Shown here in pieces: positions 1-64,000 of a DNA stretch of 64,000 nucleotides. This stretch comes from Phycisphaerae bacterium (GTDB taxonomy: Bacteria > Planctomycetota > Phycisphaerae > UBA1845), in the NCBI GenBank assembly GCA_963666835.2, contig CAXXGO010000001.1, positions 480,001-544,000 on the forward strand, in the 5' to 3' direction. Position 1 is the first letter of the stretch. Each line of letters starts with the position of its first letter. The notes beneath the pieces are model-generated. The model did no database searches, was not told the DNA's origin, and saw only the letters and a list, made by a program, of their open reading frames with translations. Position numbers and translations under genes: made by a program.

Positions 1-1430
1 AGATCCAGGATTGGCTTCGGCGTCTTCTTGACGATCAGATCGGGCCTTTCTTTTGAGGTCGGTCCACCCCTCTTCAGTTGGTCGGTTGGTACATACTCTC
101 CGGGACACTGTGCGAGCACCTGGAGGATCTCCATCTGACGTTTCGTGACTCTGTGCTCTTGTCCGTCGAGCATGATCTTCCTACGCTTGGTGTAGATGAT
201 CATTCGCGGCTTCCTCCACGGAGTAGTTTCTGCAAACCTGTCCTTGGGCGGGCCATGCTCAATCACGACGTTGTCGATTACCGGGCTGGTTCCTGGCAGC
301 ATGTGAGTTCCCGATACGTGGACTTCCTGTTCCTCCAACTGTTGCCAGATCGTGTCGACAACGTCTGCGGGCGTGGGAGAGGCCAATCGGCCCAACACGA
401 TGTTCGCGACCTCGTGCCGGGCCGAATGTCTGAGGCTCGCAGCTAAGTGCCTCAACAGCGACTGGAAGCGATCATCGCTGTGTGCACCGTACCGTTCAGC
501 GGATCCTGCAACCAGTAGTCTGACGAGCTCGTCGAACCTCGCACCCGTTGGAGGCCACGCCACGAGCTCGGCGTGATCGCGCGCCGCCTGCGTGGTTTCG
601 TTGTCCGGGATTCGTTCGATGCGTTGCGCAAGGGGGATTCTGCAGTTTGCGAGGTAGCTGAGTACTGCCCTACGTACGCGCGTTGCGACGTGCCTTTCGT
701 CTGGCGGGTAGAATCCGTTGAGACTGCGGGCGTTGCTATCGATCTCCGTCCAATAGGTCTTGTATGCGGTCAAACCGCGTCGCGTGAGGGAGATGAGCCC
801 GGCGCCTTCCAGGGGGCCGGTGCTTGCTATGGAAATATGGCCCAGCAGGGCCAACAACTGCATCCCCACCGAGAAGACAGCGGGTTCTTCACCACCGTTG
901 CTCCACGCGTACATGTTGAGAAGCTCTCGTCGCGTGACCTCGCCGTGGATGTTGACGCGCGGATCGAATGCGGGTTGGACAGAAGGTGCTTGTGGGTTGG
1001 CTCCCTTGGACATGGCCAACGCGTCGCCCAGGGCCGCGAGGATCGAGGGAGCGCAGTCCACCGCGAGTGAGCTGCCCGAGGCTGCCAGAGCTGGCGGACG
1101 TCGCGACGTTTGGCTCAGGCCTGGACAGAGAGCGTTCCCGATCCGATCTTGGCCATAGGCATACCAGCCATCCGGCGTTACCGTGAGTTGGTCTTTGCGA
1201 CGCTCCAACCACCCCTGATCGACTGCATGTCGCAGCGCCTCTTCCATTAGCGGAGGTTCGATTTGCGGGTTGCCACGTCTTCTGGCCTCGGCCTCGCAAT
1301 CCTCGAAGATTTCTTTCCGACGGACCGCGTCAGAATCCGCGTTACTGCGCAACTTGGCCACAGTCATGTGAACGATCAGTCTGGTGAGACCATTGCAGCA
1401 GCAGTAGTGATGCGTTGGAACGCGGTCCAT
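1..1430 (-). CDS. Hypothetical protein with probable C-terminal winged-helix (OmpR/Trans_reg_C-like) DNA-binding domain; runs off the left edge
   Basis: Manually translated open frame from ATG at 1430 (preceded by GAGGGGGAG) to the window edge with no stop, so it is absent from the ORF track. The C-terminal part reads RKIMLDGQEHRVTKRQMEILQVLAQCPGEYVPTDQL. Confidence 0.6.
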   Translation of the reverse strand, partial: MDRVPTHHYCCCNGLTRLIVHMTVAKLRSNADSDAVRRKEIFEDCEAEARRRGNPQIEPPLMEEALRHAVDQGWLERRKDQLTVTPDGWYAYGQDRIGNALCPGLSQTSRRPPALAASGSSLAVDCAPSILAALGDALAMSKGANPQAPSVQPAFDPRVNIHGEVTRRELLNMYAWSNGGEEPAVFSVGMQLLALLGHISIASTGPLEGAGLISLTRRGLTAYKTYWTEIDSNARSLNGFYPPDERHVATRVRRAVLSYLANCRIPLAQRIERIPDNETTQAARDHAELVAWPPTGARFDELVRLLVAGSAERYGAHSDDRFQSLLRHLAASLRHSARHEVANIVLGRLASPTPADVVDTIWQQLEEQEVHVSGTHMLPGTSPVIDNVVIEHGPPKDRFAETTPWRKPRMIIYTKRRKIMLDGQEHRVTKRQMEILQVLAQCPGEYVPTDQLKRGGPTSKERPDLIVKKTPKPILD

Positions 1431-1816
1431 TGATAGTCTCCCCTCGGCCACGCCGCGGCGGGAACACCGGGGCGACTCGTCGAAGTGACGAATAGGCTCG
1501 GCTGTCGCAACACGGCAGCAGGTGTTGCTGCTTCTTGTCGATTATCGCGCCGCCTTCAAAGGCGAGCGGATACTCCGTTAGCCGTATGTTAGCGCGGTCA
1601 CCAGGTCCGAGGATGCTACCGGTTTCTCACAGTGTTGCCAAGCGTCGCACCGCGAAGCATTAGCACGTTTGGCCCATTGCGGGGAGGTGATTCGTGTGTT
1701 AAGTGTGAACTCGTCTGCAGCCTACGGGGTCTTGCGACGCGGTCGTGCGCGAGCAGCCGCGTCCCGAGCGTGGATTCGATTGTCGCGCCGCATCGGTGCG
1801 AGTCGGAGGAGCCATC

Positions 1817-2182
1817 ATGAACAAACCACCGTCACCAAACGGTTCTAACGGTCAGCGGGATGCGGGAGGGCGATTTGTCAAGGGGAACAAGGGCGGGCCC
1901 GGGAATCCGCACGGTCAGCAGGTCGGGAGGATCCGGGCGATGATCCTCGAGGCCGTGACGGACGAGGACTACCGTGCGATCGTCTCGACCCTCGTCGACA
2001 AAGCCCGCGACGGCGACCTGGCCGCGATCAAGTTGCTGTTCGACCGCACCCTCGGCCACACGCCTGATCCGCAGTTGCTCGACTTGCAGGATTTCAAGGA
2101 ACGTGAGCTGGCTATTGCCAAGCAACGAGCCGAGGCGGCCATGGTAATGGCGGACGCGGCCGAGGAGAGGGCGTCATTCTAA
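1817..2182 (+). CDS. Small mobile-element/phage-type protein (DUF5681/terminase small subunit-like)
   Basis: GGAGGA RBS; motif RDAGGRFVKGNKGGPGNP ... ARDGDLAAIKLLFDRTLG. Confidence 0.55.
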   Translation: MNKPPSPNGSNGQRDAGGRFVKGNKGGPGNPHGQQVGRIRAMILEAVTDEDYRAIVSTLVDKARDGDLAAIKLLFDRTLGHTPDPQLLDLQDFKERELAIAKQRAEAAMVMADAAEERASF

Positions 2183-2261
2183 GACTGGAAGATCTTGACA
2201 ATTGTCGCACCGTACGGTCGGACAATGGTCAAGGTCAAGGCAGATAGCAGGAGCGACACTC

Positions 2262-2717
2262 ATGGAGAGTCAATTAGAGAACGCTGCGGCGCATATTACG
2301 AGGGAGATCCTCTCTGTCGCTCGCGATGCCGCTAGGGCCATTCTCGCCGAGGCGGACGATCACCCGACGATCATGGTGACTCCTGAGCTGATAAGAGCGC
2401 GGGATGAAGCCCTGATGTCGCTCATGGCCTCGGACAATCCGGGGATCGTGAGTAGGGGGCTGCGGGAGATGGCCTTTCTGAACCGGGAACGTGTGCACAT
2501 CCAGAAGATGGAATTGGACTTTGCCATAACGGCTACCAAGCTTGTCGTCGACCGCCTAGGCGTTCAATTGCTCAGGCAAGCCCAGGCGTCGCCACAACCG
2601 GCACGACTGGCCGCGGCGAAAAGCGACGAAGCCACCGCAGATGATGCGAAGATACTGCCCCTGCGGGATACCGGCGAAACCGCGCGAGCCGGATCCAATG
2701 CCAAGGCCGTGGCGTAG
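2262..2717 (+). CDS. Hypothetical protein
   Basis: AGGAG RBS before ATG 2262; helical-looking 151-aa ORF co-oriented with the previous gene. Confidence 0.5.
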   Translation: MESQLENAAAHITREILSVARDAARAILAEADDHPTIMVTPELIRARDEALMSLMASDNPGIVSRGLREMAFLNRERVHIQKMELDFAITATKLVVDRLGVQLLRQAQASPQPARLAAAKSDEATADDAKILPLRDTGETARAGSNAKAVA

Positions 2718-3153
2718 GACGGCAAGAAGCCGCGTAAACGGGTGGGCAAGGAGGCTGTTAAAGAAGGGGGCTGACGCCGAGCAGATTCCCGCTCACGGCT
2801 CCAACAGACGCTTTCGGCGAGTGCCCTGTACCCTTTTTCAATGCGTCTCGCGGCTGCCCGCTTGGCGATCCGTCATCAGCCGATCCGTCCAAAGGTGGGC
2901 CGGCAACAGCCAACGGCCCCCTGAGCATAACCATAGCAGGCCGTCACGAACGTCAAAGCCGAGTATCACGGCCTCGCGGGAATCGGAGGCCCGCCGCGTT
3001 GCGAAAGTCGCAGGACGGCCAATCTGATGGGCCCGGTGGGGGCACGCGCGGCGAGCTGGTCTTCCCAGGTCCACCCTCGCAGCCGTTGGACCCCCTCATG
3101 GCCGGTCGGTGTTTGAGCCGCCGCCACACGGCAGGAAAAACGGAATTCCGCTG

Positions 3154-3201
3154 AAGTAGTACTGTTTTCACTTGATGTCTTCGCCTGGCGTCCGGTATTA
3201 T
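3154..3201 (+). promoter_or_regulatory. Putative sigma70-type promoter module, copy 1 of 3
   Basis: AAGTAGTACTGTTTTCAC-TTGATG-18 bp-TATTAT; homologous copies at ~5500-5547 and ~14497-14544. Confidence 0.55.
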
Positions 3202-3283
3202 GAGGGCTTGCTCATCGCGCAGCCCCGGTCGGAGCTCTTCCGCCCTGGCGGCCGCGCGGGTCTCATCTTCCGGAGGATATGGT

Positions 3284-4390
3284 ATGTCGCGTCTCTGTGT
3301 GCTGTTCGCGTTATTGCTGGCCGCAGTTTGCGCGTCAGTGGGTCAGGCCGAGGTCGTTATCGAAACGGTGACCGTGGGCAATGCAGGGAACACCGGAGAA
3401 TTGTCCGGTGAAGGGGCCGGCGGTTACGGCCCGGACCGCATCTGCGGAGCGGTGGATTACGTCTACAGTATTGGCCAGTACGAGATCACGGCCGGGCAAT
3501 ACGTCGAGTTTCTCAACTCGGTGGACTCGGCAGGATCGAATCCATACGGGGTCTACAACGGCTCCATGGATACCGATCAGTTCGGCTGCCAGATAACATG
3601 GAACGCGGGAAGTTCGACCTACGACTTCAGCGGGCGTTCGAGCGGGACGGAAGCTGACTGGGTCGACCGCCCGGTGAACTACGTTTCCTGGGGCGATGCG
3701 GCGCGTTTCGCCAACTGGCTGCACAACGGCCAACCGACGGGGCAGCTAACCGGGGACCCGGCGCAGGATGCGGGCCTGACTGAGGACGGATCGTACTTCC
3801 TGAATGGAGCAACAACGGATGGCGCACTCATCGCGATCGTCCGCGAGCCCGATGCCACGTGGGTAATCCCGTCGGAGGACGAGTGGTACAAGGCGGCGTA
3901 TCACTACAACGACGGCGTCACGGGGAACTACTGGGATTACCCAACGGAATCGAACACGGCCCCGACTTCCGAGGCGCCGGCGGGCACCGACATGACGAAC
4001 GGCTCGGCGAACTACTATGACGGCGGTTATGTGATAGGCAGCCCGTACTACCGGACCGAGGTTGGCGCGTACGACGCCAAGCCGTCGGATAGCCCGTACG
4101 CCACGTTCGACCAGGGCGGGAACGTCTTTGAGTGGAATGAAGCGGTAATTTACGGTTCGTCTCGCGGCCTGCGTGGCGGGGCGTTCTGCTACGTCGGCCT
4201 GCACGCGGCCGGCCGCAGCGTCGACTACCCGACGAGCGAGGAGTACTACATCGGGTTCCGTGTCGCCGAAGTGTCTGAGCTAGGTCCCGACATCCCGGCT
4301 GTTTCGGAGTGGGGTGTTGTCACGATGGCCTTACTCGTGCTGACGGCTGGGACGCTGGTATGGACGAGGCGTGGTGCGGCGATAGCGTAG
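3284..4390 (+). CDS. Secreted FGE-sulfatase (SUMF1/CLec-fold) domain protein with C-terminal IPTL-CTERM sorting signal; putative DGR target
   Basis: GGAGG RBS; signal peptide; PSEDEWYKAA, DQGGNVFEW, RGG and IGFRV motifs; tail IPAVSEWGVVTMALLVLTAGTLVWTRR. Confidence 0.85.
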   Translation: MSRLCVLFALLLAAVCASVGQAEVVIETVTVGNAGNTGELSGEGAGGYGPDRICGAVDYVYSIGQYEITAGQYVEFLNSVDSAGSNPYGVYNGSMDTDQFGCQITWNAGSSTYDFSGRSSGTEADWVDRPVNYVSWGDAARFANWLHNGQPTGQLTGDPAQDAGLTEDGSYFLNGATTDGALIAIVREPDATWVIPSEDEWYKAAYHYNDGVTGNYWDYPTESNTAPTSEAPAGTDMTNGSANYYDGGYVIGSPYYRTEVGAYDAKPSDSPYATFDQGGNVFEWNEAVIYGSSRGLRGGAFCYVGLHAAGRSVDYPTSEEYYIGFRVAEVSELGPDIPAVSEWGVVTMALLVLTAGTLVWTRRGAAIA

Positions 4391-4500
4391 CCGGGCAAGG
4401 GGAGGTGGGAGGGTTAAGCTCTGTTCTTTCTCCCTCTTACCCTTTTCCATCCGAGCGCAGCGAGGATCGAAGTTTTTTGAGAAGCGAGAATCGCGGTAGG

Positions 4501-5271
4501 GGACGAGAGGGCCAGCCACCGGTCGTCCTGGTGAAGTGGTATGACACGACGCGGTGGCTCCTGGAGCGAATCGACAGCTTCCCGAAGAGTCAGCGGTTCA
4601 TCTTCGGGCAGCGGCTCGCGGACCACGCGATCGACGTTCTGGAACTGCTCGTTGAAGCAAGCTACACCTCGGACAAGCTGGAGTTGCTCGCCCGAGCCAA
4701 TCGTGAGATCGAGGTCCTGCGCTGGCTGGTTCGTCTGGCGAAAGACCGGAAACTGTTCACCCAGAAGCAGTACCTGTACAGTTGCACGGCCTTTGCCGAG
4801 ACCGGTCGGATGGTGGGTGGCTGGCTGAAACACGCGGCGGGGAACTTCATCTCCCGCATTGCGGACGAGCCGGTCTACCGCATCTGGCCGGAGGCGGTGG
4901 TCCACGTGGGCGACTGCCCAATCGTACCGGTTGCCGAGTACAGCCTTACACCCACGATGAACGGGGTCAGTTTCTCCGACTCGCTAGCGGTGAATACGAT
5001 TGCGCAGCCGTTCCCGAAGTACTGGGCAGACGTTGTCGGCGACTTCGTCGAGGGTGCGTGGACTGGGCCGCAGGGGACGGTCAATATGAGTGATATCATG
5101 GCCGTGCTTCAGGGGTTCTCGTCTACGCCGAGTGCACCGCCGTTGACCTGGTGCGATCTCGACGGACAATCGCCGAACGCGATCGTGAACATGACCGATG
5201 TCCAGCAAGCCGTGGCGGGGTCCAAGGGCGAGCCGTACCCGTTCAGCGATCAGGAGCTTTGCCTGTTCTGA
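4501..5271 (+). pseudogene. avd: DGR accessory protein Avd (four-helix bundle, ~4501-4842) fused in frame to the C-terminal dockerin-like tail of a surface protein
   Basis: KWYD..WLL.RIDSFPKSQRFIFGQRL ... LRWLVRLAKD ... ETGRMVGGWLK is the bAvd pattern. From ~4843 the frame matches the tails of the 5630, 9984 and 29811 proteins. No clear ATG start near the Avd N-terminus. Confidence 0.8.
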
Positions 5272-5499
5272 GACGCCGAAAGAGCCTATACCGACCGTCA
5301 GTACGTCAGAACTTGGTAGGCCGGCCTGATGGGGCATGGATGGTCCGCCGCGTCGACGAAGTCGCAGGATCGCCAATCTTACGGGCCTGAGGCGGGGTAT
5401 GCGCAGGTAGCTGGCCCGCCCACGCCCCCCGTAAGCCGCCAGAGCCCCTCATGGCCGGTCGGTCCCTGGCCCCACGCCAGAACGAACCGAATTCCGCTA

Positions 5500-5547
5500 A
5501 AGTGGTACTGTTTTCACTTGGCGTCTTCAGCCAGCGTCCGGTAGTAT
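5500..5547 (+). promoter_or_regulatory. Putative promoter module, copy 2 of 3
   Basis: AAGTGGTACTGTTTTCAC-TTGGCG-18 bp-TAGTAT. Confidence 0.5.
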
Positions 5548-5629
5548 GAGGGCTTGCTCATCGCGCAGCCCCGGTCGGAGCTCTTCCGCCCTGGCGGCCG
5601 CGCGGGTCTCATCTTCCGGAGGATATGGT

Positions 5630-8600
5630 ATGTCGCGTCTCTGTGTGCTGTTCGCGTTATTGCTGGCCGCAGTTTGCGCGTCAGTGGGTCAGGCCGAGGT
5701 CGTTATCGAAACGGTGACCGTGGGCAATGCAGGGAACACCGGAGAATTGTCCGGTGAAGGGGCCGGCGGTTACGGCCCGGACCGCATCTGCGGAGCGGTG
5801 GATTACGTCTACAGTATCGGCCAGTACGAGATCACAGCCGGGCAATACGTCGAGTTTCTCAACTCGGTGGACCCGGCAGGATCGAATCCATACGGGGTCT
5901 ACAACGGCTCCATGGATACCGATCAGTTCGGCTGCCAGATAACATGGAACGCGGGAAGTTCGACCTACGACTTCAGCGGGCGTTCGAGCGGGACGGAAGC
6001 TGACTGGGTCGACCGCCCGGTGAACTACGTTTCGTGGGGCGATGCCGCTCGGTTCGCCAACTGGCTGCACAACGGCCAACCGACGGGCCAGCTAACCGGG
6101 GACCCGGCCCAGGACGCAGGCCTGACCGAGGACGGGTCGTACTTCCTCGACGGTGCGACGAGCGACCCCGGGCTGATGGCTGTCGTGCGTGAGGCGGACG
6201 CGACGTGGGTGATTCCGTCGGAGGACGAGTGGTACAAGGCGGCGTATCACTACAACGACGGCGTGACGGGGAGCTACTGGGATTACCCAACGGAATCGAA
6301 CACGGCCCCGACTCGCGAGGCGCCGCCGGGCACGGACATGACAAACGGCTCGGCGAACTACTATGGCAGCAACTGGGCAATAGGCGCTCCGTACTACCGT
6401 ACCGAGGTGGGCGCATATGACGCCAAGCCGTCGGACAGCCCGTACGCGACCTTCGACCAGGGTGGGAACGTCTGGGAGTGGAATGAAGCTGTGATTTCCG
6501 GTTCGTCTCGCGGTCTGCGTGGCGGGTCGTTCTACTACGCCGGCGGCGTCTGCCTGCATGCGGAGTTCCGCAGCTGCGACGGCGAACCGTCGAACGAGGA
6601 CCTGAGCAGCGGGTTCCGTGTCGCGAGAGTCACCCCCACCGTCAGCAACGTCACAGCCAGCCAAAGGACTGACTCCATGCTCGTGGACATCGGCTACGAC
6701 CTGGTTGATGCCGACGGTGACCCGTACGTGGTATCGGTGCTCGTCAGCGACGACGGGGGAAGCACGTGGGATGTTCCAGCCACGTCGTTCACGGGCGATA
6801 TCGGGGTGGGGATCACTCCCGGAATGGGCAAGGCGATCGTGTGGGATTGGGGGGCGGACCTGCCGGGAGCGTTCGGCACGGACTATGTGGTCCGGGTCTG
6901 CGCCGATGACGAGATGGTCCTTGTCCCCGGGGGTGAGTTTGAGATGGGCGATCATCACGATGGGACGTCTGACGCGCTTCCTGTCCACGCAGTCTACGTT
7001 GATTCGTTCTACATGGGCGTGTACGAGGTGACAAACGCCCAGTACGCCGCGGGTCTGAACTGGGCGCTTGCCCATAACCCACCGCTTATCGACGACCCAT
7101 CGATCCACGGGGGTGTGGTGCAGGACACCACAACCGGCACTGTCTACTGCGATACTAACACCAGCTGGTCGTATAGCCGGATCACCTGGGACGGGAGCAA
7201 TTTCGCAGTCACGGTGGGCAAGGAGGACCATCCGATGGTGACGATGAGCTGGTACGGCTCGGTGGCGTATGCAAACTGGCGCAGCGCGATGGATGGGCTA
7301 ACTCCTACCTACGACCTGTCTACGTGGGAATGCGACTTCGCTGCGACCGGGTATCGCTTGCCTACGGAGGCCGAGTGGGAGTACGCGGCGCGTGGGGGCG
7401 AATACACACCGTACTACCGGTATCCCTGGGGCGATACGCTCGACGGCTCAAAGGCCAACTATTGGCAGTCCGATGACCCGTACGAAAGCGGTGACTACCC
7501 GCGGACGACGCCGGTGGGTTACTACGACGGCGCGCAAACGCCCCCGGGCGCAGATATGGCCAACGGGTACGGGCTGTACGATATGGCGGGCAATGTATGG
7601 GAGTGGTGCAACGATTGGTACGGGGCCTACGCTGACTGTGATCCAGCGCCATGCGATAACCCACGCGGACCGGCAAGCGGAGGGTCTCGGGTCGTCCGGG
7701 GCGGTTCGTGGGGCATTGGCGGCGTTAATTACTTGCGTTGTGCGGACCGCAACGACGCCAGCCCCGTCGAACGGAGCAGCGCAACCGGGGTCCGGTTGCT
7801 CCTGGACTCAGGCAGTTTCGTTTTCGTTGTCTGCAGTGATTCTCTGACGTTCACGCTCGACTCGAGGGACTGCAACGACAACGGAATCCCAGACTCTCAG
7901 GATATAGCGGGGGGCACGAGCCAGGATTGTGACGGCGGCGGCGTGCCCGACGAGTGTGAGGCGGGGTACGGCTCCTTCGAGTGGGTCGGGCTCGATGAGG
8001 GGATGTTTGAGGATCCGGAGAACTGGGAACCGGCCGGGGTGCCCGGGGTCGGCGGCGAGGCGGTGCTGTCTAACGATACAGAGGTGGACAACCGGAGCAT
8101 TCTGGGCGGATTCGACTCGCGGGAGATCTGCACGCTGTCGATCGGGGCCACGAGCACCGGCCGGCAAGTCCTTCGGATTGAGGACCCCGCAAAACTCGTC
8201 GTGCACGACGCGACCACCATCTCCACCGGCGGCGAGATCGAGCTGCAAGACGGTGTACTCGAAAGCGAGACCGTGACCAATGCGGGCGGCGGCATTTCGG
8301 GATCCGGCGAGGTGTCCGCCGACTTCGTCAACCAGGGCGAAATCACCGGCGCGGCCGGGGGGATGCTGCTGTTCTCCGGGAGCACTTTCGAGAACCAGGC
8401 ATCCGGTCTGATACGTGCGCCGTTCCGGGCGTTTGTGTACGTGTCATCAGCGGGGGTGACGCAGGGCGGTCAGTTGGAGATTGATACGCAGGCCGGGGTG
8501 CTGTTCGACGCCGCGCTAACCAACTTGGCCGGCGGGGCCATCACGATCCTCGGAGGCTCCCTCGGGGCCCCCAGCCTGACCAACGACGCGTCCGGGCTGA

Positions 8601-9871
8601 TCTACGGGTTCGGCACGGTGGACTCCGACGCGACGAACGACGGCGAGATGACCTTCGTGGCGGATACGGAGATTGTCGGCGACCTGACCAACAACGGCCT
8701 CGTGACGGTCCAGAGCGGGCTCCTGACGATTCTCGGCTCGCTGACCGGCTCGGGGACCATCGTGGGTGATTTCTTCGGCCGCAGCGGGAACGACGGCCTC
8801 ACGGTCCTGGGAGACTATCAGGCGGCCGCCTTGGGCTCGCTGCAGGTCGCCAACGGGACGCTAAAGCTGGCGGGCGACTTTGACGTCGCCATCAACGACC
8901 CGGCTCGGTTCGACTTGGCTACCGGCACGCTGCAGCTGGTCGCTTTGCCGGAGGATGATCCGCAGTTGATTGAGGTTCTGGGAGAGGACGTGGGCGCGTG
9001 CGTGGTCCTGCCCGATCCGGCTCTCTTCTCGTTCGGCGGGATCCGCATCGGACCAACGGCCACGACTGTCCAGCTCGTAGACGACCACGACAATGCCCCC
9101 GGTGCCGGGGCCGAGGCGGTGTACGTTGAACAGTTGGTCCTTGAAGAAGACACGACTCTGGATCTGGCCGGGCACCAACTCTACTACGTGACGATGACGC
9201 CCGAGGACCCGTACGGCACGGGCAGCGGGGTGACCGTGGTCGATTCGGTCGGGGGCGGCGCCCTGATCCCTGTTTGGACCGTCGAACCGCCGGCCGCGGA
9301 GGCCATGGCGACTCCGAAGAACCGGTATCTGTCCTTCCAACCGAACAACGCGGGCGAGCCCGTGGCGTTCCACGTGGAGCTGACGGCCAGTGACTACTTC
9401 CCCGGTTCGGTTGGTTTCGACGGCTGGGTCGGCGAGCCGGACTTGGATGATGTATGCCGGTTGGTAGCGGAGGCTTACTACAGCGACGCCTGGCCGGCGT
9501 TAGTGTACGTCGGCGATTGCCACGTGGTGCCGGCCGCGACGTACGAGGTCAGCGCGACCTGTAATGGTGAGACACTCACCAACCCGCTGACGGTGACCAC
9601 GATCCCGCAGCCGGGAGTAAAGTATTGGGCCGACGTTGTGGGCGGTTTCGTCGACGATGCATGGACGGCCCCGAACGGCGTCGTCAACATGAGCGACCTC
9701 CAGGCGATCCTGCAGAGGTTCTCGTCAGCTCCGGGTGCTCCACCGCTGACGTGGTGCGACCTCGACGGCCAGACACCGAACGCGATCGTCAACATGACCG
9801 ACGTGCAGCAAGCCGTGGCCGGGTTCCAGGGCGAGCCGTACCCGTTCAGCGATCCGGGGGGTTGTCCATAG
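5630..9871 (+). CDS. Large secreted protein: two FGE-sulfatase/CLec domains, Ig-like linker, Cys/Asp Ca-binding repeats, beta-helix-like region, C-terminal dockerin-like module
   Basis: N-terminus nearly identical to the 3284 gene; second domain with RLPTEAEWEYAARGG and GLYDMAGNVWEW; DCNDNGIPD repeats; duplicated PNxxVNMxDxQ motif at the end. Confidence 0.85.
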   Translation: MSRLCVLFALLLAAVCASVGQAEVVIETVTVGNAGNTGELSGEGAGGYGPDRICGAVDYVYSIGQYEITAGQYVEFLNSVDPAGSNPYGVYNGSMDTDQFGCQITWNAGSSTYDFSGRSSGTEADWVDRPVNYVSWGDAARFANWLHNGQPTGQLTGDPAQDAGLTEDGSYFLDGATSDPGLMAVVREADATWVIPSEDEWYKAAYHYNDGVTGSYWDYPTESNTAPTREAPPGTDMTNGSANYYGSNWAIGAPYYRTEVGAYDAKPSDSPYATFDQGGNVWEWNEAVISGSSRGLRGGSFYYAGGVCLHAEFRSCDGEPSNEDLSSGFRVARVTPTVSNVTASQRTDSMLVDIGYDLVDADGDPYVVSVLVSDDGGSTWDVPATSFTGDIGVGITPGMGKAIVWDWGADLPGAFGTDYVVRVCADDEMVLVPGGEFEMGDHHDGTSDALPVHAVYVDSFYMGVYEVTNAQYAAGLNWALAHNPPLIDDPSIHGGVVQDTTTGTVYCDTNTSWSYSRITWDGSNFAVTVGKEDHPMVTMSWYGSVAYANWRSAMDGLTPTYDLSTWECDFAATGYRLPTEAEWEYAARGGEYTPYYRYPWGDTLDGSKANYWQSDDPYESGDYPRTTPVGYYDGAQTPPGADMANGYGLYDMAGNVWEWCNDWYGAYADCDPAPCDNPRGPASGGSRVVRGGSWGIGGVNYLRCADRNDASPVERSSATGVRLLLDSGSFVFVVCSDSLTFTLDSRDCNDNGIPDSQDIAGGTSQDCDGGGVPDECEAGYGSFEWVGLDEGMFEDPENWEPAGVPGVGGEAVLSNDTEVDNRSILGGFDSREICTLSIGATSTGRQVLRIEDPAKLVVHDATTISTGGEIELQDGVLESETVTNAGGGISGSGEVSADFVNQGEITGAAGGMLLFSGSTFENQASGLIRAPFRAFVYVSSAGVTQGGQLEIDTQAGVLFDAALTNLAGGAITILGGSLGAPSLTNDASGLIYGFGTVDSDATNDGEMTFVADTEIVGDLTNNGLVTVQSGLLTILGSLTGSGTIVGDFFGRSGNDGLTVLGDYQAAALGSLQVANGTLKLAGDFDVAINDPARFDLATGTLQLVALPEDDPQLIEVLGEDVGACVVLPDPALFSFGGIRIGPTATTVQLVDDHDNAPGAGAEAVYVEQLVLEEDTTLDLAGHQLYYVTMTPEDPYGTGSGVTVVDSVGGGALIPVWTVEPPAAEAMATPKNRYLSFQPNNAGEPVAFHVELTASDYFPGSVGFDGWVGEPDLDDVCRLVAEAYYSDAWPALVYVGDCHVVPAATYEVSATCNGETLTNPLTVTTIPQPGVKYWADVVGGFVDDAWTAPNGVVNMSDLQAILQRFSSAPGAPPLTWCDLDGQTPNAIVNMTDVQQAVAGFQGEPYPFSDPGGCP

Positions 9872-9983
9872 CCGTCTCCAAGTGGAGTGTGGTTGCGATG
9901 GCACTAGTTACCCTTACCGCAGGAACCTTGGTCTTCACGATGCGAAACCGCAGATTGACAGCAATGACCCGGAGGGAGAAACC

Positions 9984-12900
9984 ATGAGACCTCGTATTCT
10001 TGCTTCGTTGGCCCTTGGCCTTACGGCCTTGAATGCAACGGCAGCCGAGTACCGGATCATCCAGATCACCTATAACGCCTACGACGACTACAAGCCGCAG
10101 ATTAACGATACCGGGCAGATGGCTTGGATTGAGAATCGTACCGGGCTTGATCCCGGGCTAGGCGACAACCTAGTGTTTCGTGACTCCCCGGAAGCTCCGG
10201 ACACCATACTGCCAAGTGATCGAGGACGCGTTAGTATGTACGACCTGAACGAGGTCGGGGCTGTTGCCTGGCCCGACAAAGAGGTCTACTTCTTTGATGG
10301 CACGACGATCACACAATTCACGACTAGCGGCCATACGAACATGGACGTCCATCTGAACAACTCCAACCACATCATTTGGAATCAGCGCGTTGATGATGCC
10401 TCAGACGTCTATTGGTATGATGGAAGCGGGATCACCCCGTTGACAAACTATCCCGCAACGAACGGCAACCATCCTTGGATCAACGACAACGGCGACACGG
10501 TTTGGATGGCTGCGAGTGATCTCGTGCAGATAGACCAGGTTGTTCTGAACGACATCAACATCAACACGATTCCGCATTTGAACGGCGGTGCTCGATTCAA
10601 CGACAGTGGGCAGGTTGTGTGGATCGCCGGATACGAGGACAGTAACGACGCCCTCGAGGTGTTCCTCTACACTGATGGCGTTACCGACCAGCTGACCGAT
10701 GATGAGCGAGCAGACCTGTCGGCCCAGATCAACGCGAGCGGGCAGGTGGCATGGGTCGGTGGGTACTGGAGTGTCCAGGAGATCATGCTCTTTGATGGCG
10801 TTGTTACCAAACGCATCTCCGATCCAGGCTTGACCAGCCAGTACAATCCGCAGATCAACAACAACGGCTGGGTTGTATGGAACGGTTACGATGGCGAGGA
10901 TCACGAGGTTTTCGTGTACGACGGAGTAACGCGGACGCAGGTTACCGAGGACACGGTCGACGTTGGGTTCTGTGCGATCAACAACTTGGGCATGATCGTC
11001 TGGCAGCAGCAGGATGAAGTTGAGGGTGACTACGAGATCTTCTTGGGCATCCCCATGACGGACTGCAACGGCAACGGCATCCCCGACGAATGCGACCTCG
11101 ACTGCGCAGCGACCGTAGACGTGACGGGTGAATTGTGCAGCCTGCTCTTTCCTGCCTGCGGGGGAAGCACCGATTCCGACGGCGATGGCGTGATGGATGA
11201 ATGTGAAGCGCCCGTCCCCGCAGTCTCCACCTGGGGGATGCTCGCGATGGTGTTGTTGACGATGACGGCGGGGACAATCGCGTTTCGGGGTCGGGCGAAG
11301 CGCGGGGCGGCAGCACTCGAGAGAGGATGTCTGCAGAACAACCGATGGAATCGGCTGCGAGTCTTAGTAGTTCCAGCGTTCCTTCTTGTGGCCGGGTCAG
11401 CGAGCGCTGACGTGGGGCAGATGGGCGTGGAGGTCGTCGGACAGTGGGGAGGCGTCAACTGGCGCAGCGCCGTTGTCGGGAACACCGCCTACATCGGCGT
11501 CGGACCGCGTCTTGTGATACTCGACGTGTCAGGCCCCAGTGATCCTATCGAGTTGGGCAGAACCGATGTTCTGCCTGGTGTCGTGGACGATATCATGATT
11601 GAGGGCAGTCATGCCTATCTGAGCACGTGGCACCGGCCCGGACTCCTGGTTGTGGACGTAAGCGACTCGAGTTCGCCGACTCTGGTTGCTGAGTACGAGA
11701 CCATCGCCCGAGTCGACGGAATCGACATCGTGTCCGGCATGATCTACATTGCCGAACAGAACCTCCTTGAGATCGCGCAGATCGTTGGGCCCACCACACT
11801 ACTGTACCGGAGTGACATCGCCACAGTGGGCTCTACGTACGACGTAACTGTAGTCGGCAATGTGGCCTACGTTGCCGATGGAAACGATGGTGGCCTTCGG
11901 TTGTTCGACGTTTCTGATCCTGATGCCCCGACGCTACTCGGTGCATACGACAGCGACCACGAGGTGGTGGATGTGGTCGTGTCAGCGGGATACGCCTACA
12001 TCGCCGACTACCCGGCGAGTCTCTTGATTGTGGATGTTTCTGACCCAACTGATCCTCAGTTCTGCAGCGAATACGCCGTGAACGGCGCGGCGAACGGTAT
12101 CGACCTGGTTGGTAATACAGCCTACCTTGGCGCCCGCAGTCAAGGCCTTCATGTGTTTGACGTTACGGACCCCTGCAATCCGATTCGATGCGGTGGTTAC
12201 AATCCGGGCGGCTTGGCGGCACAGGTGCTTACGATTGCCGATCTTGTCTACCTCTCTGACTACCGACTCGGGCTGCACATCGTGGATGTTGCAGGTGCTT
12301 GCTCCGGCGTGGCTCCCCAACGCGTAGGCGGTTATGAAGCCAGCAATGCGGCTCTCAAGGTAGTCGTGCAGGGCGACCTTGCGTACGTTGCGGATTGGTA
12401 TGCCGGTGTCCAGATCGTCGACATCTCCGATCCGACTTCTCCAACGCGCATTCACACCCACTCAAGGTGGCAGACATATGATGTCGACGTAGAGGGCAAC
12501 GTGGCATGCCTGGCGACCTGGAACGGCAACGCCTATCCCGTAGATCTTACAAGCCCGACAGCGCCCGTAGAGTGCACGCACTACGATACGGGCGGCAACA
12601 ACCAGGCGGTCACTTTGGAGAACAGTATCGCATACGTAGGCAACGTAAACCCCTCAGAGCTGTACATTGTAGATCTAAGCGGGGATTGCGGCAGCGCCCC
12701 GTCTCTCTGCGATGTTGTCGCGCCGGGTGACCATCCCCTCGACACCGAAGTGCAAGGGGACCATGCGTACGTTGCCGAGGGAGGCGTCGGCCTGGAGATC
12801 TATGACGTCCACGACGTTTGTAGCGGCGGCGCTGCAGTATCCATCGGTGTATGCGACACAAGCGGGTCATCGGTAGCTGTGGCTGTCGACGGCGACCACG

Positions 12901-14546
12901 CTTATGTGGCCGATGCGTCCAATGGGCTTGTAGTGGTAGATGTTTCCGATGTTGCGAATCCTGTCCAGGTCGGCCATGTCGCCACCGGCGACACGACGTA
13001 TGATGTGGCGACATCCGGAGATCTCGTCTTCGTTGCGAACCACCATTCCGGTTTGGCGGTCATTGATGTGGCCGATCCGGAAGCTCCCGTTCTCGTAGCC
13101 GAGCATGAGACGCCCGGACCATCCACACAAGGCGTTGCCGTTGCCGGCGACAACATACTGCTCGCAGACGGCTACGGTGGGCTTCTTATCGTCAGAGCGT
13201 TTCCGGACTGTAACGGTAACAACATCGAGGACGCAGAGGATATCTCTGAGGGGACCAGTTCCGACTGCAACTCCAACAGCATCCCCGACGATTGCGAGTT
13301 GGATACGGATGGCGACACCGTGATTGATGCCTGCGATACTGATGACGACAACGATTGTGTTAGCGATGGCAGTGACAGCAACTCATTGGATCCGCTGCAA
13401 TGCGAGGATATGGATGGGGACGGTTGCGACGATTGTTCGGTCGGGGTCGACGGCTTCGGGGCCTTATGCGACAACAGGCCCGCCGATGACGGTGTAGATA
13501 CCGATGCCGACGGGCTGTGCGATGTTGGCGATCCATGTACGGACGTCGACGGCGACGGCTGGGGTCAGGATGTCGGCAACGGGATTGACTGCCCCAACGG
13601 TGCGACTCCAGATTGCGACGACGAGGGGTCGAACGCTACCGATCCGGATGTCGACAACGTCTGTGAGCCAATCGACAACTGCAACCTGTACAACCCGGAC
13701 CAGCTTGACTGTCAGCCGAATAGCATCGGGGACGTGTGCGATATTGACGCGGGGACCTCGCCGGACCAGGACGACGACGGAACCCCCGACGAGTGCGAGT
13801 TCGGCCCGCCGCAGCCCGAGCCCGAGCCCGAGCCCGTATGTAAGAACCGCTACATCTCTTTCGTCCCCGACCATGCCGATGTGCCCACGGCCCTTCACGT
13901 GGAGATCACAGCCAGCGAGTTGTTCCCGGACTCCGTGGGCACTGCTGGATGGGTCGGCACACCGGATGAAGACGGTGTTTCCCGGATCGTCGTATACCCC
14001 GTGTATCGCGTATGGCCGGAGCCGCTGGTCAACGTGGGCGATTGCATGATCGCTCCGACGGTTACATACGAAATCACGGCCGTGGTCGGTCCGACGCCGG
14101 AGATCCGCTCCGACGCTCTGATCGTGGACACAATCGCACAACCGTCTCCGAAATACTGGTGCGACGTTGTCGGCGAATTCGTCGCGGGTGCGTGGACGCC
14201 CCCGAACGGGATCGTCAATATGAATGACATCATGGCGGTACTTCAGGGATTCTCGTCGGCTCCGACTGCCCGGCCGATTGCCTGGTTGGACCTCGACCCC
14301 GAGGTGCCGAATACGATCATCAACATGACCGACGTTCAACGGGCCGTGAGCGCTTTCAAGGGCGAGCCGTATTCGTTCAGCGATCCGGGGGATTGCCCGT
14401 ATTCAATCGGAGAGACGTCGGTTGAGGATCCCACACGGACGCGCCGAGCGACTCCCACATCATTGGGCCAGCGCCACGGAAATCAAGATTCTGGTAAAGT
14501 AGCACTGTTTTCGCTTTGCATCGCTGGCTGGCGTCCGGTATTATGA
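9984..14546 (+). CDS. Large secreted protein: N-terminal propeller-like repeats, internal IPTL-CTERM plus second signal peptide, LVIVD repeats, thrombospondin-type-3-like Ca-binding repeats, dockerin-like C-terminal module
   Basis: GGAGGGAG RBS at ATG 9984; (Q/A)INxxGxVxW repeats; AYVADxxxGLxxxDVSDP repeats; DxDxDG/Cys repeats; KNRYISF...FKGEPY tail. Confidence 0.85.
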   Translation: MRPRILASLALGLTALNATAAEYRIIQITYNAYDDYKPQINDTGQMAWIENRTGLDPGLGDNLVFRDSPEAPDTILPSDRGRVSMYDLNEVGAVAWPDKEVYFFDGTTITQFTTSGHTNMDVHLNNSNHIIWNQRVDDASDVYWYDGSGITPLTNYPATNGNHPWINDNGDTVWMAASDLVQIDQVVLNDININTIPHLNGGARFNDSGQVVWIAGYEDSNDALEVFLYTDGVTDQLTDDERADLSAQINASGQVAWVGGYWSVQEIMLFDGVVTKRISDPGLTSQYNPQINNNGWVVWNGYDGEDHEVFVYDGVTRTQVTEDTVDVGFCAINNLGMIVWQQQDEVEGDYEIFLGIPMTDCNGNGIPDECDLDCAATVDVTGELCSLLFPACGGSTDSDGDGVMDECEAPVPAVSTWGMLAMVLLTMTAGTIAFRGRAKRGAAALERGCLQNNRWNRLRVLVVPAFLLVAGSASADVGQMGVEVVGQWGGVNWRSAVVGNTAYIGVGPRLVILDVSGPSDPIELGRTDVLPGVVDDIMIEGSHAYLSTWHRPGLLVVDVSDSSSPTLVAEYETIARVDGIDIVSGMIYIAEQNLLEIAQIVGPTTLLYRSDIATVGSTYDVTVVGNVAYVADGNDGGLRLFDVSDPDAPTLLGAYDSDHEVVDVVVSAGYAYIADYPASLLIVDVSDPTDPQFCSEYAVNGAANGIDLVGNTAYLGARSQGLHVFDVTDPCNPIRCGGYNPGGLAAQVLTIADLVYLSDYRLGLHIVDVAGACSGVAPQRVGGYEASNAALKVVVQGDLAYVADWYAGVQIVDISDPTSPTRIHTHSRWQTYDVDVEGNVACLATWNGNAYPVDLTSPTAPVECTHYDTGGNNQAVTLENSIAYVGNVNPSELYIVDLSGDCGSAPSLCDVVAPGDHPLDTEVQGDHAYVAEGGVGLEIYDVHDVCSGGAAVSIGVCDTSGSSVAVAVDGDHAYVADASNGLVVVDVSDVANPVQVGHVATGDTTYDVATSGDLVFVANHHSGLAVIDVADPEAPVLVAEHETPGPSTQGVAVAGDNILLADGYGGLLIVRAFPDCNGNNIEDAEDISEGTSSDCNSNSIPDDCELDTDGDTVIDACDTDDDNDCVSDGSDSNSLDPLQCEDMDGDGCDDCSVGVDGFGALCDNRPADDGVDTDADGLCDVGDPCTDVDGDGWGQDVGNGIDCPNGATPDCDDEGSNATDPDVDNVCEPIDNCNLYNPDQLDCQPNSIGDVCDIDAGTSPDQDDDGTPDECEFGPPQPEPEPEPVCKNRYISFVPDHADVPTALHVEITASELFPDSVGTAGWVGTPDEDGVSRIVVYPVYRVWPEPLVNVGDCMIAPTVTYEITAVVGPTPEIRSDALIVDTIAQPSPKYWCDVVGEFVAGAWTPPNGIVNMNDIMAVLQGFSSAPTARPIAWLDLDPEVPNTIINMTDVQRAVSAFKGEPYSFSDPGDCPYSIGETSVEDPTRTRRATPTSLGQRHGNQDSGKVALFSLCIAGWRPVL
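14497..14544 (+). promoter_or_regulatory. Putative promoter module, copy 3 of 3, upstream of the cas operon
   Basis: AAGTAGCACTGTTTTCGCT-TTGCAT-17 bp-TATTAT; shares CTGGCGTCCGGTATTATGA with copy 1. Confidence 0.55.
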
Positions 14547-14866
14547 CAGCTTGACGGGCGTGCGGGCCCAATCGCGGATGGGTCCTCCGTCGGACGCGAG
14601 ACTGATGTCTCGTGAGGTCGCTTTGGGGCCATTGGTTGCGCGGTGTTGCCGTTGCCGGCTGTACGCCGGCCAATCCTCGAGGAGCTGGCGGACTCCCAAA
14701 CGATGCTCGTGTTGCATACGAACAGCGCGCGCTACAGCTGGCGGTCCTGCCAGCATGTCCGTGCGGAGAACGGCGCAACCGCTTTTCCGCACAGCAGGAC
14801 GAACGCACAGACCAGAATCGAGGCCGATTGAACGACGTACTCCAAACCCAAGAAAGGGGATTTCGC

Positions 14867-16132
14867 ATGGCTGAATCACTGAACTTGAACACTCTCCAGG
14901 ATGCCGTTCGCCACGGCGCCGCGTTGCGTTGCCGGACTACCTTGCAGCCGGCCGGTGGGCCGGGGACGAAGGTCTTTCCTCCGACCTACAGCGGCGCCGT
15001 CTACGCCACGGAGAAGCGGCGGCTTCCCGGCTCTGATGAACCGGTCGAGTGCGTTTTGCTCGATTCGGTTCAGTCGCAGGCCAACCGCATGGAGGACGCC
15101 TTGCAGCAGGCGGTCGACAATGGGCGGGTGAAGATTCCCATTATCGAAGTCGACTTCACGTCGTACGAAGGCGACGATCAACCTGAGGACATGCGGCTTC
15201 TGGATCCGGTCGGCAAGATCAGTTCGTTGCAGGCACCGCACCGTATCGCCGACGCGATCCTGCGAGACAGCCTGCTTGGCGACAAACCCTTTCGAGACTC
15301 GGAAGTTGGCCAGCGTCTTGGCCAAGTGCGGAGCGGAGACGCTACTGCACTCTTCGAGCTTTGCCCGACTGCCCTGCTATTCGGTATGTGGGACTCAACG
15401 GGGCCCAAGGGGGGCCTTGGCGCAAAGTTCGAACGGGCGATGGTCAGCGAGATCGTGGGAATCAATGCCGCATACGGCGTGAAGACCAGCAGCCGGATTG
15501 ACCCGCTCGCCATCCAGTTAAAAGCCGGTCCGCTGTTTCACGCTGAGGGAGGTGGCTGGACGCTCGATGAGGCGCAGGCTCGGCATGAGAAGAAGAAGCC
15601 TATGATGATGGGCAAAGATGGAAGACCCTCTGAGGCCAACCACGGCAATATTGTACCTTCGCTATCGGAGACCGATCGAAAGACACAGCAGTACCTCGCT
15701 GGTGGTGTGACTATTGACCATGCCGAGCAGACGATCGTGCTGTCGTTTCCGTGTCTTCGCCGGTTGCGGTTCCCAGTCGACGGGGAGTGCATCAAGGACC
15801 GGGATACCGCCGCACAAACGGTTCTTGCAGCCCTGGGCATATGCTCCGCCGCACTCGCCGCCGAGGCCGGCCTGGATCTTCGCTCTCGTTGCCTTCTCTG
15901 GCCGACCGAACCTCTAACCTGGGAACTACTCGGCCGGGCGGGCGAAGAGCCCAGCGAGCTTTCAATCGAAGCGGAGGCCGCCGTGGCTTTGCTCAACGAT
16001 GCGGTCGAGGAAGCGACCAAGCTCGGCCTACCTTGGCAAACCCAGCCGCTCTCGCTCACCCCTTCTGATCAGCTGGTCAAACTCGTTGTGAAGAGCCAGA
16101 GACTCGCCGTGCAGCAAAGTGAGGAGGAATAG
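14867..16132 (+). CDS. csb1: Type I-G (I-U) CRISPR-associated Cas7 (Csb1)
   Basis: LQPAGGPGTKVFPPTY, LLDSVQSQANRME, PHRIADA, PTALLFGMWDS and LRSRC motifs; AAAGGGGA RBS. Confidence 0.92.
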   Translation: MAESLNLNTLQDAVRHGAALRCRTTLQPAGGPGTKVFPPTYSGAVYATEKRRLPGSDEPVECVLLDSVQSQANRMEDALQQAVDNGRVKIPIIEVDFTSYEGDDQPEDMRLLDPVGKISSLQAPHRIADAILRDSLLGDKPFRDSEVGQRLGQVRSGDATALFELCPTALLFGMWDSTGPKGGLGAKFERAMVSEIVGINAAYGVKTSSRIDPLAIQLKAGPLFHAEGGGWTLDEAQARHEKKKPMMMGKDGRPSEANHGNIVPSLSETDRKTQQYLAGGVTIDHAEQTIVLSFPCLRRLRFPVDGECIKDRDTAAQTVLAALGICSAALAAEAGLDLRSRCLLWPTEPLTWELLGRAGEEPSELSIEAEAAVALLNDAVEEATKLGLPWQTQPLSLTPSDQLVKLVVKSQRLAVQQSEEE

Positions 16133-16135
16133 CCC

Positions 16136-17821
16136 ATGCCATCACTGGCAGTCGGATGGGAGTACCTCACGGGGTACGCGGTCGCGACCGATTGGACCAA
16201 CCGCGACCGAGCCGAATGGCCACCGCATCCCGGACGCGTGTTCCTTGCGCTGGCGGCAGCGCACTTCGAGACGGGCGAGGACCCTGCCGAAAGAGATGCC
16301 CTGCGCTGGCTGGAGGCCCTGGGTGATCCAGAGCTACACCTGCCGCCGAGCAACGCAGTGTTCGAACGTACGAACGTGACGGTCTATGTGCCGGTCAATG
16401 ACAAAGCCGGGCCGTCCGCAGCAATGCTGCAATCCGCTCCGACAACGACGCGGAGCAGACAGGCTCGGACCTTCCCACGCGTGTGGGTCGGTTCGTCGCC
16501 GTGCTATATGACCTGGCAGGACGCCGGCGACCTAGACAAACACCGGGCCGCGCTCGAGCAGGTATGCACCAAGGTCACCCGAATCGGCCACTCCTCGTCG
16601 CTCGTACGAATGTGGGTGGCGGATGAGGTCGATCCCCGGGCCGGGGAACACTGGCAGCCCGACGACCTGAACGCCACCGTCCACTGCCGAGTCGTCTCGA
16701 AGAACACGCTTGGCAGCCTGCCGGAGCAGACGCAGATCCCACTCATTAACGATTTCGCTCACCTTGCCCAACGCGTTGCTTCGAGCAAGCGTGCCGAACA
16801 GAAACTCGTAAAAACCGAGTTCGAGGGACGATTCGGCAAAAAGTGGAAACGCGGTATCGCCCCGCCACCGTTGCTTCGGCCGAACCTGGGCATCTGGCGA
16901 GGCTATCGTTCGGCCGGAGCTCATCGGCCCGATCCGGATGTCGCCCACAGCAACTTCGATACCGATCTGCTGATCCTGTCGCACACCGACGGTCCGCAAT
17001 TGCCACTTGTTTCGACGTTGGCTGCCTCCCAGGCCCTGCGCAATACGATCATGAAGCACAGCGGAGAGCAGCCGGTGCCATCGTGGGTCAGCGGGCACGA
17101 TCCCAACGGCACACCGCTTCATCACGACAGCGACGCACACTTGGCATTGACTCCGTTGCCCTTTGTGGGTCGTAGTCACGCTGACGGCCATCTGCTCGGC
17201 ATGGGCCTGGCATTCCCCCGCAGTACAAACCTCAAGGAACGTGGTCGCGTGCTTGGGGCGTTGCTCTTGAACGAACACGGCAAGCCCAAACCCGTCGCGC
17301 TCCACCTCGGTCGACTCGGCGCATGGACCCTGACGAAGCGCGACTGGACGGAGTCACGACGTGCCCTCCAGCCGGAAACTTGGACCGCACACTCCCGCGG
17401 CTCGCAAACCTGGGCGTCTGTAACACCTGTAGTATTGGACAAGTTCCCCAAGTCTTCCCGTCGCGACGATCGCGCAGCATGGACTGACGAAGTTGCCCGG
17501 ATAGTGGCATCCTCGTGCGAACGAATCGGCTTGCCGCTGCCGGATGCCATAGACCTCGACACCACGAGTTGGGTCCACGGCAGCTCGCGCGCGGTTCGGA
17601 AGCAGCGACAACTTCGCAGTGGAGCCGGCTCAGACGGGCAGCAAGGCACGGGATGCGGTGATGGATTCCCACCCTATCCCCCGAAGGGAACAAATGTCCC
17701 GCGACTGCAAGTACACGTCTGGTTGCGCTTTCCTGAACCCGTTGTTGGCCCGATCCTGCTGGGCGCCGGTCGTTATCGTGGCTATGGGCTATGCATGCCC
17801 TGGAAGGAGGCTGACCGATGA
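16136..17821 (+). CDS. csb2: Type I-G Cas5-Cas6 fusion (Csb2)
   Basis: AEWPPHPGRVFLALAAA, WASVTP and the Cas6 glycine loop GPILLGAGRYRGYGLC. Confidence 0.92.
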   Translation: MPSLAVGWEYLTGYAVATDWTNRDRAEWPPHPGRVFLALAAAHFETGEDPAERDALRWLEALGDPELHLPPSNAVFERTNVTVYVPVNDKAGPSAAMLQSAPTTTRSRQARTFPRVWVGSSPCYMTWQDAGDLDKHRAALEQVCTKVTRIGHSSSLVRMWVADEVDPRAGEHWQPDDLNATVHCRVVSKNTLGSLPEQTQIPLINDFAHLAQRVASSKRAEQKLVKTEFEGRFGKKWKRGIAPPPLLRPNLGIWRGYRSAGAHRPDPDVAHSNFDTDLLILSHTDGPQLPLVSTLAASQALRNTIMKHSGEQPVPSWVSGHDPNGTPLHHDSDAHLALTPLPFVGRSHADGHLLGMGLAFPRSTNLKERGRVLGALLLNEHGKPKPVALHLGRLGAWTLTKRDWTESRRALQPETWTAHSRGSQTWASVTPVVLDKFPKSSRRDDRAAWTDEVARIVASSCERIGLPLPDAIDLDTTSWVHGSSRAVRKQRQLRSGAGSDGQQGTGCGDGFPPYPPKGTNVPRLQVHVWLRFPEPVVGPILLGAGRYRGYGLCMPWKEADR

Positions 17822-20800
17822 CACCCTTGACCATCGACCGTTTCGACGATTACTTCCGCGCTCTGCATAGCCATGCCCCTTATCCATGGCAGCAGGCACT
17901 CGCCGCACAAGCCGTAAGCGGCACGTGGCCCAGCGTAATCGATCTACCAACCGGCAGCGGCAAGACTGCGTGCATCGATATCGCAGTTTTCGCGCTAGCC
18001 TGCCAAGCCGGTCGCTCCGCGAGCGACTGGACAGCCCCGCGCCGGATCTTCTTCTGCGTCAACCGCCGCGTAATCGTCGACGAGGCGCACGACCGTGCCG
18101 CGCGCATCGCCCGCCGGATCAGTGACTCCGAAGAAAGAGACTCTTCGGCACCCGACATACTCCGGGATGTTGCGACCGCCCTGCGCGCCGTCGCCGGCAC
18201 GACCCCCCAAAACCTAAGCCCACCGCTTGACGTGCTCGAGTTGCGCGGCGGCATCTACCGCGACAATCGTTGGGCCCGCTCGCTCACCCAGCCGACCATC
18301 GTCTGCACGACGGTCGATCAGCTCGGCTCCCGGCTCTTGTTCCGCGGCTACGGAGTCTCGCCCAACGCCGCCCCGATTCAGGCCGCGCTTGTTGCGTACG
18401 ACAGCCTGATTCTGCTCGACGAGGCCCATATCAGCCGGCCTTTCCTTCAGACCCTCGAGCGCGTCCGTCGCTTCCTCGACCCCGCCAAGTGGGCCGAACA
18501 AGACCTCGGCATCCGGCCGACCACTGTCGTGCCGATGACGGCCACCCCGCCCGCTGACCTCAACGAGGTCTTCCGAATGAGCCCAGCCGACCGAAAGAAC
18601 GAGTCGTTGCGCCGGCGTCTGTCCGCGAGCAAGCCGGCTGAGCTTCGCCAGGTCAAGAACGTAGCCAGCTCCGCCGTTGAGGCCGCCGGAGAGGCCGCTG
18701 CCGACACCCCCGTCACCATTGGCATTATCGTGAACCGCATCACCACCGCCCGGACGATTCACAGAAAGCTGCTTGAGGCACAAAGGCCACAAGGACGCAG
18801 CCGTCCGAAGATCGCCCCCTCAGCACAGATCGAACTCGTCATCGGGTCCATGCGTCCGCTGGATCGTGACCGGCAAACCGAACGGCTACGCCCGCTCTTG
18901 GGAAGTGCTCGACCTGAGGCCACCGCCCAGACGAGCATCGTCGTCTCGACCCAATGTTTGGAGGTCGGAGCCGACTACGACTTCGATGTGCTGATCACGG
19001 AGTGTGCATCTCTGGACGCTCTTCGACAGCGTTTCGGACGGCTCAATCGTGCCGGACGAGGGATTACGGCCTGGGCCCTCGTTCTTATCGATGCCAAAGC
19101 TGTAAAACCCGAAGACAAACTCCACGACGATAAACCGTTGGACCCAATCTACGGCAACGCCCTTGTCCGCACCTGGAACTGGCTCTGGGAAAACGCTGCC
19201 ACCGTCGATGGTACAGACGAAAGGACGATCGATTTCGGCATCGACACCTTCAGCCAATTGCTCGCCCAAGCGGGCATGGACGGCCGAATTCCGCTGGAGC
19301 TACTGGCGCCTTCCGCCATGCTCGACGCACCGGTCATGCTGCCCGCTTACGTGGACCTGTGGGGCCAGACCGCTCCCAAGCCCGAGCCCGAGCCTGAGGT
19401 CTCGCTGTTCATCCACGGCCCGCAGACCGCCCCGCCGGACATGCAGGTATGCTGGCGAGCAGACCTGGTTGTCGAGGAAGGGCCGTCCGAGCCTGACCAC
19501 TGGTGCGAGGTGGTGGCGTTGTTGCCGCCCACTGCGGCCGAATGCATGACTGTCCCCCTCGCGCGCGTCCGGAATTGGCTGGCCGGGTTGATCGACTCGT
19601 TCCACAAACAGCCGGACAGCAGCAGCGACGTGCTTGGTGAGACAGAGCATGAGCAGACAACTGACGTAAGCCGTCCGAATAAGGCAATGCCGCCGGCTGT
19701 CCTTTGGCGTGGCCCCGAGCATAGTGTTCTCCTCGATTCGCTTCAGGATCTCCGCCCCGGAGATACGCTGGTTCTGCCAACCTCGGCCGGCGGCTGGAAT
19801 GAGCTAGGTCACATCCCCGCTATAGGCGACGAGGGCGCAGCAGGAATCGACATCGCCGAGCAGGCCTTCGAGCAGGCACGCAACCGTACGGTTCTGCGTC
19901 TGTACGCCACGTTGACCGACAGGGTCCCCGATACCGACGCCGGCCGCGAGTTGCTGACGCGAGCACGCGATCCTGACGACCGGCCGACTCTTGCCGAGTG
20001 GCGTACCATCCTTCGTGCCGCAGCCGACTTCCCCGAAGTGGATAACAGATTTCGCACCGCGCTCGAAACCCTGTCCGATGAGCACAGTGGCCTTCTCGTC
20101 GAACGGTACCCGGACAACGGCGGCGTTGTGCTAACAAGCCGGAGGCGACGCATCGAGTCCGGTCTTCGTGGCTTGCCGGCGCTCGACGATGGTGATGACT
20201 GCCCCTCGCGTACGATACAGCGGTCTTCGGTTTCGTTGTCCGAACACACACGCAACGTGCTGGCCGAGCTGGACAACGCACTTCAACGATTACCTGCCGA
20301 TGAACTTCGCCCGGCTCTGCGCCTGGCGGCCGTCCTGCACGACGCCGGGAAGGCCGACGAGCGTTTCCAGGCCATGCTCCGACGGTCCGACCGCACCGAC
20401 GCTTGGCTTCACACCGGCACGTCCACCATCATGCTCGCCAAGTCCGGCGGTTTCCCGCTGGGTGCCGGTGCGTCGGCGGCAGCTCGCCGTCGAGCCAGCC
20501 TGCCGAACGGCTTTCGACACGAAATGCTCTCCGTGCAGCTCGCCGAACGGCACGACCTGCTGTCGTCCGATCCCGTGCTGCGGGAACTAGCGTTACACGT
20601 GATTGCCGCACATCACGGTCACGCCCGACCCTTCGCCCCGGTCGTTATTGACGACGACCCGCCCGACGTCGAAGTGTTGCTCGACCGAAACTCGGGTGGT
20701 TCAGCCACAGCCGCCGACGTCGGTCCGCTTGCTATCTCAGCCGACGATCGCCGATGTCGACCGGCCCATAGGCTTGACTCCGGCGTTGCGGAACGATTCT

Positions 20801-20934
20801 GGTCACTCACCCGCCGCTTCGGTTGGTGGGGCTTGGCATATCTCGAAGCCGTCGTTCGGCTCGCCGACCAACAGGCCAGCGCAGGCGAAGAGATCGATCC
20901 CAGCAAACATCAGAACACGGAGGCCTTAGTATGA
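17818..20934 (+). CDS. cas3: Type I-G Cas3 helicase with C-terminal HD nuclease
   Basis: PTGSGKT Walker A, DEAH, QRFGRLNR; C-terminal LHDAGKADERFQ, RHE and AHHGH. Confidence 0.95.
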   Translation: MTPLTIDRFDDYFRALHSHAPYPWQQALAAQAVSGTWPSVIDLPTGSGKTACIDIAVFALACQAGRSASDWTAPRRIFFCVNRRVIVDEAHDRAARIARRISDSEERDSSAPDILRDVATALRAVAGTTPQNLSPPLDVLELRGGIYRDNRWARSLTQPTIVCTTVDQLGSRLLFRGYGVSPNAAPIQAALVAYDSLILLDEAHISRPFLQTLERVRRFLDPAKWAEQDLGIRPTTVVPMTATPPADLNEVFRMSPADRKNESLRRRLSASKPAELRQVKNVASSAVEAAGEAAADTPVTIGIIVNRITTARTIHRKLLEAQRPQGRSRPKIAPSAQIELVIGSMRPLDRDRQTERLRPLLGSARPEATAQTSIVVSTQCLEVGADYDFDVLITECASLDALRQRFGRLNRAGRGITAWALVLIDAKAVKPEDKLHDDKPLDPIYGNALVRTWNWLWENAATVDGTDERTIDFGIDTFSQLLAQAGMDGRIPLELLAPSAMLDAPVMLPAYVDLWGQTAPKPEPEPEVSLFIHGPQTAPPDMQVCWRADLVVEEGPSEPDHWCEVVALLPPTAAECMTVPLARVRNWLAGLIDSFHKQPDSSSDVLGETEHEQTTDVSRPNKAMPPAVLWRGPEHSVLLDSLQDLRPGDTLVLPTSAGGWNELGHIPAIGDEGAAGIDIAEQAFEQARNRTVLRLYATLTDRVPDTDAGRELLTRARDPDDRPTLAEWRTILRAAADFPEVDNRFRTALETLSDEHSGLLVERYPDNGGVVLTSRRRRIESGLRGLPALDDGDDCPSRTIQRSSVSLSEHTRNVLAELDNALQRLPADELRPALRLAAVLHDAGKADERFQAMLRRSDRTDAWLHTGTSTIMLAKSGGFPLGAGASAAARRRASLPNGFRHEMLSVQLAERHDLLSSDPVLRELALHVIAAHHGHARPFAPVVIDDDPPDVEVLLDRNSGGSATAADVGPLAISADDRRCRPAHRLDSGVAERFWSLTRRFGWWGLAYLEAVVRLADQQASAGEEIDPSKHQNTEALV

Positions 20935-21896
20935 TGACCGACTATACAAGTTCACCATCCTCACCTGCCGGCCTGCTCTTGCCGGGCCTCGACGGCAGCA
21001 ACCCGCTGGGCTTCCTCGCTGCCCTCGGCGTACTTCGTGTCATAGCTGGGGCACCTGGTACTCAGCATGCACGGATTAGCTGGACGCCTCACGGAGGCGT
21101 TTGGGTGCCGGCCATCTCCGCCTCGCCTGCGACGCTCGACGAAACAGCTCTCTTGGACATCCTGGAAGACAATCTAACGACAGATATAGCTGAGCATCCC
21201 GCGAGGCTCCTCGCCGCCCTGGCCGACGATGCCAAAGACGGCGACAGGGGACATCTCCAGGTCTTCTCGAATCTTCTCAAAGACGCAGATGCCGCGAATC
21301 GTGTCTCGATCGACTGGCTTGCTGCCATCGCGAGTGACGCGGCCTCCCCGGATGCCACCAACCAGCTTCAGACTTCCCGCCGAGACTACTTCTACGGCAA
21401 CCTGACCTCGGTGATGGCGGCTTGCACGCGGGAGCACCTCCACCGCGCGATCTTCCGCCAATGGGACTACGGTGACCCACTGCAGAATCAGTCGTTGCAC
21501 CTCGACCCCAGTGAAGATCGAAGGCACGCCCACCAATGGAACCAACCGTCCGGGGACCCGGAACGCAACCGTTCCGGCGGAATGTTGGGCGCGAACCGAA
21601 TGGCAATCGAGGCCATTCCCGTATTCACCTCCATACCGGAGGGCGAGAAGCTCCGCACAATCGGCTTCACCGGTACTCGTGCGGCTAACACGCGGTGGAC
21701 ATGGCCGGTCTGGTCGGTGCCGCTTGGCCTTCGAGCGGTGCAGTCTCTTCTGACTCTTCCTGACCTGCAGGCAGAGGTAGTAGACGAAAGGTGCTGGCGG
21801 AATCTTAGACAGCGAGGCGTGATGTCCGTATTCCGGTCTCGTCGCATCCTCGTGGGGAAGACGCCGAACTTCACGCCGGCGCAGTGTATTGGCTGA
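20931..21896 (+). CDS. Type I-G large-subunit-like protein (Cas8g2/Csb3-like)
   Basis: Overlaps the cas3 stop (ATGA); N-terminal LPGLDGSNPLGFLAALGVLR and later WTWPVW motifs; position in the operon. Confidence 0.75.
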   Translation: MMTDYTSSPSSPAGLLLPGLDGSNPLGFLAALGVLRVIAGAPGTQHARISWTPHGGVWVPAISASPATLDETALLDILEDNLTTDIAEHPARLLAALADDAKDGDRGHLQVFSNLLKDADAANRVSIDWLAAIASDAASPDATNQLQTSRRDYFYGNLTSVMAACTREHLHRAIFRQWDYGDPLQNQSLHLDPSEDRRHAHQWNQPSGDPERNRSGGMLGANRMAIEAIPVFTSIPEGEKLRTIGFTGTRAANTRWTWPVWSVPLGLRAVQSLLTLPDLQAEVVDERCWRNLRQRGVMSVFRSRRILVGKTPNFTPAQCIG

Positions 21897-22020
21897 TGGC
21901 CACCGCGTGAACTCGCTGGAACAACGGATGAACCGACTTTTCCATGTCAGTGCTCTTTGACAACCGAATAGGCGTGTACCGGGGCCGTGGGTCAACGACG
22001 GCTCCGACCGGAGGATCGGA

Positions 22021-23814
22021 ATGACCAATGCAAACGGCCCAGGCCAAGAACCTAACGCACGCGACCCGGTGTCGGCCAATCCAGCCAGCCCGGCGAACAC
22101 CAGCGATAGTGCGGACCTGCCTGATCTTCTACCCGTCCGCATGCTCAACGAGTACGTCTACTGCCCGCGCTTGTTCTACCTCGAATTCGTGCAAGGGCAG
22201 TGGGCGGACTCCGCCGACACGATCGAAGGCCGCCGGCGTCACAAACGCGTGGACCGCGAAACCGGCGAACTCCCACCGCCCGGTCCGAACCGCGAAGGCG
22301 AGACTCCCACAACGGACGGGGACGGCGATAGCACGCAGCACGCCAGATCCGTCCTGCTATCGTCTTCCGATGCGGGCCTGATCGCGCGAATCGATCTCGT
22401 CGAAGCCGATGGCCCTCGTGCCACTCCCGTTGACTACAAGCGCGGGGCCGTTCCGGATCATCTGCCCGAGCAAGCCTGGGACGCTGATCGGGTCCAGGTC
22501 GCCGCCCAGGCCCTAATTCTCCGTGACAACGGCTACGCCTGTGACGAGGGCGTGCTCTACTACTGTGCGAGTAAGACCCGCGTGGCCGTGCCGATCGACG
22601 AGCAGACCATAGCCTGGACGCGGTCAGCACGTGACGAAGCCCGGGCCGTAGCTACCGGCGGGCAAATCCCGCCTCCCCTTGTCGACAGCCCCAAGTGCCC
22701 CGGCTGCTCGCTTGTTGGCATATGCCTTCCCGATGAAGTCCACGCCCTGGCCGCGTTGGACTCCGGCCGGCAGCCGGGCGAGGTCCGCCGCCTCACCCCC
22801 GCCCGCGACGACCCCACCCCGGTCTACGTTCAGGCGCCCGGGGGTTCTGTGGGCAAGAGTGGCGACCAGCTCTACATCACGGCCAAGGGGCAACCGCGCA
22901 GGACCGTGCGTTTGCTGGACGTCGCCCAGCTCAACCTGTTCGGCAACATCCAGGTGTCGACCCAAGCGATCCGCGAGCTGGCCCAGCGGGGGATTCCCAT
23001 CTGTTACTTCAGCTTCGGCGGCTACTTCCAGGCAATCACTACCGGGCTTACCCACAAGAACGTGGAGCTTCGCATCCGTCAGTTCGAGACCGCCCGCAAC
23101 GAGCACAAGTCTCTGGCTCTGGCGCGGTCGTTCATTCTCGGCAAGATCCGCAATTGCCGTACCATGCTCCGAAGAAACTGCATCAAATCGCCGCGCGATG
23201 CCCTGCGAGACCTTCGGGACCTGCGTAAGCGCGTAGCTACCGCCGGCAGCGCGGCCACGTTGCTCGGCCTGGAGGGTAACGCGGCGCGGATCTACTTCCA
23301 GAACTTCGCGGCGATGCTGAAGACCCCGGCCGACAACATCCCCGGCTTCGACTTCGCCTCGCGCAACCGGCGCCCGCCGCGAGACCCGGTCAACGCGTTA
23401 CTATCGCTGGCGTACAGCATGCTCGCTCGGGAGGTCACGGTCGCGGCACTACGGGTAGGCTTCGATCCGTTCCTGGGTTTCTACCATCGACCGAAGTACG
23501 GGCGTCCTGCCCTGGCGCTCGACTTGACGGAGGAGTTCCGCCCGCTCATTGCGGACAGCGTCGTACTCCAGGTAATCAACACGGGTGAAGTGCAGACCGG
23601 CGACTTCGTGCATCGCGGCCCGGCTTGCAACCTCACGGCCGGTGGACGCAAGAAGTTCATCGACGCCTTCGAGCGTCGGTTGGACAGCCTCGTAACCCAC
23701 CCGTTGTTCGGGTACACGATCAGCTATCGCCGAATCGTCGAGGTCCAGGCCCGGCTGCTGGCGGCGTGCTTGGCGGGCGAGTTCTCAGACTACACCCCCT
23801 TTATGACCCGGTGA
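22021..23814 (+). CDS. cas1: Cas4-Cas1 fusion
   Basis: N-terminal Cas4 ([21 protein letters not shown]e-S cysteines); Cas1 motifs [37 protein letters not shown]. Confidence 0.95.
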
Positions 23815-23819
23815 ATCGC

Positions 23820-24113
23820 ATGCGCCACCGATACCTCGTGTGTTATGATGTTGCCAACGCCAAACGGCTGAGGCAGATCCACAAGAAGATGCTGGGGTTC
23901 GGAGACCCGATCCAGTACTCCGTCTTCAAGTGTGATCTATCCGCAGCGGAACACGCCCTGATGCGGGGCACGATTCAGGACGTTATTAACGCTCGGGACG
24001 ACCGTATTATGATCATCCGGATCGGCCCCGTTGACGATTCGTCGAGCAAGGCGGTAGAATTCATGGGTAAGCCGCTGGCCCCGTGGGAGCGGCAGCGAGC
24101 GATCGTGGTGTGA
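23820..24113 (+). CDS. cas2: CRISPR-associated endoribonuclease Cas2
   Basis: YLVCYDV ... RLRQIHK ... GDPIQYSVFKC. Confidence 0.95.
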   Translation: MRHRYLVCYDVANAKRLRQIHKKMLGFGDPIQYSVFKCDLSAAEHALMRGTIQDVINARDDRIMIIRIGPVDDSSSKAVEFMGKPLAPWERQRAIVV

Positions 24114-24347
24114 CCGATGGCACTCGATCCGTTGTTTATGGTCGGCGTTGATAGGTTTCGCCGTTCATGGTATTCGAGCGGGTAGGTGATGCGACAGACC
24201 CCGGACCCGCTCGAATGTGTAAGTTGGTGATTGGCAATATGTTACAACAGCACCCTGGAAACTCGGAGGATCCATACCCTCATTCGGACCAGTCGCTCGA
24301 AAAGTGCCCCGTAAACCGCGGTACCACAACGGCTTGTGGGTGCCGCG
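24114..24347 (+). promoter_or_regulatory. CRISPR leader
   Basis: Lies between cas2 and the first repeat; 11-bp inverted repeat TTCGAGCGGGT (24173-24183) / ACCCGCTCGAA (24205-24215) and a further CGCTCGAA at 24294. Confidence 0.75.
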
Positions 24348-26183
24348 ATCTCCACGACCCCCAGGTCGTGGCCCCATTGAAGCGCCACGGCCAACTACGG
24401 AACGGGCGCCGCTGACGGATCTCCACGACCCCCAGGTCGTGGCCCCATTGAAGCGTGCCTTCGGATTGCCCTGCTAGCGCTCAGTGCGTTATCTCCACGA
24501 CCCCCAGGTCGTGGCCCCATTGAAGCGATTTCTCCGCCAGCTTCCAGCCACCACACTGCGGATCTCCACGACCCCCAGGTCGTGGCCCCATTGAAGCCAG
24601 CGAGGGGCTGAGTTTCACGGAGTGGTCGGGTACGATCTCCACGACCCCCAGGTCGTGGCCCCATTGAAGCGCCTACCACGCCCGTCAATGACCTCCCCCC
24701 GCCAGATCTCCACGACCCCCAGGTCGTGGCCCCATTGAAGCAGCTCACATGCCCGACCGTCGTCCGGCCCGGCGAGCTATCTCCACGACCCCCAGGTCGT
24801 GGCCCCATTGAAGCTCAGCAGCCGCCCGAACCATCGCCCGGGCCCTGGATCTCCACGACCCCCAGGTCGTGGCCCCATTGAAGCACGACATCGTCAGCCC
24901 GATAGAGCTGAGCAAAGGGATCTCCACGACCCCCAGGTCGTGGCCCCATTGAAGCAGCACGAGCGATAGCGACGGCGCGGGGATCGCCCGTATCTCCACG
25001 ACCCCCAGGTCGTGGCCCCATTGAAGCATGCTGGCTGTGGTACACGTACAGGGGAGATACGCGGATCTCCACGACCCCCAGGTCGTGGCCCCATTGAAGC
25101 CTGGGTGTCCAAGTCATGAGCGCCGGAGACTCGGCCATCTCCACGACCCCCAGGTCGTGGCCCCATTGAAGCTACGCTCGATGGAAAGCGGACTCCGACA
25201 TGTACAGATCTCCACGACCCCCAGGTCGTGGCCCCATTGAAGCCACGAAGGGAAGGCGAGAGAATTATGATCGGTAACGAATCTCCACGACCCCCAGGTC
25301 GTGGCCCCATTGAAGCCCGACACCCTAAGCATAACACGTGACACAGCCCTGTATCTCCACGACCCCCAGGTCGTGGCCCCATTGAAGCGCTATGCCGTTG
25401 CGATGTCCCTCGACCCACTCGGCATCTCCACGACCCCCAGGTCGTGGCCCCATTGAAGCCGATACCCGGCGGGACATCGAAAAGCGTGAAGGGCGATCTC
25501 CACGACCCCCAGGTCGTGGCCCCATTGAAGCACGGTCTACGGCACAACGGTAGACGAGTTGCGGGCGATCTCCACGACCCCCAGGTCGTGGCCCCATTGA
25601 AGCTGGTCACCAGATGAGCATTGGCATCGGTGTGCAAAGATCTCCACGACCCCCAGGTCGTGGCCCCATTGAAGCCGAGCTGTGCCGAGAGCTGGCCAAT
25701 ACGCCGAGCAACATCTCCACGACCCCCAGGTCGTGGCCCCATTGAAGCACATATCCCCTGTAGATTCGTTTCGTTCGCCCCGGCTCATCTCCACGACCCC
25801 CAGGTCGTGGCCCCATTGAAGCATTCGCACGAACATCTTATTCAGCAATACGCGCGCCATCTCCACGACCCCCAGGTCGTGGCCCCATTGAAGCTACTCT
25901 CTATCCGGTTTCAAAGCCATTCCTATTCACATCTCCACGACCCCCAGGTCGTGGCCCCATTGAAGCGTGCAACAAGTGGCGACTTAGTGACGACCAGATC
26001 GCATCTCCACGACCCCCAGGTCGTGGCCCCATTGAAGCACAGAGTCGCGTCATGTGTTATGCTTGTGGTGTCGGCATCTCCACGACCCCCAGGTCGTGGC
26101 CCCATTGAAGCGTGGGCGAGTTGTATCGGTGCGTAATCGATAATGCTATCTCCACGACCCCCAGGTCGTGGCCTCATTGGATT
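24348..26183 (+). CRISPR. CRISPR array, 26 repeats (last degenerate) and 25 spacers of about 34-38 bp
   Basis: 36-bp repeat ATCTCCACGACCCCCAGGTCGTGGCCCCATTGAAGC with hairpin CCACGACC/GGTCGTGG; terminal copy at 26148 ends ...GGCCTCATTGGATT. Confidence 0.99.
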
Positions 26184-26664
26184 CTCGGGTTCGGTCCACG
26201 GCCACATCCTCGGGCTCCAGGCGGACCGCTGCACGTGCCCTGCCGGCCCATTGCGGCCTTTGAGAGCGTCGATGGTCCTCCGGGCCGAGATAGTCGCAGG
26301 ACGGGCGTCCTGACGCGTCTGAGGCGGGACAGAAGACAGAGTGTGGGGTCGAATAAAGGGCGGCAGACTACGGCGAGCAGACTCCGCCACCAGAGGGCCG
26401 AGCTTGCCGTGCGACTTCCACAAGCGGCCGCACGATCCGCCCGACGGCGAGGTTGGCGAACATATACGCTGCCCAATCGTGGCCGTGTCGTTTTCGGGGC
26501 GGGGTGGTTGCGAGAGTGTCGGAACAGGCGAAGCTCCTGGCGCCTAACGGCGCCCGTTCCGATCGGCCACCCCGACGCGCCGAGGATGGCCGGCGGAAAC
26601 CCCGGTCTCCCAGAGTTCCCGGCGCCCATGACATTGCCCGGTCGGACAGCGCCCTTCCCAGACT

Positions 26665-29600
26665 CTACGGGCAGTCCGCTGGGTCGGGAAACGGATACTC
26701 TCCGCCCTTGAAGGCGTCCACGCAACGCTGAACGTCGGTCATGTTCACGATTGCGTTCGGCACTTCAGGTTCGAGGTCCAGCCAAGTCACCGGTGGAGCA
26801 CCCGGAGCTGATGAGAACCCCTGAAGCATCGCCATGATGTCGCCCATATTGCCCACGCCGTTTGGTCCAGTCCACGCGCCCTCGACGAAGTCGCCGACAA
26901 CATCGCACCAGTACTTCGGGAATGGGTGCTCGATCGTGTGAAGCTCCAGGGCATCCGTACACGTCTCATGCGGGAAGCCGTCATCCACGGCACCGCGGAT
27001 TTCGTAGGTAGCAACCGGAACGATCTCGCAGTCCCCAACGTTGACCAGAACATCCGGCCACTCACGGAAGGTCGGGCTGGCCACGACTCGAGATATGAAC
27101 GTGTCGGTGGCCAGCTCTTCTGGATCACCGACCCAGCCTATGATCCCTGTTACACCGGGACCGCTGGTCATCTCCACTTGGTAGGCCGCCCGGAGGTCCA
27201 GAGTGTTCGGCCGAAACGAGATATACCGGTTCTTTCGGGCGTTCAACGGTGAGTCGGCTTCATCCGGCGCCTCGAGTTCGCACTCGTCGGGCACATCGTT
27301 CCCGTTCCAGTCCTGGCTTGTACCGTCGTCAATATCACACACGTCACCGACGTCGTTCGGCTGGCAGTCGAGCTGGCCGGGATTGTACAGGTGGCAGTTA
27401 TCGTCCGGATCACACGCATTATCAATATCCGGATCGGTAGCGTTCATGCCTTCGTCGTCACAATCCGGCGTGCCGCCGTTGGGGCAGTCGATTCCGTTGC
27501 CGGCATCCTGCCCCCAACCGTCGCCGTCAACGTCGGTACACGGATCGCAGGCATCGATTAATTCATCACTGTCCGTGTCTAACTCGCATTCATCCGGGGT
27601 GCCGTTGGTATCGCAATCCTGGCTGGCGCCCATGGCAATGTCGCATTCGTCGGGGATCAGATTGTCGTTGCAGTCGGCACTCGTTCCGCCGCCAATATCG
27701 CAGGAATCCTCGACAGCGTTTGCATTACAGTCTGCGACCAGCTGATGCGTGCATGTTCCGTCGGGGTTGCACGCCTCTGTCCCAGTGCACGGGTCAATAT
27801 CATCGCAATCGATGTCGTCCAGACAGTCAACGCACTGATCATCCGATTCACGGCACATCTGCTCGGGAAGGCACGGAGCAACATCTGCCACGCAAACACC
27901 AGCGGTGCATCTTTCAACACCGGTGCAGAACAGGCCGTCCTGGCACTCATCATCGATATCGCAGGAGTTGACGTACTCGTAGGCCCCCATATCAACGATC
28001 GGTGGTGTGCCGTTGCCGGTATCCGCAGTGATAGGATCGTCAATGAAACGAGGGCTCCCATCCAGGTCGAATGGAATCGGTTCGTCCGTATCACCGTCGT
28101 CGTCGAGATCGAGCGTATCGGTAGGCACAGCGGTGTTGTCGGCTGCGTCGATGCACGGGGAGCCGGACTGGACATGGTAGTCGGAGCTGCCCGCGAAGGA
28201 CGGATTCGCGTCGATGTTGCCGGCATTCCAATCCAATGTGCAGGTTGAACGCACTTCTGCTGCCGCCTGCCCATCTTGTACGTCACTATAACTCACAGTC
28301 AGCGTATTTGCCTGACCTAAGAGCCCTTTCATGGATATCTGGTCACCAAGTCCGGCGCTATTGCCCCAAACAACACAGTTCCTGACCTTCGGGTGGCCGC
28401 CCCACGAATAGATGCCACCCCCGCCATCCGAACCACTCCCTGCAACGGTGTTTCCGGCGATGGTGCAGTTGACGATTGTCGCGTTATCCATCGCGTATGT
28501 CCTGATGCCACCGCCACCGCCGTTGGTACCCACGCCGGTAACATTGTTGCCCGTGATCTCGCAGTTTACCAGCGTTACTATTCCATCATACGGACTTTGG
28601 TTGTACATTAGCACGCCACCGCCCCATTCGCTCGCGGTATTCCCGGAAATACGGCAATTCAGGACGACCGCTTCTCTTACTTGGTCAATACTCATGCCAC
28701 CGCCCGACATGGAAGCACTGTTGCCGGTGATAATGCAATCTGTAACGGCGTGATGTCCGTACAGCAACCGGATTCCGCCAGCAAACCGTGCCGTATTCCC
28801 AGTAATCGTAGAATCGGTGACGGTCAGATCGCTCCAGTGACTGTAGATTCCACCACCATTCCACGCGGCCCCATTTCCGCTAATAGTACAGCCGACGATT
28901 GTTGGCAGCGTGCCTGCGTTACGACAATGAACTCCACCACCAAAGTCGCCCTGGCAACGGCTAACCACACACCTATCGATGGTCGGGCTACTGCCGTTGC
29001 GGCAATATATGCCGCCACCGCCGGGGTCCGACACGCCCGTATCCGGGGCGTACCCGTTCTCGATGGTGATCCCGGCGAGCACCGAGTCCGCCCCCTCGCC
29101 CGAGTGGAAGTCGAAGCCCCTGTGCCTGCTCGACGAGCTGCCCTGGCAGTCTATTACCGTCGCGGCGACCACTATCGGATCGCTCGGGTCGGTGCTGCGG
29201 ACGGTGATTGCCTTCCCGCCGAAGTCTAGGTCGCGGTTGCCGTCTCCAGTATACGTGCCTTCGCACAGGACCACCTCGTCACCATGTGACGCGGCATCGA
29301 TCCCGCCCTGGATGGTGAGGTAGTCTCCGTTCCCATCCCAGCAGACCGTGACCAAAGCGCCACCCCCGGGAACGACTTCAACGATGCCCTGGTGGGGAAC
29401 GCCCCAGCCGTCGTTCGGCACGTCGTTCCACCCGTTATGATCCCATTCCGCGTAGTTTTCCGTTCCACCGCCACTCGGCTCACCGGGCAACCAATCTGTG
29501 TACGTTACCGATTCGCCACTTATCCAAACCCAGTTGCCCTCGTGGCCTGCATCCGTAAACCCGATCCACCTGTGTGCTGCAGAACCGAGTTCGGTGGTAT

Positions 29601-29811
29601 AAAGCCAGTCGTCCTCTGCGGCGTCGTTGATTGTGACCAAGTGGCCGCCGAGGCTTACCGCTTCCGCCTCTGCAGCGGTCCACGTGGACGCCTCCAGCAA
29701 GTAGTAGTCGTGCCCGTTTGCCGGGTTGGTGATCGGCCCCAAGATCGGCACCGCCGAGGCCAGGTTGCTTGCCAAGACAAACGAGACGATCGCTGTGCAG
29801 GAAGTGCGCAT
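26665..29811 (-). CDS. Secreted protein: C-type lectin domain, parallel beta-helix (pectin-lyase-like) repeats, Cys/Asp Ca-binding repeats, dockerin-like C-terminal module
   Basis: Signal peptide; TWTAAEAEAVSLGGHLVTI...WIGFTD...WND lectin motifs; GNxAxxGGGI repeats; VDMGAYE; KNRYISF...FKGGEYPFPDPADCP tail. Confidence 0.85.
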   Translation of the reverse strand: MRTSCTAIVSFVLASNLASAVPILGPITNPANGHDYYLLEASTWTAAEAEAVSLGGHLVTINDAAEDDWLYTTELGSAAHRWIGFTDAGHEGNWVWISGESVTYTDWLPGEPSGGGTENYAEWDHNGWNDVPNDGWGVPHQGIVEVVPGGGALVTVCWDGNGDYLTIQGGIDAASHGDEVVLCEGTYTGDGNRDLDFGGKAITVRSTDPSDPIVVAATVIDCQGSSSSRHRGFDFHSGEGADSVLAGITIENGYAPDTGVSDPGGGGIYCRNGSSPTIDRCVVSRCQGDFGGGVHCRNAGTLPTIVGCTISGNGAAWNGGGIYSHWSDLTVTDSTITGNTARFAGGIRLLYGHHAVTDCIITGNSASMSGGGMSIDQVREAVVLNCRISGNTASEWGGGVLMYNQSPYDGIVTLVNCEITGNNVTGVGTNGGGGGIRTYAMDNATIVNCTIAGNTVAGSGSDGGGGIYSWGGHPKVRNCVVWGNSAGLGDQISMKGLLGQANTLTVSYSDVQDGQAAAEVRSTCTLDWNAGNIDANPSFAGSSDYHVQSGSPCIDAADNTAVPTDTLDLDDDGDTDEPIPFDLDGSPRFIDDPITADTGNGTPPIVDMGAYEYVNSCDIDDECQDGLFCTGVERCTAGVCVADVAPCLPEQMCRESDDQCVDCLDDIDCDDIDPCTGTEACNPDGTCTHQLVADCNANAVEDSCDIGGGTSADCNDNLIPDECDIAMGASQDCDTNGTPDECELDTDSDELIDACDPCTDVDGDGWGQDAGNGIDCPNGGTPDCDDEGMNATDPDIDNACDPDDNCHLYNPGQLDCQPNDVGDVCDIDDGTSQDWNGNDVPDECELEAPDEADSPLNARKNRYISFRPNTLDLRAAYQVEMTSGPGVTGIIGWVGDPEELATDTFISRVVASPTFREWPDVLVNVGDCEIVPVATYEIRGAVDDGFPHETCTDALELHTIEHPFPKYWCDVVGDFVEGAWTGPNGVGNMGDIMAMLQGFSSAPGAPPVTWLDLEPEVPNAIVNMTDVQRCVDAFKGGEYPFPDPADCP

Positions 29812-29923
29812 TGCTTTTTCTCCCAAAATCGCGCCACGACCGCACGAAGCTAACTGTTGCCCTCGTGGACGGGGCGGCAACGGGTTCCTTATCGTCAAGA
29901 TCGGTCGATCGCGGCCAAGTGGA

Positions 29924-30125
29924 CCCTAACGTTGCATAATTCGAGTCGATTCGTCTGGTTCGGAGCCTTGAAAACCGGTGTTTCCGCAATCCGATCGCCC
30001 GGCCAGCCAACTTCACGCAAGGCGAGGTTTGCCAACACCAGCTGGCGGTCAGCAAACGAATGCGATTCGCCGGGAGATTCTGCCATTCTAACGAATCGAA
30101 GCCTCAGGTTTATGCAACGTTAGGG
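29924..30125. mobile_element. 202-bp MITE / internally deleted IS, possibly IS1380-family derived
   Basis: Perfect 16-bp terminal inverted repeats CCCTAACGTTGCATAA / TTATGCAACGTTAGGG, inner TCGATTCGT/ACGAATCGA match, flanking 4-bp direct repeat TGGA (29920-29923, 30126-30129). Confidence 0.8.
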
Positions 30126-30647
30126 TGGATTGTCTCACGGCTGTCCGTGGTCTCTCGGGTAAGCTCCGATCGAGGATGCCATACGCACGCCAGAGAGACA
30201 TATGGCGGTTTCGGGGGCATGGATGACCCACCGGGCCGAGATCGTCGCAGGACGGGCGTTCTGGGGCGCCTGCAGCAGGGCAGGAGGCGAGATCTCGCCA
30301 GGTCGGCGATAGGCGGATGAACAAGGCGAACCGCTCGTGGCCGCGCGTTTGTGGAGGTTGTTCATCGCGATCACGAAGAGCGAGGAGGCCTCGTGGGGCC
30401 GAACAACGGGTGTCGGAGTGCGGCAGCGGCGCTCCCCCATTGTCTGTTGCCTGTTCCGCTGCGTCTCGGGGCGCTCGTTCCGTCCGCGCATCGGCGCGGT
30501 TGGTCGGCGGGACGCGATGCTCGGCCCGTCTCTCCTTCCGGTGTACGGGTTGCTCGACAGGCAACGGCACTTTACCCTGTGAACGGCCATAGAATCAACT
30601 AATCTGGTCCAAGCGTCGGAGTTCTGGTCTCTTGGAGGAGAACGAAA

Positions 30648-33600
30648 ATGTCGCGTCCTGGCACATCCGGATTGATGATCTCGCTGGCTATCCTGTCTTC
30701 GGTAAGCGCCCAGACTGTGGTCCATGTTGACATTGATGCTCCACCTGGCGGAGGTGGGACGTCCTGGACGACGGCCTACGACTCACTGTCCGCAGCTCTG
30801 GCGGCCGCACAACCGGGCGATCAGATCTGGGTGGCGGCCGGACGGTATGTGGGCAACTTCACGCTTGCGCGTGGCGTGCAGCTCTACGGCGGCTTCGCAG
30901 GCACGGAGACTGAGCTCGATCAGCGCGACTGGACGATCAACAAGACGATCCTAGATGGCGACCAAAACGGCAGCGTGGTCACATCGCCAACCAGAGCAAC
31001 CGAGACAACTCGAATAGACGGCTTCACGATTACGGGAGGTAATGCCTACCACGGCGGCGGGCTGCACCTTGGGAGTTCCTCGCCGACTATCGCGAACAAC
31101 ACGATCACGGGAAACAGGGCATCCTACTCTGGCGGTGGGGTCTATTTGTCGTACTCCGATGCGACGATTGCGAACAACACGATCACGGGCAACACGGCTA
31201 GTAAGTACGGTGGTGGGCTGTATCTGTCGTATTCGGATGCGACGATTGCGAACAACACGATCACGGGCAACACGGCTAGCAACTACGGTGGTGGGCTGTA
31301 TCTGTCGTATTCCGATGCGACGATTGCGAACGACACGATCACGAGCAACAGCGCCTACAGCGGCGGCGGGCTGTACGTCGAGGATTCCTCCCCGATGATC
31401 GCAAACACGATCATCGCGTTCAACTCGTCCGGGATGCACCTGGAGGACGACGAAAGCGCGCCGACCCATCGGTATAACTGCGTCTACGGCAACACCGAGT
31501 ACGACTACGATGGCCTCTCGGACCCCACCGGGACCGACGGCAACATCTCCCAAGATCCGTTGCTTGCCGATGCCCAGTATGGCAACGTACACATCCAGCC
31601 GGATTCGCCTTGTGTCGATGTCGGAAGCAACTCGGGTGCTTATGGTGAATCCGATCTGGACGGAGAGCCCCGCATCCATCCGGTGGACGGAATCGTGGAC
31701 ATCGGAGCCGACGAGTCGGATGGTACGGTGTGGCCACCGGGTCCGTACGCCGTTGTACGAGTGAGCCCGCTGGGGGACGATTTCAACGACGGCTTGTCCT
31801 GGGCCCAGGCCAAATGCACGGTCCAGGCGGGAGTCGACGCGGCATCGGTGCTGGGTGGCGAGGTGTGGGTGCAGTCTGGCTCTTACGAGGAGAACATTAC
31901 CCTACGCCCCTATGCCTATCTCTATGGAGGATTCGCTGGCGACGAAGAGGTTCGGGACGATCGGAACTGGGTCAACAATGTTACGGTTCTCGACGGCCGG
32001 CAGCGAGGTTCGGTTGTGACGGCAACAGTGGGCAATGGCGTTGTCGGCGCCATCGACGGTTTCACGATCACGGGAGGTAACGCCCGTTACGGCGGCGGTG
32101 GCGGACTGTATCTGCGGTATTCCTCTCCGACGATTGCGAACAACACGATTACGGGAAACACGGCTAACACCCTCGCCGGCGGCGGCGGATTGTATCTGTG
32201 GTATTCCTCCCCGACAATTGTGAACAATACGATTACGAGAAACGGCGGATCCGACCACGGCGGCGGACTGTACCTTGGCAATTCCTCCCCGACGATCGCG
32301 AACAACACGATCACGAGCAACACGGCTAGCCACTCCGGCGGCGGGCTGTTTCTCGTGTCTTCCTCCCCAACGATTGCAAACAACACGATCACGGGCAACA
32401 GTGCCCAATACGGTGGCGGGTTACACCTCGGGTGTAGCTCCCCGACGATCACGAACACGATCATCGCGTTCAACTCTTCTGGCGTTTGCGGGTACGCCGA
32501 CGTAAGCCCGCCGGTCCTTCGGCACAACTGCGTCTACGGCAACACCGCGTACGACTGGTATGGTCTGGACCCCACCGGGACCAACGGCAACATCTCGCAA
32601 GACCCGTTGTTTGCCGACGCACGGTATGACAACGTACACATCCAGCCGGATTCGCCTTGTGTCAACGCCGGAAGCAACCCGGATTCCTACGGTGATTTCG
32701 ACGTGGATGGAGAGCCCCGCATCCATCCGGTGGACGGAATCGTGGACATCGGAGCCGACGAGTCAAACGGTACGTTGTGGCCACCCGGGCCGTATGCCGT
32801 CATACGGGTGAGCCCCCTGGGGGACGATATCAACGATGGCTCGTCCTGGGCCCAGGCCAAGTGTACGGTTCAGGCGGGAGTCGACGCGGCATCGGCGCTG
32901 GGTGGCGAGGTGTGGGTGCAGTCCGGTTCTTACGAAGAGAACATCATCCTACATCCCTATGCGTACCTCTATGGAGGCTTCGCCGGCGACGAAGAAGTTC
33001 GGGACGAGCGGGACTGGGTTGGCAACGTTACGATTCTCGACGGCCGGCAGCAAGGCTCGGTGGTGACCGCAAAAGTGGGCAATGGCGTTGTCAGCGCCAT
33101 CGACGGTTTCACGATTACGGCAGGTATCGCCAGTTGCGGCGGCGGGTTGTACCTTGAGAACTCCTCGCCGACGATCGCGAACAACACGATCATGAGAAAC
33201 AGTGCCAACTGCGGTGGCGGCGGGCTGTGTCTCGTGTATTCCTCGCCGACGATCGCGAACAACACCATTACGGGAAACGGTGGATCCGAACACGGCGGCG
33301 GGCTGTATCTTTACAATTCCTCCCCGACGATTGCGAACAACACGATCACGAGCAACACGGCTGGCGGCTTCGGCGGTGGGATGCACCTGTTTGGATCCTC
33401 CCCGATGATTGCGAACAACACAATCATGGGGAACAATGCCCAACCCGGTGGCGGATTGTGCCTTGAGGATTCCTCCCCGACGATCACGAACACGATTATC
33501 GCGTTCAACTCGTCCGGGGTCTACGGCTGCACATACCGCGACGTAACTACGCCGATTCTCAGGTACAACTGCGTCCACGGCAACACCGAGTACAACTATG

Positions 33601-34145
33601 ACGGCCTCTCGGACCCCACCGGGACCGACGGCAACATCTCGCAAGACCCGTTGTTTGTGCGAGATCCCGACGATGGTGGCGACGGCTGGGGTGATGATCC
33701 CGACACGCTGGCCATCGACGAAAGCGCCAACGACGACTACGGCAACCTCCGCCATCTGCCCGGCTCGCCGTGCATCGACGCCGCCGACAACGATGCCGTC
33801 CTCAACGACATGCTCGACATTGACGGTGATGGCGACGTGACCGAACCGATCCCGTTCGACCTCGATGGTTACACCCGCTTCGTGGATGACCCGCGGACGG
33901 TGGATGCGGGCAATCCCGGCGGGCAGGGGCCGCCCGTTGTCGATATGGGCGCCTACGAGTTCCGCCCGGGGGACTGCGGCCATGACGGTGCTGTGGACAT
34001 GTCCGACTACGCAGGGTGGGAGAGCTGTCTGTTGGGTCCCGTGGACCAGACCCCGGCCGGGTGCGAGTGCTTCGACGTAAACGGCGACGATCACGTTGAC
34101 CTCGCGGACTTCGCCGTGCTTCAGGTGAATCTTACGGGGCCGTGA
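30648..34145 (+). CDS. Secreted right-handed beta-helix repeat protein with three tandem ~350-aa modules and a C-terminal dockerin
   Basis: GGAGGAG RBS; signal peptide; many GGGLYLxxSSPTIANNTITxN repeats; ~1.05-kb internal DNA duplication; FDVNGDDHVDLADFAVLQ tail. Confidence 0.88.
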   Translation: MSRPGTSGLMISLAILSSVSAQTVVHVDIDAPPGGGGTSWTTAYDSLSAALAAAQPGDQIWVAAGRYVGNFTLARGVQLYGGFAGTETELDQRDWTINKTILDGDQNGSVVTSPTRATETTRIDGFTITGGNAYHGGGLHLGSSSPTIANNTITGNRASYSGGGVYLSYSDATIANNTITGNTASKYGGGLYLSYSDATIANNTITGNTASNYGGGLYLSYSDATIANDTITSNSAYSGGGLYVEDSSPMIANTIIAFNSSGMHLEDDESAPTHRYNCVYGNTEYDYDGLSDPTGTDGNISQDPLLADAQYGNVHIQPDSPCVDVGSNSGAYGESDLDGEPRIHPVDGIVDIGADESDGTVWPPGPYAVVRVSPLGDDFNDGLSWAQAKCTVQAGVDAASVLGGEVWVQSGSYEENITLRPYAYLYGGFAGDEEVRDDRNWVNNVTVLDGRQRGSVVTATVGNGVVGAIDGFTITGGNARYGGGGGLYLRYSSPTIANNTITGNTANTLAGGGGLYLWYSSPTIVNNTITRNGGSDHGGGLYLGNSSPTIANNTITSNTASHSGGGLFLVSSSPTIANNTITGNSAQYGGGLHLGCSSPTITNTIIAFNSSGVCGYADVSPPVLRHNCVYGNTAYDWYGLDPTGTNGNISQDPLFADARYDNVHIQPDSPCVNAGSNPDSYGDFDVDGEPRIHPVDGIVDIGADESNGTLWPPGPYAVIRVSPLGDDINDGSSWAQAKCTVQAGVDAASALGGEVWVQSGSYEENIILHPYAYLYGGFAGDEEVRDERDWVGNVTILDGRQQGSVVTAKVGNGVVSAIDGFTITAGIASCGGGLYLENSSPTIANNTIMRNSANCGGGGLCLVYSSPTIANNTITGNGGSEHGGGLYLYNSSPTIANNTITSNTAGGFGGGMHLFGSSPMIANNTIMGNNAQPGGGLCLEDSSPTITNTIIAFNSSGVYGCTYRDVTTPILRYNCVHGNTEYNYDGLSDPTGTDGNISQDPLFVRDPDDGGDGWGDDPDTLAIDESANDDYGNLRHLPGSPCIDAADNDAVLNDMLDIDGDGDVTEPIPFDLDGYTRFVDDPRTVDAGNPGGQGPPVVDMGAYEFRPGDCGHDGAVDMSDYAGWESCLLGPVDQTPAGCECFDVNGDDHVDLADFAVLQVNLTGP

Positions 34146-34383
34146 GGCGGGTGCGGCGTTGTTCGTAGCGTACGTGGCGAGACCTTTACGAGCCCGGATG
34201 TTGCCCCAGCACGCCCTCGATCATGGCCCGCAGCCCAGCTCGGACGGACGGCGGGAGCTGGCCCCACGACTCGATTACGAACACGAGCTCCGGATCCGCG
34301 GCCCCAGGCGGCGCCATGCATGGCGCCATGCGCGATTCCGCACTACCCGTAACTGCCGCCCCGGCCAGAGCTTGCGCCCCCGG

Positions 34384-34412
34384 GGACGGGGGTTCGATTC
34401 CCCCCGCCTCCA
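34384..34412 (+). other. tmRNA (ssrA) 3'-end fragment acting as integration att core
   Basis: GGAC-GGGGG-TTCGATT-CCCCC-CGCCTCC-A = T-arm plus acceptor 3' strand with U70 and A73 (Ala identity). No matching 5' half found upstream; an integrase starts ~220 bp downstream. Confidence 0.8.
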
Positions 34413-34630
34413 GTTCGTAAGTACTTATTTCACAAGCACTTGCGCGCCGGAAAACGGCAATACGGGTACTATATCGGGTACTCTGTTTCCGGGCGCGGGA
34501 CAAATCACAGCCCATCCGGGCTGAAATTCACAGCTCTTCCCTTCCGCTCTTCTAGCGGGAAGCTCGATTTGCGGCCAAGACGCCGAGCACCTTTTGCAGG
34601 CGGGGATGCCCCGCGGAAAGGGCGCGTCCG

Positions 34631-35827
34631 ATGGCGAGCCTCGCGAAAGAGAAGGGCAAGTACTACCGGATCCACTGGAAGTTCGTGGTCGGCGCCGGTC
34701 CCCAAGCCGGCCAGACGATCGAGGGCAGCCTCTACCTCGGCCGGTGCACGCGGGCTGCAGCGAGGATCCGGCTTCGTGAAGTGGAGATCTGGGAGGAAGC
34801 GGTCAAGACCGGCCGCCACCTGCCCGACGGCCAGTGGCAGGAGATCTACAAGCTGTGGCTGCGGGAGAAGGAACTCAGCTACGCGCCGCAATCGTTGGAG
34901 CGAGCCCAGCGCGTCATCTCGATCTACGTGCGTTGGCGAGAACGGAAGCGTTTGCCATGCTCGCACATCGAAGAACTTGCCTGCCGACAAGACCTGCTAC
35001 GTTGGCGCGACTATCGACTTGACCGTGAGGCCGGGCGCAAGACGGTAGCGAACGACCTCGCGACACTCTCATCTCTGTTCGAGTGGTGCGTTCATGAGAG
35101 GTACCTCAGCGAGAATCCGATCCACCGGGTGACACGCCCTCGCTTTGTAACCAAGAAGGAGGGAACGCCGCTTACGCGTGAGCAGGCCGGCCGCTGGCTT
35201 TGGTCCATCAAAGCGCGGCGCACGCGAAGCGGGCGAGGGCCGCGCAGCTGGGATGAAGTACGGCGCAAACGCCAGCTCGCGGTATTCCTGCTCAATACCG
35301 GCGTCCGCAACGGCGAGCTGTGCGCGTTAAGCATCGAGGATCTCCGCGTCGATGACGATGAGCAGCTTCTCTACGTCATGGGTAAGGGGCTCAAGCAGCG
35401 TTGGGTTCCATTAAACGGTGCCGCGCTCGCGGCAGTTCGATGCCATCTCCAAAGTCGTGGCAATCCGACTCGCGGCCCGTTGTTCGTTACGTGTGCAGGA
35501 GAGCGATACAACGTCCGGCAGCTTGCCTCGGAGTTTGCCGATATGGGCCGGTGCTACGCCGAGGAGATCAACGTCAATCCGCACAACCTGCGCCACACTT
35601 TCGCCACCTGGCTGGCACGATCCACGTCGAACGTTTCGTTGGTCCAGAAGATCCTCGGCCACGAAGACGTGAACACGACGTTCAGGTACTACGTGCACAC
35701 GGCCGACTACGAGCTGGCCGGCGCCACGGCAAGCTTGAGGGGTAAGCCCAAGGAGAACGGTGCACACCGATCTCGCGGGCTAGACACGTTCAAGGTCATC
35801 CCGTTTCCCGGGCGACGCGTCGTCTGA
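34631..35827 (+). CDS. Tyrosine recombinase/integrase
   Basis: Catalytic motifs TGVRNGEL (R), GKG (K), HNLRH (HxxR), LGH, and TTFRYY (Y). Confidence 0.93.
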   Translation: MASLAKEKGKYYRIHWKFVVGAGPQAGQTIEGSLYLGRCTRAAARIRLREVEIWEEAVKTGRHLPDGQWQEIYKLWLREKELSYAPQSLERAQRVISIYVRWRERKRLPCSHIEELACRQDLLRWRDYRLDREAGRKTVANDLATLSSLFEWCVHERYLSENPIHRVTRPRFVTKKEGTPLTREQAGRWLWSIKARRTRSGRGPRSWDEVRRKRQLAVFLLNTGVRNGELCALSIEDLRVDDDEQLLYVMGKGLKQRWVPLNGAALAAVRCHLQSRGNPTRGPLFVTCAGERYNVRQLASEFADMGRCYAEEINVNPHNLRHTFATWLARSTSNVSLVQKILGHEDVNTTFRYYVHTADYELAGATASLRGKPKENGAHRSRGLDTFKVIPFPGRRVV

Positions 35828-35891
35828 TGCGGGGGAGCAGCCCGGGGCGGATGTCCGACGGTTGGCGCCTCGACTTGCGTGGACAGGATGA

Positions 35892-36119
35892 TTATGCCAG
35901 TTTGCGTTGTGCTCGCTTATCGAGATGGGCTTGCTGGTTGTGGCGCTTGCGGCAATGCTCGATGACGTAGCTCCATAACCACCGTGGTTTGCCGGAGATC
36001 CCCATGCAGGGCCCAGGCAGTTCGCCGCGCGCAACCAAGCGGCGAACTGTACGAGGGTGAACACCGAGCCTCTGTGCGAGTTGCACTTGATCCACGAATT
36101 CATCGTGGCCATCAGCCAT
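35892..36119 (-). CDS. Excisionase/AlpA-like HTH protein
   Basis: 75 aa: QLAQRLGVHPRTVRRLVARGELPGP...RW; convergent with the integrase. Confidence 0.75.
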   Translation of the reverse strand: MADGHDEFVDQVQLAQRLGVHPRTVRRLVARGELPGPCMGISGKPRWLWSYVIEHCRKRHNQQAHLDKRAQRKLA

Positions 36120-36288
36120 CGTCAGCGGCGTGGTTGTGCGACCGGAAGTTGAACCGTGGCCGGGCACACCGGCCTCCACGGTAGATTGCCGTCTTCGGTC
36201 ATCGCCTCCGGGTAGGTGGCCTCGCTCCACCGTACTGTGAAGCCGGCTGTTCCTATTCGACTTCGCTCGTTTGTGTGGCATTGGATGC

Positions 36289-37915
36289 TCAACCGCACGA
36301 ATTATGCAGGCAGCTGTCGCACACGAAGCAGCCGGCTTCGCGGCGCATGCGCCGGTTGCAGAATGGGCACGATCGACCTGCGGCCCGTTCGGCGGCCCCG
36401 TCCGGGCAGGTAGATCCGCCCAATGCCTCTTCGATCGCCCGGGCAATCGCGTCCGGGCAGGACAAAACGTCGATGCCGTTATGGCTCTTCCGTGCCGCCG
36501 CCGTCGACGGGCACCGGATGCCGCGCAGCTGCTCGATCAGCTCCTTCGGGCTTACGCCAGATCGCAAGGCCGTGGAAACCGCCCGACACGTTGCCTCCGA
36601 CTGCGACGGGCAACCGCCGGCCTTGCCGAGATTAGCGAACACTTCGCACAGCCCGGCCTCATCTCGGTTGACCGTAACGAAGAGCGTTCCACAGCCCATG
36701 CGGAACTTGAAAGTCTGCCCACTCGTGACACGGCTACGAGTCCTGGGGGTCGGCCCGCTACCTGACGCGGTAACGCCCTTGTCGTTCAGGGTCGAAAGCG
36801 TCTGACCACGCCGTGAACCATCGCGGTACACGGTGATCCCTTTGCAGCCAAGTTCGAAGGCCATCCGAAACACCTTGTCGACCTCGGTAGCGCCAGCGCT
36901 ATTCGGCAGATTGACCGTCTTGGAGACGGCGTTATCGACGTTCTCCTGAAACGCCGATTGCATGAGCACATGCCAGTCCGGAGTGACCTCATGGGCGGTC
37001 ACAAGAAGCTCGGCGATGCCCTTGGGGATGCCGGACACGTCGGTTGCAGGAACGCCCTCCAGCAGGGCCTCGCGGACGCGGTCGTCTATCCAGCCGTCGC
37101 GCAGGCCGATTCTCTCGAGGAGCGGGTGTACCTGAATGAACTCCTGACCCTCCAGGGCGTTTCGGCGATAGGCCAGGCTGTAGATCGGTTCGATCCCGCT
37201 GCTGCAGCCGGCAATGATGCTGATGCTGCCCGTCGGTGCGATGGTCGTGCAGGAAGCGTTGCGCATGGGCGAGCCATGCTCCGAATCCCAAATGCTCCCT
37301 GCCCAGTTCGGGAAACTGCCGCGCTCCTCGGCCAATTGTGAGCTTGCGCCGTGGGCGTGATCCTGGATGAAGCGGCTGACCCCCGAAGCGAACCCGAGCG
37401 CCGCGTCACTGTCATAACGCATTCCCAGCAGGATCAGCGTGTCGGCTAAGCCCATGACGCCCAACCCGATCTTGCGGTTGCCGAGAGATCGCGATCGGAT
37501 CTCTTTGGTCGGATAGTGGGTCAAGTCAACGACGTCATCGAGGAACCGGATAGAGAGCTTCACAGCCTTGCCGAGAGAATCCCAATCCAGGTCCCCGGCG
37601 TCCTCGTCGACGAACGTGGCGAGATTGATCGAACCGAGATTGCAGGCCTCGTTCGGGAGCAGAGGCATCTCACCACAGGGATTGGTCGCTTCGATCCGGC
37701 CAAGCCCGGGCGTTGGGTTGTCCTCGTTAACACGGTCGATGAAGCAGACACCGGGTTCACCCGTCGCGTGAGCGTTATTGACGATCATGTTCCAGACGTC
37801 GCGCCGGCTGTAGCAGGGAACGCCTGCGTCACCGGCTGGCACGAGATCCTGGAGTGAGTAACCGGGCAGGGAGACCACACGCGGGATCACGTATCGGTGA
37901 CCGGTTCGCCGCGAA
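36289..37915 (-). pseudogene. nrdJ: Class II (B12-dependent) ribonucleotide reductase, N-terminally truncated, with TSCPD domain and Zn ribbon
   Basis: GEPG, TNPCGE, CNLGSINL, RKIGLGVMG, TTIAPTGSIS, SKTVN, KGITVYRDGSR, LSCPDAIA, CPFC...CDSC. The N-terminal part with the other redox cysteine is missing; the 5' limit is approximate. Confidence 0.85.
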
Positions 37916-37916
37916 C

Positions 37917-38180
37917 ATGAACGACGCCCTGGACCATGTGATGAGTGAATTAGGTGTTGGTGTGAAGCCGGGACGAGACCGGCCATCGAGTGGGAAGCCG
38001 GTTAACCAGCCCACGGCTGCGAAGCCTACGGCGCCCAAGCCGCACGGTAAGCCGCCCGGCAAGGACGAGGAGCTCGAGGCCCTGTCCAAAATTGACCTCC
38101 AGCGCCATGCGGCGAGCGTGCTCGGCCTGGACCCCGAGACGGTGAAGAAGGCCACGACGAAGCAGTCAGGCCAATCCTGA
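37917..38180 (+). CDS. Short hypothetical ORF, probably the 3' remnant of a gene truncated at the same junction as nrdJ
   Basis: Back-to-back with the nrdJ remnant with no promoter space; stop lies 8 bp before the WD40 gene. Confidence 0.4.
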   Translation: MNDALDHVMSELGVGVKPGRDRPSSGKPVNQPTAAKPTAPKPHGKPPGKDEELEALSKIDLQRHAASVLGLDPETVKKATTKQSGQS

Positions 38181-38188
38181 CGAGGTCG

Positions 38189-40051
38189 ATGATCGAAACT
38201 GAGCTTATCTCGTGTGCATTGTTGGGCGGCGGTCGATCGCGACCGGGCTTGTGGATCCTACGTCCTGGCGACGGCGAGCCCACACGGATTGCCAATCTCG
38301 AACTTGGCCAGAGTGTCTACGCAATCGACGTGGACGCGGACGCTGGATTGATCGTACTTGGCACACGAAGTGGAAGCATAAAGGTCCTGCCCGTGCGGGA
38401 GGAATCCGCGGGGCCGGGCCAACAGGAACACGTCACCCTATCCCAGAACGCCCCCCTTCTGGCAGTATGTTTCGCCGGCAAGGACCGTGTTGTCGGCGCT
38501 GACGCTGCCGGCCGATGTTTGCTGTGGAACCCCCTTGATCGCAGCAATGGTGCAACGCCCCTTGAAGTCAAGGGAGGTACCGTCTGTTCGGTCTTGCCGC
38601 TCACGCAGGAGTCGGTCATTGGTCTTTCGACCGATGGCAAGCTGTTGATCTGGGACGTGCGGACCGGCACTCTCACGCGCGTCGTCGACGCACACAAACC
38701 CTGCAAGAAGCATGCGCTGGTCCGGCTGCGCCACTGGGCCGCCCGCAACGCTATCGTATACGCGTCTAGCGAGGGCGACCTTGTAGTCTGGGAAATCGAC
38801 TCGCAGCAAGCAAACCTTCTCCCCGCCCACTCTGGCGAGTTCTACGTCATCATGGCGGCTGGCGACCGGCTGTACACGATAGGCAGGAACGATGGGTTGC
38901 TGAAGGTATGGGATCCAACCGCCACGAACTGTTGCCGGCAGATCGGCGCGCCGAAGGGCGTTGCCGCTGGAGACATCCTCCCGGATCACACTGACAAGAT
39001 GCTCCTCGTCAACGACGAAGGACAAGCAGCCATTTACGAGATCAACGCGAACTCGCTGCGAGTGCTGCGCCGGTTTGCAGGTGACAGCTATCGAAGCGTG
39101 TATTGCAGCTCCCAAGAAGCACGGAGAGCCTTCGAACAGAGATGGCGAGTTACGAGGGGGGAGCAGCTTCAAGAGCAGATTCGAGCCAAGATAGACGCTG
39201 GCGAATGCGAGGCTCTCGAGGAGTTCTACCAGGAGTTGATCACGCTTGGCTTTGAGCTGGTCGCGCTTGCCCTTCGCGCCCGGCAGGCCGCAAAGGAACA
39301 CGATGATCTTGGCACACTTGGAGCCATCCACGCACTGGTGACTGGCCTGCCGCACGAAGAGAAAACGCGATCCTCGTGGCTTCACCGTTACGCCCAAGTA
39401 CTCGAGTCGCTCTGGTGCCTTGAAGAGGCTCGTGCAGCCCAGCGAGAAGCTGGCGTCGGACAGGCGGTTTCCCACTGGCTCGATGAGGCTGCCAGGGTCA
39501 TCGCGGCGGACAATTGGATCGCAGAGCCAGACGCGCCGTTGCCCGCCTTGATCGAGGCGGCGACGATCATCGGAACGCCGTTTCGCGGGAGATGGGTTTT
39601 GGCGGTGTCCGCGCAGCTGAAATACGACGCCGGGACGCTAACCCCCCAGACGCTTACTGCCGCATACAAGGAAGTCAGGCGGAAGCGCGTGTCCGCGGGG
39701 GCGCTTCCCGCCAGGATCGAAAGCCCTTGGTGGATATCGCGAGCGTCGGTGCAAGAGGTAGGCACCATTCTTCTCGGAGATACGGCAAGGCAGGCAGTTC
39801 CGGGGATTCGGCCGGCCGTCCAGATTCGCAACGAGGCGCATCACATCGTGGCAATGCCTGTGATCCTTCTGGAGACCGGTCGCCCGACGGACGACATTGA
39901 TGTCGAGGAACACAATCAACGAGTCCTATCTGTCTGCGAAGAAGTGAGCCACCTGGAGCCAGACGATCTCTGGCCACGCGCAACCTATCACGACATGATC
40001 CAGGCTCTGCGCGCGCTGAACACTAAGGCTCGACGCGACAGGCGGCTGTAG
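38189..40051 (+). CDS. WD40-like beta-propeller protein with helical C-terminal region
   Basis: Repeats DGKLLIWD, EGDLVVWE, AHSGE...DGLLKVWD. Confidence 0.75.
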   Translation: MIETELISCALLGGGRSRPGLWILRPGDGEPTRIANLELGQSVYAIDVDADAGLIVLGTRSGSIKVLPVREESAGPGQQEHVTLSQNAPLLAVCFAGKDRVVGADAAGRCLLWNPLDRSNGATPLEVKGGTVCSVLPLTQESVIGLSTDGKLLIWDVRTGTLTRVVDAHKPCKKHALVRLRHWAARNAIVYASSEGDLVVWEIDSQQANLLPAHSGEFYVIMAAGDRLYTIGRNDGLLKVWDPTATNCCRQIGAPKGVAAGDILPDHTDKMLLVNDEGQAAIYEINANSLRVLRRFAGDSYRSVYCSSQEARRAFEQRWRVTRGEQLQEQIRAKIDAGECEALEEFYQELITLGFELVALALRARQAAKEHDDLGTLGAIHALVTGLPHEEKTRSSWLHRYAQVLESLWCLEEARAAQREAGVGQAVSHWLDEAARVIAADNWIAEPDAPLPALIEAATIIGTPFRGRWVLAVSAQLKYDAGTLTPQTLTAAYKEVRRKRVSAGALPARIESPWWISRASVQEVGTILLGDTARQAVPGIRPAVQIRNEAHHIVAMPVILLETGRPTDDIDVEEHNQRVLSVCEEVSHLEPDDLWPRATYHDMIQALRALNTKARRDRRL

Positions 40052-40958
40052 ACGGCTTGGCGGGATCCATGTCGCGACTCGGTCGTTCCCAGGTAAATGG
40101 CAGCCGCCAGGCCCCGCGCCGACAAATCGCCGTTGGAAGCGACGGCTGGAATCGACGCTGCTGACACATCAGCATCAAGCTACGCGCGGCCGAAGCCCCG
40201 CGACCCAGCGATTGTGAGCGCCGGTGCCGGCCAGCTCGTTGGGGTCAAACCCCCGACGAGCTAGATGTGAGCCAGTTTCACGAGCGGGCCCCCAGTGCTG
40301 TTACAGCAATGGATCGCTCCAGCGTGCCCGCGCCCCGCCGTCGTGCGTCCGATCATCGAATACGACGTAACCTCTGCTATCGGGCGTGGCGGGTGCACGG
40401 AGCCTTGTATGTCGGCCGACGTCCAGCTTGGGAAGCTCGTTCCCGATCTAACCGACTGGCTCTTAAAGCCTTTGGCAGCAGTAGCTTAGCGTGTTCTCCG
40501 GTTTTCGCAAATCGTCGCATTCTGACGCATTTTGGCGCGTTTTGTGGTAGTACTACCACTTCTGTGCCATCTATCTGGCACTGAGCAACGCTTCGCGGCT
40601 CTCCCAGCCAGAAGACCCACGCAGGGCACGGAACCGAACTCAATTAACGCCCCGCGAAGCCGGCCGTTACGACGCATCCCCCCCATCCTTCTGCGAGGGA
40701 CACGAACGGACATCACAGGGGACCGATCCTGGCCGAGTGCTGGTCCTGAGCGCCCCGTGCCTGCCAAGACGACAGGCAGCCCGGCTGTTGGCTGGACACC
40801 TGATTCGCGACGCGCGTTCGTGAAGATAAGGTACTGCTGCGCCGATGGCCTCCTCGTTCCGACCATGCGGAAGAACGCGGGCGCGCTGTCGAGTAAGGGA
40901 TGCAGGGAGCGAAAACGCATTTCACGAATTGCCGGATAATGTCCGCGGAGCAACGAAC

Positions 40959-41180
40959 ATGCGTCGCCAACGAGAGAAATCTAAGAGTATGAAGGAGCTC
41001 AGGCTGGCCAGCCTGAAGACCATCTCAGAGCTTGTCGATGCCAACCGTTCCACCGTGCGTCGCTGGCTCGCCCAGGCCGATATTCACCCGGTAGCGCTTG
41101 GCCACGGGCGGAACGGTGCGATCCGGTTCTACTGGCGCGACGTTGAACAGTGGCTGACCTCTCAAGAAGAGATCGACTGA
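40959..41180 (+). CDS. Small HTH (excisionase/MerR-like) protein
   Basis: GGAG RBS; SLKTISELVDANRSTVRRWL...IRFYWRDVEQWL. Confidence 0.7.
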   Translation: MRRQREKSKSMKELRLASLKTISELVDANRSTVRRWLAQADIHPVALGHGRNGAIRFYWRDVEQWLTSQEEID

Positions 41181-41883
41181 CGTCTGGTGTCGGTCGTCCC
41201 CACGGCTCGAAACCTGAGATCAGACATCGGCCCGCGCGGTGTGATTCGGCCAGCAACCTCCGGGTTATGAGCCTTACATGCTACTTGGCGCCTAAACCAT
41301 TGTCAGCACGTAACCTACAGCGTTTTCAAGAGGTTGCATGTCGTTTTCCCAACTCTACATGTGCAACATGTTCACCATGTAGAGCACCATTTTGGGCCTC
41401 ATTCTGGTCACCCCCTGCGCGCGAGTCAACCCGACCGCAGAGGTACGGTCGCATCCGCCGAGTATGCGTGCCAGTGCATCCAGTTGTCTCACGCGGTTTT
41501 GGACGTGGCGGCCATGCCCGTCTCCCCGGCTTCCGGCAGTCGGGTTCAACAGGTGCGCGCACTCCCAACACCAGTCTGACGCGGAAGCCAGACGGACAAG
41601 GTGTCCGTCCCGATGCGTGGCAACAACTGCCAGCGTAGCGCATGGCTGGTGGTCGTCTCGTCGGCGGAAGCGCTGAGGATCAGTCACGGACGCGTCCGAA
41701 CGTCCAGCTTGGCAAGCCGCCTTTTTACCACGGTCGCGTGCTGAAATGCCGCACAACAAGCCAAGGAGCACGAAATCAAGTGCGGATTTGCGCGAATCCA
41801 GCTACTATCAGCGAGCCGATCATGTATACTACTATTAGTGGCTGGAGCCGCTGCGTACCAAGCGGCCGGCCCGACAGCTGTTC

Positions 41884-41989
41884 TCGGATGACTTGATAAA
41901 GGGCAACCCGGCCGCGCCGGGTGGCTCGTTGCAGAGTAAGCCGACGTGGTTGAGCACCTTCGGGTGTTTGACCACGTCGGCTTTTTTTT
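41884..41989 (+). promoter_or_regulatory. Conserved structured RNA leader with intrinsic terminator (candidate riboswitch/attenuator), copy A
   Basis: TCGGATGACTTGATAAAGGGCAACCCGGC..GCCGGG..GTTGCAGAGTAAGCCGA followed by a long stem and T8; two more copies in the window. Confidence 0.8.
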
Positions 41990-42110
41990 GGGCTTGCAGT
42001 GACTTGAGGAGGTTGCAACCACCGAGAACCGTGAGGAGCGAAGTGAGTGCTGGTCCGTGCAGCTGGGGACGGGGCTGGGCAGGCACGAAGCGAGGTGCAC
42101 CGATACGAGA

Positions 42111-42980
42111 ATGACCATGGTACAGTTGATTCCCAAGTCTACGACGACACAACACAGGCGGAAGGACACTTCAGTGTCACGCGATGCCGCCGTATCACGC
42201 GTTGCAGACAGCTACGAGCTTTATGTCACCCAACACGTGCAATCGGTGTTTCGCCCAGGTGCAAAGTGGAGGTGCCCCGGGGTACAGATTGACGCGGCCG
42301 GGTTCATTAGCGGCCGACCCGGTGGAGATTTCTATATAGCTGCGCTCGGTCCGCACAACGAGGTGTCACTCGCAGTCGGAACCGTCAAGGGCAGTGGGTT
42401 GTTGCCGACGCTGTGCAAAGCGTTGATTGCTGCTCTCATCCATATGCAAGCGCGTCGAGCGTCTCCACCAAGCGTCCTCGTTCAGAAGGTCAGTTCTCTT
42501 TTGTGCGAGTTCAACAAAAATGCGCCGCGCCTCCCGGTCGTCTGCTCCATGTTCACCGTATTGATCGACAGGAGGCGGGAAACGTTTGAGTACTGCAGAG
42601 CTGGCGACTGCCGGCCGTTTCTGCAGACAGAGGACAGTCAGTGGTTCGAGCTTCCTCCCACCTGCCGAGGCCTAGGATGCGCGGCAGAGACAGACACCGA
42701 TGCCCATGCCTTGGTTATGGAGGCAAGCCAGATCGAGCGGCTCGCTGTCATTACTGCCGGTTGCTCAGGTAACGGGAAAGGAACGACTAATAATGTGGGT
42801 GCTGCTCTCCTATCGTCGATCCCTTGTGGATCGGCGAGCCGACAAGTACGCGCCATGTTAGCGAAGATCTGTCCGGAACGGTATCACGGCGCGTGTCCGG
42901 AGCGTGAAGTCTCGGTGGTCGTCGCAGATCTGCGCTACAGTGAAGACTCTGATGCGCCTGCGACAACCAGCCCGTGTTGA
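42111..42980 (+). CDS. SpoIIE/PP2C-like phosphatase-fold protein, apparently degenerate
   Basis: GGDFY motif, but the usual D(V)xGxG and TDG metal-binding aspartates appear replaced (GTVKGSG, ITAG). Confidence 0.6.
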   Translation: MTMVQLIPKSTTTQHRRKDTSVSRDAAVSRVADSYELYVTQHVQSVFRPGAKWRCPGVQIDAAGFISGRPGGDFYIAALGPHNEVSLAVGTVKGSGLLPTLCKALIAALIHMQARRASPPSVLVQKVSSLLCEFNKNAPRLPVVCSMFTVLIDRRRETFEYCRAGDCRPFLQTEDSQWFELPPTCRGLGCAAETDTDAHALVMEASQIERLAVITAGCSGNGKGTTNNVGAALLSSIPCGSASRQVRAMLAKICPERYHGACPEREVSVVVADLRYSEDSDAPATTSPC

Positions 42981-43072
42981 GGCGAGCGAACGCGTCAAGA
43001 CATCATGGAAGTCTGAACCAGTTTGGCGGACAGGTGGTGTCAGCCTGTCCCCGCATGGTGAGGTATAATGCG

Positions 43073-44545
43073 ATGAGAGTGTTGATGGTCTCAACGGCTA
43101 CGCCGAACACCTTCTGGAGCTACAAGCACGTCCTGTCGTTCATCTCAAAGAAGTCGTGTTTTCCGCCGCTGGGTTTGTTGACCGTCGCGGCGATGCTCCC
43201 AAAGCGCTGGGACCTCAAGCTCGTCGATCTCAACGTTACATCGCTCACCGACGCACAACTCGCGTGGGCGGATTACGTGTTTGTCTCGGCCATGCTCGTG
43301 CAGGCCGATTCCGCGCGGGAAGTCATCGCCCGGTGCAGCGAGCTGGGCAAGACCGTCGTTGCCGGCGGCCCCCTGTTCACCACCGGCCACGCGGGATTCC
43401 CCGAGGTGAAGCACTTCGTCCTCGGCGAGGCAGAAGACATTATGCCCGAACTCGTGGCTGACATGGTCTCCGGAAAGCTCAGGAAGTACTACCGTTGTGA
43501 AGAACGGCCCGATATTTGGAAGACGCCGGTACCCCGGTGGGACTTGATCAACCTCAAGCACTACGTCCTGATGCCGCTTCAGTTTTCGCGCGGCTGCCCG
43601 TTTGATTGCGAGTTCTGCGACATCATCGTGATGAACGGCCGAGTACCGCGCCTGAAAAGCAACGAGCAGATGATCCGCGAACTGGAGAGCCTTGTGGACG
43701 CAGGCTGGACCGACCCGATATTCATTGTGGACGACAACTTCATTGGAAATAGGACAAAGGTAAAGGCGTTCCTTCGTGAACTCATCGTGTGGCAGCAGCA
43801 ACGCAGCATCCGGCTGCAGTTCACGACTGAGGCCTCGTTGAACCTAGCGGACGATCCGGAACTGCTAGACCTGATGGTTCGTGCGGGCTTCAAGAAGGTC
43901 TTCGTCGGGATCGAAACGCCGCAGGAGGACAGCCTGCTCGAATGTGGAAAAGTCCAGAACGCCAAGCGCGACATGCTCAGCGCCGTCAAGGCGATCCAGA
44001 AGTCCGGTCTCGAGGTGATGGGTGGCTTCATCGTCGGATTCGACAGCGACAAGCCCAACATCTTCGAGCGACAGATCAGGTTTATCCAGGAGGCCGGCGT
44101 CGTGACGGCCATGGTCGGTCTGCTCCAGGCGCTGCCGGGGACGCGGCTCTTTTCGCGGCTCAGCCAGGAAGGTCGCATCCTTCACGACGCGAGCGGAAAC
44201 AACGTCGACGCAAGCCTGAATTTCGTCCCCAAGCTCGATCGCGAAGTGTTGATCGAAGGCTACCGCGCGCTCGTGAAACGCCTATACACGCCGAAGATGT
44301 ACTATCGGCGCATCCTGACGTTCCTGCGCGAGTATCGTCCGCAGGGGCGACGCTTCCACCTATCCTGGTGCGACGCGAAGGCGTTCTTCAAGTCGCTCTT
44401 GGTCATGGGTGTCCTGAGCCGCGGGCGACGGGAGTACTGGAAGTTCTTCACGCAGGCGTTGCTCTTCCACCGCCGCGCTTTCCCGGAGGCTATGACGCTC
44501 GCGATCATCGGATATCACTTTCGGCGCGTCGCGTCGGCGTTGTAG
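43073..44545 (+). CDS. B12-binding radical SAM protein (DUF4070-type C-terminus)
   Basis: PPLGLLTVAAMLP; SRGCPFDCEFC (CxxxCxxC); DDNF; GGFIVGFD. Confidence 0.88.
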   Translation: MRVLMVSTATPNTFWSYKHVLSFISKKSCFPPLGLLTVAAMLPKRWDLKLVDLNVTSLTDAQLAWADYVFVSAMLVQADSAREVIARCSELGKTVVAGGPLFTTGHAGFPEVKHFVLGEAEDIMPELVADMVSGKLRKYYRCEERPDIWKTPVPRWDLINLKHYVLMPLQFSRGCPFDCEFCDIIVMNGRVPRLKSNEQMIRELESLVDAGWTDPIFIVDDNFIGNRTKVKAFLRELIVWQQQRSIRLQFTTEASLNLADDPELLDLMVRAGFKKVFVGIETPQEDSLLECGKVQNAKRDMLSAVKAIQKSGLEVMGGFIVGFDSDKPNIFERQIRFIQEAGVVTAMVGLLQALPGTRLFSRLSQEGRILHDASGNNVDASLNFVPKLDREVLIEGYRALVKRLYTPKMYYRRILTFLREYRPQGRRFHLSWCDAKAFFKSLLVMGVLSRGRREYWKFFTQALLFHRRAFPEAMTLAIIGYHFRRVASAL

Positions 44546-44589
44546 AGCGAACCGGGTTCACTCGGAAATGGGGGCCATGAAGGCAGCGG

Positions 44590-44970
44590 CTACGGCTTCT
44601 TCTTCTCGCGCACGAGGGGCGACTCGGCCAGGGTGAAGACCACGATCTCTTCTCCGGTGGTGGTGCTGATGTCGTGGTGGAGGCTCACTACGTTGACGCC
44701 CGTGACCTCCAAGACCATCGATTCCAAGACCGCCCGGGCTGCCTCGATCAGCTGGATCCGCACTTCTTTGAGCAGGGCCCTACCTCTTTCGCTCGAGAGA
44801 GACTGGACGAGGTGCTGCTCGGCCGCGGTCAGAACGCCCACGAGACGGATCACGACGAGATCGCCAATCAGGTGGGACTGGATATTCTTCGGCCCGCGGC
44901 CCATGAACTCCTGTTCAAAACGCCTGATGCCCTCGCCAATGGCAGCCTCGATCTCTCCCTGTGTTTTCAT
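44590..44970 (-). CDS. DUF2294 / MpsC-family protein
   Basis: GGAGG RBS; EQEFMGRGPK, GVLTAAEQHL, VTGVNVVSLHHDISTTTGEEIVVFTL. Confidence 0.88.
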   Translation of the reverse strand: MKTQGEIEAAIGEGIRRFEQEFMGRGPKNIQSHLIGDLVVIRLVGVLTAAEQHLVQSLSSERGRALLKEVRIQLIEAARAVLESMVLEVTGVNVVSLHHDISTTTGEEIVVFTLAESPLVREKKKP

Positions 44971-45199
44971 CGTGACCTCCAGCCTGCCCCGCGTAGCGGT
45001 CGGTTCTGGCACAGCTGAGATGTTCACTCGGCCACTAGCGCGACCCTCTGATCCCGTAACCTGCAGAACACGATATCGACCACCGGGCAATAAACCTACT
45101 CATTCTTGAGGAATCCGGCAACCATCGGCGCGCCGATGTAGTATACTATAGTAGTGAGCGAGGTCGCTGTGCGCTCTACGGCGGCTCCGGTCGAGGTTT

Positions 45200-45304
45200 T
45201 CGGATGACTTAATGAAGGGCAACCCGGCGCTGCCGGGGCGTCCGTTGAAGAGTAAGCCGACGTGGTTGAGCACCTTTGGGTGCTTGGCCGCGTCGGCTTT
45301 TTTT
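45200..45304 (+). promoter_or_regulatory. Conserved structured RNA leader with intrinsic terminator, copy B
   Basis: TCGGATGACTTAATGAAGGGCAACCCGGC..GCCGGG..GTTGAAGAGTAAGCCGA followed by stem and T7; upstream TATACT -10-like box shared with copy A. Confidence 0.8.
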
Positions 45305-45362
45305 GTTCTTGGCGGCCGCGGTGGTGCGGACGAACGATCCTTTCGCAGAAAGGTGCAGAGAC

Positions 45363-45812
45363 ATGTTAAGAACCCGATGGCATCCTTTGGGCGTGGTGTG
45401 GCCGGAGATGAACCGTCTGCCGGCGGAAATGGAGCATAGGTTAGGCCGTTTTGTGATGAACGACCCGAGGCGGCTTGCCCACAGCGCCTATCCGCCGCTC
45501 AACCTCTGGGAGGACGACAACAACCTGTACGTCGAAGCGGAACTTCCCGAGCTTGAGGTGACCGACCTGGAGATCTTTGTCAAAGGCGACAACGAGCTGT
45601 CGATCAAAGGCGAGCGCAAGCAACCCGAACTGGGAGAGGGCAAGTGGCATCGTCGGGAGCGAGGCCATGGTGAGTTCTCGCGGGTGGGCGTGTTGCCTCA
45701 CTACGTGGACAGCGACAAGGTCACGGCCAAATTCAGGCACGGTGTGTTGACCATCACGTTGCCGAAGCGAAAGGAGGCCCAGGCGCGGCGAATCGAGGCC
45801 AAAGCCACCTAA
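45363..45812 (+). CDS. Hsp20/alpha-crystallin small heat-shock protein
   Basis: YPPLNLWED, EAELP, RRERGHGEFSR, AKFRHGVLTITLPK. Confidence 0.9.
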   Translation: MLRTRWHPLGVVWPEMNRLPAEMEHRLGRFVMNDPRRLAHSAYPPLNLWEDDNNLYVEAELPELEVTDLEIFVKGDNELSIKGERKQPELGEGKWHRRERGHGEFSRVGVLPHYVDSDKVTAKFRHGVLTITLPKRKEAQARRIEAKAT

Positions 45813-45971
45813 TTCCGACACCGGCCGCGTCTCGCCCGCCTTCCACGTCGGCAGGTTGGGTCGAAAGTGGCCATGTCACGGGAGGTGGGCCTCGACACGA
45901 AATCGGCGGTCAATGCGAGCGCGAAACAACGTTTTGGAACGTATTTTCTTGACAAAGTGGAGGTGCAAACC

Positions 45972-46367
45972 ATGACACCAACCTTAACGACGGAAGAAAC
46001 CCACAGCGACGTTGCCCCCGTGGAACGTACACTCGGTGGGATTACTTTCAGTCCCCGGTTCGACATCTGGGAGAACGACGACGAGACGATTCTGTACGGC
46101 GATCTACCCGGTGTCATGCCGAGGGATTTGGATGTTAGCTTCGAAAAGCCCGTGCTGACGATTCACGGCAAAGTCAGTCCGCGCCACGATGACATCAAGT
46201 TCCTGCACGGCGAATACGGAATCGGCGATTTTCACCGTACGTTCACCATCGGCGAAGCGATCGACACGGAGAGGATCTCCGCCGAATTCAAGAACGGTGT
46301 CCTGACCGTGCATTTGCCGAAGGACGAGAAGGTGAAACCGCGTGAGATCGAGGTCAAATGCCGCTGA
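45972..46367 (+). CDS. Hsp20/alpha-crystallin small heat-shock protein
   Basis: GGAGG RBS; PRFDIWE, DLPGV, AEFKNGVLTVHLPK. Confidence 0.9.
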   Translation: MTPTLTTEETHSDVAPVERTLGGITFSPRFDIWENDDETILYGDLPGVMPRDLDVSFEKPVLTIHGKVSPRHDDIKFLHGEYGIGDFHRTFTIGEAIDTERISAEFKNGVLTVHLPKDEKVKPREIEVKCR

Positions 46368-46616
46368 TGCAAAGACCTCTGAGGAATCGTATCTGGTTCG
46401 AAATCGGAGCCGCTGGCGCCGAAGGCAAAGGACGCTGCGCTGAGCCCTCCTCGTGTCACCACAATGAAAGGTCTTCCAGTTGCTCCATTCTGATCATCCT
46501 GCTGCCTACGGGACGCACGTGATCACCAGCGCAGCGAGATCGTCTGCGCTCAAGAAGGAGGTCTGGTTATGACTCGATTCGCTTGGATGACTGATTGATC
46601 TAAAAGGAGAATCTTC

Positions 46617-47603
46617 ATGGATCCTATCGTGTATGCAGTGATCTTCGCCGTTGTCGTTCCTTTAGTGGTCTTTTTCTCGGGCATCAGGCTTGTTCGTCCA
46701 ACACACAAGGGACTCGTCGAGAGGCTCGGCAGGTACCGGCGCTTCGCGAATCCGGGTTTCAACTGGATCATCCCTGTCATTGACAGAATGATCAAGGTCA
46801 ACACGACGGAGCAGATGGTTGATGCCCAGCCGCAAGAGATCATCACCAACGACAATCTCAACGCCAGGGTGGATGCCCAAGTCTACTTCAAAGTGAAGGA
46901 CGACGAGGAAAGCGTCAAGAGTTCCCAGTACCACGTCAACAACTACCAGAGTCAGATTGTCAGCCTGGCTCGGACGACACTCCGCAATATCATCGGCACG
47001 TTAACCCTGAAATCCGCCAACAGCGAACGAGACAACATCAACGGTGCGCTTCTGACTACGTTGAGCAAGGAAACCATGAGCTGGGGAATGGCGATTGTCA
47101 GGACCGAACTGAAGGAAATCGACCCTCCCAAGGATGTCCAGGAGACGATGAACAAGGTTGTCAAAGCGGAGAACGAGAAGGTAGCCGCCTTGGATTTCGC
47201 CAACGCGGTCGAGAGACAGGCGGATGGGGAAAAGAGGGCGGAGATCAAGAAGGCCGAAGGCATCAGGCAGGCCAAGATTCTTGCGGCGGAGGGCGAGGCC
47301 CAGGCAATAAAGCTCGTGAATGAGGCGGCGAACACATACTTCATTGGAAACGCACAGCTTCTGAGGAAGCTGGAGGCCCTCGAGAGCTCATTGAGCCACA
47401 ATGCCAAGATCGTCATTCCGTCAGGCTGTGAACTGGTCAATGTCATCGGAGAGATGGCCGGCGTTTTGCCGCTGGCGGGCGGAAACGGACGACGCCGAAG
47501 CGAAGACGGAAAACACGGGTCCGCGGAGTTGGCGCGGGCGGCCCAGCGGGTGGTCAAGCCTTCTGTTATGAGGGAGGAGGTCCGCTCGCAGCCTGCGCTG
47601 TAG
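46617..47603 (+). CDS. SPFH/band 7 (stomatin-like) membrane protein
   Basis: N-terminal TM helix; GLVERLGRY...PGFNWIIP, QEIITNDN, ELKEIDPP. Confidence 0.9.
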   Translation: MDPIVYAVIFAVVVPLVVFFSGIRLVRPTHKGLVERLGRYRRFANPGFNWIIPVIDRMIKVNTTEQMVDAQPQEIITNDNLNARVDAQVYFKVKDDEESVKSSQYHVNNYQSQIVSLARTTLRNIIGTLTLKSANSERDNINGALLTTLSKETMSWGMAIVRTELKEIDPPKDVQETMNKVVKAENEKVAALDFANAVERQADGEKRAEIKKAEGIRQAKILAAEGEAQAIKLVNEAANTYFIGNAQLLRKLEALESSLSHNAKIVIPSGCELVNVIGEMAGVLPLAGGNGRRRSEDGKHGSAELARAAQRVVKPSVMREEVRSQPAL

Positions 47604-47685
47604 ATGCTGGTCGGCATTCATGCGGTCAGTAGAGGATGTACGGAGCCACCGGTGACGTTTGATTCGGCTCCGATCACAGTCTGAG

Positions 47686-47788
47686 TCGGATGACTTAATG
47701 AAGGGCAACCTGGCCGTGCCGGGGGGCTCGTTGAAGAGTAAGCCGGCGTGGTCAGACACCTTATGGTGTCCCACCGCGCCGGCTTTTT
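47686..47788 (+). promoter_or_regulatory. Conserved structured RNA leader with intrinsic terminator, copy C
   Basis: TCGGATGACTTAATGAAGGGCAACCTGGC..GCCGGG..GTTGAAGAGTAAGCCGG followed by a stem with compensatory changes and T5; directly upstream of a DUF2294 gene. Confidence 0.8.
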
Positions 47789-47836
47789 CTCGCTTGCAGT
47801 GGTAGTGGACGGCCGTAGCGGCCAGGGAGGAACGCC

Positions 47837-48256
47837 ATGGACAAACCCAATTCAACAATGGCGCGCCAGATTGCCCAGGCGGCCAGTGTTTTCGAGCAGC
47901 AGAGGACGGGCAACACACCCAAGTCCGTGACCGTGGTGCTGAGCGACACCACGCTGGTGATCACGCTGCACGGGGCCTTGTCGGAGGCCGAGAAGGCCCT
48001 GGCGAGAAGTCCCGAGGGTGCCGCTCAGATACAAGACTTTCACCGACAGCTGTTCGCCAACGCCTCCGAGTCGTTGCGACAGGAGATCAAGAGGATTACT
48101 GGCGTGGAGGTGCGTGAGGCTACCGCGGAAGTCGAGCCGGCTACCGGCACCGTGGTAGGCGTGTTCACAAGCGGCACGACGGTACAGGTATACCAGCTCG
48201 CGCATGGCGTACCCACGGACACCTGGAACGGGAGTGAACGAGGCGACCAATCATGA
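47837..48256 (+). CDS. DUF2294 / MpsC-family protein (second paralog)
   Basis: GGAGG RBS; FEQQRTGNTPKSVTV, LHGALSEAEKAL, ITGVEV. Confidence 0.8.
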   Translation: MDKPNSTMARQIAQAASVFEQQRTGNTPKSVTVVLSDTTLVITLHGALSEAEKALARSPEGAAQIQDFHRQLFANASESLRQEIKRITGVEVREATAEVEPATGTVVGVFTSGTTVQVYQLAHGVPTDTWNGSERGDQS

Positions 48257-48491
48257 GATCGGGGGTTCTACCACGTTCCTTTTGTCGAGGAAGAACCGTA
48301 AATCCGTGGTTGCCGGATGTTCCAACTGCGTCGGGCGCCTTCTGCGGATCATGGTGCTCGTGTTTTATGACGGGACCGCAAGTCCGGGCTTTGAAGCCGG
48401 TGACGGTTTCCCTGTCCATCGTTGGGAGGTGTGCGAACGGATTCGCGCCGGTGTCGGGCTGGAAGCAGGTTGACTGACAAGGAGAACACCG

Positions 48492-48935
48492 ATGGGTAAG
48501 ACGAACGTCGAACGACGAAACCACGCGTGGTTTGCCCTGGCAGACGCAGAGCATTGTCGGCTCTTGTGCTGCCGCTTGACTGAACAAGGCACGCCACACG
48601 TTGACGAGTATGAAGCGATCGAGAACAAGTTTCCAGAACGTGAACACCTGCGGCCGCAGACCGGGGACGGCATGACCCATGATGTCGAGGAGAAGGAGCG
48701 ACGTTTCACGGGGAAGATCGTGGAAAGGTTGCAGGAGAACGCCAAGAAGCACGAGATCGATTGCCTGGTCATCTTCGCGCCCGCTCGCATGCTCGGCGAA
48801 CTCCGGAAGGCTTCCTCCCGACTGCTACCGGGACACCTTAAGGAACTCGAAGGCAATCTGATGCGCCTCGATGCCGGCCAGTTGGCAGAACATCCGATGG
48901 TCCGCGACCTGGTGCGGACCACGCAAGAGCCATGA
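48492..48935 (+). CDS. Host attachment protein / baeRF-like domain protein
   Basis: AAGGAG RBS; WFALADAEHCRL and LVIFAPARMLGELRK motifs. Confidence 0.7.
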   Translation: MGKTNVERRNHAWFALADAEHCRLLCCRLTEQGTPHVDEYEAIENKFPEREHLRPQTGDGMTHDVEEKERRFTGKIVERLQENAKKHEIDCLVIFAPARMLGELRKASSRLLPGHLKELEGNLMRLDAGQLAEHPMVRDLVRTTQEP

Positions 48936-49100
48936 TGTTCGGAGCCGTAATCATGAGCACGCTCTGCGGGGCGAACCGGTGGCCGTATGCAATCCGCATT
49001 GTGAGGACGTTGAGGGCTTGAACAGACACGGAGACCAGCTCATGCAACAACGAAAATCTGGAATTGGAGCGGAGCTGCGACATCACATGGAGTGCCTTTG

Positions 49101-51680
49101 ATGAACGAGTTGACCACGGGTCCGGAACCGGCCGGCGTTGCACGTTCTGCCGGAAACAACGGCAAAGGTGACCGCAACCGCATCGCTTTCGTCGGCAACT
49201 ACGTGCCGCGGTGCTGCGGTATCGCCACCTTCACAACTGATCTATGTGCCGCGTTGAGCGGCAATGGGACCGAGTGTCTGGCGGTCGCGATGAATGATCG
49301 CCTGGAGCGCTACGACTATCCATCCCCGGTGCGCTTCACCATCGAACAGAATGACTTGGCATGCTATCGCCGTGCCGCCCAGTTTCTCAACAATCGCGCC
49401 GATGCCATCAGCCTTCAACATGAGTACGGCATCTATGGAGGTCCGGCCGGCAGTCACATCCTGACGGTCCTGGCCGAGCTGCGCGCCCGCGTCGTGACCA
49501 CGCTGCACACGGTGCTGCGCGAGCCGACGACCGAACAGCGAGAGGTGCTCGAACGAGTGGGTGGCCTCTCCGACCGCGTGGTTGTGATGAGTCGCCGAGG
49601 CGCGGAGTTCCTCCACGAAATCTACCGTATCCCCACAGAGAAGATCGACTTCATCCCCCACGGTGTGCCCGACTTCGCCTTCGTCGATCCAAGCTTCCAT
49701 AAGGAGCAATTCGGGGTGCCGGGCAAATCGGTGCTGATGACCTTCGGCCTGCTCGGCCCAGGCAAAGGCCTGGAGAGCGTCATTCGCGCGTTGCCGGCGA
49801 TCATCGCTCGCTTTCCGAACGTGGTGTACCTCGTCGTAGGTGCTACGCACCCCCACGTGTTGAGTCAGCAGGGTGATATCTACCGTATGAGCCTGCATCG
49901 GCTGGCCCGGGAACTCGGCGTCGAGCAGCACGTAGTCTTCCACAATCGTTTCGTCGATCACCAGGAACTGACGGAATTTATGGGTGCCGCCGACATCTAC
50001 ATCTCGCCCTACGAGCACGAAGCCCAGATTACGTCGGGGACCCTCGCGTGGGCGGTCGGTGCTGGCAAGGCCGTAGTCTCTACCCCTTACTGGTATGCCC
50101 AGGAACTGCTGTCGGACAAGCGTGGCGTGCTCGTGCCGTTCAAAGACCCGGCAGCAACCGCCGAGGCAGTGAATCGTCTATTGGAAGACGACGAGGAACG
50201 AAACGCGATGCGAAAACGGGCGTACCTGTTCGGGCGCGAGATGACTTGGCCCAATGTCGCCCGTGCGTACTTGGACTCCTTTGCGCGTGCCCGTGAGCAG
50301 AGTGCGCACCACCTCCACGTACTCCGCGCCTTTGCCCCGCAGCCGCTCATGGGGGACGTGCTGCCCGAAATACGGTTGCAGCACCTAAAACGCCTCACGG
50401 ATGGCACTGGGGTACTCCAGCATGCGCGTTTCTCGGTCCCCAGTTATCGAGAGGGGCATACCACCGACGACAATGCCCGGGCGCTGCTCCTGATGGCCCT
50501 CCTGGAGCAACTGGGCGAGCTGCCGTCCGACGAGATCGAAGATCTGACCACGCGCTATCTGGCCTTCCTCGACTATGCTTTTGCCGCTGACACCGGACGC
50601 TTTCGGAACTTTCTGGCATACGGGCCACGGCGCTCGCCCGAAGGAGTCGGCTCGGAAGACTGTCACGGGCGCGCCCTGCGGGGACTGGGGGCGTTGGTGC
50701 GGCGTACCAACCGACCTGGGTTGCGAGGCGCAGCCGTCAACCTGTTTAGCGCGGCGCTGCCCGCCGCGCTAGAGCTAGAGTCGCCGCGTGCCTTGGCTTT
50801 CACTCTGCTCGGGATACACGATTACCTGCGTTGGCTCTCGGGCGACCGCGCCGCGGAGGAAGCTGGCCAACGGCTCACCAGCCGACTCGTAACCCTTTAC
50901 CACGAAACAAGTCAGAAGGGTTGGACCTGGTTTGAAGACTCTCTGACCTATGCCAACGCGTGTCTGCCCGAGGCGCTGCTAGTCGCAGGCGAATCCCTGG
51001 GCGAGAGCCAAAGCACAGAAATCGGCTTGGCAACGCTCGACTGGCTGATGAGCGTGCAGCGTGCAGTGGGAGGACACTTCGTGCCCGTTGGCTCAAATGG
51101 ATTCTACAAGCGCGGAGGCACACGCGCCTGCTTCGATCAGCAGCCCATCGAGGCCTGCGTCTCGGTTTCTGCCTGTCTGACAGCCCAGCGAATCACCGGC
51201 GACTTGCATTGGCGGCGGGAGGCGGAGCGAGCTTTCGAATGGTTCCTGGGCCGAAACGATCTGGGGTTGCCGCTATGCGACCTCCGAACAGGCGCGTGCT
51301 ATGACGGCCTGTGTCCAGATCAGGTAAACGCCAATCAGGGTTCCGAGTCGACACTGGCGTATCTCGTGGCCTTGGCGGAAATGCGGCTCGCCGACCAAGC
51401 GAGCGTTCTGCCCTGCGATGCAGAGTCGGCTGCCAGTGCGTCACCCTCAGACCTGGAAGCACATCGTGTCAGACAATCGTTACGAAATACTGTTTCATCG
51501 CCAGTCGTAGAACCCGACCGTGACGCCGATGCTGGTGTCATATGTGATCAGCTCGCCGTTCAATCCCGGCGTGACGCGTCTGACGATTCTAGAGAAGAGA
51601 ACAGAGTCATATGTCAAAGCCAAGAAGTCCCAGCACCCAGCGCGATTGCGCGTTCAGGAAGAACGAGCGTGAGCAAGTGA
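49101..51680 (+). CDS. Glycosyltransferase family 4 fused to a C-terminal glycoside-hydrolase-like helical domain
   Basis: GNYVPRCCGIATFT, QHEYGIYGG, FGLLGPGKGLE, SGTLAWA; C-terminal TDDNARAL, FDQQPIEA, NQGSESTLA. Confidence 0.88.
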   Translation: MNELTTGPEPAGVARSAGNNGKGDRNRIAFVGNYVPRCCGIATFTTDLCAALSGNGTECLAVAMNDRLERYDYPSPVRFTIEQNDLACYRRAAQFLNNRADAISLQHEYGIYGGPAGSHILTVLAELRARVVTTLHTVLREPTTEQREVLERVGGLSDRVVVMSRRGAEFLHEIYRIPTEKIDFIPHGVPDFAFVDPSFHKEQFGVPGKSVLMTFGLLGPGKGLESVIRALPAIIARFPNVVYLVVGATHPHVLSQQGDIYRMSLHRLARELGVEQHVVFHNRFVDHQELTEFMGAADIYISPYEHEAQITSGTLAWAVGAGKAVVSTPYWYAQELLSDKRGVLVPFKDPAATAEAVNRLLEDDEERNAMRKRAYLFGREMTWPNVARAYLDSFARAREQSAHHLHVLRAFAPQPLMGDVLPEIRLQHLKRLTDGTGVLQHARFSVPSYREGHTTDDNARALLLMALLEQLGELPSDEIEDLTTRYLAFLDYAFAADTGRFRNFLAYGPRRSPEGVGSEDCHGRALRGLGALVRRTNRPGLRGAAVNLFSAALPAALELESPRALAFTLLGIHDYLRWLSGDRAAEEAGQRLTSRLVTLYHETSQKGWTWFEDSLTYANACLPEALLVAGESLGESQSTEIGLATLDWLMSVQRAVGGHFVPVGSNGFYKRGGTRACFDQQPIEACVSVSACLTAQRITGDLHWRREAERAFEWFLGRNDLGLPLCDLRTGACYDGLCPDQVNANQGSESTLAYLVALAEMRLADQASVLPCDAESAASASPSDLEAHRVRQSLRNTVSSPVVEPDRDADAGVICDQLAVQSRRDASDDSREENRVICQSQEVPAPSAIARSGRTSVSK

Positions 51681-51877
51681 AACGCGACAAGGCCGCGCTT
51701 AAACGCCAGCGCCGTGAGAGCAACAAGTGTGCCACGAAGCCACTGACACCCGATGCTGTCCGGGGCACAGAGGCGGACGTCCAACGGTCCGATGACCGGG
51801 ATGCATGCCTTTTGCTACCGGAGGACAGCGAATCGGAGGCTGACGCGCATGTTGGAACCGAGCGTTGTAGTGGATAA
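51611..51877 (+). CDS. Small basic hypothetical protein
   Basis: K/R-rich N-terminus (FRKNEREQVKRDKAALKRQRRE); overlaps the tail of the GT4 ORF. Confidence 0.4.
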   Translation: MSKPRSPSTQRDCAFRKNEREQVKRDKAALKRQRRESNKCATKPLTPDAVRGTEADVQRSDDRDACLLLPEDSESEADAHVGTERCSG

Positions 51878-52090
51878 CGAATCATCGAAGGCGCGATCAC
51901 GAAGCTATCACGTGGCATGCGCGTGGGCTTTTGCAGATGGCTGTTACGGCCATAGAACACACAAGCGCCCGCAACGGGCGGGTGAGTGCTGTTCGGCGGA
52001 CGGATGAGCGAGTGACGTACGCGAGTGGCGTTGGAGAAATACTCATCGCTCATCCCGACACGATTCGGATTAGGCAATAGGAGCAAGAAA

Positions 52091-52402
52091 ATGAAGTTCA
52101 TCGACGTTTTGGCTGTGGTTGTCGTTCTCGTTGGCGCACTGAACTGGGGACTTGTCGGTCTGTTCCAATTCGATCTTGTGGCGGCACTGCTGGGCGACGC
52201 GACGCTGCTGAGTCGATTGGTCTACGTCGTCGTGGGCGTCGCCGGTCTGTTTCTGGCCCTCCAATGGAGGGCCATTCACGATCGCTGGGTGGGCCACGGG
52301 AGAGTGACGGCCGATCTAGCGGATTTGCGTTCTGCCGCTGCCGGTGAGCGGTCGGAGGAAACGGGAGATCGACCGGTAGTCGGTGCCCCGGAATCAGGGT
52401 AG
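52091..52402 (+). CDS. DUF378 family membrane protein
   Basis: AGGAG RBS; VGALNWGLVGLFQFDLVAALLG...SRLVYVVVGVAG. Confidence 0.88.
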   Translation: MKFIDVLAVVVVLVGALNWGLVGLFQFDLVAALLGDATLLSRLVYVVVGVAGLFLALQWRAIHDRWVGHGRVTADLADLRSAAAGERSEETGDRPVVGAPESG

Positions 52403-52451
52403 TCAGCAACCCACGGGGTAGCACCCGTGAAAAGGACGACAGGAGACTAGC

Positions 52452-52742
52452 ATGGACGCGACACCAATAAACACCGTGTCAGGAATCGGTAGCGGCGAAG
52501 CCTCGGGCCGCGTCGGTCTCAACACGGAGAAGGCGATCACTGCAAAGCCTCCGACGGGCTCGCCCGTCCAAGATACAGTGGAGCTATCCCCGGTAGGAAT
52601 AGCGCTTTCGCAGGCTGAGGTTCAATCTCGCCCGACGGCCGCGCGGATAAGTGAGATCCGCGCCGAGATCAGAGCCGGGACGTTTCTGACGCCAGAACGC
52701 ATGGACGGGATCGTCGAGAGGTTGCTCGAGATTCTCGGTTGA
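52452..52742 (+). CDS. FlgM-like anti-sigma-28 factor
   Basis: AGGAG RBS; DTVELS ... ARISEIRAEIRAGTF pattern. Confidence 0.7.
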   Translation: MDATPINTVSGIGSGEASGRVGLNTEKAITAKPPTGSPVQDTVELSPVGIALSQAEVQSRPTAARISEIRAEIRAGTFLTPERMDGIVERLLEILG

Positions 52743-52879
52743 GCGAGCAGAATCGAGAGTCAGGCCGCGGCGCGATGGATGTGTTATCTCGCAGCCCGGC
52801 AGGCCGAATTCATGGAAGCCAAGGACGCGGAGTTCCACCCGGGCTCACGTGTCCCGCGGCATTGCATAAGGATCTGAAG

Positions 52880-53917
52880 ATGGAGCATACGTCGAGTCCT
52901 GTCGAGTTGGTCTTACGGCACTACGCAACCCGTTATCGAGGATGGATTATATTCGGCCTGGTTTTCTTTCTGGCAGTATGGGGCGGGGTCAGTGTGTTCT
53001 ACTCGGTGGAGGCGGACAGCGAAGGAGTGGTTCTTCGCTTCGGAAAGTACTCCAAGACGACGCTTCCGGGGCTGCACACGAAGTGGCCCTGGCCGATCGA
53101 TGCGGTGATGGTCGTGCCGGTACAGCAGATTCAGACGCTGGAGTTTGGGTTCGGGACAATTGATCCGGGCCAGGTCACCCGGTACGCCCTGCAAACGCCG
53201 GAACACGAAACGATCGCCCGCATGCTAACCGGCGATCTGAACTTGGCCCACGTGGAATGGATCGTCCAGTACCGCATCAAGGATGCACAACACTACTTGT
53301 TCAGGATCGGAGGAGACCACAGCAACAAGGTCGCGGTGGAGAACACGATCCGGAACGCCGCCGAAGCAGTCCTGCGAAAACTGGTCGGCGACCGGAGTGT
53401 CGACGAAGTCATCACGAGGGGGCGCGAGGAGATCGCCAGCGAAGCCAAACGGGAGATTCAGGAGATGATTGACAACTTCGAAGCCGGCGTTGAGGTCGTC
53501 ACCGTCAAGCTCCAGTCAGCTACGCCGCCCGAGGCAGTCAAAGATGCGTTCGATGCGGTCAACCGCGCCCGGCAGAACAAGGAGCGGGTGGTCAACGAGG
53601 CCCGCGGGGAACGCAACCGCGTCATTCCTGCCGCCCGGGGACAACGTGATCGTGTGATCTCGGAAGCGGAGGGATACCGGGAGCGCGTGGTACCTGAAAT
53701 GACCGGGCGTGCAAACGCGTTTCTCGCCCAGTTGGCGGAGTACGAGAAGGCGCCGGAGGTCACTCGCACGCGCCTCTACCTGGAAGCGATGGAGGAGACG
53801 CTGGCCCAGGTAGACGGCATCACCGTGATCGACGAGTCGGTTCGCGGGGTACTTCCGATGTTGAATCTAAGTCCCGCCGACCCACCGGCCAAAGGCCAGG
53901 AAGGGGGTGGACGATGA
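52880..53917 (+). CDS. hflK: FtsH protease modulator HflK
   Basis: GVVLRFGKY...PGLH.KWPWPID, MLTGDLN, VKDAFDAV, APEVTRTRLYLE. Confidence 0.92.
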   Translation: MEHTSSPVELVLRHYATRYRGWIIFGLVFFLAVWGGVSVFYSVEADSEGVVLRFGKYSKTTLPGLHTKWPWPIDAVMVVPVQQIQTLEFGFGTIDPGQVTRYALQTPEHETIARMLTGDLNLAHVEWIVQYRIKDAQHYLFRIGGDHSNKVAVENTIRNAAEAVLRKLVGDRSVDEVITRGREEIASEAKREIQEMIDNFEAGVEVVTVKLQSATPPEAVKDAFDAVNRARQNKERVVNEARGERNRVIPAARGQRDRVISEAEGYRERVVPEMTGRANAFLAQLAEYEKAPEVTRTRLYLEAMEETLAQVDGITVIDESVRGVLPMLNLSPADPPAKGQEGGGR

Positions 53918-54891
53918 AGACCATCGTCGCTCTGGTGATCGTGATCCTGGCTGCAGTTGTTGTCATTCCAGCATCGACGTACACGGTGCCAGAAGGATGG
54001 CAGGCGGTAATCACGCAGTTTGGAGATCCGGTTCGGGTCCGAACCGAGGCCGGGCTCTACTTCAAGCCGCCATTCATTCAGGAGATCCACCGTCTGGAGA
54101 AGCGTCTGCTGCCGTGGGATGGCGATCCCGAGAACATGCAGACGCTCGACAAGAAGAGGATCTTCATTGACGTGTGGGCCCGATGGCGGATTGTGGACCC
54201 CATGAAGTTCTTCCAGGCCGTCCGCACGGAAAACCGCGGCTACAAGATCCTTGACGACCTTGTCGACTCGGCCGTCCGTGACGTGGTCGCGCGAAACAAC
54301 CTGATCGAGGTGGTACGCAGCAGCAACCGGGAGCTCCTCTATGAGAGCGACGAACTGGCGCGCGATGCCGCATCCAGCCAAGATCGTATCACCGTGGGGC
54401 GGGCCAAGATGGAAGCCGAGATACTCACCGTTGCCAGCGTCGGCCTCAAAGAACAATACGGCATGGAACTAAGTGTCGTTCACATCAAGCGGGTCAACTA
54501 CATCGAGTCGGTACGCACGACCGTGTACGACCGGATGAAGTCCGAGCGCATAAGGATCGCCAAGCTCTTCGAATCCGAGGCCGAGGAGGAGAAGAACCGC
54601 ATTCTAGGACTGACCACCAAGGAGCTCGACGGAATCAAAGGCGAACAAGAGCAGCGGGCGGCCGAGATCCGCGGGAGGGCGAAGGCGGAGGTGATTCGGA
54701 TTGCGGCCGAGGCTTATGCGGAGTCGCCCGAGTTCTACGGGTTCCTCCGGCATCTGGAGACCTACAAGAAAACGTTGGGCACCGGCACCCGCCTCGTGCT
54801 CTCCACGGACAATGAGTTGCTCCGGCATCTTCGGGGTCCGACGGTGGGCGGCAATGAAGCGACCCTTGCGCAGCCAAAAGAGACTCCCTGA
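53914..54891 (+). CDS. hflC: FtsH protease modulator HflC
   Basis: Overlaps the hflK stop; QAVITQFGDP, GLYFKPPFIQ, RMKSER, PEFYGFLRHLETY. Confidence 0.92.
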   Translation: MKTIVALVIVILAAVVVIPASTYTVPEGWQAVITQFGDPVRVRTEAGLYFKPPFIQEIHRLEKRLLPWDGDPENMQTLDKKRIFIDVWARWRIVDPMKFFQAVRTENRGYKILDDLVDSAVRDVVARNNLIEVVRSSNRELLYESDELARDAASSQDRITVGRAKMEAEILTVASVGLKEQYGMELSVVHIKRVNYIESVRTTVYDRMKSERIRIAKLFESEAEEEKNRILGLTTKELDGIKGEQEQRAAEIRGRAKAEVIRIAAEAYAESPEFYGFLRHLETYKKTLGTGTRLVLSTDNELLRHLRGPTVGGNEATLAQPKETP

Positions 54892-55418
54892 TGAAGCAAC
54901 AGGCGCGAGCGCCCGGTGCTTAAGGGTGCTCGGACGTAGAGAAAGAAGGAAGGGGAGCGGGATCAGGACTGCTTCTTCCAGCGACAAAGGCGGATCTGGA
55001 GGAAGGCATTCTGGACAGACCGGTATCCCGAGCGGTGGCGAGTTTTACGCTCGATCACGACTTTGCCGCTCTTCCAACGGAGACCGCCCGCGGCCCTACG
55101 CCGCGAGTCGAAAGACGATTACGATGCTGATCAAAGTGGCCGACATTCCACCGGATGAGGCGTACCGCCTGTTCTGCACCGACCCCCGCCTTCACATTCA
55201 GCTTCGCAGCCTGTACAGCCGGATCAGAAACACGGATTCGCGCCCACGGCTGAGGTTGCGCAGAGTCACGAGCAGGGAGGATTAGGATATGGAGCTTCTT
55301 ACTCGCACAGCTAGCAAAGAACTGCTGAGATCGGGTGAGTTGCTGTGCCTGCGAGAACGTCAGCATAGGGCCATGATCGGATGGCGCTGTCAGCGTGTAC
55401 AAAACGAAAGAGAACCTG

Positions 55419-55907
55419 ATGCAACATTCTGAGCCGACAGCATCTAACGCAACTGAAACACAGGAGATCGTTCGGCAGGCGGAGGTCGAGCTTGCGATCC
55501 TTCTGGGCATCGAAGAGTCACTCCGGATCGCGCTTCAGTGGATGACGCGGGGGCGCGGAAACAGCCACAAGCTCTCCACGTTGCGTTTCCACACGTGGTC
55601 CTTTGAACGCCACCTGACCCGCATACAGGTTCTTGCAGACCACGGTGGTTACATGCACTTGATCACTGACGCCCATCCACATTTGGCCGGCGAAGTAGAG
55701 GCGTTAAGGAACGAACGCGAAGAGCTACATTCCGATCTAGGAAGAATCATAATACGGCTGGATCATGTATCCACGGACGATGCCGCTGGATTCGGGAAGA
55801 CCTGTGCGGATCTTGAGCGCTTTCTTGACGACCTGAGAACGCATGGCCAGAAAGAAAGGGAGTTGCTCCAGCGCTCCTTCACCCAAGAAGAAGGAGGAGA
55901 GGGTTGA
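55419..55907 (+). CDS. Hemerythrin-like helical protein
   Basis: His-containing helices (FERHL, GGYM, HGQKERELL); resembles hemerythrin/HHE domains but degenerate. Confidence 0.5.
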   Translation: MQHSEPTASNATETQEIVRQAEVELAILLGIEESLRIALQWMTRGRGNSHKLSTLRFHTWSFERHLTRIQVLADHGGYMHLITDAHPHLAGEVEALRNEREELHSDLGRIIIRLDHVSTDDAAGFGKTCADLERFLDDLRTHGQKERELLQRSFTQEEGGEG

Positions 55908-56004
55908 AAGGGACAATCGTTCGGACCTTCGTCAAGGATGACGCTCCGGCCCCAAGGCAAGTCCCTTCTACGCATCCGCGCTTGGGAACTCATCGGAACG
56001 CAGC

Positions 56005-57057
56005 ATGAACACCAAACAACGTAATACCACTTTTCAACGCTGGGGTGGAGTGATCCGCCGTGAGACTCGGGATCTTCCTTCACTGCAAGAGGTTGGCAGA
56101 CGTGCCCTGGCCGACCCCGACGTGCGCGGCGCTTCGACACTGGAGGGTATGATCGAGACTGAGCTCCAGAACCGCCGGGCTCAACTCGAGCAGTACTTGA
56201 AAGACAAAGAGCCCCCAGCTGCTCAAGCGGAACCCCGAATAACTTCGCGATCGGAACCACCGAAGCCGGTTCCCACAACAACGCCGGAGCAGGATGTAGA
56301 GAATTTCAACCGGCTGGTTCGGACTCTCTCCACGTCATTGGAACGTGGCGACGAAAAGGAAACCCGGGCCATCTTCGCAAAGATGCAAGCCCTTCAAGAG
56401 CGAAGGCCGGAAGTGATTCCAGCCCCCGTCATCGAGGACTATGCACAACGGGTTGAGAAGCTGCGGGTCCACATCAAGCAGCTTACGGACGAGATCGTGG
56501 CGCTGGCAGAGCGAGCTGTTTTGGCGTCCCGCAATGGGAAGGAGCAGGACTTGGCGCGATCGATGCGCCGACTCACGGCGATCCACGCGGCCCACCCACG
56601 GTTACTCGATGAGGCCGGATTGGAAGATGTTCGTCGCGACGTTGCCGATGCTGCCGATGAGCGCTGTGAACACAACCTCACAACGAAGAAGCTCCTTGAG
56701 CGTGAACGGGCCATTACCGCCGAGATCAAGGTGCTCGCTGCCGCCGTTCACGTGTTTCATCGAGTGGCATCCGAGGTTTCGGATACAGCCGAGGAGTTTC
56801 GCGAAGCGGAAGCGACATACCTTCGGACGATCCAGAAGGTTCGTACCTACGACGTGGGATGGTTCTCGGGGGTCGTTCTCGAGCTAGCCGACCTGCTGGC
56901 AGAATGGTCCGTTCCACCTCTGGGAGCGGAAGGCCAGATCGACCGCTTCTTGGATAGCATAGACGCGGGCCTGGATCGTATTCGCGCGGAGATGCGCGAG
57001 ATTGACAGTGAACAAGATTCGGACGAGGGTAACGGGAACGAGCCCGCCGCGCAATGA
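56005..57057 (+). CDS. Hypothetical coiled-coil protein
   Basis: 350-aa helical ORF co-oriented with its neighbours. Confidence 0.6.
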   Translation: MNTKQRNTTFQRWGGVIRRETRDLPSLQEVGRRALADPDVRGASTLEGMIETELQNRRAQLEQYLKDKEPPAAQAEPRITSRSEPPKPVPTTTPEQDVENFNRLVRTLSTSLERGDEKETRAIFAKMQALQERRPEVIPAPVIEDYAQRVEKLRVHIKQLTDEIVALAERAVLASRNGKEQDLARSMRRLTAIHAAHPRLLDEAGLEDVRRDVADAADERCEHNLTTKKLLERERAITAEIKVLAAAVHVFHRVASEVSDTAEEFREAEATYLRTIQKVRTYDVGWFSGVVLELADLLAEWSVPPLGAEGQIDRFLDSIDAGLDRIRAEMREIDSEQDSDEGNGNEPAAQ

Positions 57058-57246
57058 TGGTCTTCAGTCAAGGCCTCCTGGTTGCAGATTGGAACGGTGG
57101 GTATGTGATTGACCCGGTCGCCTGGAACAACACGTACGTAAACACCACAGAAGGAGCCTGAAGAGACTGCTTGAAAACAGGGTGCTTCCCAATCGCTGGT
57201 TGAAGTGGATATCCCAGGCTTGGAGTGTTTGAAGGAAACCCGCACG

Positions 57247-58050
57247 ATGGTCACAACGGATAGCTCTCGGCAACCACAGCCACCCGACCCCGGGCGCAGT
57301 TTGCAGCCTCGCCGCCTATGGCCGGCGATGCGCGCTCTAATGCGTACTCGTGTTTTTGCGGGCTTGGCCACCGTTATACCACTGTGGGTAACGTGGGTTG
57401 TGGTGAAGTTCGTATTCAATACGATGCGGTCGGCCACACAGCCGATCATCGAGTACAGCATCCAATGGGTTGCCCGGTCGACGGGGAGTCAGCCGGAAGA
57501 CATACCCGCCTATCTGGATTGGGCCGTGCCGGTAGTCGCAGTTCTGCTGACGCTGTTTTCGTTGTACCTGCTGGGTCTGGTGACCGCCAACGTGCTGGGG
57601 CGGCGCGTTGTTCTGCTTCTCGAACGTCTGTTTGAAGGTCTGCCCCTGGTGAAGACGATCTATGGATCAACGAAACGTATCATTGTTGCGTTGGCTGGGG
57701 GAAGTGGCTCGATGCAGTTCCAGAAGGTCGTGCTCGTTGAGTTCCCTCGGCCGGGAATGAAATGCATCGGGTTTCTCACGTCGGTGGCCGAGGACACGGA
57801 CACGGGAAGAAAGATGGCCACCGTGTTTATCTCCACCACACCCAATCCCACGACTGGGTACATGCAGATCCTTCCACTTCAGGAAGTATCGGAGACCGGC
57901 TGGACGGTGGAAGACGCGGTCAAGGTGTTAATGTCGGGCGGCATTCTCTGCCCACCAAAGATACCGTTCGACCGTGTCCACCCGGTCAGTTGGAGCCAGA
58001 CTATGGCCCTGGACGCTGGCGCTCCTGGACCTGCGTCGCAGTACGGCTGA
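57247..58050 (+). CDS. DUF502 family membrane protein
   Basis: LPLVKTIY, VVLVEFPRPG, TTPNPTTG, VLMSGG. Confidence 0.88.
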   Translation: MVTTDSSRQPQPPDPGRSLQPRRLWPAMRALMRTRVFAGLATVIPLWVTWVVVKFVFNTMRSATQPIIEYSIQWVARSTGSQPEDIPAYLDWAVPVVAVLLTLFSLYLLGLVTANVLGRRVVLLLERLFEGLPLVKTIYGSTKRIIVALAGGSGSMQFQKVVLVEFPRPGMKCIGFLTSVAEDTDTGRKMATVFISTTPNPTTGYMQILPLQEVSETGWTVEDAVKVLMSGGILCPPKIPFDRVHPVSWSQTMALDAGAPGPASQYG

Positions 58051-58181
58051 GCAATACGCGGGTGAACATGGACGGAACGCGATACGTGAACGGTCATCCA
58101 CTCCAATTCCTCATCGGTGCAAAATGGCTGGGGTCTCTCGTCGACGCCGGTCACAGAATGTCGCTTTGCAGTTCTTCCAGA

Positions 58182-59540
58182 CTATTCCAGGAGATGAAGA
58201 TACCTGCTGGCGAGGCCCAGTACCATGAAAAACCCGCACATGTCGGTCAGAGTGGTGAGGATCGCTCCCGAGGCGATCGCCGGGTCCTGCCGGAAGCGGC
58301 GTAGTATCAGCGGAATCAGACCGCCGATCATCACGGCCACAAGTGTGTTGATCCACAGGGCCACCCCCACAATGGCGCCCAGCCATCCGTTTCCTTTCCA
58401 GCCCCAGGCCACGAGTCCGATGATCAGTCCGAGAGCCAGCCCGTTGAATAAGCCAACGGAAAGCTCCTTACCCACCACCCAGAGGAAGTCCCGCGGCCGG
58501 ATCCGGTCGAGCGACAGCTCCCGGATGCTGACGGCGACCGACTGGTTGCCCGAACAACCGCTCATGTCGGAGATTATCGGCAGAAAGACGGCCAGCGCGA
58601 TGACGGCCTGCAGAGTCTCTTGATACAGTGCGATCACGCTCGCCGCGACGACGTTCAGCAGGATGTTGATGCTCAGCCATGACAGTCTGCGCCCGGATCG
58701 TCGGCGCAGCGGCATGACGCGGAACTCGTCGCCACCGGCGATGCCGGTGAACCGAAGCATCTCTTCGTCGGCCTGCTTTTCAGCGACCCGCAGGGCATCG
58801 TCTTGCGTGATCACACCAAGCAGTCTCCCATCCTCGCCGATCACCGGAACCGCCAGGTAATGGTAGCGTCGGAACACTTTGACCAAGTCTTCAGCGGGCA
58901 TGTCGGCCGGAACCGAGACTGGGTCTGAGAACTTGATGCGGTCGACGACCGTATCGGCCTCGCACAGCAGCAAGGACCGCAGGGTCACTACTCCGTCAAG
59001 GCGCCCGTCATCGTCAACAATGTACAAGTATGAAGCGGGATAGTCGGCGTATTCCACCGCCCGCGAGCGCAGCTGGCGAACGGCGTCCCCCGCGGCCATG
59101 CCCCGCGGGACGGCAATGAACTCAGCCTGCATCAATCCACCGGCCGTGTCCTCGTCATACGACAGCAGTGTGCGCGCGATGGCGGCGTCTGCCTGATCGA
59201 CATGCTCGAGGATCGCTGCGGCATGGTCAGCCGCTACGTCCTGGAGAAGGTCCACCTCCTCGTCCGTCTGCATCTCCTGGACAATCGGTGCGGCGGCGTC
59301 CGGCTCCATGCCCATGACAGCCGCGGCCGCCATGTCGTCCGGAAGTTCCTCCAGGATATCGGCGGCCTGCTCCGGAGGCAGAGCGAGCAGCGTGTCAACG
59401 CGCGAATCCCGAGGAAGTTCGCGGAGCAGGACCGCCGCCTCACCGGGGTGGATGCAGCCCAGCTCTTCAGCCACGCGCTCGTTTTGACCGTCGGCCAGTA
59501 ACCGGGCTAGCTGTTCAGTACGTTCCGTCGTTCGTTCCAT
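58182..59540 (-). CDS. mgtE: Magnesium transporter MgtE
   Basis: YDEDTAGGLM, CBS pair, RLSWL, PIISDMSGCSGNQ, DPAIASG...TTLTD. Confidence 0.93.
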   Translation of the reverse strand: MERTTERTEQLARLLADGQNERVAEELGCIHPGEAAVLLRELPRDSRVDTLLALPPEQAADILEELPDDMAAAAVMGMEPDAAAPIVQEMQTDEEVDLLQDVAADHAAAILEHVDQADAAIARTLLSYDEDTAGGLMQAEFIAVPRGMAAGDAVRQLRSRAVEYADYPASYLYIVDDDGRLDGVVTLRSLLLCEADTVVDRIKFSDPVSVPADMPAEDLVKVFRRYHYLAVPVIGEDGRLLGVITQDDALRVAEKQADEEMLRFTGIAGGDEFRVMPLRRRSGRRLSWLSINILLNVVAASVIALYQETLQAVIALAVFLPIISDMSGCSGNQSVAVSIRELSLDRIRPRDFLWVVGKELSVGLFNGLALGLIIGLVAWGWKGNGWLGAIVGVALWINTLVAVMIGGLIPLILRRFRQDPAIASGAILTTLTDMCGFFMVLGLASRYLHLLE

Positions 59541-59799
59541 GGTAAAGGACTCAGCTCTTCATCAGTTTCAACATAGCCGACGCGTCTATTGTCTCGGAGG
59601 CACCGTAGAACCGGCAACCTTAGACCCGCGATCTGCTTCTGCGCTCAGCGAGCACGGTATACCGCGAGACCGATGGTAACAAGAGCCTGTGAGTGAGGCT
59701 CGCGTGCACCGGGAGCCGTGTGCCGGCGGCCAAGCGAAGCACGAAGTGGCTGGGTTGGACTGATTCGGGCAAGCAGGCGGTCCGCCAGCAACACCGGAG

Positions 59800-60060
59800 T
59801 CAAGTCGACAGACTCTCCTCAGAACTCACTGAGCCGCCCGGCGTTTGCCATGCAAGTACCATCCACCCAATCAGCCCGGCGATCACAGACGCGGCGAGGA
59901 CTCCCATCTTCGCTTGATGCATGTACACCGGGCTCTCGAATGCCAGATGGGCGATAAAGAGTGACATGGTGAAACCGATACCCCCTAGACAACCTGCGCC
60001 TAACAGGTGCCGCCACGTGACCCCACTCGGCAAGCTGGCCAAGCCAACCAATCTGTACGC
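59800..60060 (-). pseudogene. nhaA: C-terminal remnant of Na+/H+ antiporter NhaA
   Basis: LPSGVTWRHLLGAGCLGGIGFTMSLFIAHLAF...AKMGVLAASVIAG; the upstream sequence is unrelated. Confidence 0.8.
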
Positions 60061-61923
60061 GCTGTCGGAGAGGCGATGATCGGAGCATGACCGGCGCCCG
60101 GGCGAGATGTGTGCCCAGTCAGTGTGCTGCATATGCTGCCCAAAACCGGCTGCACGGTCCAGATGAACGAATCTTGTTGTAACGCAAACATCTGCCAACA
60201 CTTGTGAGCTAAGTCGTCGACACTTCAGGACTGACGAAGCCGGACGACAGGGGCATCCGCCGATCAAGTCACAGTGGCCACACGACCAGAATCAGCGGAA
60301 CCCCGACGGCCACGATGATCGCCTCCAGCGGCAGGCCCAGCCGCCAGTAATCGCCGAACTGATACCCGCCCGGTCCCATCACGAGTGTGTTCGATTGATG
60401 GCCGATCGGCGTGAGAAACGCGCACGAGCCGCCCAGCGCCACGGCCATCAGGAACGGATCGCTCGAGACCTGAAACCCGTGCGCGATCTTGACGGCGATT
60501 GGGGCCATCAGCACCACAGCCGCGGCGTTGTTCACGACGTCGGACAGGAACATGGTGCAGATCAGGGTCAGCGTCAGGATCAGCACGGGGGAGCCGTCCG
60601 CAGACAGGCGGAGGAGTCCATCCGCCACGGCCGTGGCCGCCCCACTGGTTTCCAGCGATTCTCCCACGGGCAGCATGGCTCCGATCAGGACGATGATGGG
60701 CCAGTCTACTTGTTCGTAGAGGTCCTTGACGGACACCAGCCCGACGAGAACGAGGACAAGCGCCGCCGATCCGAGGGCAATCTGCACGGGCAGCCAACCA
60801 ACGGCGGTTACCAGCAGCGCGGCCGCGAAAATCCCCACCGCCAGCAAAATCCGTTTGGGCTGCCCGATGCGCAGGTCGCGCTGCGCCAGCGGAAGCCATC
60901 CGAGCGAATCGAGGGCCTCCTGCAAGCTCTCATCGTGAACCTGGATCAGCACGACGTCGCCGGCGCGTGGCTTCAGATCACTGAGGCGTTTGCGAATGGA
61001 CGAACCCTGACGCGCCACCGCCAGCACGTTGAGCCCGTAGCGCCGTCCGAGCCCCAGGCTGCGGATGGTCCGGCCTACAGCGCGCGAGTTCGGCGTGACC
61101 ACGGCCTCGAGGATGCTGACCTCCTTCGAGCGAAGGTCCTTGTCGCTGTATTCGTAGCTTCCGACGACTTCGAGTCCCGCGGCTTCGGAGAGGGATTGCA
61201 ATCCGTCGGGATCGGCCTGGACGATCAGAATGTCATCCTGCCGGATCGTTTCCCATCGTGCGGGCGCGGGCATACGCCGCTTCCCGCGGACCAGAGCCGC
61301 GACCAAAACGTCTTCGTCGACGATCCTGTCGACGTCGGCGATGGCCTGGTTGATGACCTTTGAGTCCTCATTGACGCGAAGCTCGGCGATGTACTCCTCG
61401 ATGTGGAACAGTTCCTCGCGGGATGCCTGACCCTTGCGGTGGGGAATCAGCCGCCAGCCGCCCAGGACGATGAACAGGATGCCCGCGGCAGCCACGCCTC
61501 CGCCCACCGGCGCGAAGTCAAACATACGGAACGGCTCGCCGCCGTTGTCACCGCGGAAGGTGGCGATGATAATGTTCGGCGGAGTGCCGATCAGCGTGAT
61601 CAGTCCGCCCAGCAGCGATCCGAACGCCAGCGGCATCAGCAGCATCGACGGCGGCCGACCGGACGAACGTGCCATGTGAACGGCCACCGGCATCAGAATC
61701 GCCAGCGCCCCCACGTTGTTCATAAACGCCGAGCAGAAAGTCACCAGCAGGGTCAGCCCGGCGATCTGGAGCGTGGGGCGATCGCCCAGCACCGTCATGG
61801 CCGCGGCGATCCGGTCCACGGCACCGGAGTTCTGAAGTGCGCGACTGACGACGAGGACGGCAGCGACGGTGATGACGGCCGGGTGTCCGAATCCAAGAAA
61901 CGCTTCGTCGGCGGGCACGACGC

Positions 61924-63460
61924 CAATAATGTCCGGAACCCGTTGATTTCACGGCGGATCCGGGCTCGCTGGCGTGAGCCGCGAGCTGAGGCGGTGCGCG
62001 GGCGGCGCAGGCCCCGTGGAGCGACGGGCGCAAGCTGCCTTACTCGGCGCATACCGATAGCCGCGCTGGTCGGGCTGCGGACCGGCGCGGAACGCTACTT
62101 CCTGTTTTTTTCGCGTTGCCGTTCGGCGGCGCGGCGGCGTTCACGACGCCGTCGCTCAGCAATCTCGAACGATCCTTGCCGCGGCATTAACCCGGAAACT
62201 ACGGCTGAGACAATCACAAAGTCGTATTTCGATGGCCGCGAGCCAGTCTCGACCGCGATCAGCAGCAACGCCACCATCATCACGTAGACCTGCACGGTCA
62301 TCCCGGATTCGTCTTCCGAGAAGAAATGCTGGAAACTCGCAGAACTCTTCAGCCATCGGAAGAACAGCTCTACTTGCCACCGGTGCTGGTAGATCAGCGC
62401 GATCATCCAGGCCGGGATGTCCAACAAGTCCGTAAGCAAACGCATCCGCTTCTGTTTACCTTCGCGGTCGGTGAACTCGACCACTACCTCACGTAAACGC
62501 GGTAAGTCGTGCGCCTCGGGATCAACGCCCAAGGTAACCTCGGTGTCGATCGCAACACCTGCGGCCACATCCTCATCGCTGAGCGGTTTGACCCTTACGG
62601 AATTGGTATGCACGTTCTTACGCAAACGCACGACGAAGGAACTCTTGACCTTAATGATTTCCTCGAGGAGGCCATACGATTGAAAACCGCGGTCCATGAC
62701 GTACAGGCAATCGGGCTCAAGATGCGTTCCGAGCACCTTGGCTTCACGCATCTGTCCATCCGTGACCGTGCAACATTCGGGAACGCCCTTGAGGACATCG
62801 AAATCGACGTGCACGCGGATCTGGCCCTTACGGACCCCCTTCTTCTCGGATTGGTTGTACAACGCCCAGGCGATTCGCGGAGCCACCGCGAAGAAGGTGC
62901 CGTCGACGGCCAGGAGCTTCTGTGTCAGGCTATCCAGGCGGTTGTCATGTGGTTGGATGTCGGCACGCTCCACAAGCGAGTCGATCAACGGCAGCAGTAG
63001 GGCCGGGTCGAAGACCTTCTGGGCGTCGGAGACTGTGCTCTTGGGCATCCGAGGGATTCCATACCGCTTTCGAATCCGAGGATGTTCGAAGAGATCCTCG
63101 ATGCTGCGCAGGCCTGTAACCGACGGGTTGAAGAAGGCCAACAGGTGAGCCACCACCAGTTGATCGTAGAACACGTCCCGGTTGGCGTGGGCCGGCTGGT
63201 CATGGAGGTGTTCGAGGTAGTCTTCGATCAATCGTGTGTAGCGGATTCCGATCAAATCGGGCGGCAACTTGGCCCGGCGCGCACGCCTTTTGCGCTTCTC
63301 CTCTGCTTTCTGGGCTTTCTTTCGCCTGCGCGTCATCGTGCCCAGAGTAGAGCACAAAGTGAGGCTGGGCGCAAGTTTGGTTTATGTTAGGTTGGCTGCA
63401 CGCCTTCTGAGGGCCCGCGCCCACCGCCCCGAACTCCCCCGAGAATCCCGGACACTATTG
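61924..63460 (-). mobile_element. IS4-family insertion sequence (1537 bp)
   Basis: Terminal IRs CAATAATGTCCGG / CCGGACACTATTG; direct repeat GCACGACGC at 61915-61923 and 63461-63469 (11 bp if the terminal C/G belong to the target). Confidence 0.93.
62095..63336 (-). CDS. IS4-family DDE transposase
   Basis: AVDGT, MDRGF and YQHRWQVELFFRWLK (YREK) motifs. Confidence 0.93.
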   Translation of the reverse strand: MTRRRKKAQKAEEKRKRRARRAKLPPDLIGIRYTRLIEDYLEHLHDQPAHANRDVFYDQLVVAHLLAFFNPSVTGLRSIEDLFEHPRIRKRYGIPRMPKSTVSDAQKVFDPALLLPLIDSLVERADIQPHDNRLDSLTQKLLAVDGTFFAVAPRIAWALYNQSEKKGVRKGQIRVHVDFDVLKGVPECCTVTDGQMREAKVLGTHLEPDCLYVMDRGFQSYGLLEEIIKVKSSFVVRLRKNVHTNSVRVKPLSDEDVAAGVAIDTEVTLGVDPEAHDLPRLREVVVEFTDREGKQKRMRLLTDLLDIPAWMIALIYQHRWQVELFFRWLKSSASFQHFFSEDESGMTVQVYVMMVALLLIAVETGSRPSKYDFVIVSAVVSGLMPRQGSFEIAERRRRERRRAAERQREKNRK

Positions 63461-64000
63461 GCACGACGCCCGCGATGCAGAGAGTCAGCAGCGCCCCCAG
63501 CGCCACCAGGTCGTATCGCCAGTAATTGCAGATGAACAGGACGAGCGTCACACCAGAACGCTCGTGACAATCAATTGGTCAGCCATGCGCGGAATTGTAC
63601 AGAGTCAGCTGGGGTTCGGCCATTCCGCGCTTCGGCACACCGGCTGGCCATCGACGTTTCCTCCATCCGAATTTGAGGAGCAGGAAGTACGGACCGGCAC
63701 CGCTACAGAACCAGCAAACGACCTCCGCGACCGATGCTTGTATAGCCGTGGAGACGCTCATCTAATACTGACGGGGCTGCGAGCGGACGAGTATGACCGA
63801 CCCGGTAGCCCAACAAGAATGTAGGGGTACGTCCGGTGGCCGAATACGGCGGCTAAATACGCAACATCCTGCATAATGCAATACATTGCGAAGGTGATGA
63901 ATGGCTCAGAGGCGCGCGATTCTCAACAAGAAGAAAGCCACGCAGAAGATCCGGAAGATCACCAACGCGATGGCCATAATCGCAAGTGGAAGACTGCAGA

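Follow-up and report, generated by a model that had tools for sequence, protein, structure and literature searches.

A structured 5' leader RNA that recurs in a planctomycete genome is almost always accompanied by a gene of the MpsC/DUF2294 family and is predicted to act as an ON-type transcription attenuator. MpsC probably holds this switch open, before stress genes in the genome studied here and before CO2-handling genes in other bacteria. The small proteins of the MpsC/DUF2294 family are encoded beside bicarbonate transporters. The pairing described here would provide a first testable function for the family together with a defined candidate RNA target, and makes the MpsC-RNA pair a candidate CO2/bicarbonate sensor. 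Little is understood, to our knowledge, of the way in which heterotrophic bacteria sense CO2 or bicarbonate when they control genes for carboxylation and uptake.

Leader copies in the window and their genes

The window is a stretch of 64,000 nt from a Phycisphaerae bacterium (GCA_963666835.2, contig CAXXGO010000001.1, positions 480,001-544,000, forward strand), in which a preliminary description had placed three copies of the element, at 41884-41989, 45200-45304 and 47686-47788 (copies A, B and C). All three are present: a core pattern matches the 64-kb window three times and 100 shuffles not once, the copies align with a mean column identity of 83%, and each folds with a z of about -6. A long stem followed by a T-tract closes every copy, as described, the stem of copies A and B comprising 20 pairs each. 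The element is, however, more than triplicated, because the whole genome holds nine copies.

The predicted antiterminator hairpin of copy A (P1 to P5; 41883..41945, +) is overlapped at P1 by a predicted intrinsic terminator with its U-tract (41938..41989, +), and a -10-like hexamer read from the sequence (41825..41830, +), which the consensus scan does not contain, may belong to a promoter. The first gene behind this copy is SpoIIE-like, with a PP2C-type domain (42117..42980, +; PF07228, E 8e-10), and is followed by a B12-binding radical SAM/DUF4070 gene (43073..44545, +). Copy B, with its predicted hairpin at 45199..45261 (+), its predicted terminator and U-tract at 45254..45305 (+) and a putative promoter hexamer, likewise -10-like and read from the sequence, with family-level enrichment behind it, at 45142..45147 (+), precedes two Hsp20 genes (45363..45812 and 45972..46367, both + and PF00011; the start of the second was chosen by eye as the ATG after a Shine-Dalgarno-like stretch) and an SPFH/Band 7 gene (46617..47603, +; PF01145). 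Divergent from copy B lies the canonical MpsC/DUF2294 gene (44590..44970, -; PF10057, 116.6 bits), which encodes the proposed antiterminator. The copy C hairpin (47685..47747, +) is situated 81 nt 3' of the SPFH stop codon and its predicted terminator ends in a U-rich tract (47740..47790, +); this copy possibly forms a second gate, in series, on a transcript that starts at copy B. It is followed by a regulated-type MpsC/DUF2294 paralog (47837..48256, +; PF10057, 78.5 bits), the proposed feedback factor, a host-attachment/baeRF12 family gene (48492..48935, +; PF10116, PF18856) and a GT4 glycosyltransferase gene (49092..51680, +). The identities first given to these neighbours (SpoIIE-like, radical SAM, both Hsp20, SPFH, both PF10057, host-attachment and GT4) all hold, and the placement of the copies 5' of genes is supported.

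Of 143 homolog copies, 76 are preceded at no more than 130 nt by a TTG..16-18..TANNNT pattern, versus 9.3 in base-shuffled controls; the promoter consensus scan of the window returned nothing above chance. Metatranscriptome contigs overlap the region and are uninformative on transcript ends or levels.

Two predicted, mutually exclusive folds

Computed folding presents the leader as either a rod of five short helices with purine-rich internal loops, about 50-65 nt long, or a strong intrinsic terminator. Prediction and covariation agree that the basal 3' strand of the rod is reused as the 5' arm of the terminator, which bears out the preliminary description and renders the two folds mutually exclusive. 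Covariation across homologs exceeds that of shuffled alignments in both folds: the terminator pairs show 172 double-sided changes versus 40 in shuffles, and the antiterminator, with 95.9% of cells paired, shows 27 versus 5.4. Variation in the terminator of copy C retains pairing, as had been noticed. Among the at least 155 distinct copies gathered, P1 formed in 155 of 155 when the 3' end of the terminator was blocked, at a median cost of 8.1 kcal/mol. By prediction, the leader has the arrangement of an antitermination system, a hairpin and an intrinsic terminator that exclude each other, the terminator being favoured by default. Because the terminator is favoured in the naked RNA, the default state would be OFF, in line with the ON-type terminator/antiterminator switch proposed at the outset.

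The inner part of the rod required a different parse from the one first drawn. In 150 homologs, 71.5% of cells are paired for the CTTR/TAAG stem, one of whose pairs is kept in only 15 of the 150, and 89.8% for the CAAC/GTTG stem, whose first pair is broken in 39. Since these homologs fit alternative stems better (ACU/AGU, YRA/UYR and GGGC/GCYC, together paired in 95.5% of cells, and ACU/AGU by itself in 99.1%), we rejected the earlier register for the two inner stems. RNAalifold, unprompted, chose ACU/AGU and GGGC/GCYC and did not choose YRA/UYR. The statement that unpaired positions are the best conserved stands for G8, G68 and A81, which are invariant, and fails in so far as the paired GG/CC base stem is invariant too.

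The computed folds might also be attributed to a device that needs no factor: a physical sensor of temperature, osmolarity or pH, which would suit a lineage whose targets include Hsp20, GroEL, CsbD and GlsB/YeaQ-type genes, or a ribosome-coupled attenuator with a mini-ORF of 2-3 codons in the conserved core, to which an ATG with an in-frame stop within four codons in 108 of 150 copies could correspond. However, the 'stop' is kept in 33 of 35 copies that have ACG or AAG for ATG, a Shine-Dalgarno-like 4-mer occurs in only 5 of 143 copies, and the diverged subfamily described below lacks the ATG, with the triplet replaced by compensatory pairs; on these grounds, including the unconserved start codon, a leader-peptide attenuator was rejected. 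Melting would not favour the weaker of two folds, and both devices leave the link to MpsC unexplained. We consider them very improbable.

Linkage to MpsC/DUF2294

The link to DUF2294, and the co-occurrence proposed as a check on it, emerged clearly. All six PF10057 genes of this genome flank a copy, and PF10057 is present in every one of the 19 genomes that were retrieved solely through the RNA pattern (17 of them with a canonical-type match of at least 100 bits), compared with 15 of 150 genomes in a phylum sample. A broader model matched 13 genomes at E<=1e-5, 12 of which carry PF10057; eight of the 13 had supplied training sequences. Weak matches of that model in G011, G022, G050 and G084 (E ~ 1e-3), and a second match in G055, resemble plain terminators and were excluded. 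Because the genomes are related, these counts are not independent events. One genome, G055, which is 89% complete, lacks any PF10057 match and carries a strong copy of the RNA, the broader model gave no match in 4 of 16 PF10057-positive genomes, and inspection by eye of three loci (L181, L195, L204) revealed no element beside the canonical gene. The position of the gene is equally constrained: 32 of 37 canonical matches are upstream and divergent, and none lies downstream on the same strand. With G055 as the exception, a candidate cognate regulator gene co-occurs with the RNA and lies outside the regulated unit, as antitermination would have it.

The two DUF2294 genes, which had been treated as equivalent, in fact represent two subtypes that differ in position and residues. 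The window proteins are 31% identical, and PF10057 is the sole domain match of each. Residues R25, R42, R64, K68, R71 and R79 are kept in 68 to 83 of 83 canonical-type rows; in the regulated type, the canonical residue is found at R25, R42, K68, R71 and R79 in none of 8 rows and at R64 in one. The canonical protein of the window has no excess of basic residues (15 K+R, 17 D+E). A fold search with its structure model (pLDDT 96) gave a best Z of 6.3 and no clear RNA-binding match, RbfA (8byv_A; Z 5.2, rmsd 4.0, 88 residues aligned) ranking twelfth, at the level of background. Foldseek with the model returned no match at E<=0.001, the Atlas search returned MpsC clusters alone, sequences of solved structures gave nothing significant for the regulated paralog, and NCBIfam has no model for either window protein. 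A predicted complex of the canonical and regulated proteins, with a score of 0.02, speaks neither for nor against their association.

Window-type copies lie 5' of stress genes and of the second MpsC paralog; among 127 scanned ORFs this paralog accounts for 46, more than any other first gene. A diverged form lies 3' of canonical mpsC in other planctomycetes and in two Bacillota, ahead of genes for PEP carboxykinase, argininosuccinate synthase or SbtA, in layouts that include mpsC-leader-pckG and, in Anoxybacillus, mpsC-leader-sbtA. In a best-fit parse, the planctomycete subfamilies and the two Bacillota share a P1-P4 layout with double-sided changes, so that structure is kept across two phyla and sequence is not; the targets differ completely by subfamily, stress genes in one and CO2 metabolism in the other. 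Among 401 genomes, a pattern fitted closely to the diverged form matched only its 5 source genomes and therefore added no new members. Terminators also lie 3' of mpsC at L193 (icd) and L194 (Usp, DUF1275), where the 5' parts are not convincingly of this RNA family. The Bacillota sample consists of plasmid-collection records, of which the 5.5 Mb record W04 was left out of the RNA-model search. The broader model identified no clear element before mpsA on a Staphylococcus pettenkoferi plasmid, and viral contigs gave no pattern match and one weak 23-residue match.

The cluster is partly duplicated in this genome, Hsp20-Hsp20-SPFH-MpsC recurring near C1:588-591 kb, and IS-like genes lie close to it, as might be expected if the copies were a dispersed repeat or a by-product of segmental duplication equipped with an ordinary constitutive terminator. 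We find this scarcely credible, given that the copies face genes, often behind promoter-like sequences, that structure rather than sequence has been kept over the two phyla, and that the 5' hairpin is better conserved than the upper stem of the terminator.

The preliminary description had allowed for either a riboswitch or a site for DUF2294 acting as antiterminator, and the evidence, on prediction, leans to the latter. The leader does join a conserved, structured 5' part to an expression platform, as a riboswitch would, and the rod could be an aptamer whose direct ligand is a small molecule or an ion (bicarbonate/CO2, some metal or a stress signal), with MpsC a co-inherited part of the same physiology and not the trans factor. 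The Na+-I/DUF1646, Li+ nhaA-I/II and guanidine-IV riboswitches are simple terminator-coupled ON switches in which P1 and an intrinsic terminator likewise compete and internal-loop residues are conserved, and rod-like ion riboswitches are known. The ON layout found here, the invariant non-canonical positions in internal loops, the many unlinked copies per genome (nine in this one) and the RNA-positive genome without PF10057 would all fit. Yet a riboswitch needs no adjacent canonical gene outside the control of the RNA, and the element differs from the Na+-I/DUF1646 type in its constant link to such a gene and in having no Rfam match. Its targets change completely between subfamilies while the protein link is constant, and the top covarying columns include neither a multi-helix junction nor a pseudoknot. 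We regard a riboswitch as unlikely; were it correct, the element would constitute a new class.

Known systems and the proposed mechanism

No description of the element was found in the openly accessible literature (the supplement of PMC11109978 may list related motifs). Its absence from Rfam, as first suspected, was upheld: none of 4227 models (Rfam 15) matched the window at the gathering threshold, only three weak unrelated matches appeared at E<=10, and no family matched the element in 16 planctomycete and 5 Bacillota loci. The icd-II motif, considered on account of the icd gene, was discarded, being unmatched in these scans.

The RAT element recognized by BglG, SacY and LicT is about 30 nt, shorter than the rod described here; BglG and SacY possess CAT and PRD domains, which MpsC lacks, and the targets of these proteins serve sugar uptake, unlike the targets here. 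The principle is nevertheless alike, in that these proteins, to the extent that PMC5393181 and PMC12591593 describe them, stabilize an irregular hairpin that has internal loops and overlaps an intrinsic terminator with its 3' strand, the default state being OFF. HutP of Bacillus subtilis offers a parallel in gene order: as at mpsC-leader-pckG and mpsC-leader-sbtA, a small stand-alone regulator gene immediately precedes an intercistronic terminator (hutP-hutH) that controls entry into a metabolic operon, but HutP binds single-stranded NAG repeats within the terminator, as PMC12591593 outlines it, whereas conservation here resides in a separate paired rod. No Pfam, sequence or fold match links MpsC to HutP. 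ANTAR proteins, in so far as PMC3369931 and PMC8934654 cover them, also use one protein family and one RNA motif placed before many operons and in series; their sites are twin small hexaloop hairpins, in contrast to a single long rod, and MpsC has no ANTAR domain.

We favour, at somewhat better than even confidence, the view that canonical MpsC works as an antiterminator by binding the RNA and that the regulated paralog may give feedback, because the canonical gene adjoins the RNA yet escapes its control, and because the association with the protein survives although lineages differ in the sequence of the RNA. A protein would then operate the leader, which would attenuate transcription in cis. 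Without the factor the terminator would win; canonical MpsC, whose gene neighbours the leader and is not controlled by it, would bind the rod, most likely at the invariant G.A loop adjoining P1, and keep it folded while polymerase reads through. Against this view count the absence of a clear RNA-binding fold match, the lack of net basic charge in the window protein, genome G055, the PF10057-positive genomes and the three loci without an element, the negative result on the S. pettenkoferi plasmid, and the dispensability of mpsC in Staphylococcus aureus described next.

MpsC could instead control the leader in another role or with another polarity: the canonical protein might promote termination or sequester a different antiterminator, or the regulated paralog might activate in a positive feedback, for which its frequency as first gene would be suggestive. 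The linkage data fit equally. In Staphylococcus aureus, deletion of mpsC caused no growth defect in air, as far as PMC6689103 reports, so that MpsC is there dispensable for mpsAB function, as a factor for shut-off only would be. With the terminator more stable to begin with, at a median difference of about 8 kcal/mol, however, a factor is required for ON and not for OFF; moreover, the conserved residues belong to the antiterminator hairpin, the competitor of the terminator, and at most PEPCK-type loci examined the canonical gene alone adjoins the RNA. We judge these other polarities quite improbable.

On the antiterminator model, the targets of the widespread form (PEP carboxykinase, argininosuccinate synthase, a bicarbonate permease) suggest that its signal may be inorganic carbon or some metabolite connected with it. 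In the planctomycete lineage of the window, the switch may have been multiplied and placed before a general-stress regulon, which, if true, would mean that Planctomycetota run such a regulon by attenuation; the regulated paralog, a member of this regulon from which the basic residues are missing, may exert negative feedback by damping canonical MpsC. A bolder version, which we hold as speculative and rather doubtful, is that MpsC constitutes a new family of RNA-binding antiterminators that sense CO2/bicarbonate directly and control inorganic-carbon genes in several phyla via the rod RNA, and that in one planctomycete lineage the pair was converted into a general stress response that works at the level of RNA, independently of sigma factors, and has an RNA-binding-dead paralog built in as feedback inhibitor.

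A possible counterpart exists in staphylococci, where ndhF, we presume, is identical with mpsA in the mpsC-bearing operon. RsaX05 of S. aureus, a candidate 'cis-acting leader of ndhF?' with a predicted promoter and terminator in the account of PMC2790875, likewise precedes this gene, a likeness by description only, as that account gives neither structure nor factor.

Leader copies and their two overlapping folds

The core pattern of the leader matches the window at 41886, 45202 and 47688 and in none of 100 shuffles, so that the three copies (A, B and C) lie where the preliminary description had placed them, and gene annotation likewise bore out the flanking genes that it had named. The copies are 83% identical in alignment and have folding z-scores of about -6. 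A whole-genome profile search brought the full leader copies in the genome to nine, eight at 521-591 kb of contig C1 and one at 146 kb; a covariance model confirmed all nine, its next matches being reverse-strand echoes. The preliminary description had recognized no known riboswitch class in these leaders, and Rfam 15 gave no match at gathering level in the window and, at E<=10, only three weak and unrelated ones.

Homologs were collected from GTDB species genomes with an exact pattern, which gave 28 loci, 26 of them planctomycete-titled and two (L009 and L020) from a single Gammaproteobacteria-titled record (G151), whose copies and genes are almost identical to planctomycete ones and which is possibly mis-binned. 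A shorter pattern added at least 124 metagenome stretches. Among the matches listed, 155 distinct full-length copies were present and 150 were aligned; because the seed patterns fix the core, its variation is under-sampled among these homologs. Covariation in the aligned copies, again among the matches listed, strongly supports the terminator: 94.2% of cells pair, and double-sided changes number 172, compared with 40 after shuffling, with slid controls far lower. The antiterminator rod comprises P1 (GUCGG/CCGAC), a 3x3 loop with an invariant G.A, P2 (ACU/AGU), a second 3x3 loop, P3 (YRA/UYR), an A.G mismatch, P4 (GGGC/GCYC), a 2x2 loop and a variable apical hairpin (P5). Among the matches listed it pairs 95.9% of cells and has 27 double-sided changes against 5.4, mostly within the apical hairpin, P1 and P2 being nearly invariant; RNAalifold independently chose P1, P2, P4 and P5, though not P3. 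The inner register drawn in the preliminary description gives way to this rod, since it pairs 88.0% of cells and keeps one of its pairs in just 15 of 150 copies. That the element is a plain repeat is highly improbable.

In folding predictions the terminator is the winning fold of the naked RNA; with the 3' end of the terminator blocked, P1 forms in all 155 copies among the matches listed, costing a median 8.1 kcal/mol. Sigma70-like TTG..TANNNT sequences occur within 130 nt upstream of 76 of 143 copies (among the matches listed), compared with 9.3 on average after base shuffling, which fits 5' leaders. In many copies, clearly so in copy C, a TCCG-type stretch lies 10-20 nt before P1 and might act as an anti-antiterminator by pairing with the 5' strand of P1. 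GC-rich hairpins precede copies A and B (41847-41867 and 45163-45186).

Downstream genes and linkage to MpsC

A heuristic assigned a downstream ORF to 141 of the 155 copies among the matches listed; 127 were scanned and 14 spurious-looking ones left out. Among these 127, with some loci sharing a genome, first ORFs matched PF10057 (DUF2294, MpsC; 46), CsbD (8), DUF3309 (7), the GlsB/YeaQ type (PF04226; 5), sigma-70 domains (4), DUF5670 (3), and DUF883, GroEL, Hsp20 and receiver domains (2 each); single matches include DUF1328, BON, DUF2934 and superoxide dismutase, and many ORFs have no family. General-stress genes typically include those for CsbD, GlsB/YeaQ, DUF883 and BON proteins.

All six PF10057 genes of the window's genome flank a leader copy, three high-scoring (canonical) ones divergently upstream and three low-scoring ones (the regulated type) directly downstream. 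The first covariance model matched six of 151 phylum genomes, five of them with PF10057. The cleanest test of co-occurrence is on the 19 genomes found by RNA pattern alone: all 19 carry PF10057, 17 of them as the canonical type at >=100 bits, against 15 of 150 other phylum genomes, which upholds the proposed link to DUF2294 with one known exception, G055, which was added to the scan and has no PF10057. A factor-free or ribosome-coupled sensor is hard to credit.

Among the matches listed, 37 canonical genes in the fetched loci lie upstream and divergent (32), upstream and codirectional (3) or downstream on the other strand (2), never downstream in the same orientation. Of 145 listed copies with sufficient flank, 47 are followed by the regulated type. 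The two types share 31% identity. Across 83 canonical rows of an alignment, R25, R42, R64, K68, R71, R79 and an S-x-H-x-D motif are kept, and nearly all canonical conserved residues are lost in its eight regulated rows. The AlphaFold model of MpsC (pLDDT 96) has a helix, two strands, three helices and two strands, and a structural search with it gave no clear neighbour.

Just upstream of the window's cluster lie genes for a ribonucleotide reductase barrel with a TSCPD domain (36289-37986, minus strand) and a WD40-like beta-propeller protein (38189-40051, plus strand); DUF378, a small unassigned gene and an HflK/HflC-like SPFH pair (52025-54891) continue the stress-type cluster. A perfect TATAAT stands 3 nt 5' of the radical SAM start codon (43064-43075), and this gene may therefore have its own promoter. 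At C1 587-592 kb (L031, 3200-8100) there is a near-identical duplicate of the canonical mpsC, Hsp20-Hsp20-SPFH, leader, regulated mpsC and host-attachment block, with an additional leader and a GlsB/YeaQ-type gene inserted. Transposase-like and helper-like ORFs, recognized by eye behind the copy at C1 545006 (L029, 2943-6772), suggest that the regulon cluster received an insertion. Divergent from the copy before a GroEL-like gene is a degenerate fragment of canonical mpsC (L029, 15731-15958, minus strand; 38% over 82 residues).

Diverged leaders behind canonical mpsC genes

A scan of loci with a solitary canonical gene gave weak RNA matches just behind that gene; on reading, these proved to be a diverged leader that has a promoter-like sequence and a terminator of its own. 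It precedes PEP carboxykinase in four loci (L182, L183, L184 and L191), reaches it through a second MpsC gene or domain in L202 and, with a weak match, L188, and lies 5' of argininosuccinate synthase in L185 and of an operon with a NuoE-like gene in L187. The core also stands behind an MpsC gene and before an MFS transporter in Acetoanaerobium, and between MpsC and a sodium-dependent bicarbonate permease in Anoxybacillus. A best-fit parse of 16 elements (three from the window, two window-type outliers, eight PEPCK-type, two from Bacillota and one poor fit), which maximizes pairing and has no control, gives a common P1-P4 layout in which P2, P3 and P4 show double-sided changes, and keeps the G.A and R.G mismatches in nearly all 16.

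A second covariance model, built on 10 diverged copies, matched 13 of 151 genomes at E<=1e-5, 12 of them with PF10057 and eight having supplied training sequences; four PF10057-positive genomes of the 151 had no match. Outside the training set it newly matched a further G030 copy, which precedes PEP carboxykinase, as well as another copy in G121 and one in G125. The closed genome G121 has two near-identical diverged leaders (C1 238310 and 1447154), one behind canonical mpsC before the NuoE-like operon and the other unlinked. In G012, two tandem copies (L202, 345-545) precede one open frame (580-2424) in which a regulated-type MpsC domain is in frame with PEP carboxykinase, either fused to it or as a separate in-frame gene. 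Anoxybacillus has another, longer hairpin-terminator leader 5' of its DUF2294 gene (L211, 7850-7985), which was not placed in the family.

MpsC as candidate antiterminator

By computation, the leader is a conserved two-state element that is OFF by default, stands in front of genes and is closely coinherited with MpsC. Canonical MpsC would probably bind the rod and antiterminate, because its gene stays beside the RNA yet outside its control, because its basic residues are conserved, and because the protein link persists while RNA sequence and targets differ among lineages. Direct ligand sensing by the RNA, as in a riboswitch, is unlikely, and roles for the two MpsC types other than those set out here are more doubtful still. 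More weakly, we infer that the ancestral signal may be CO2/bicarbonate or a linked metabolite, and that the regulated paralog might act as a feedback inhibitor. According to PMC6689103, 5% CO2 lowers mpsA in S. aureus, mpsC is preceded by a weak terminator, and mpsC deletion leaves growth unaffected, this last finding arguing against MpsC as an essential mpsAB activator there.

The leader is a real attenuator family, in at least two phyla and with a specific candidate trans factor, and is apparently undescribed so far. No description was found in the literature covered; 'DUF2294' returned one unrelated paper, and a term search of the accessible text of a 2026 B. subtilis preprint had no match. 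The closest trace, in an excerpt of PMC2790875, is a table entry that proposes a cis-acting leader for S. aureus ndhF. The leader would work like BglG/SacY-RAT or HutP (PMC12591593) antitermination, but the defining features of either family are absent here.

On Priestia and Bacillus plasmids (L220 and L219), fdhD is preceded by a distant DUF2294 that shares 26-31% identity with the Anoxybacillus protein. Both share an irregular hairpin with an overlapping terminator on the strand opposite DUF2294-fdhD (L220, 4611-4716, minus strand; L219, 4676-4782, minus strand), like the leader family in architecture and different in sequence. The L220 element precedes fdhF, and this hairpin is possibly a paralog-specific formate dehydrogenase switch.
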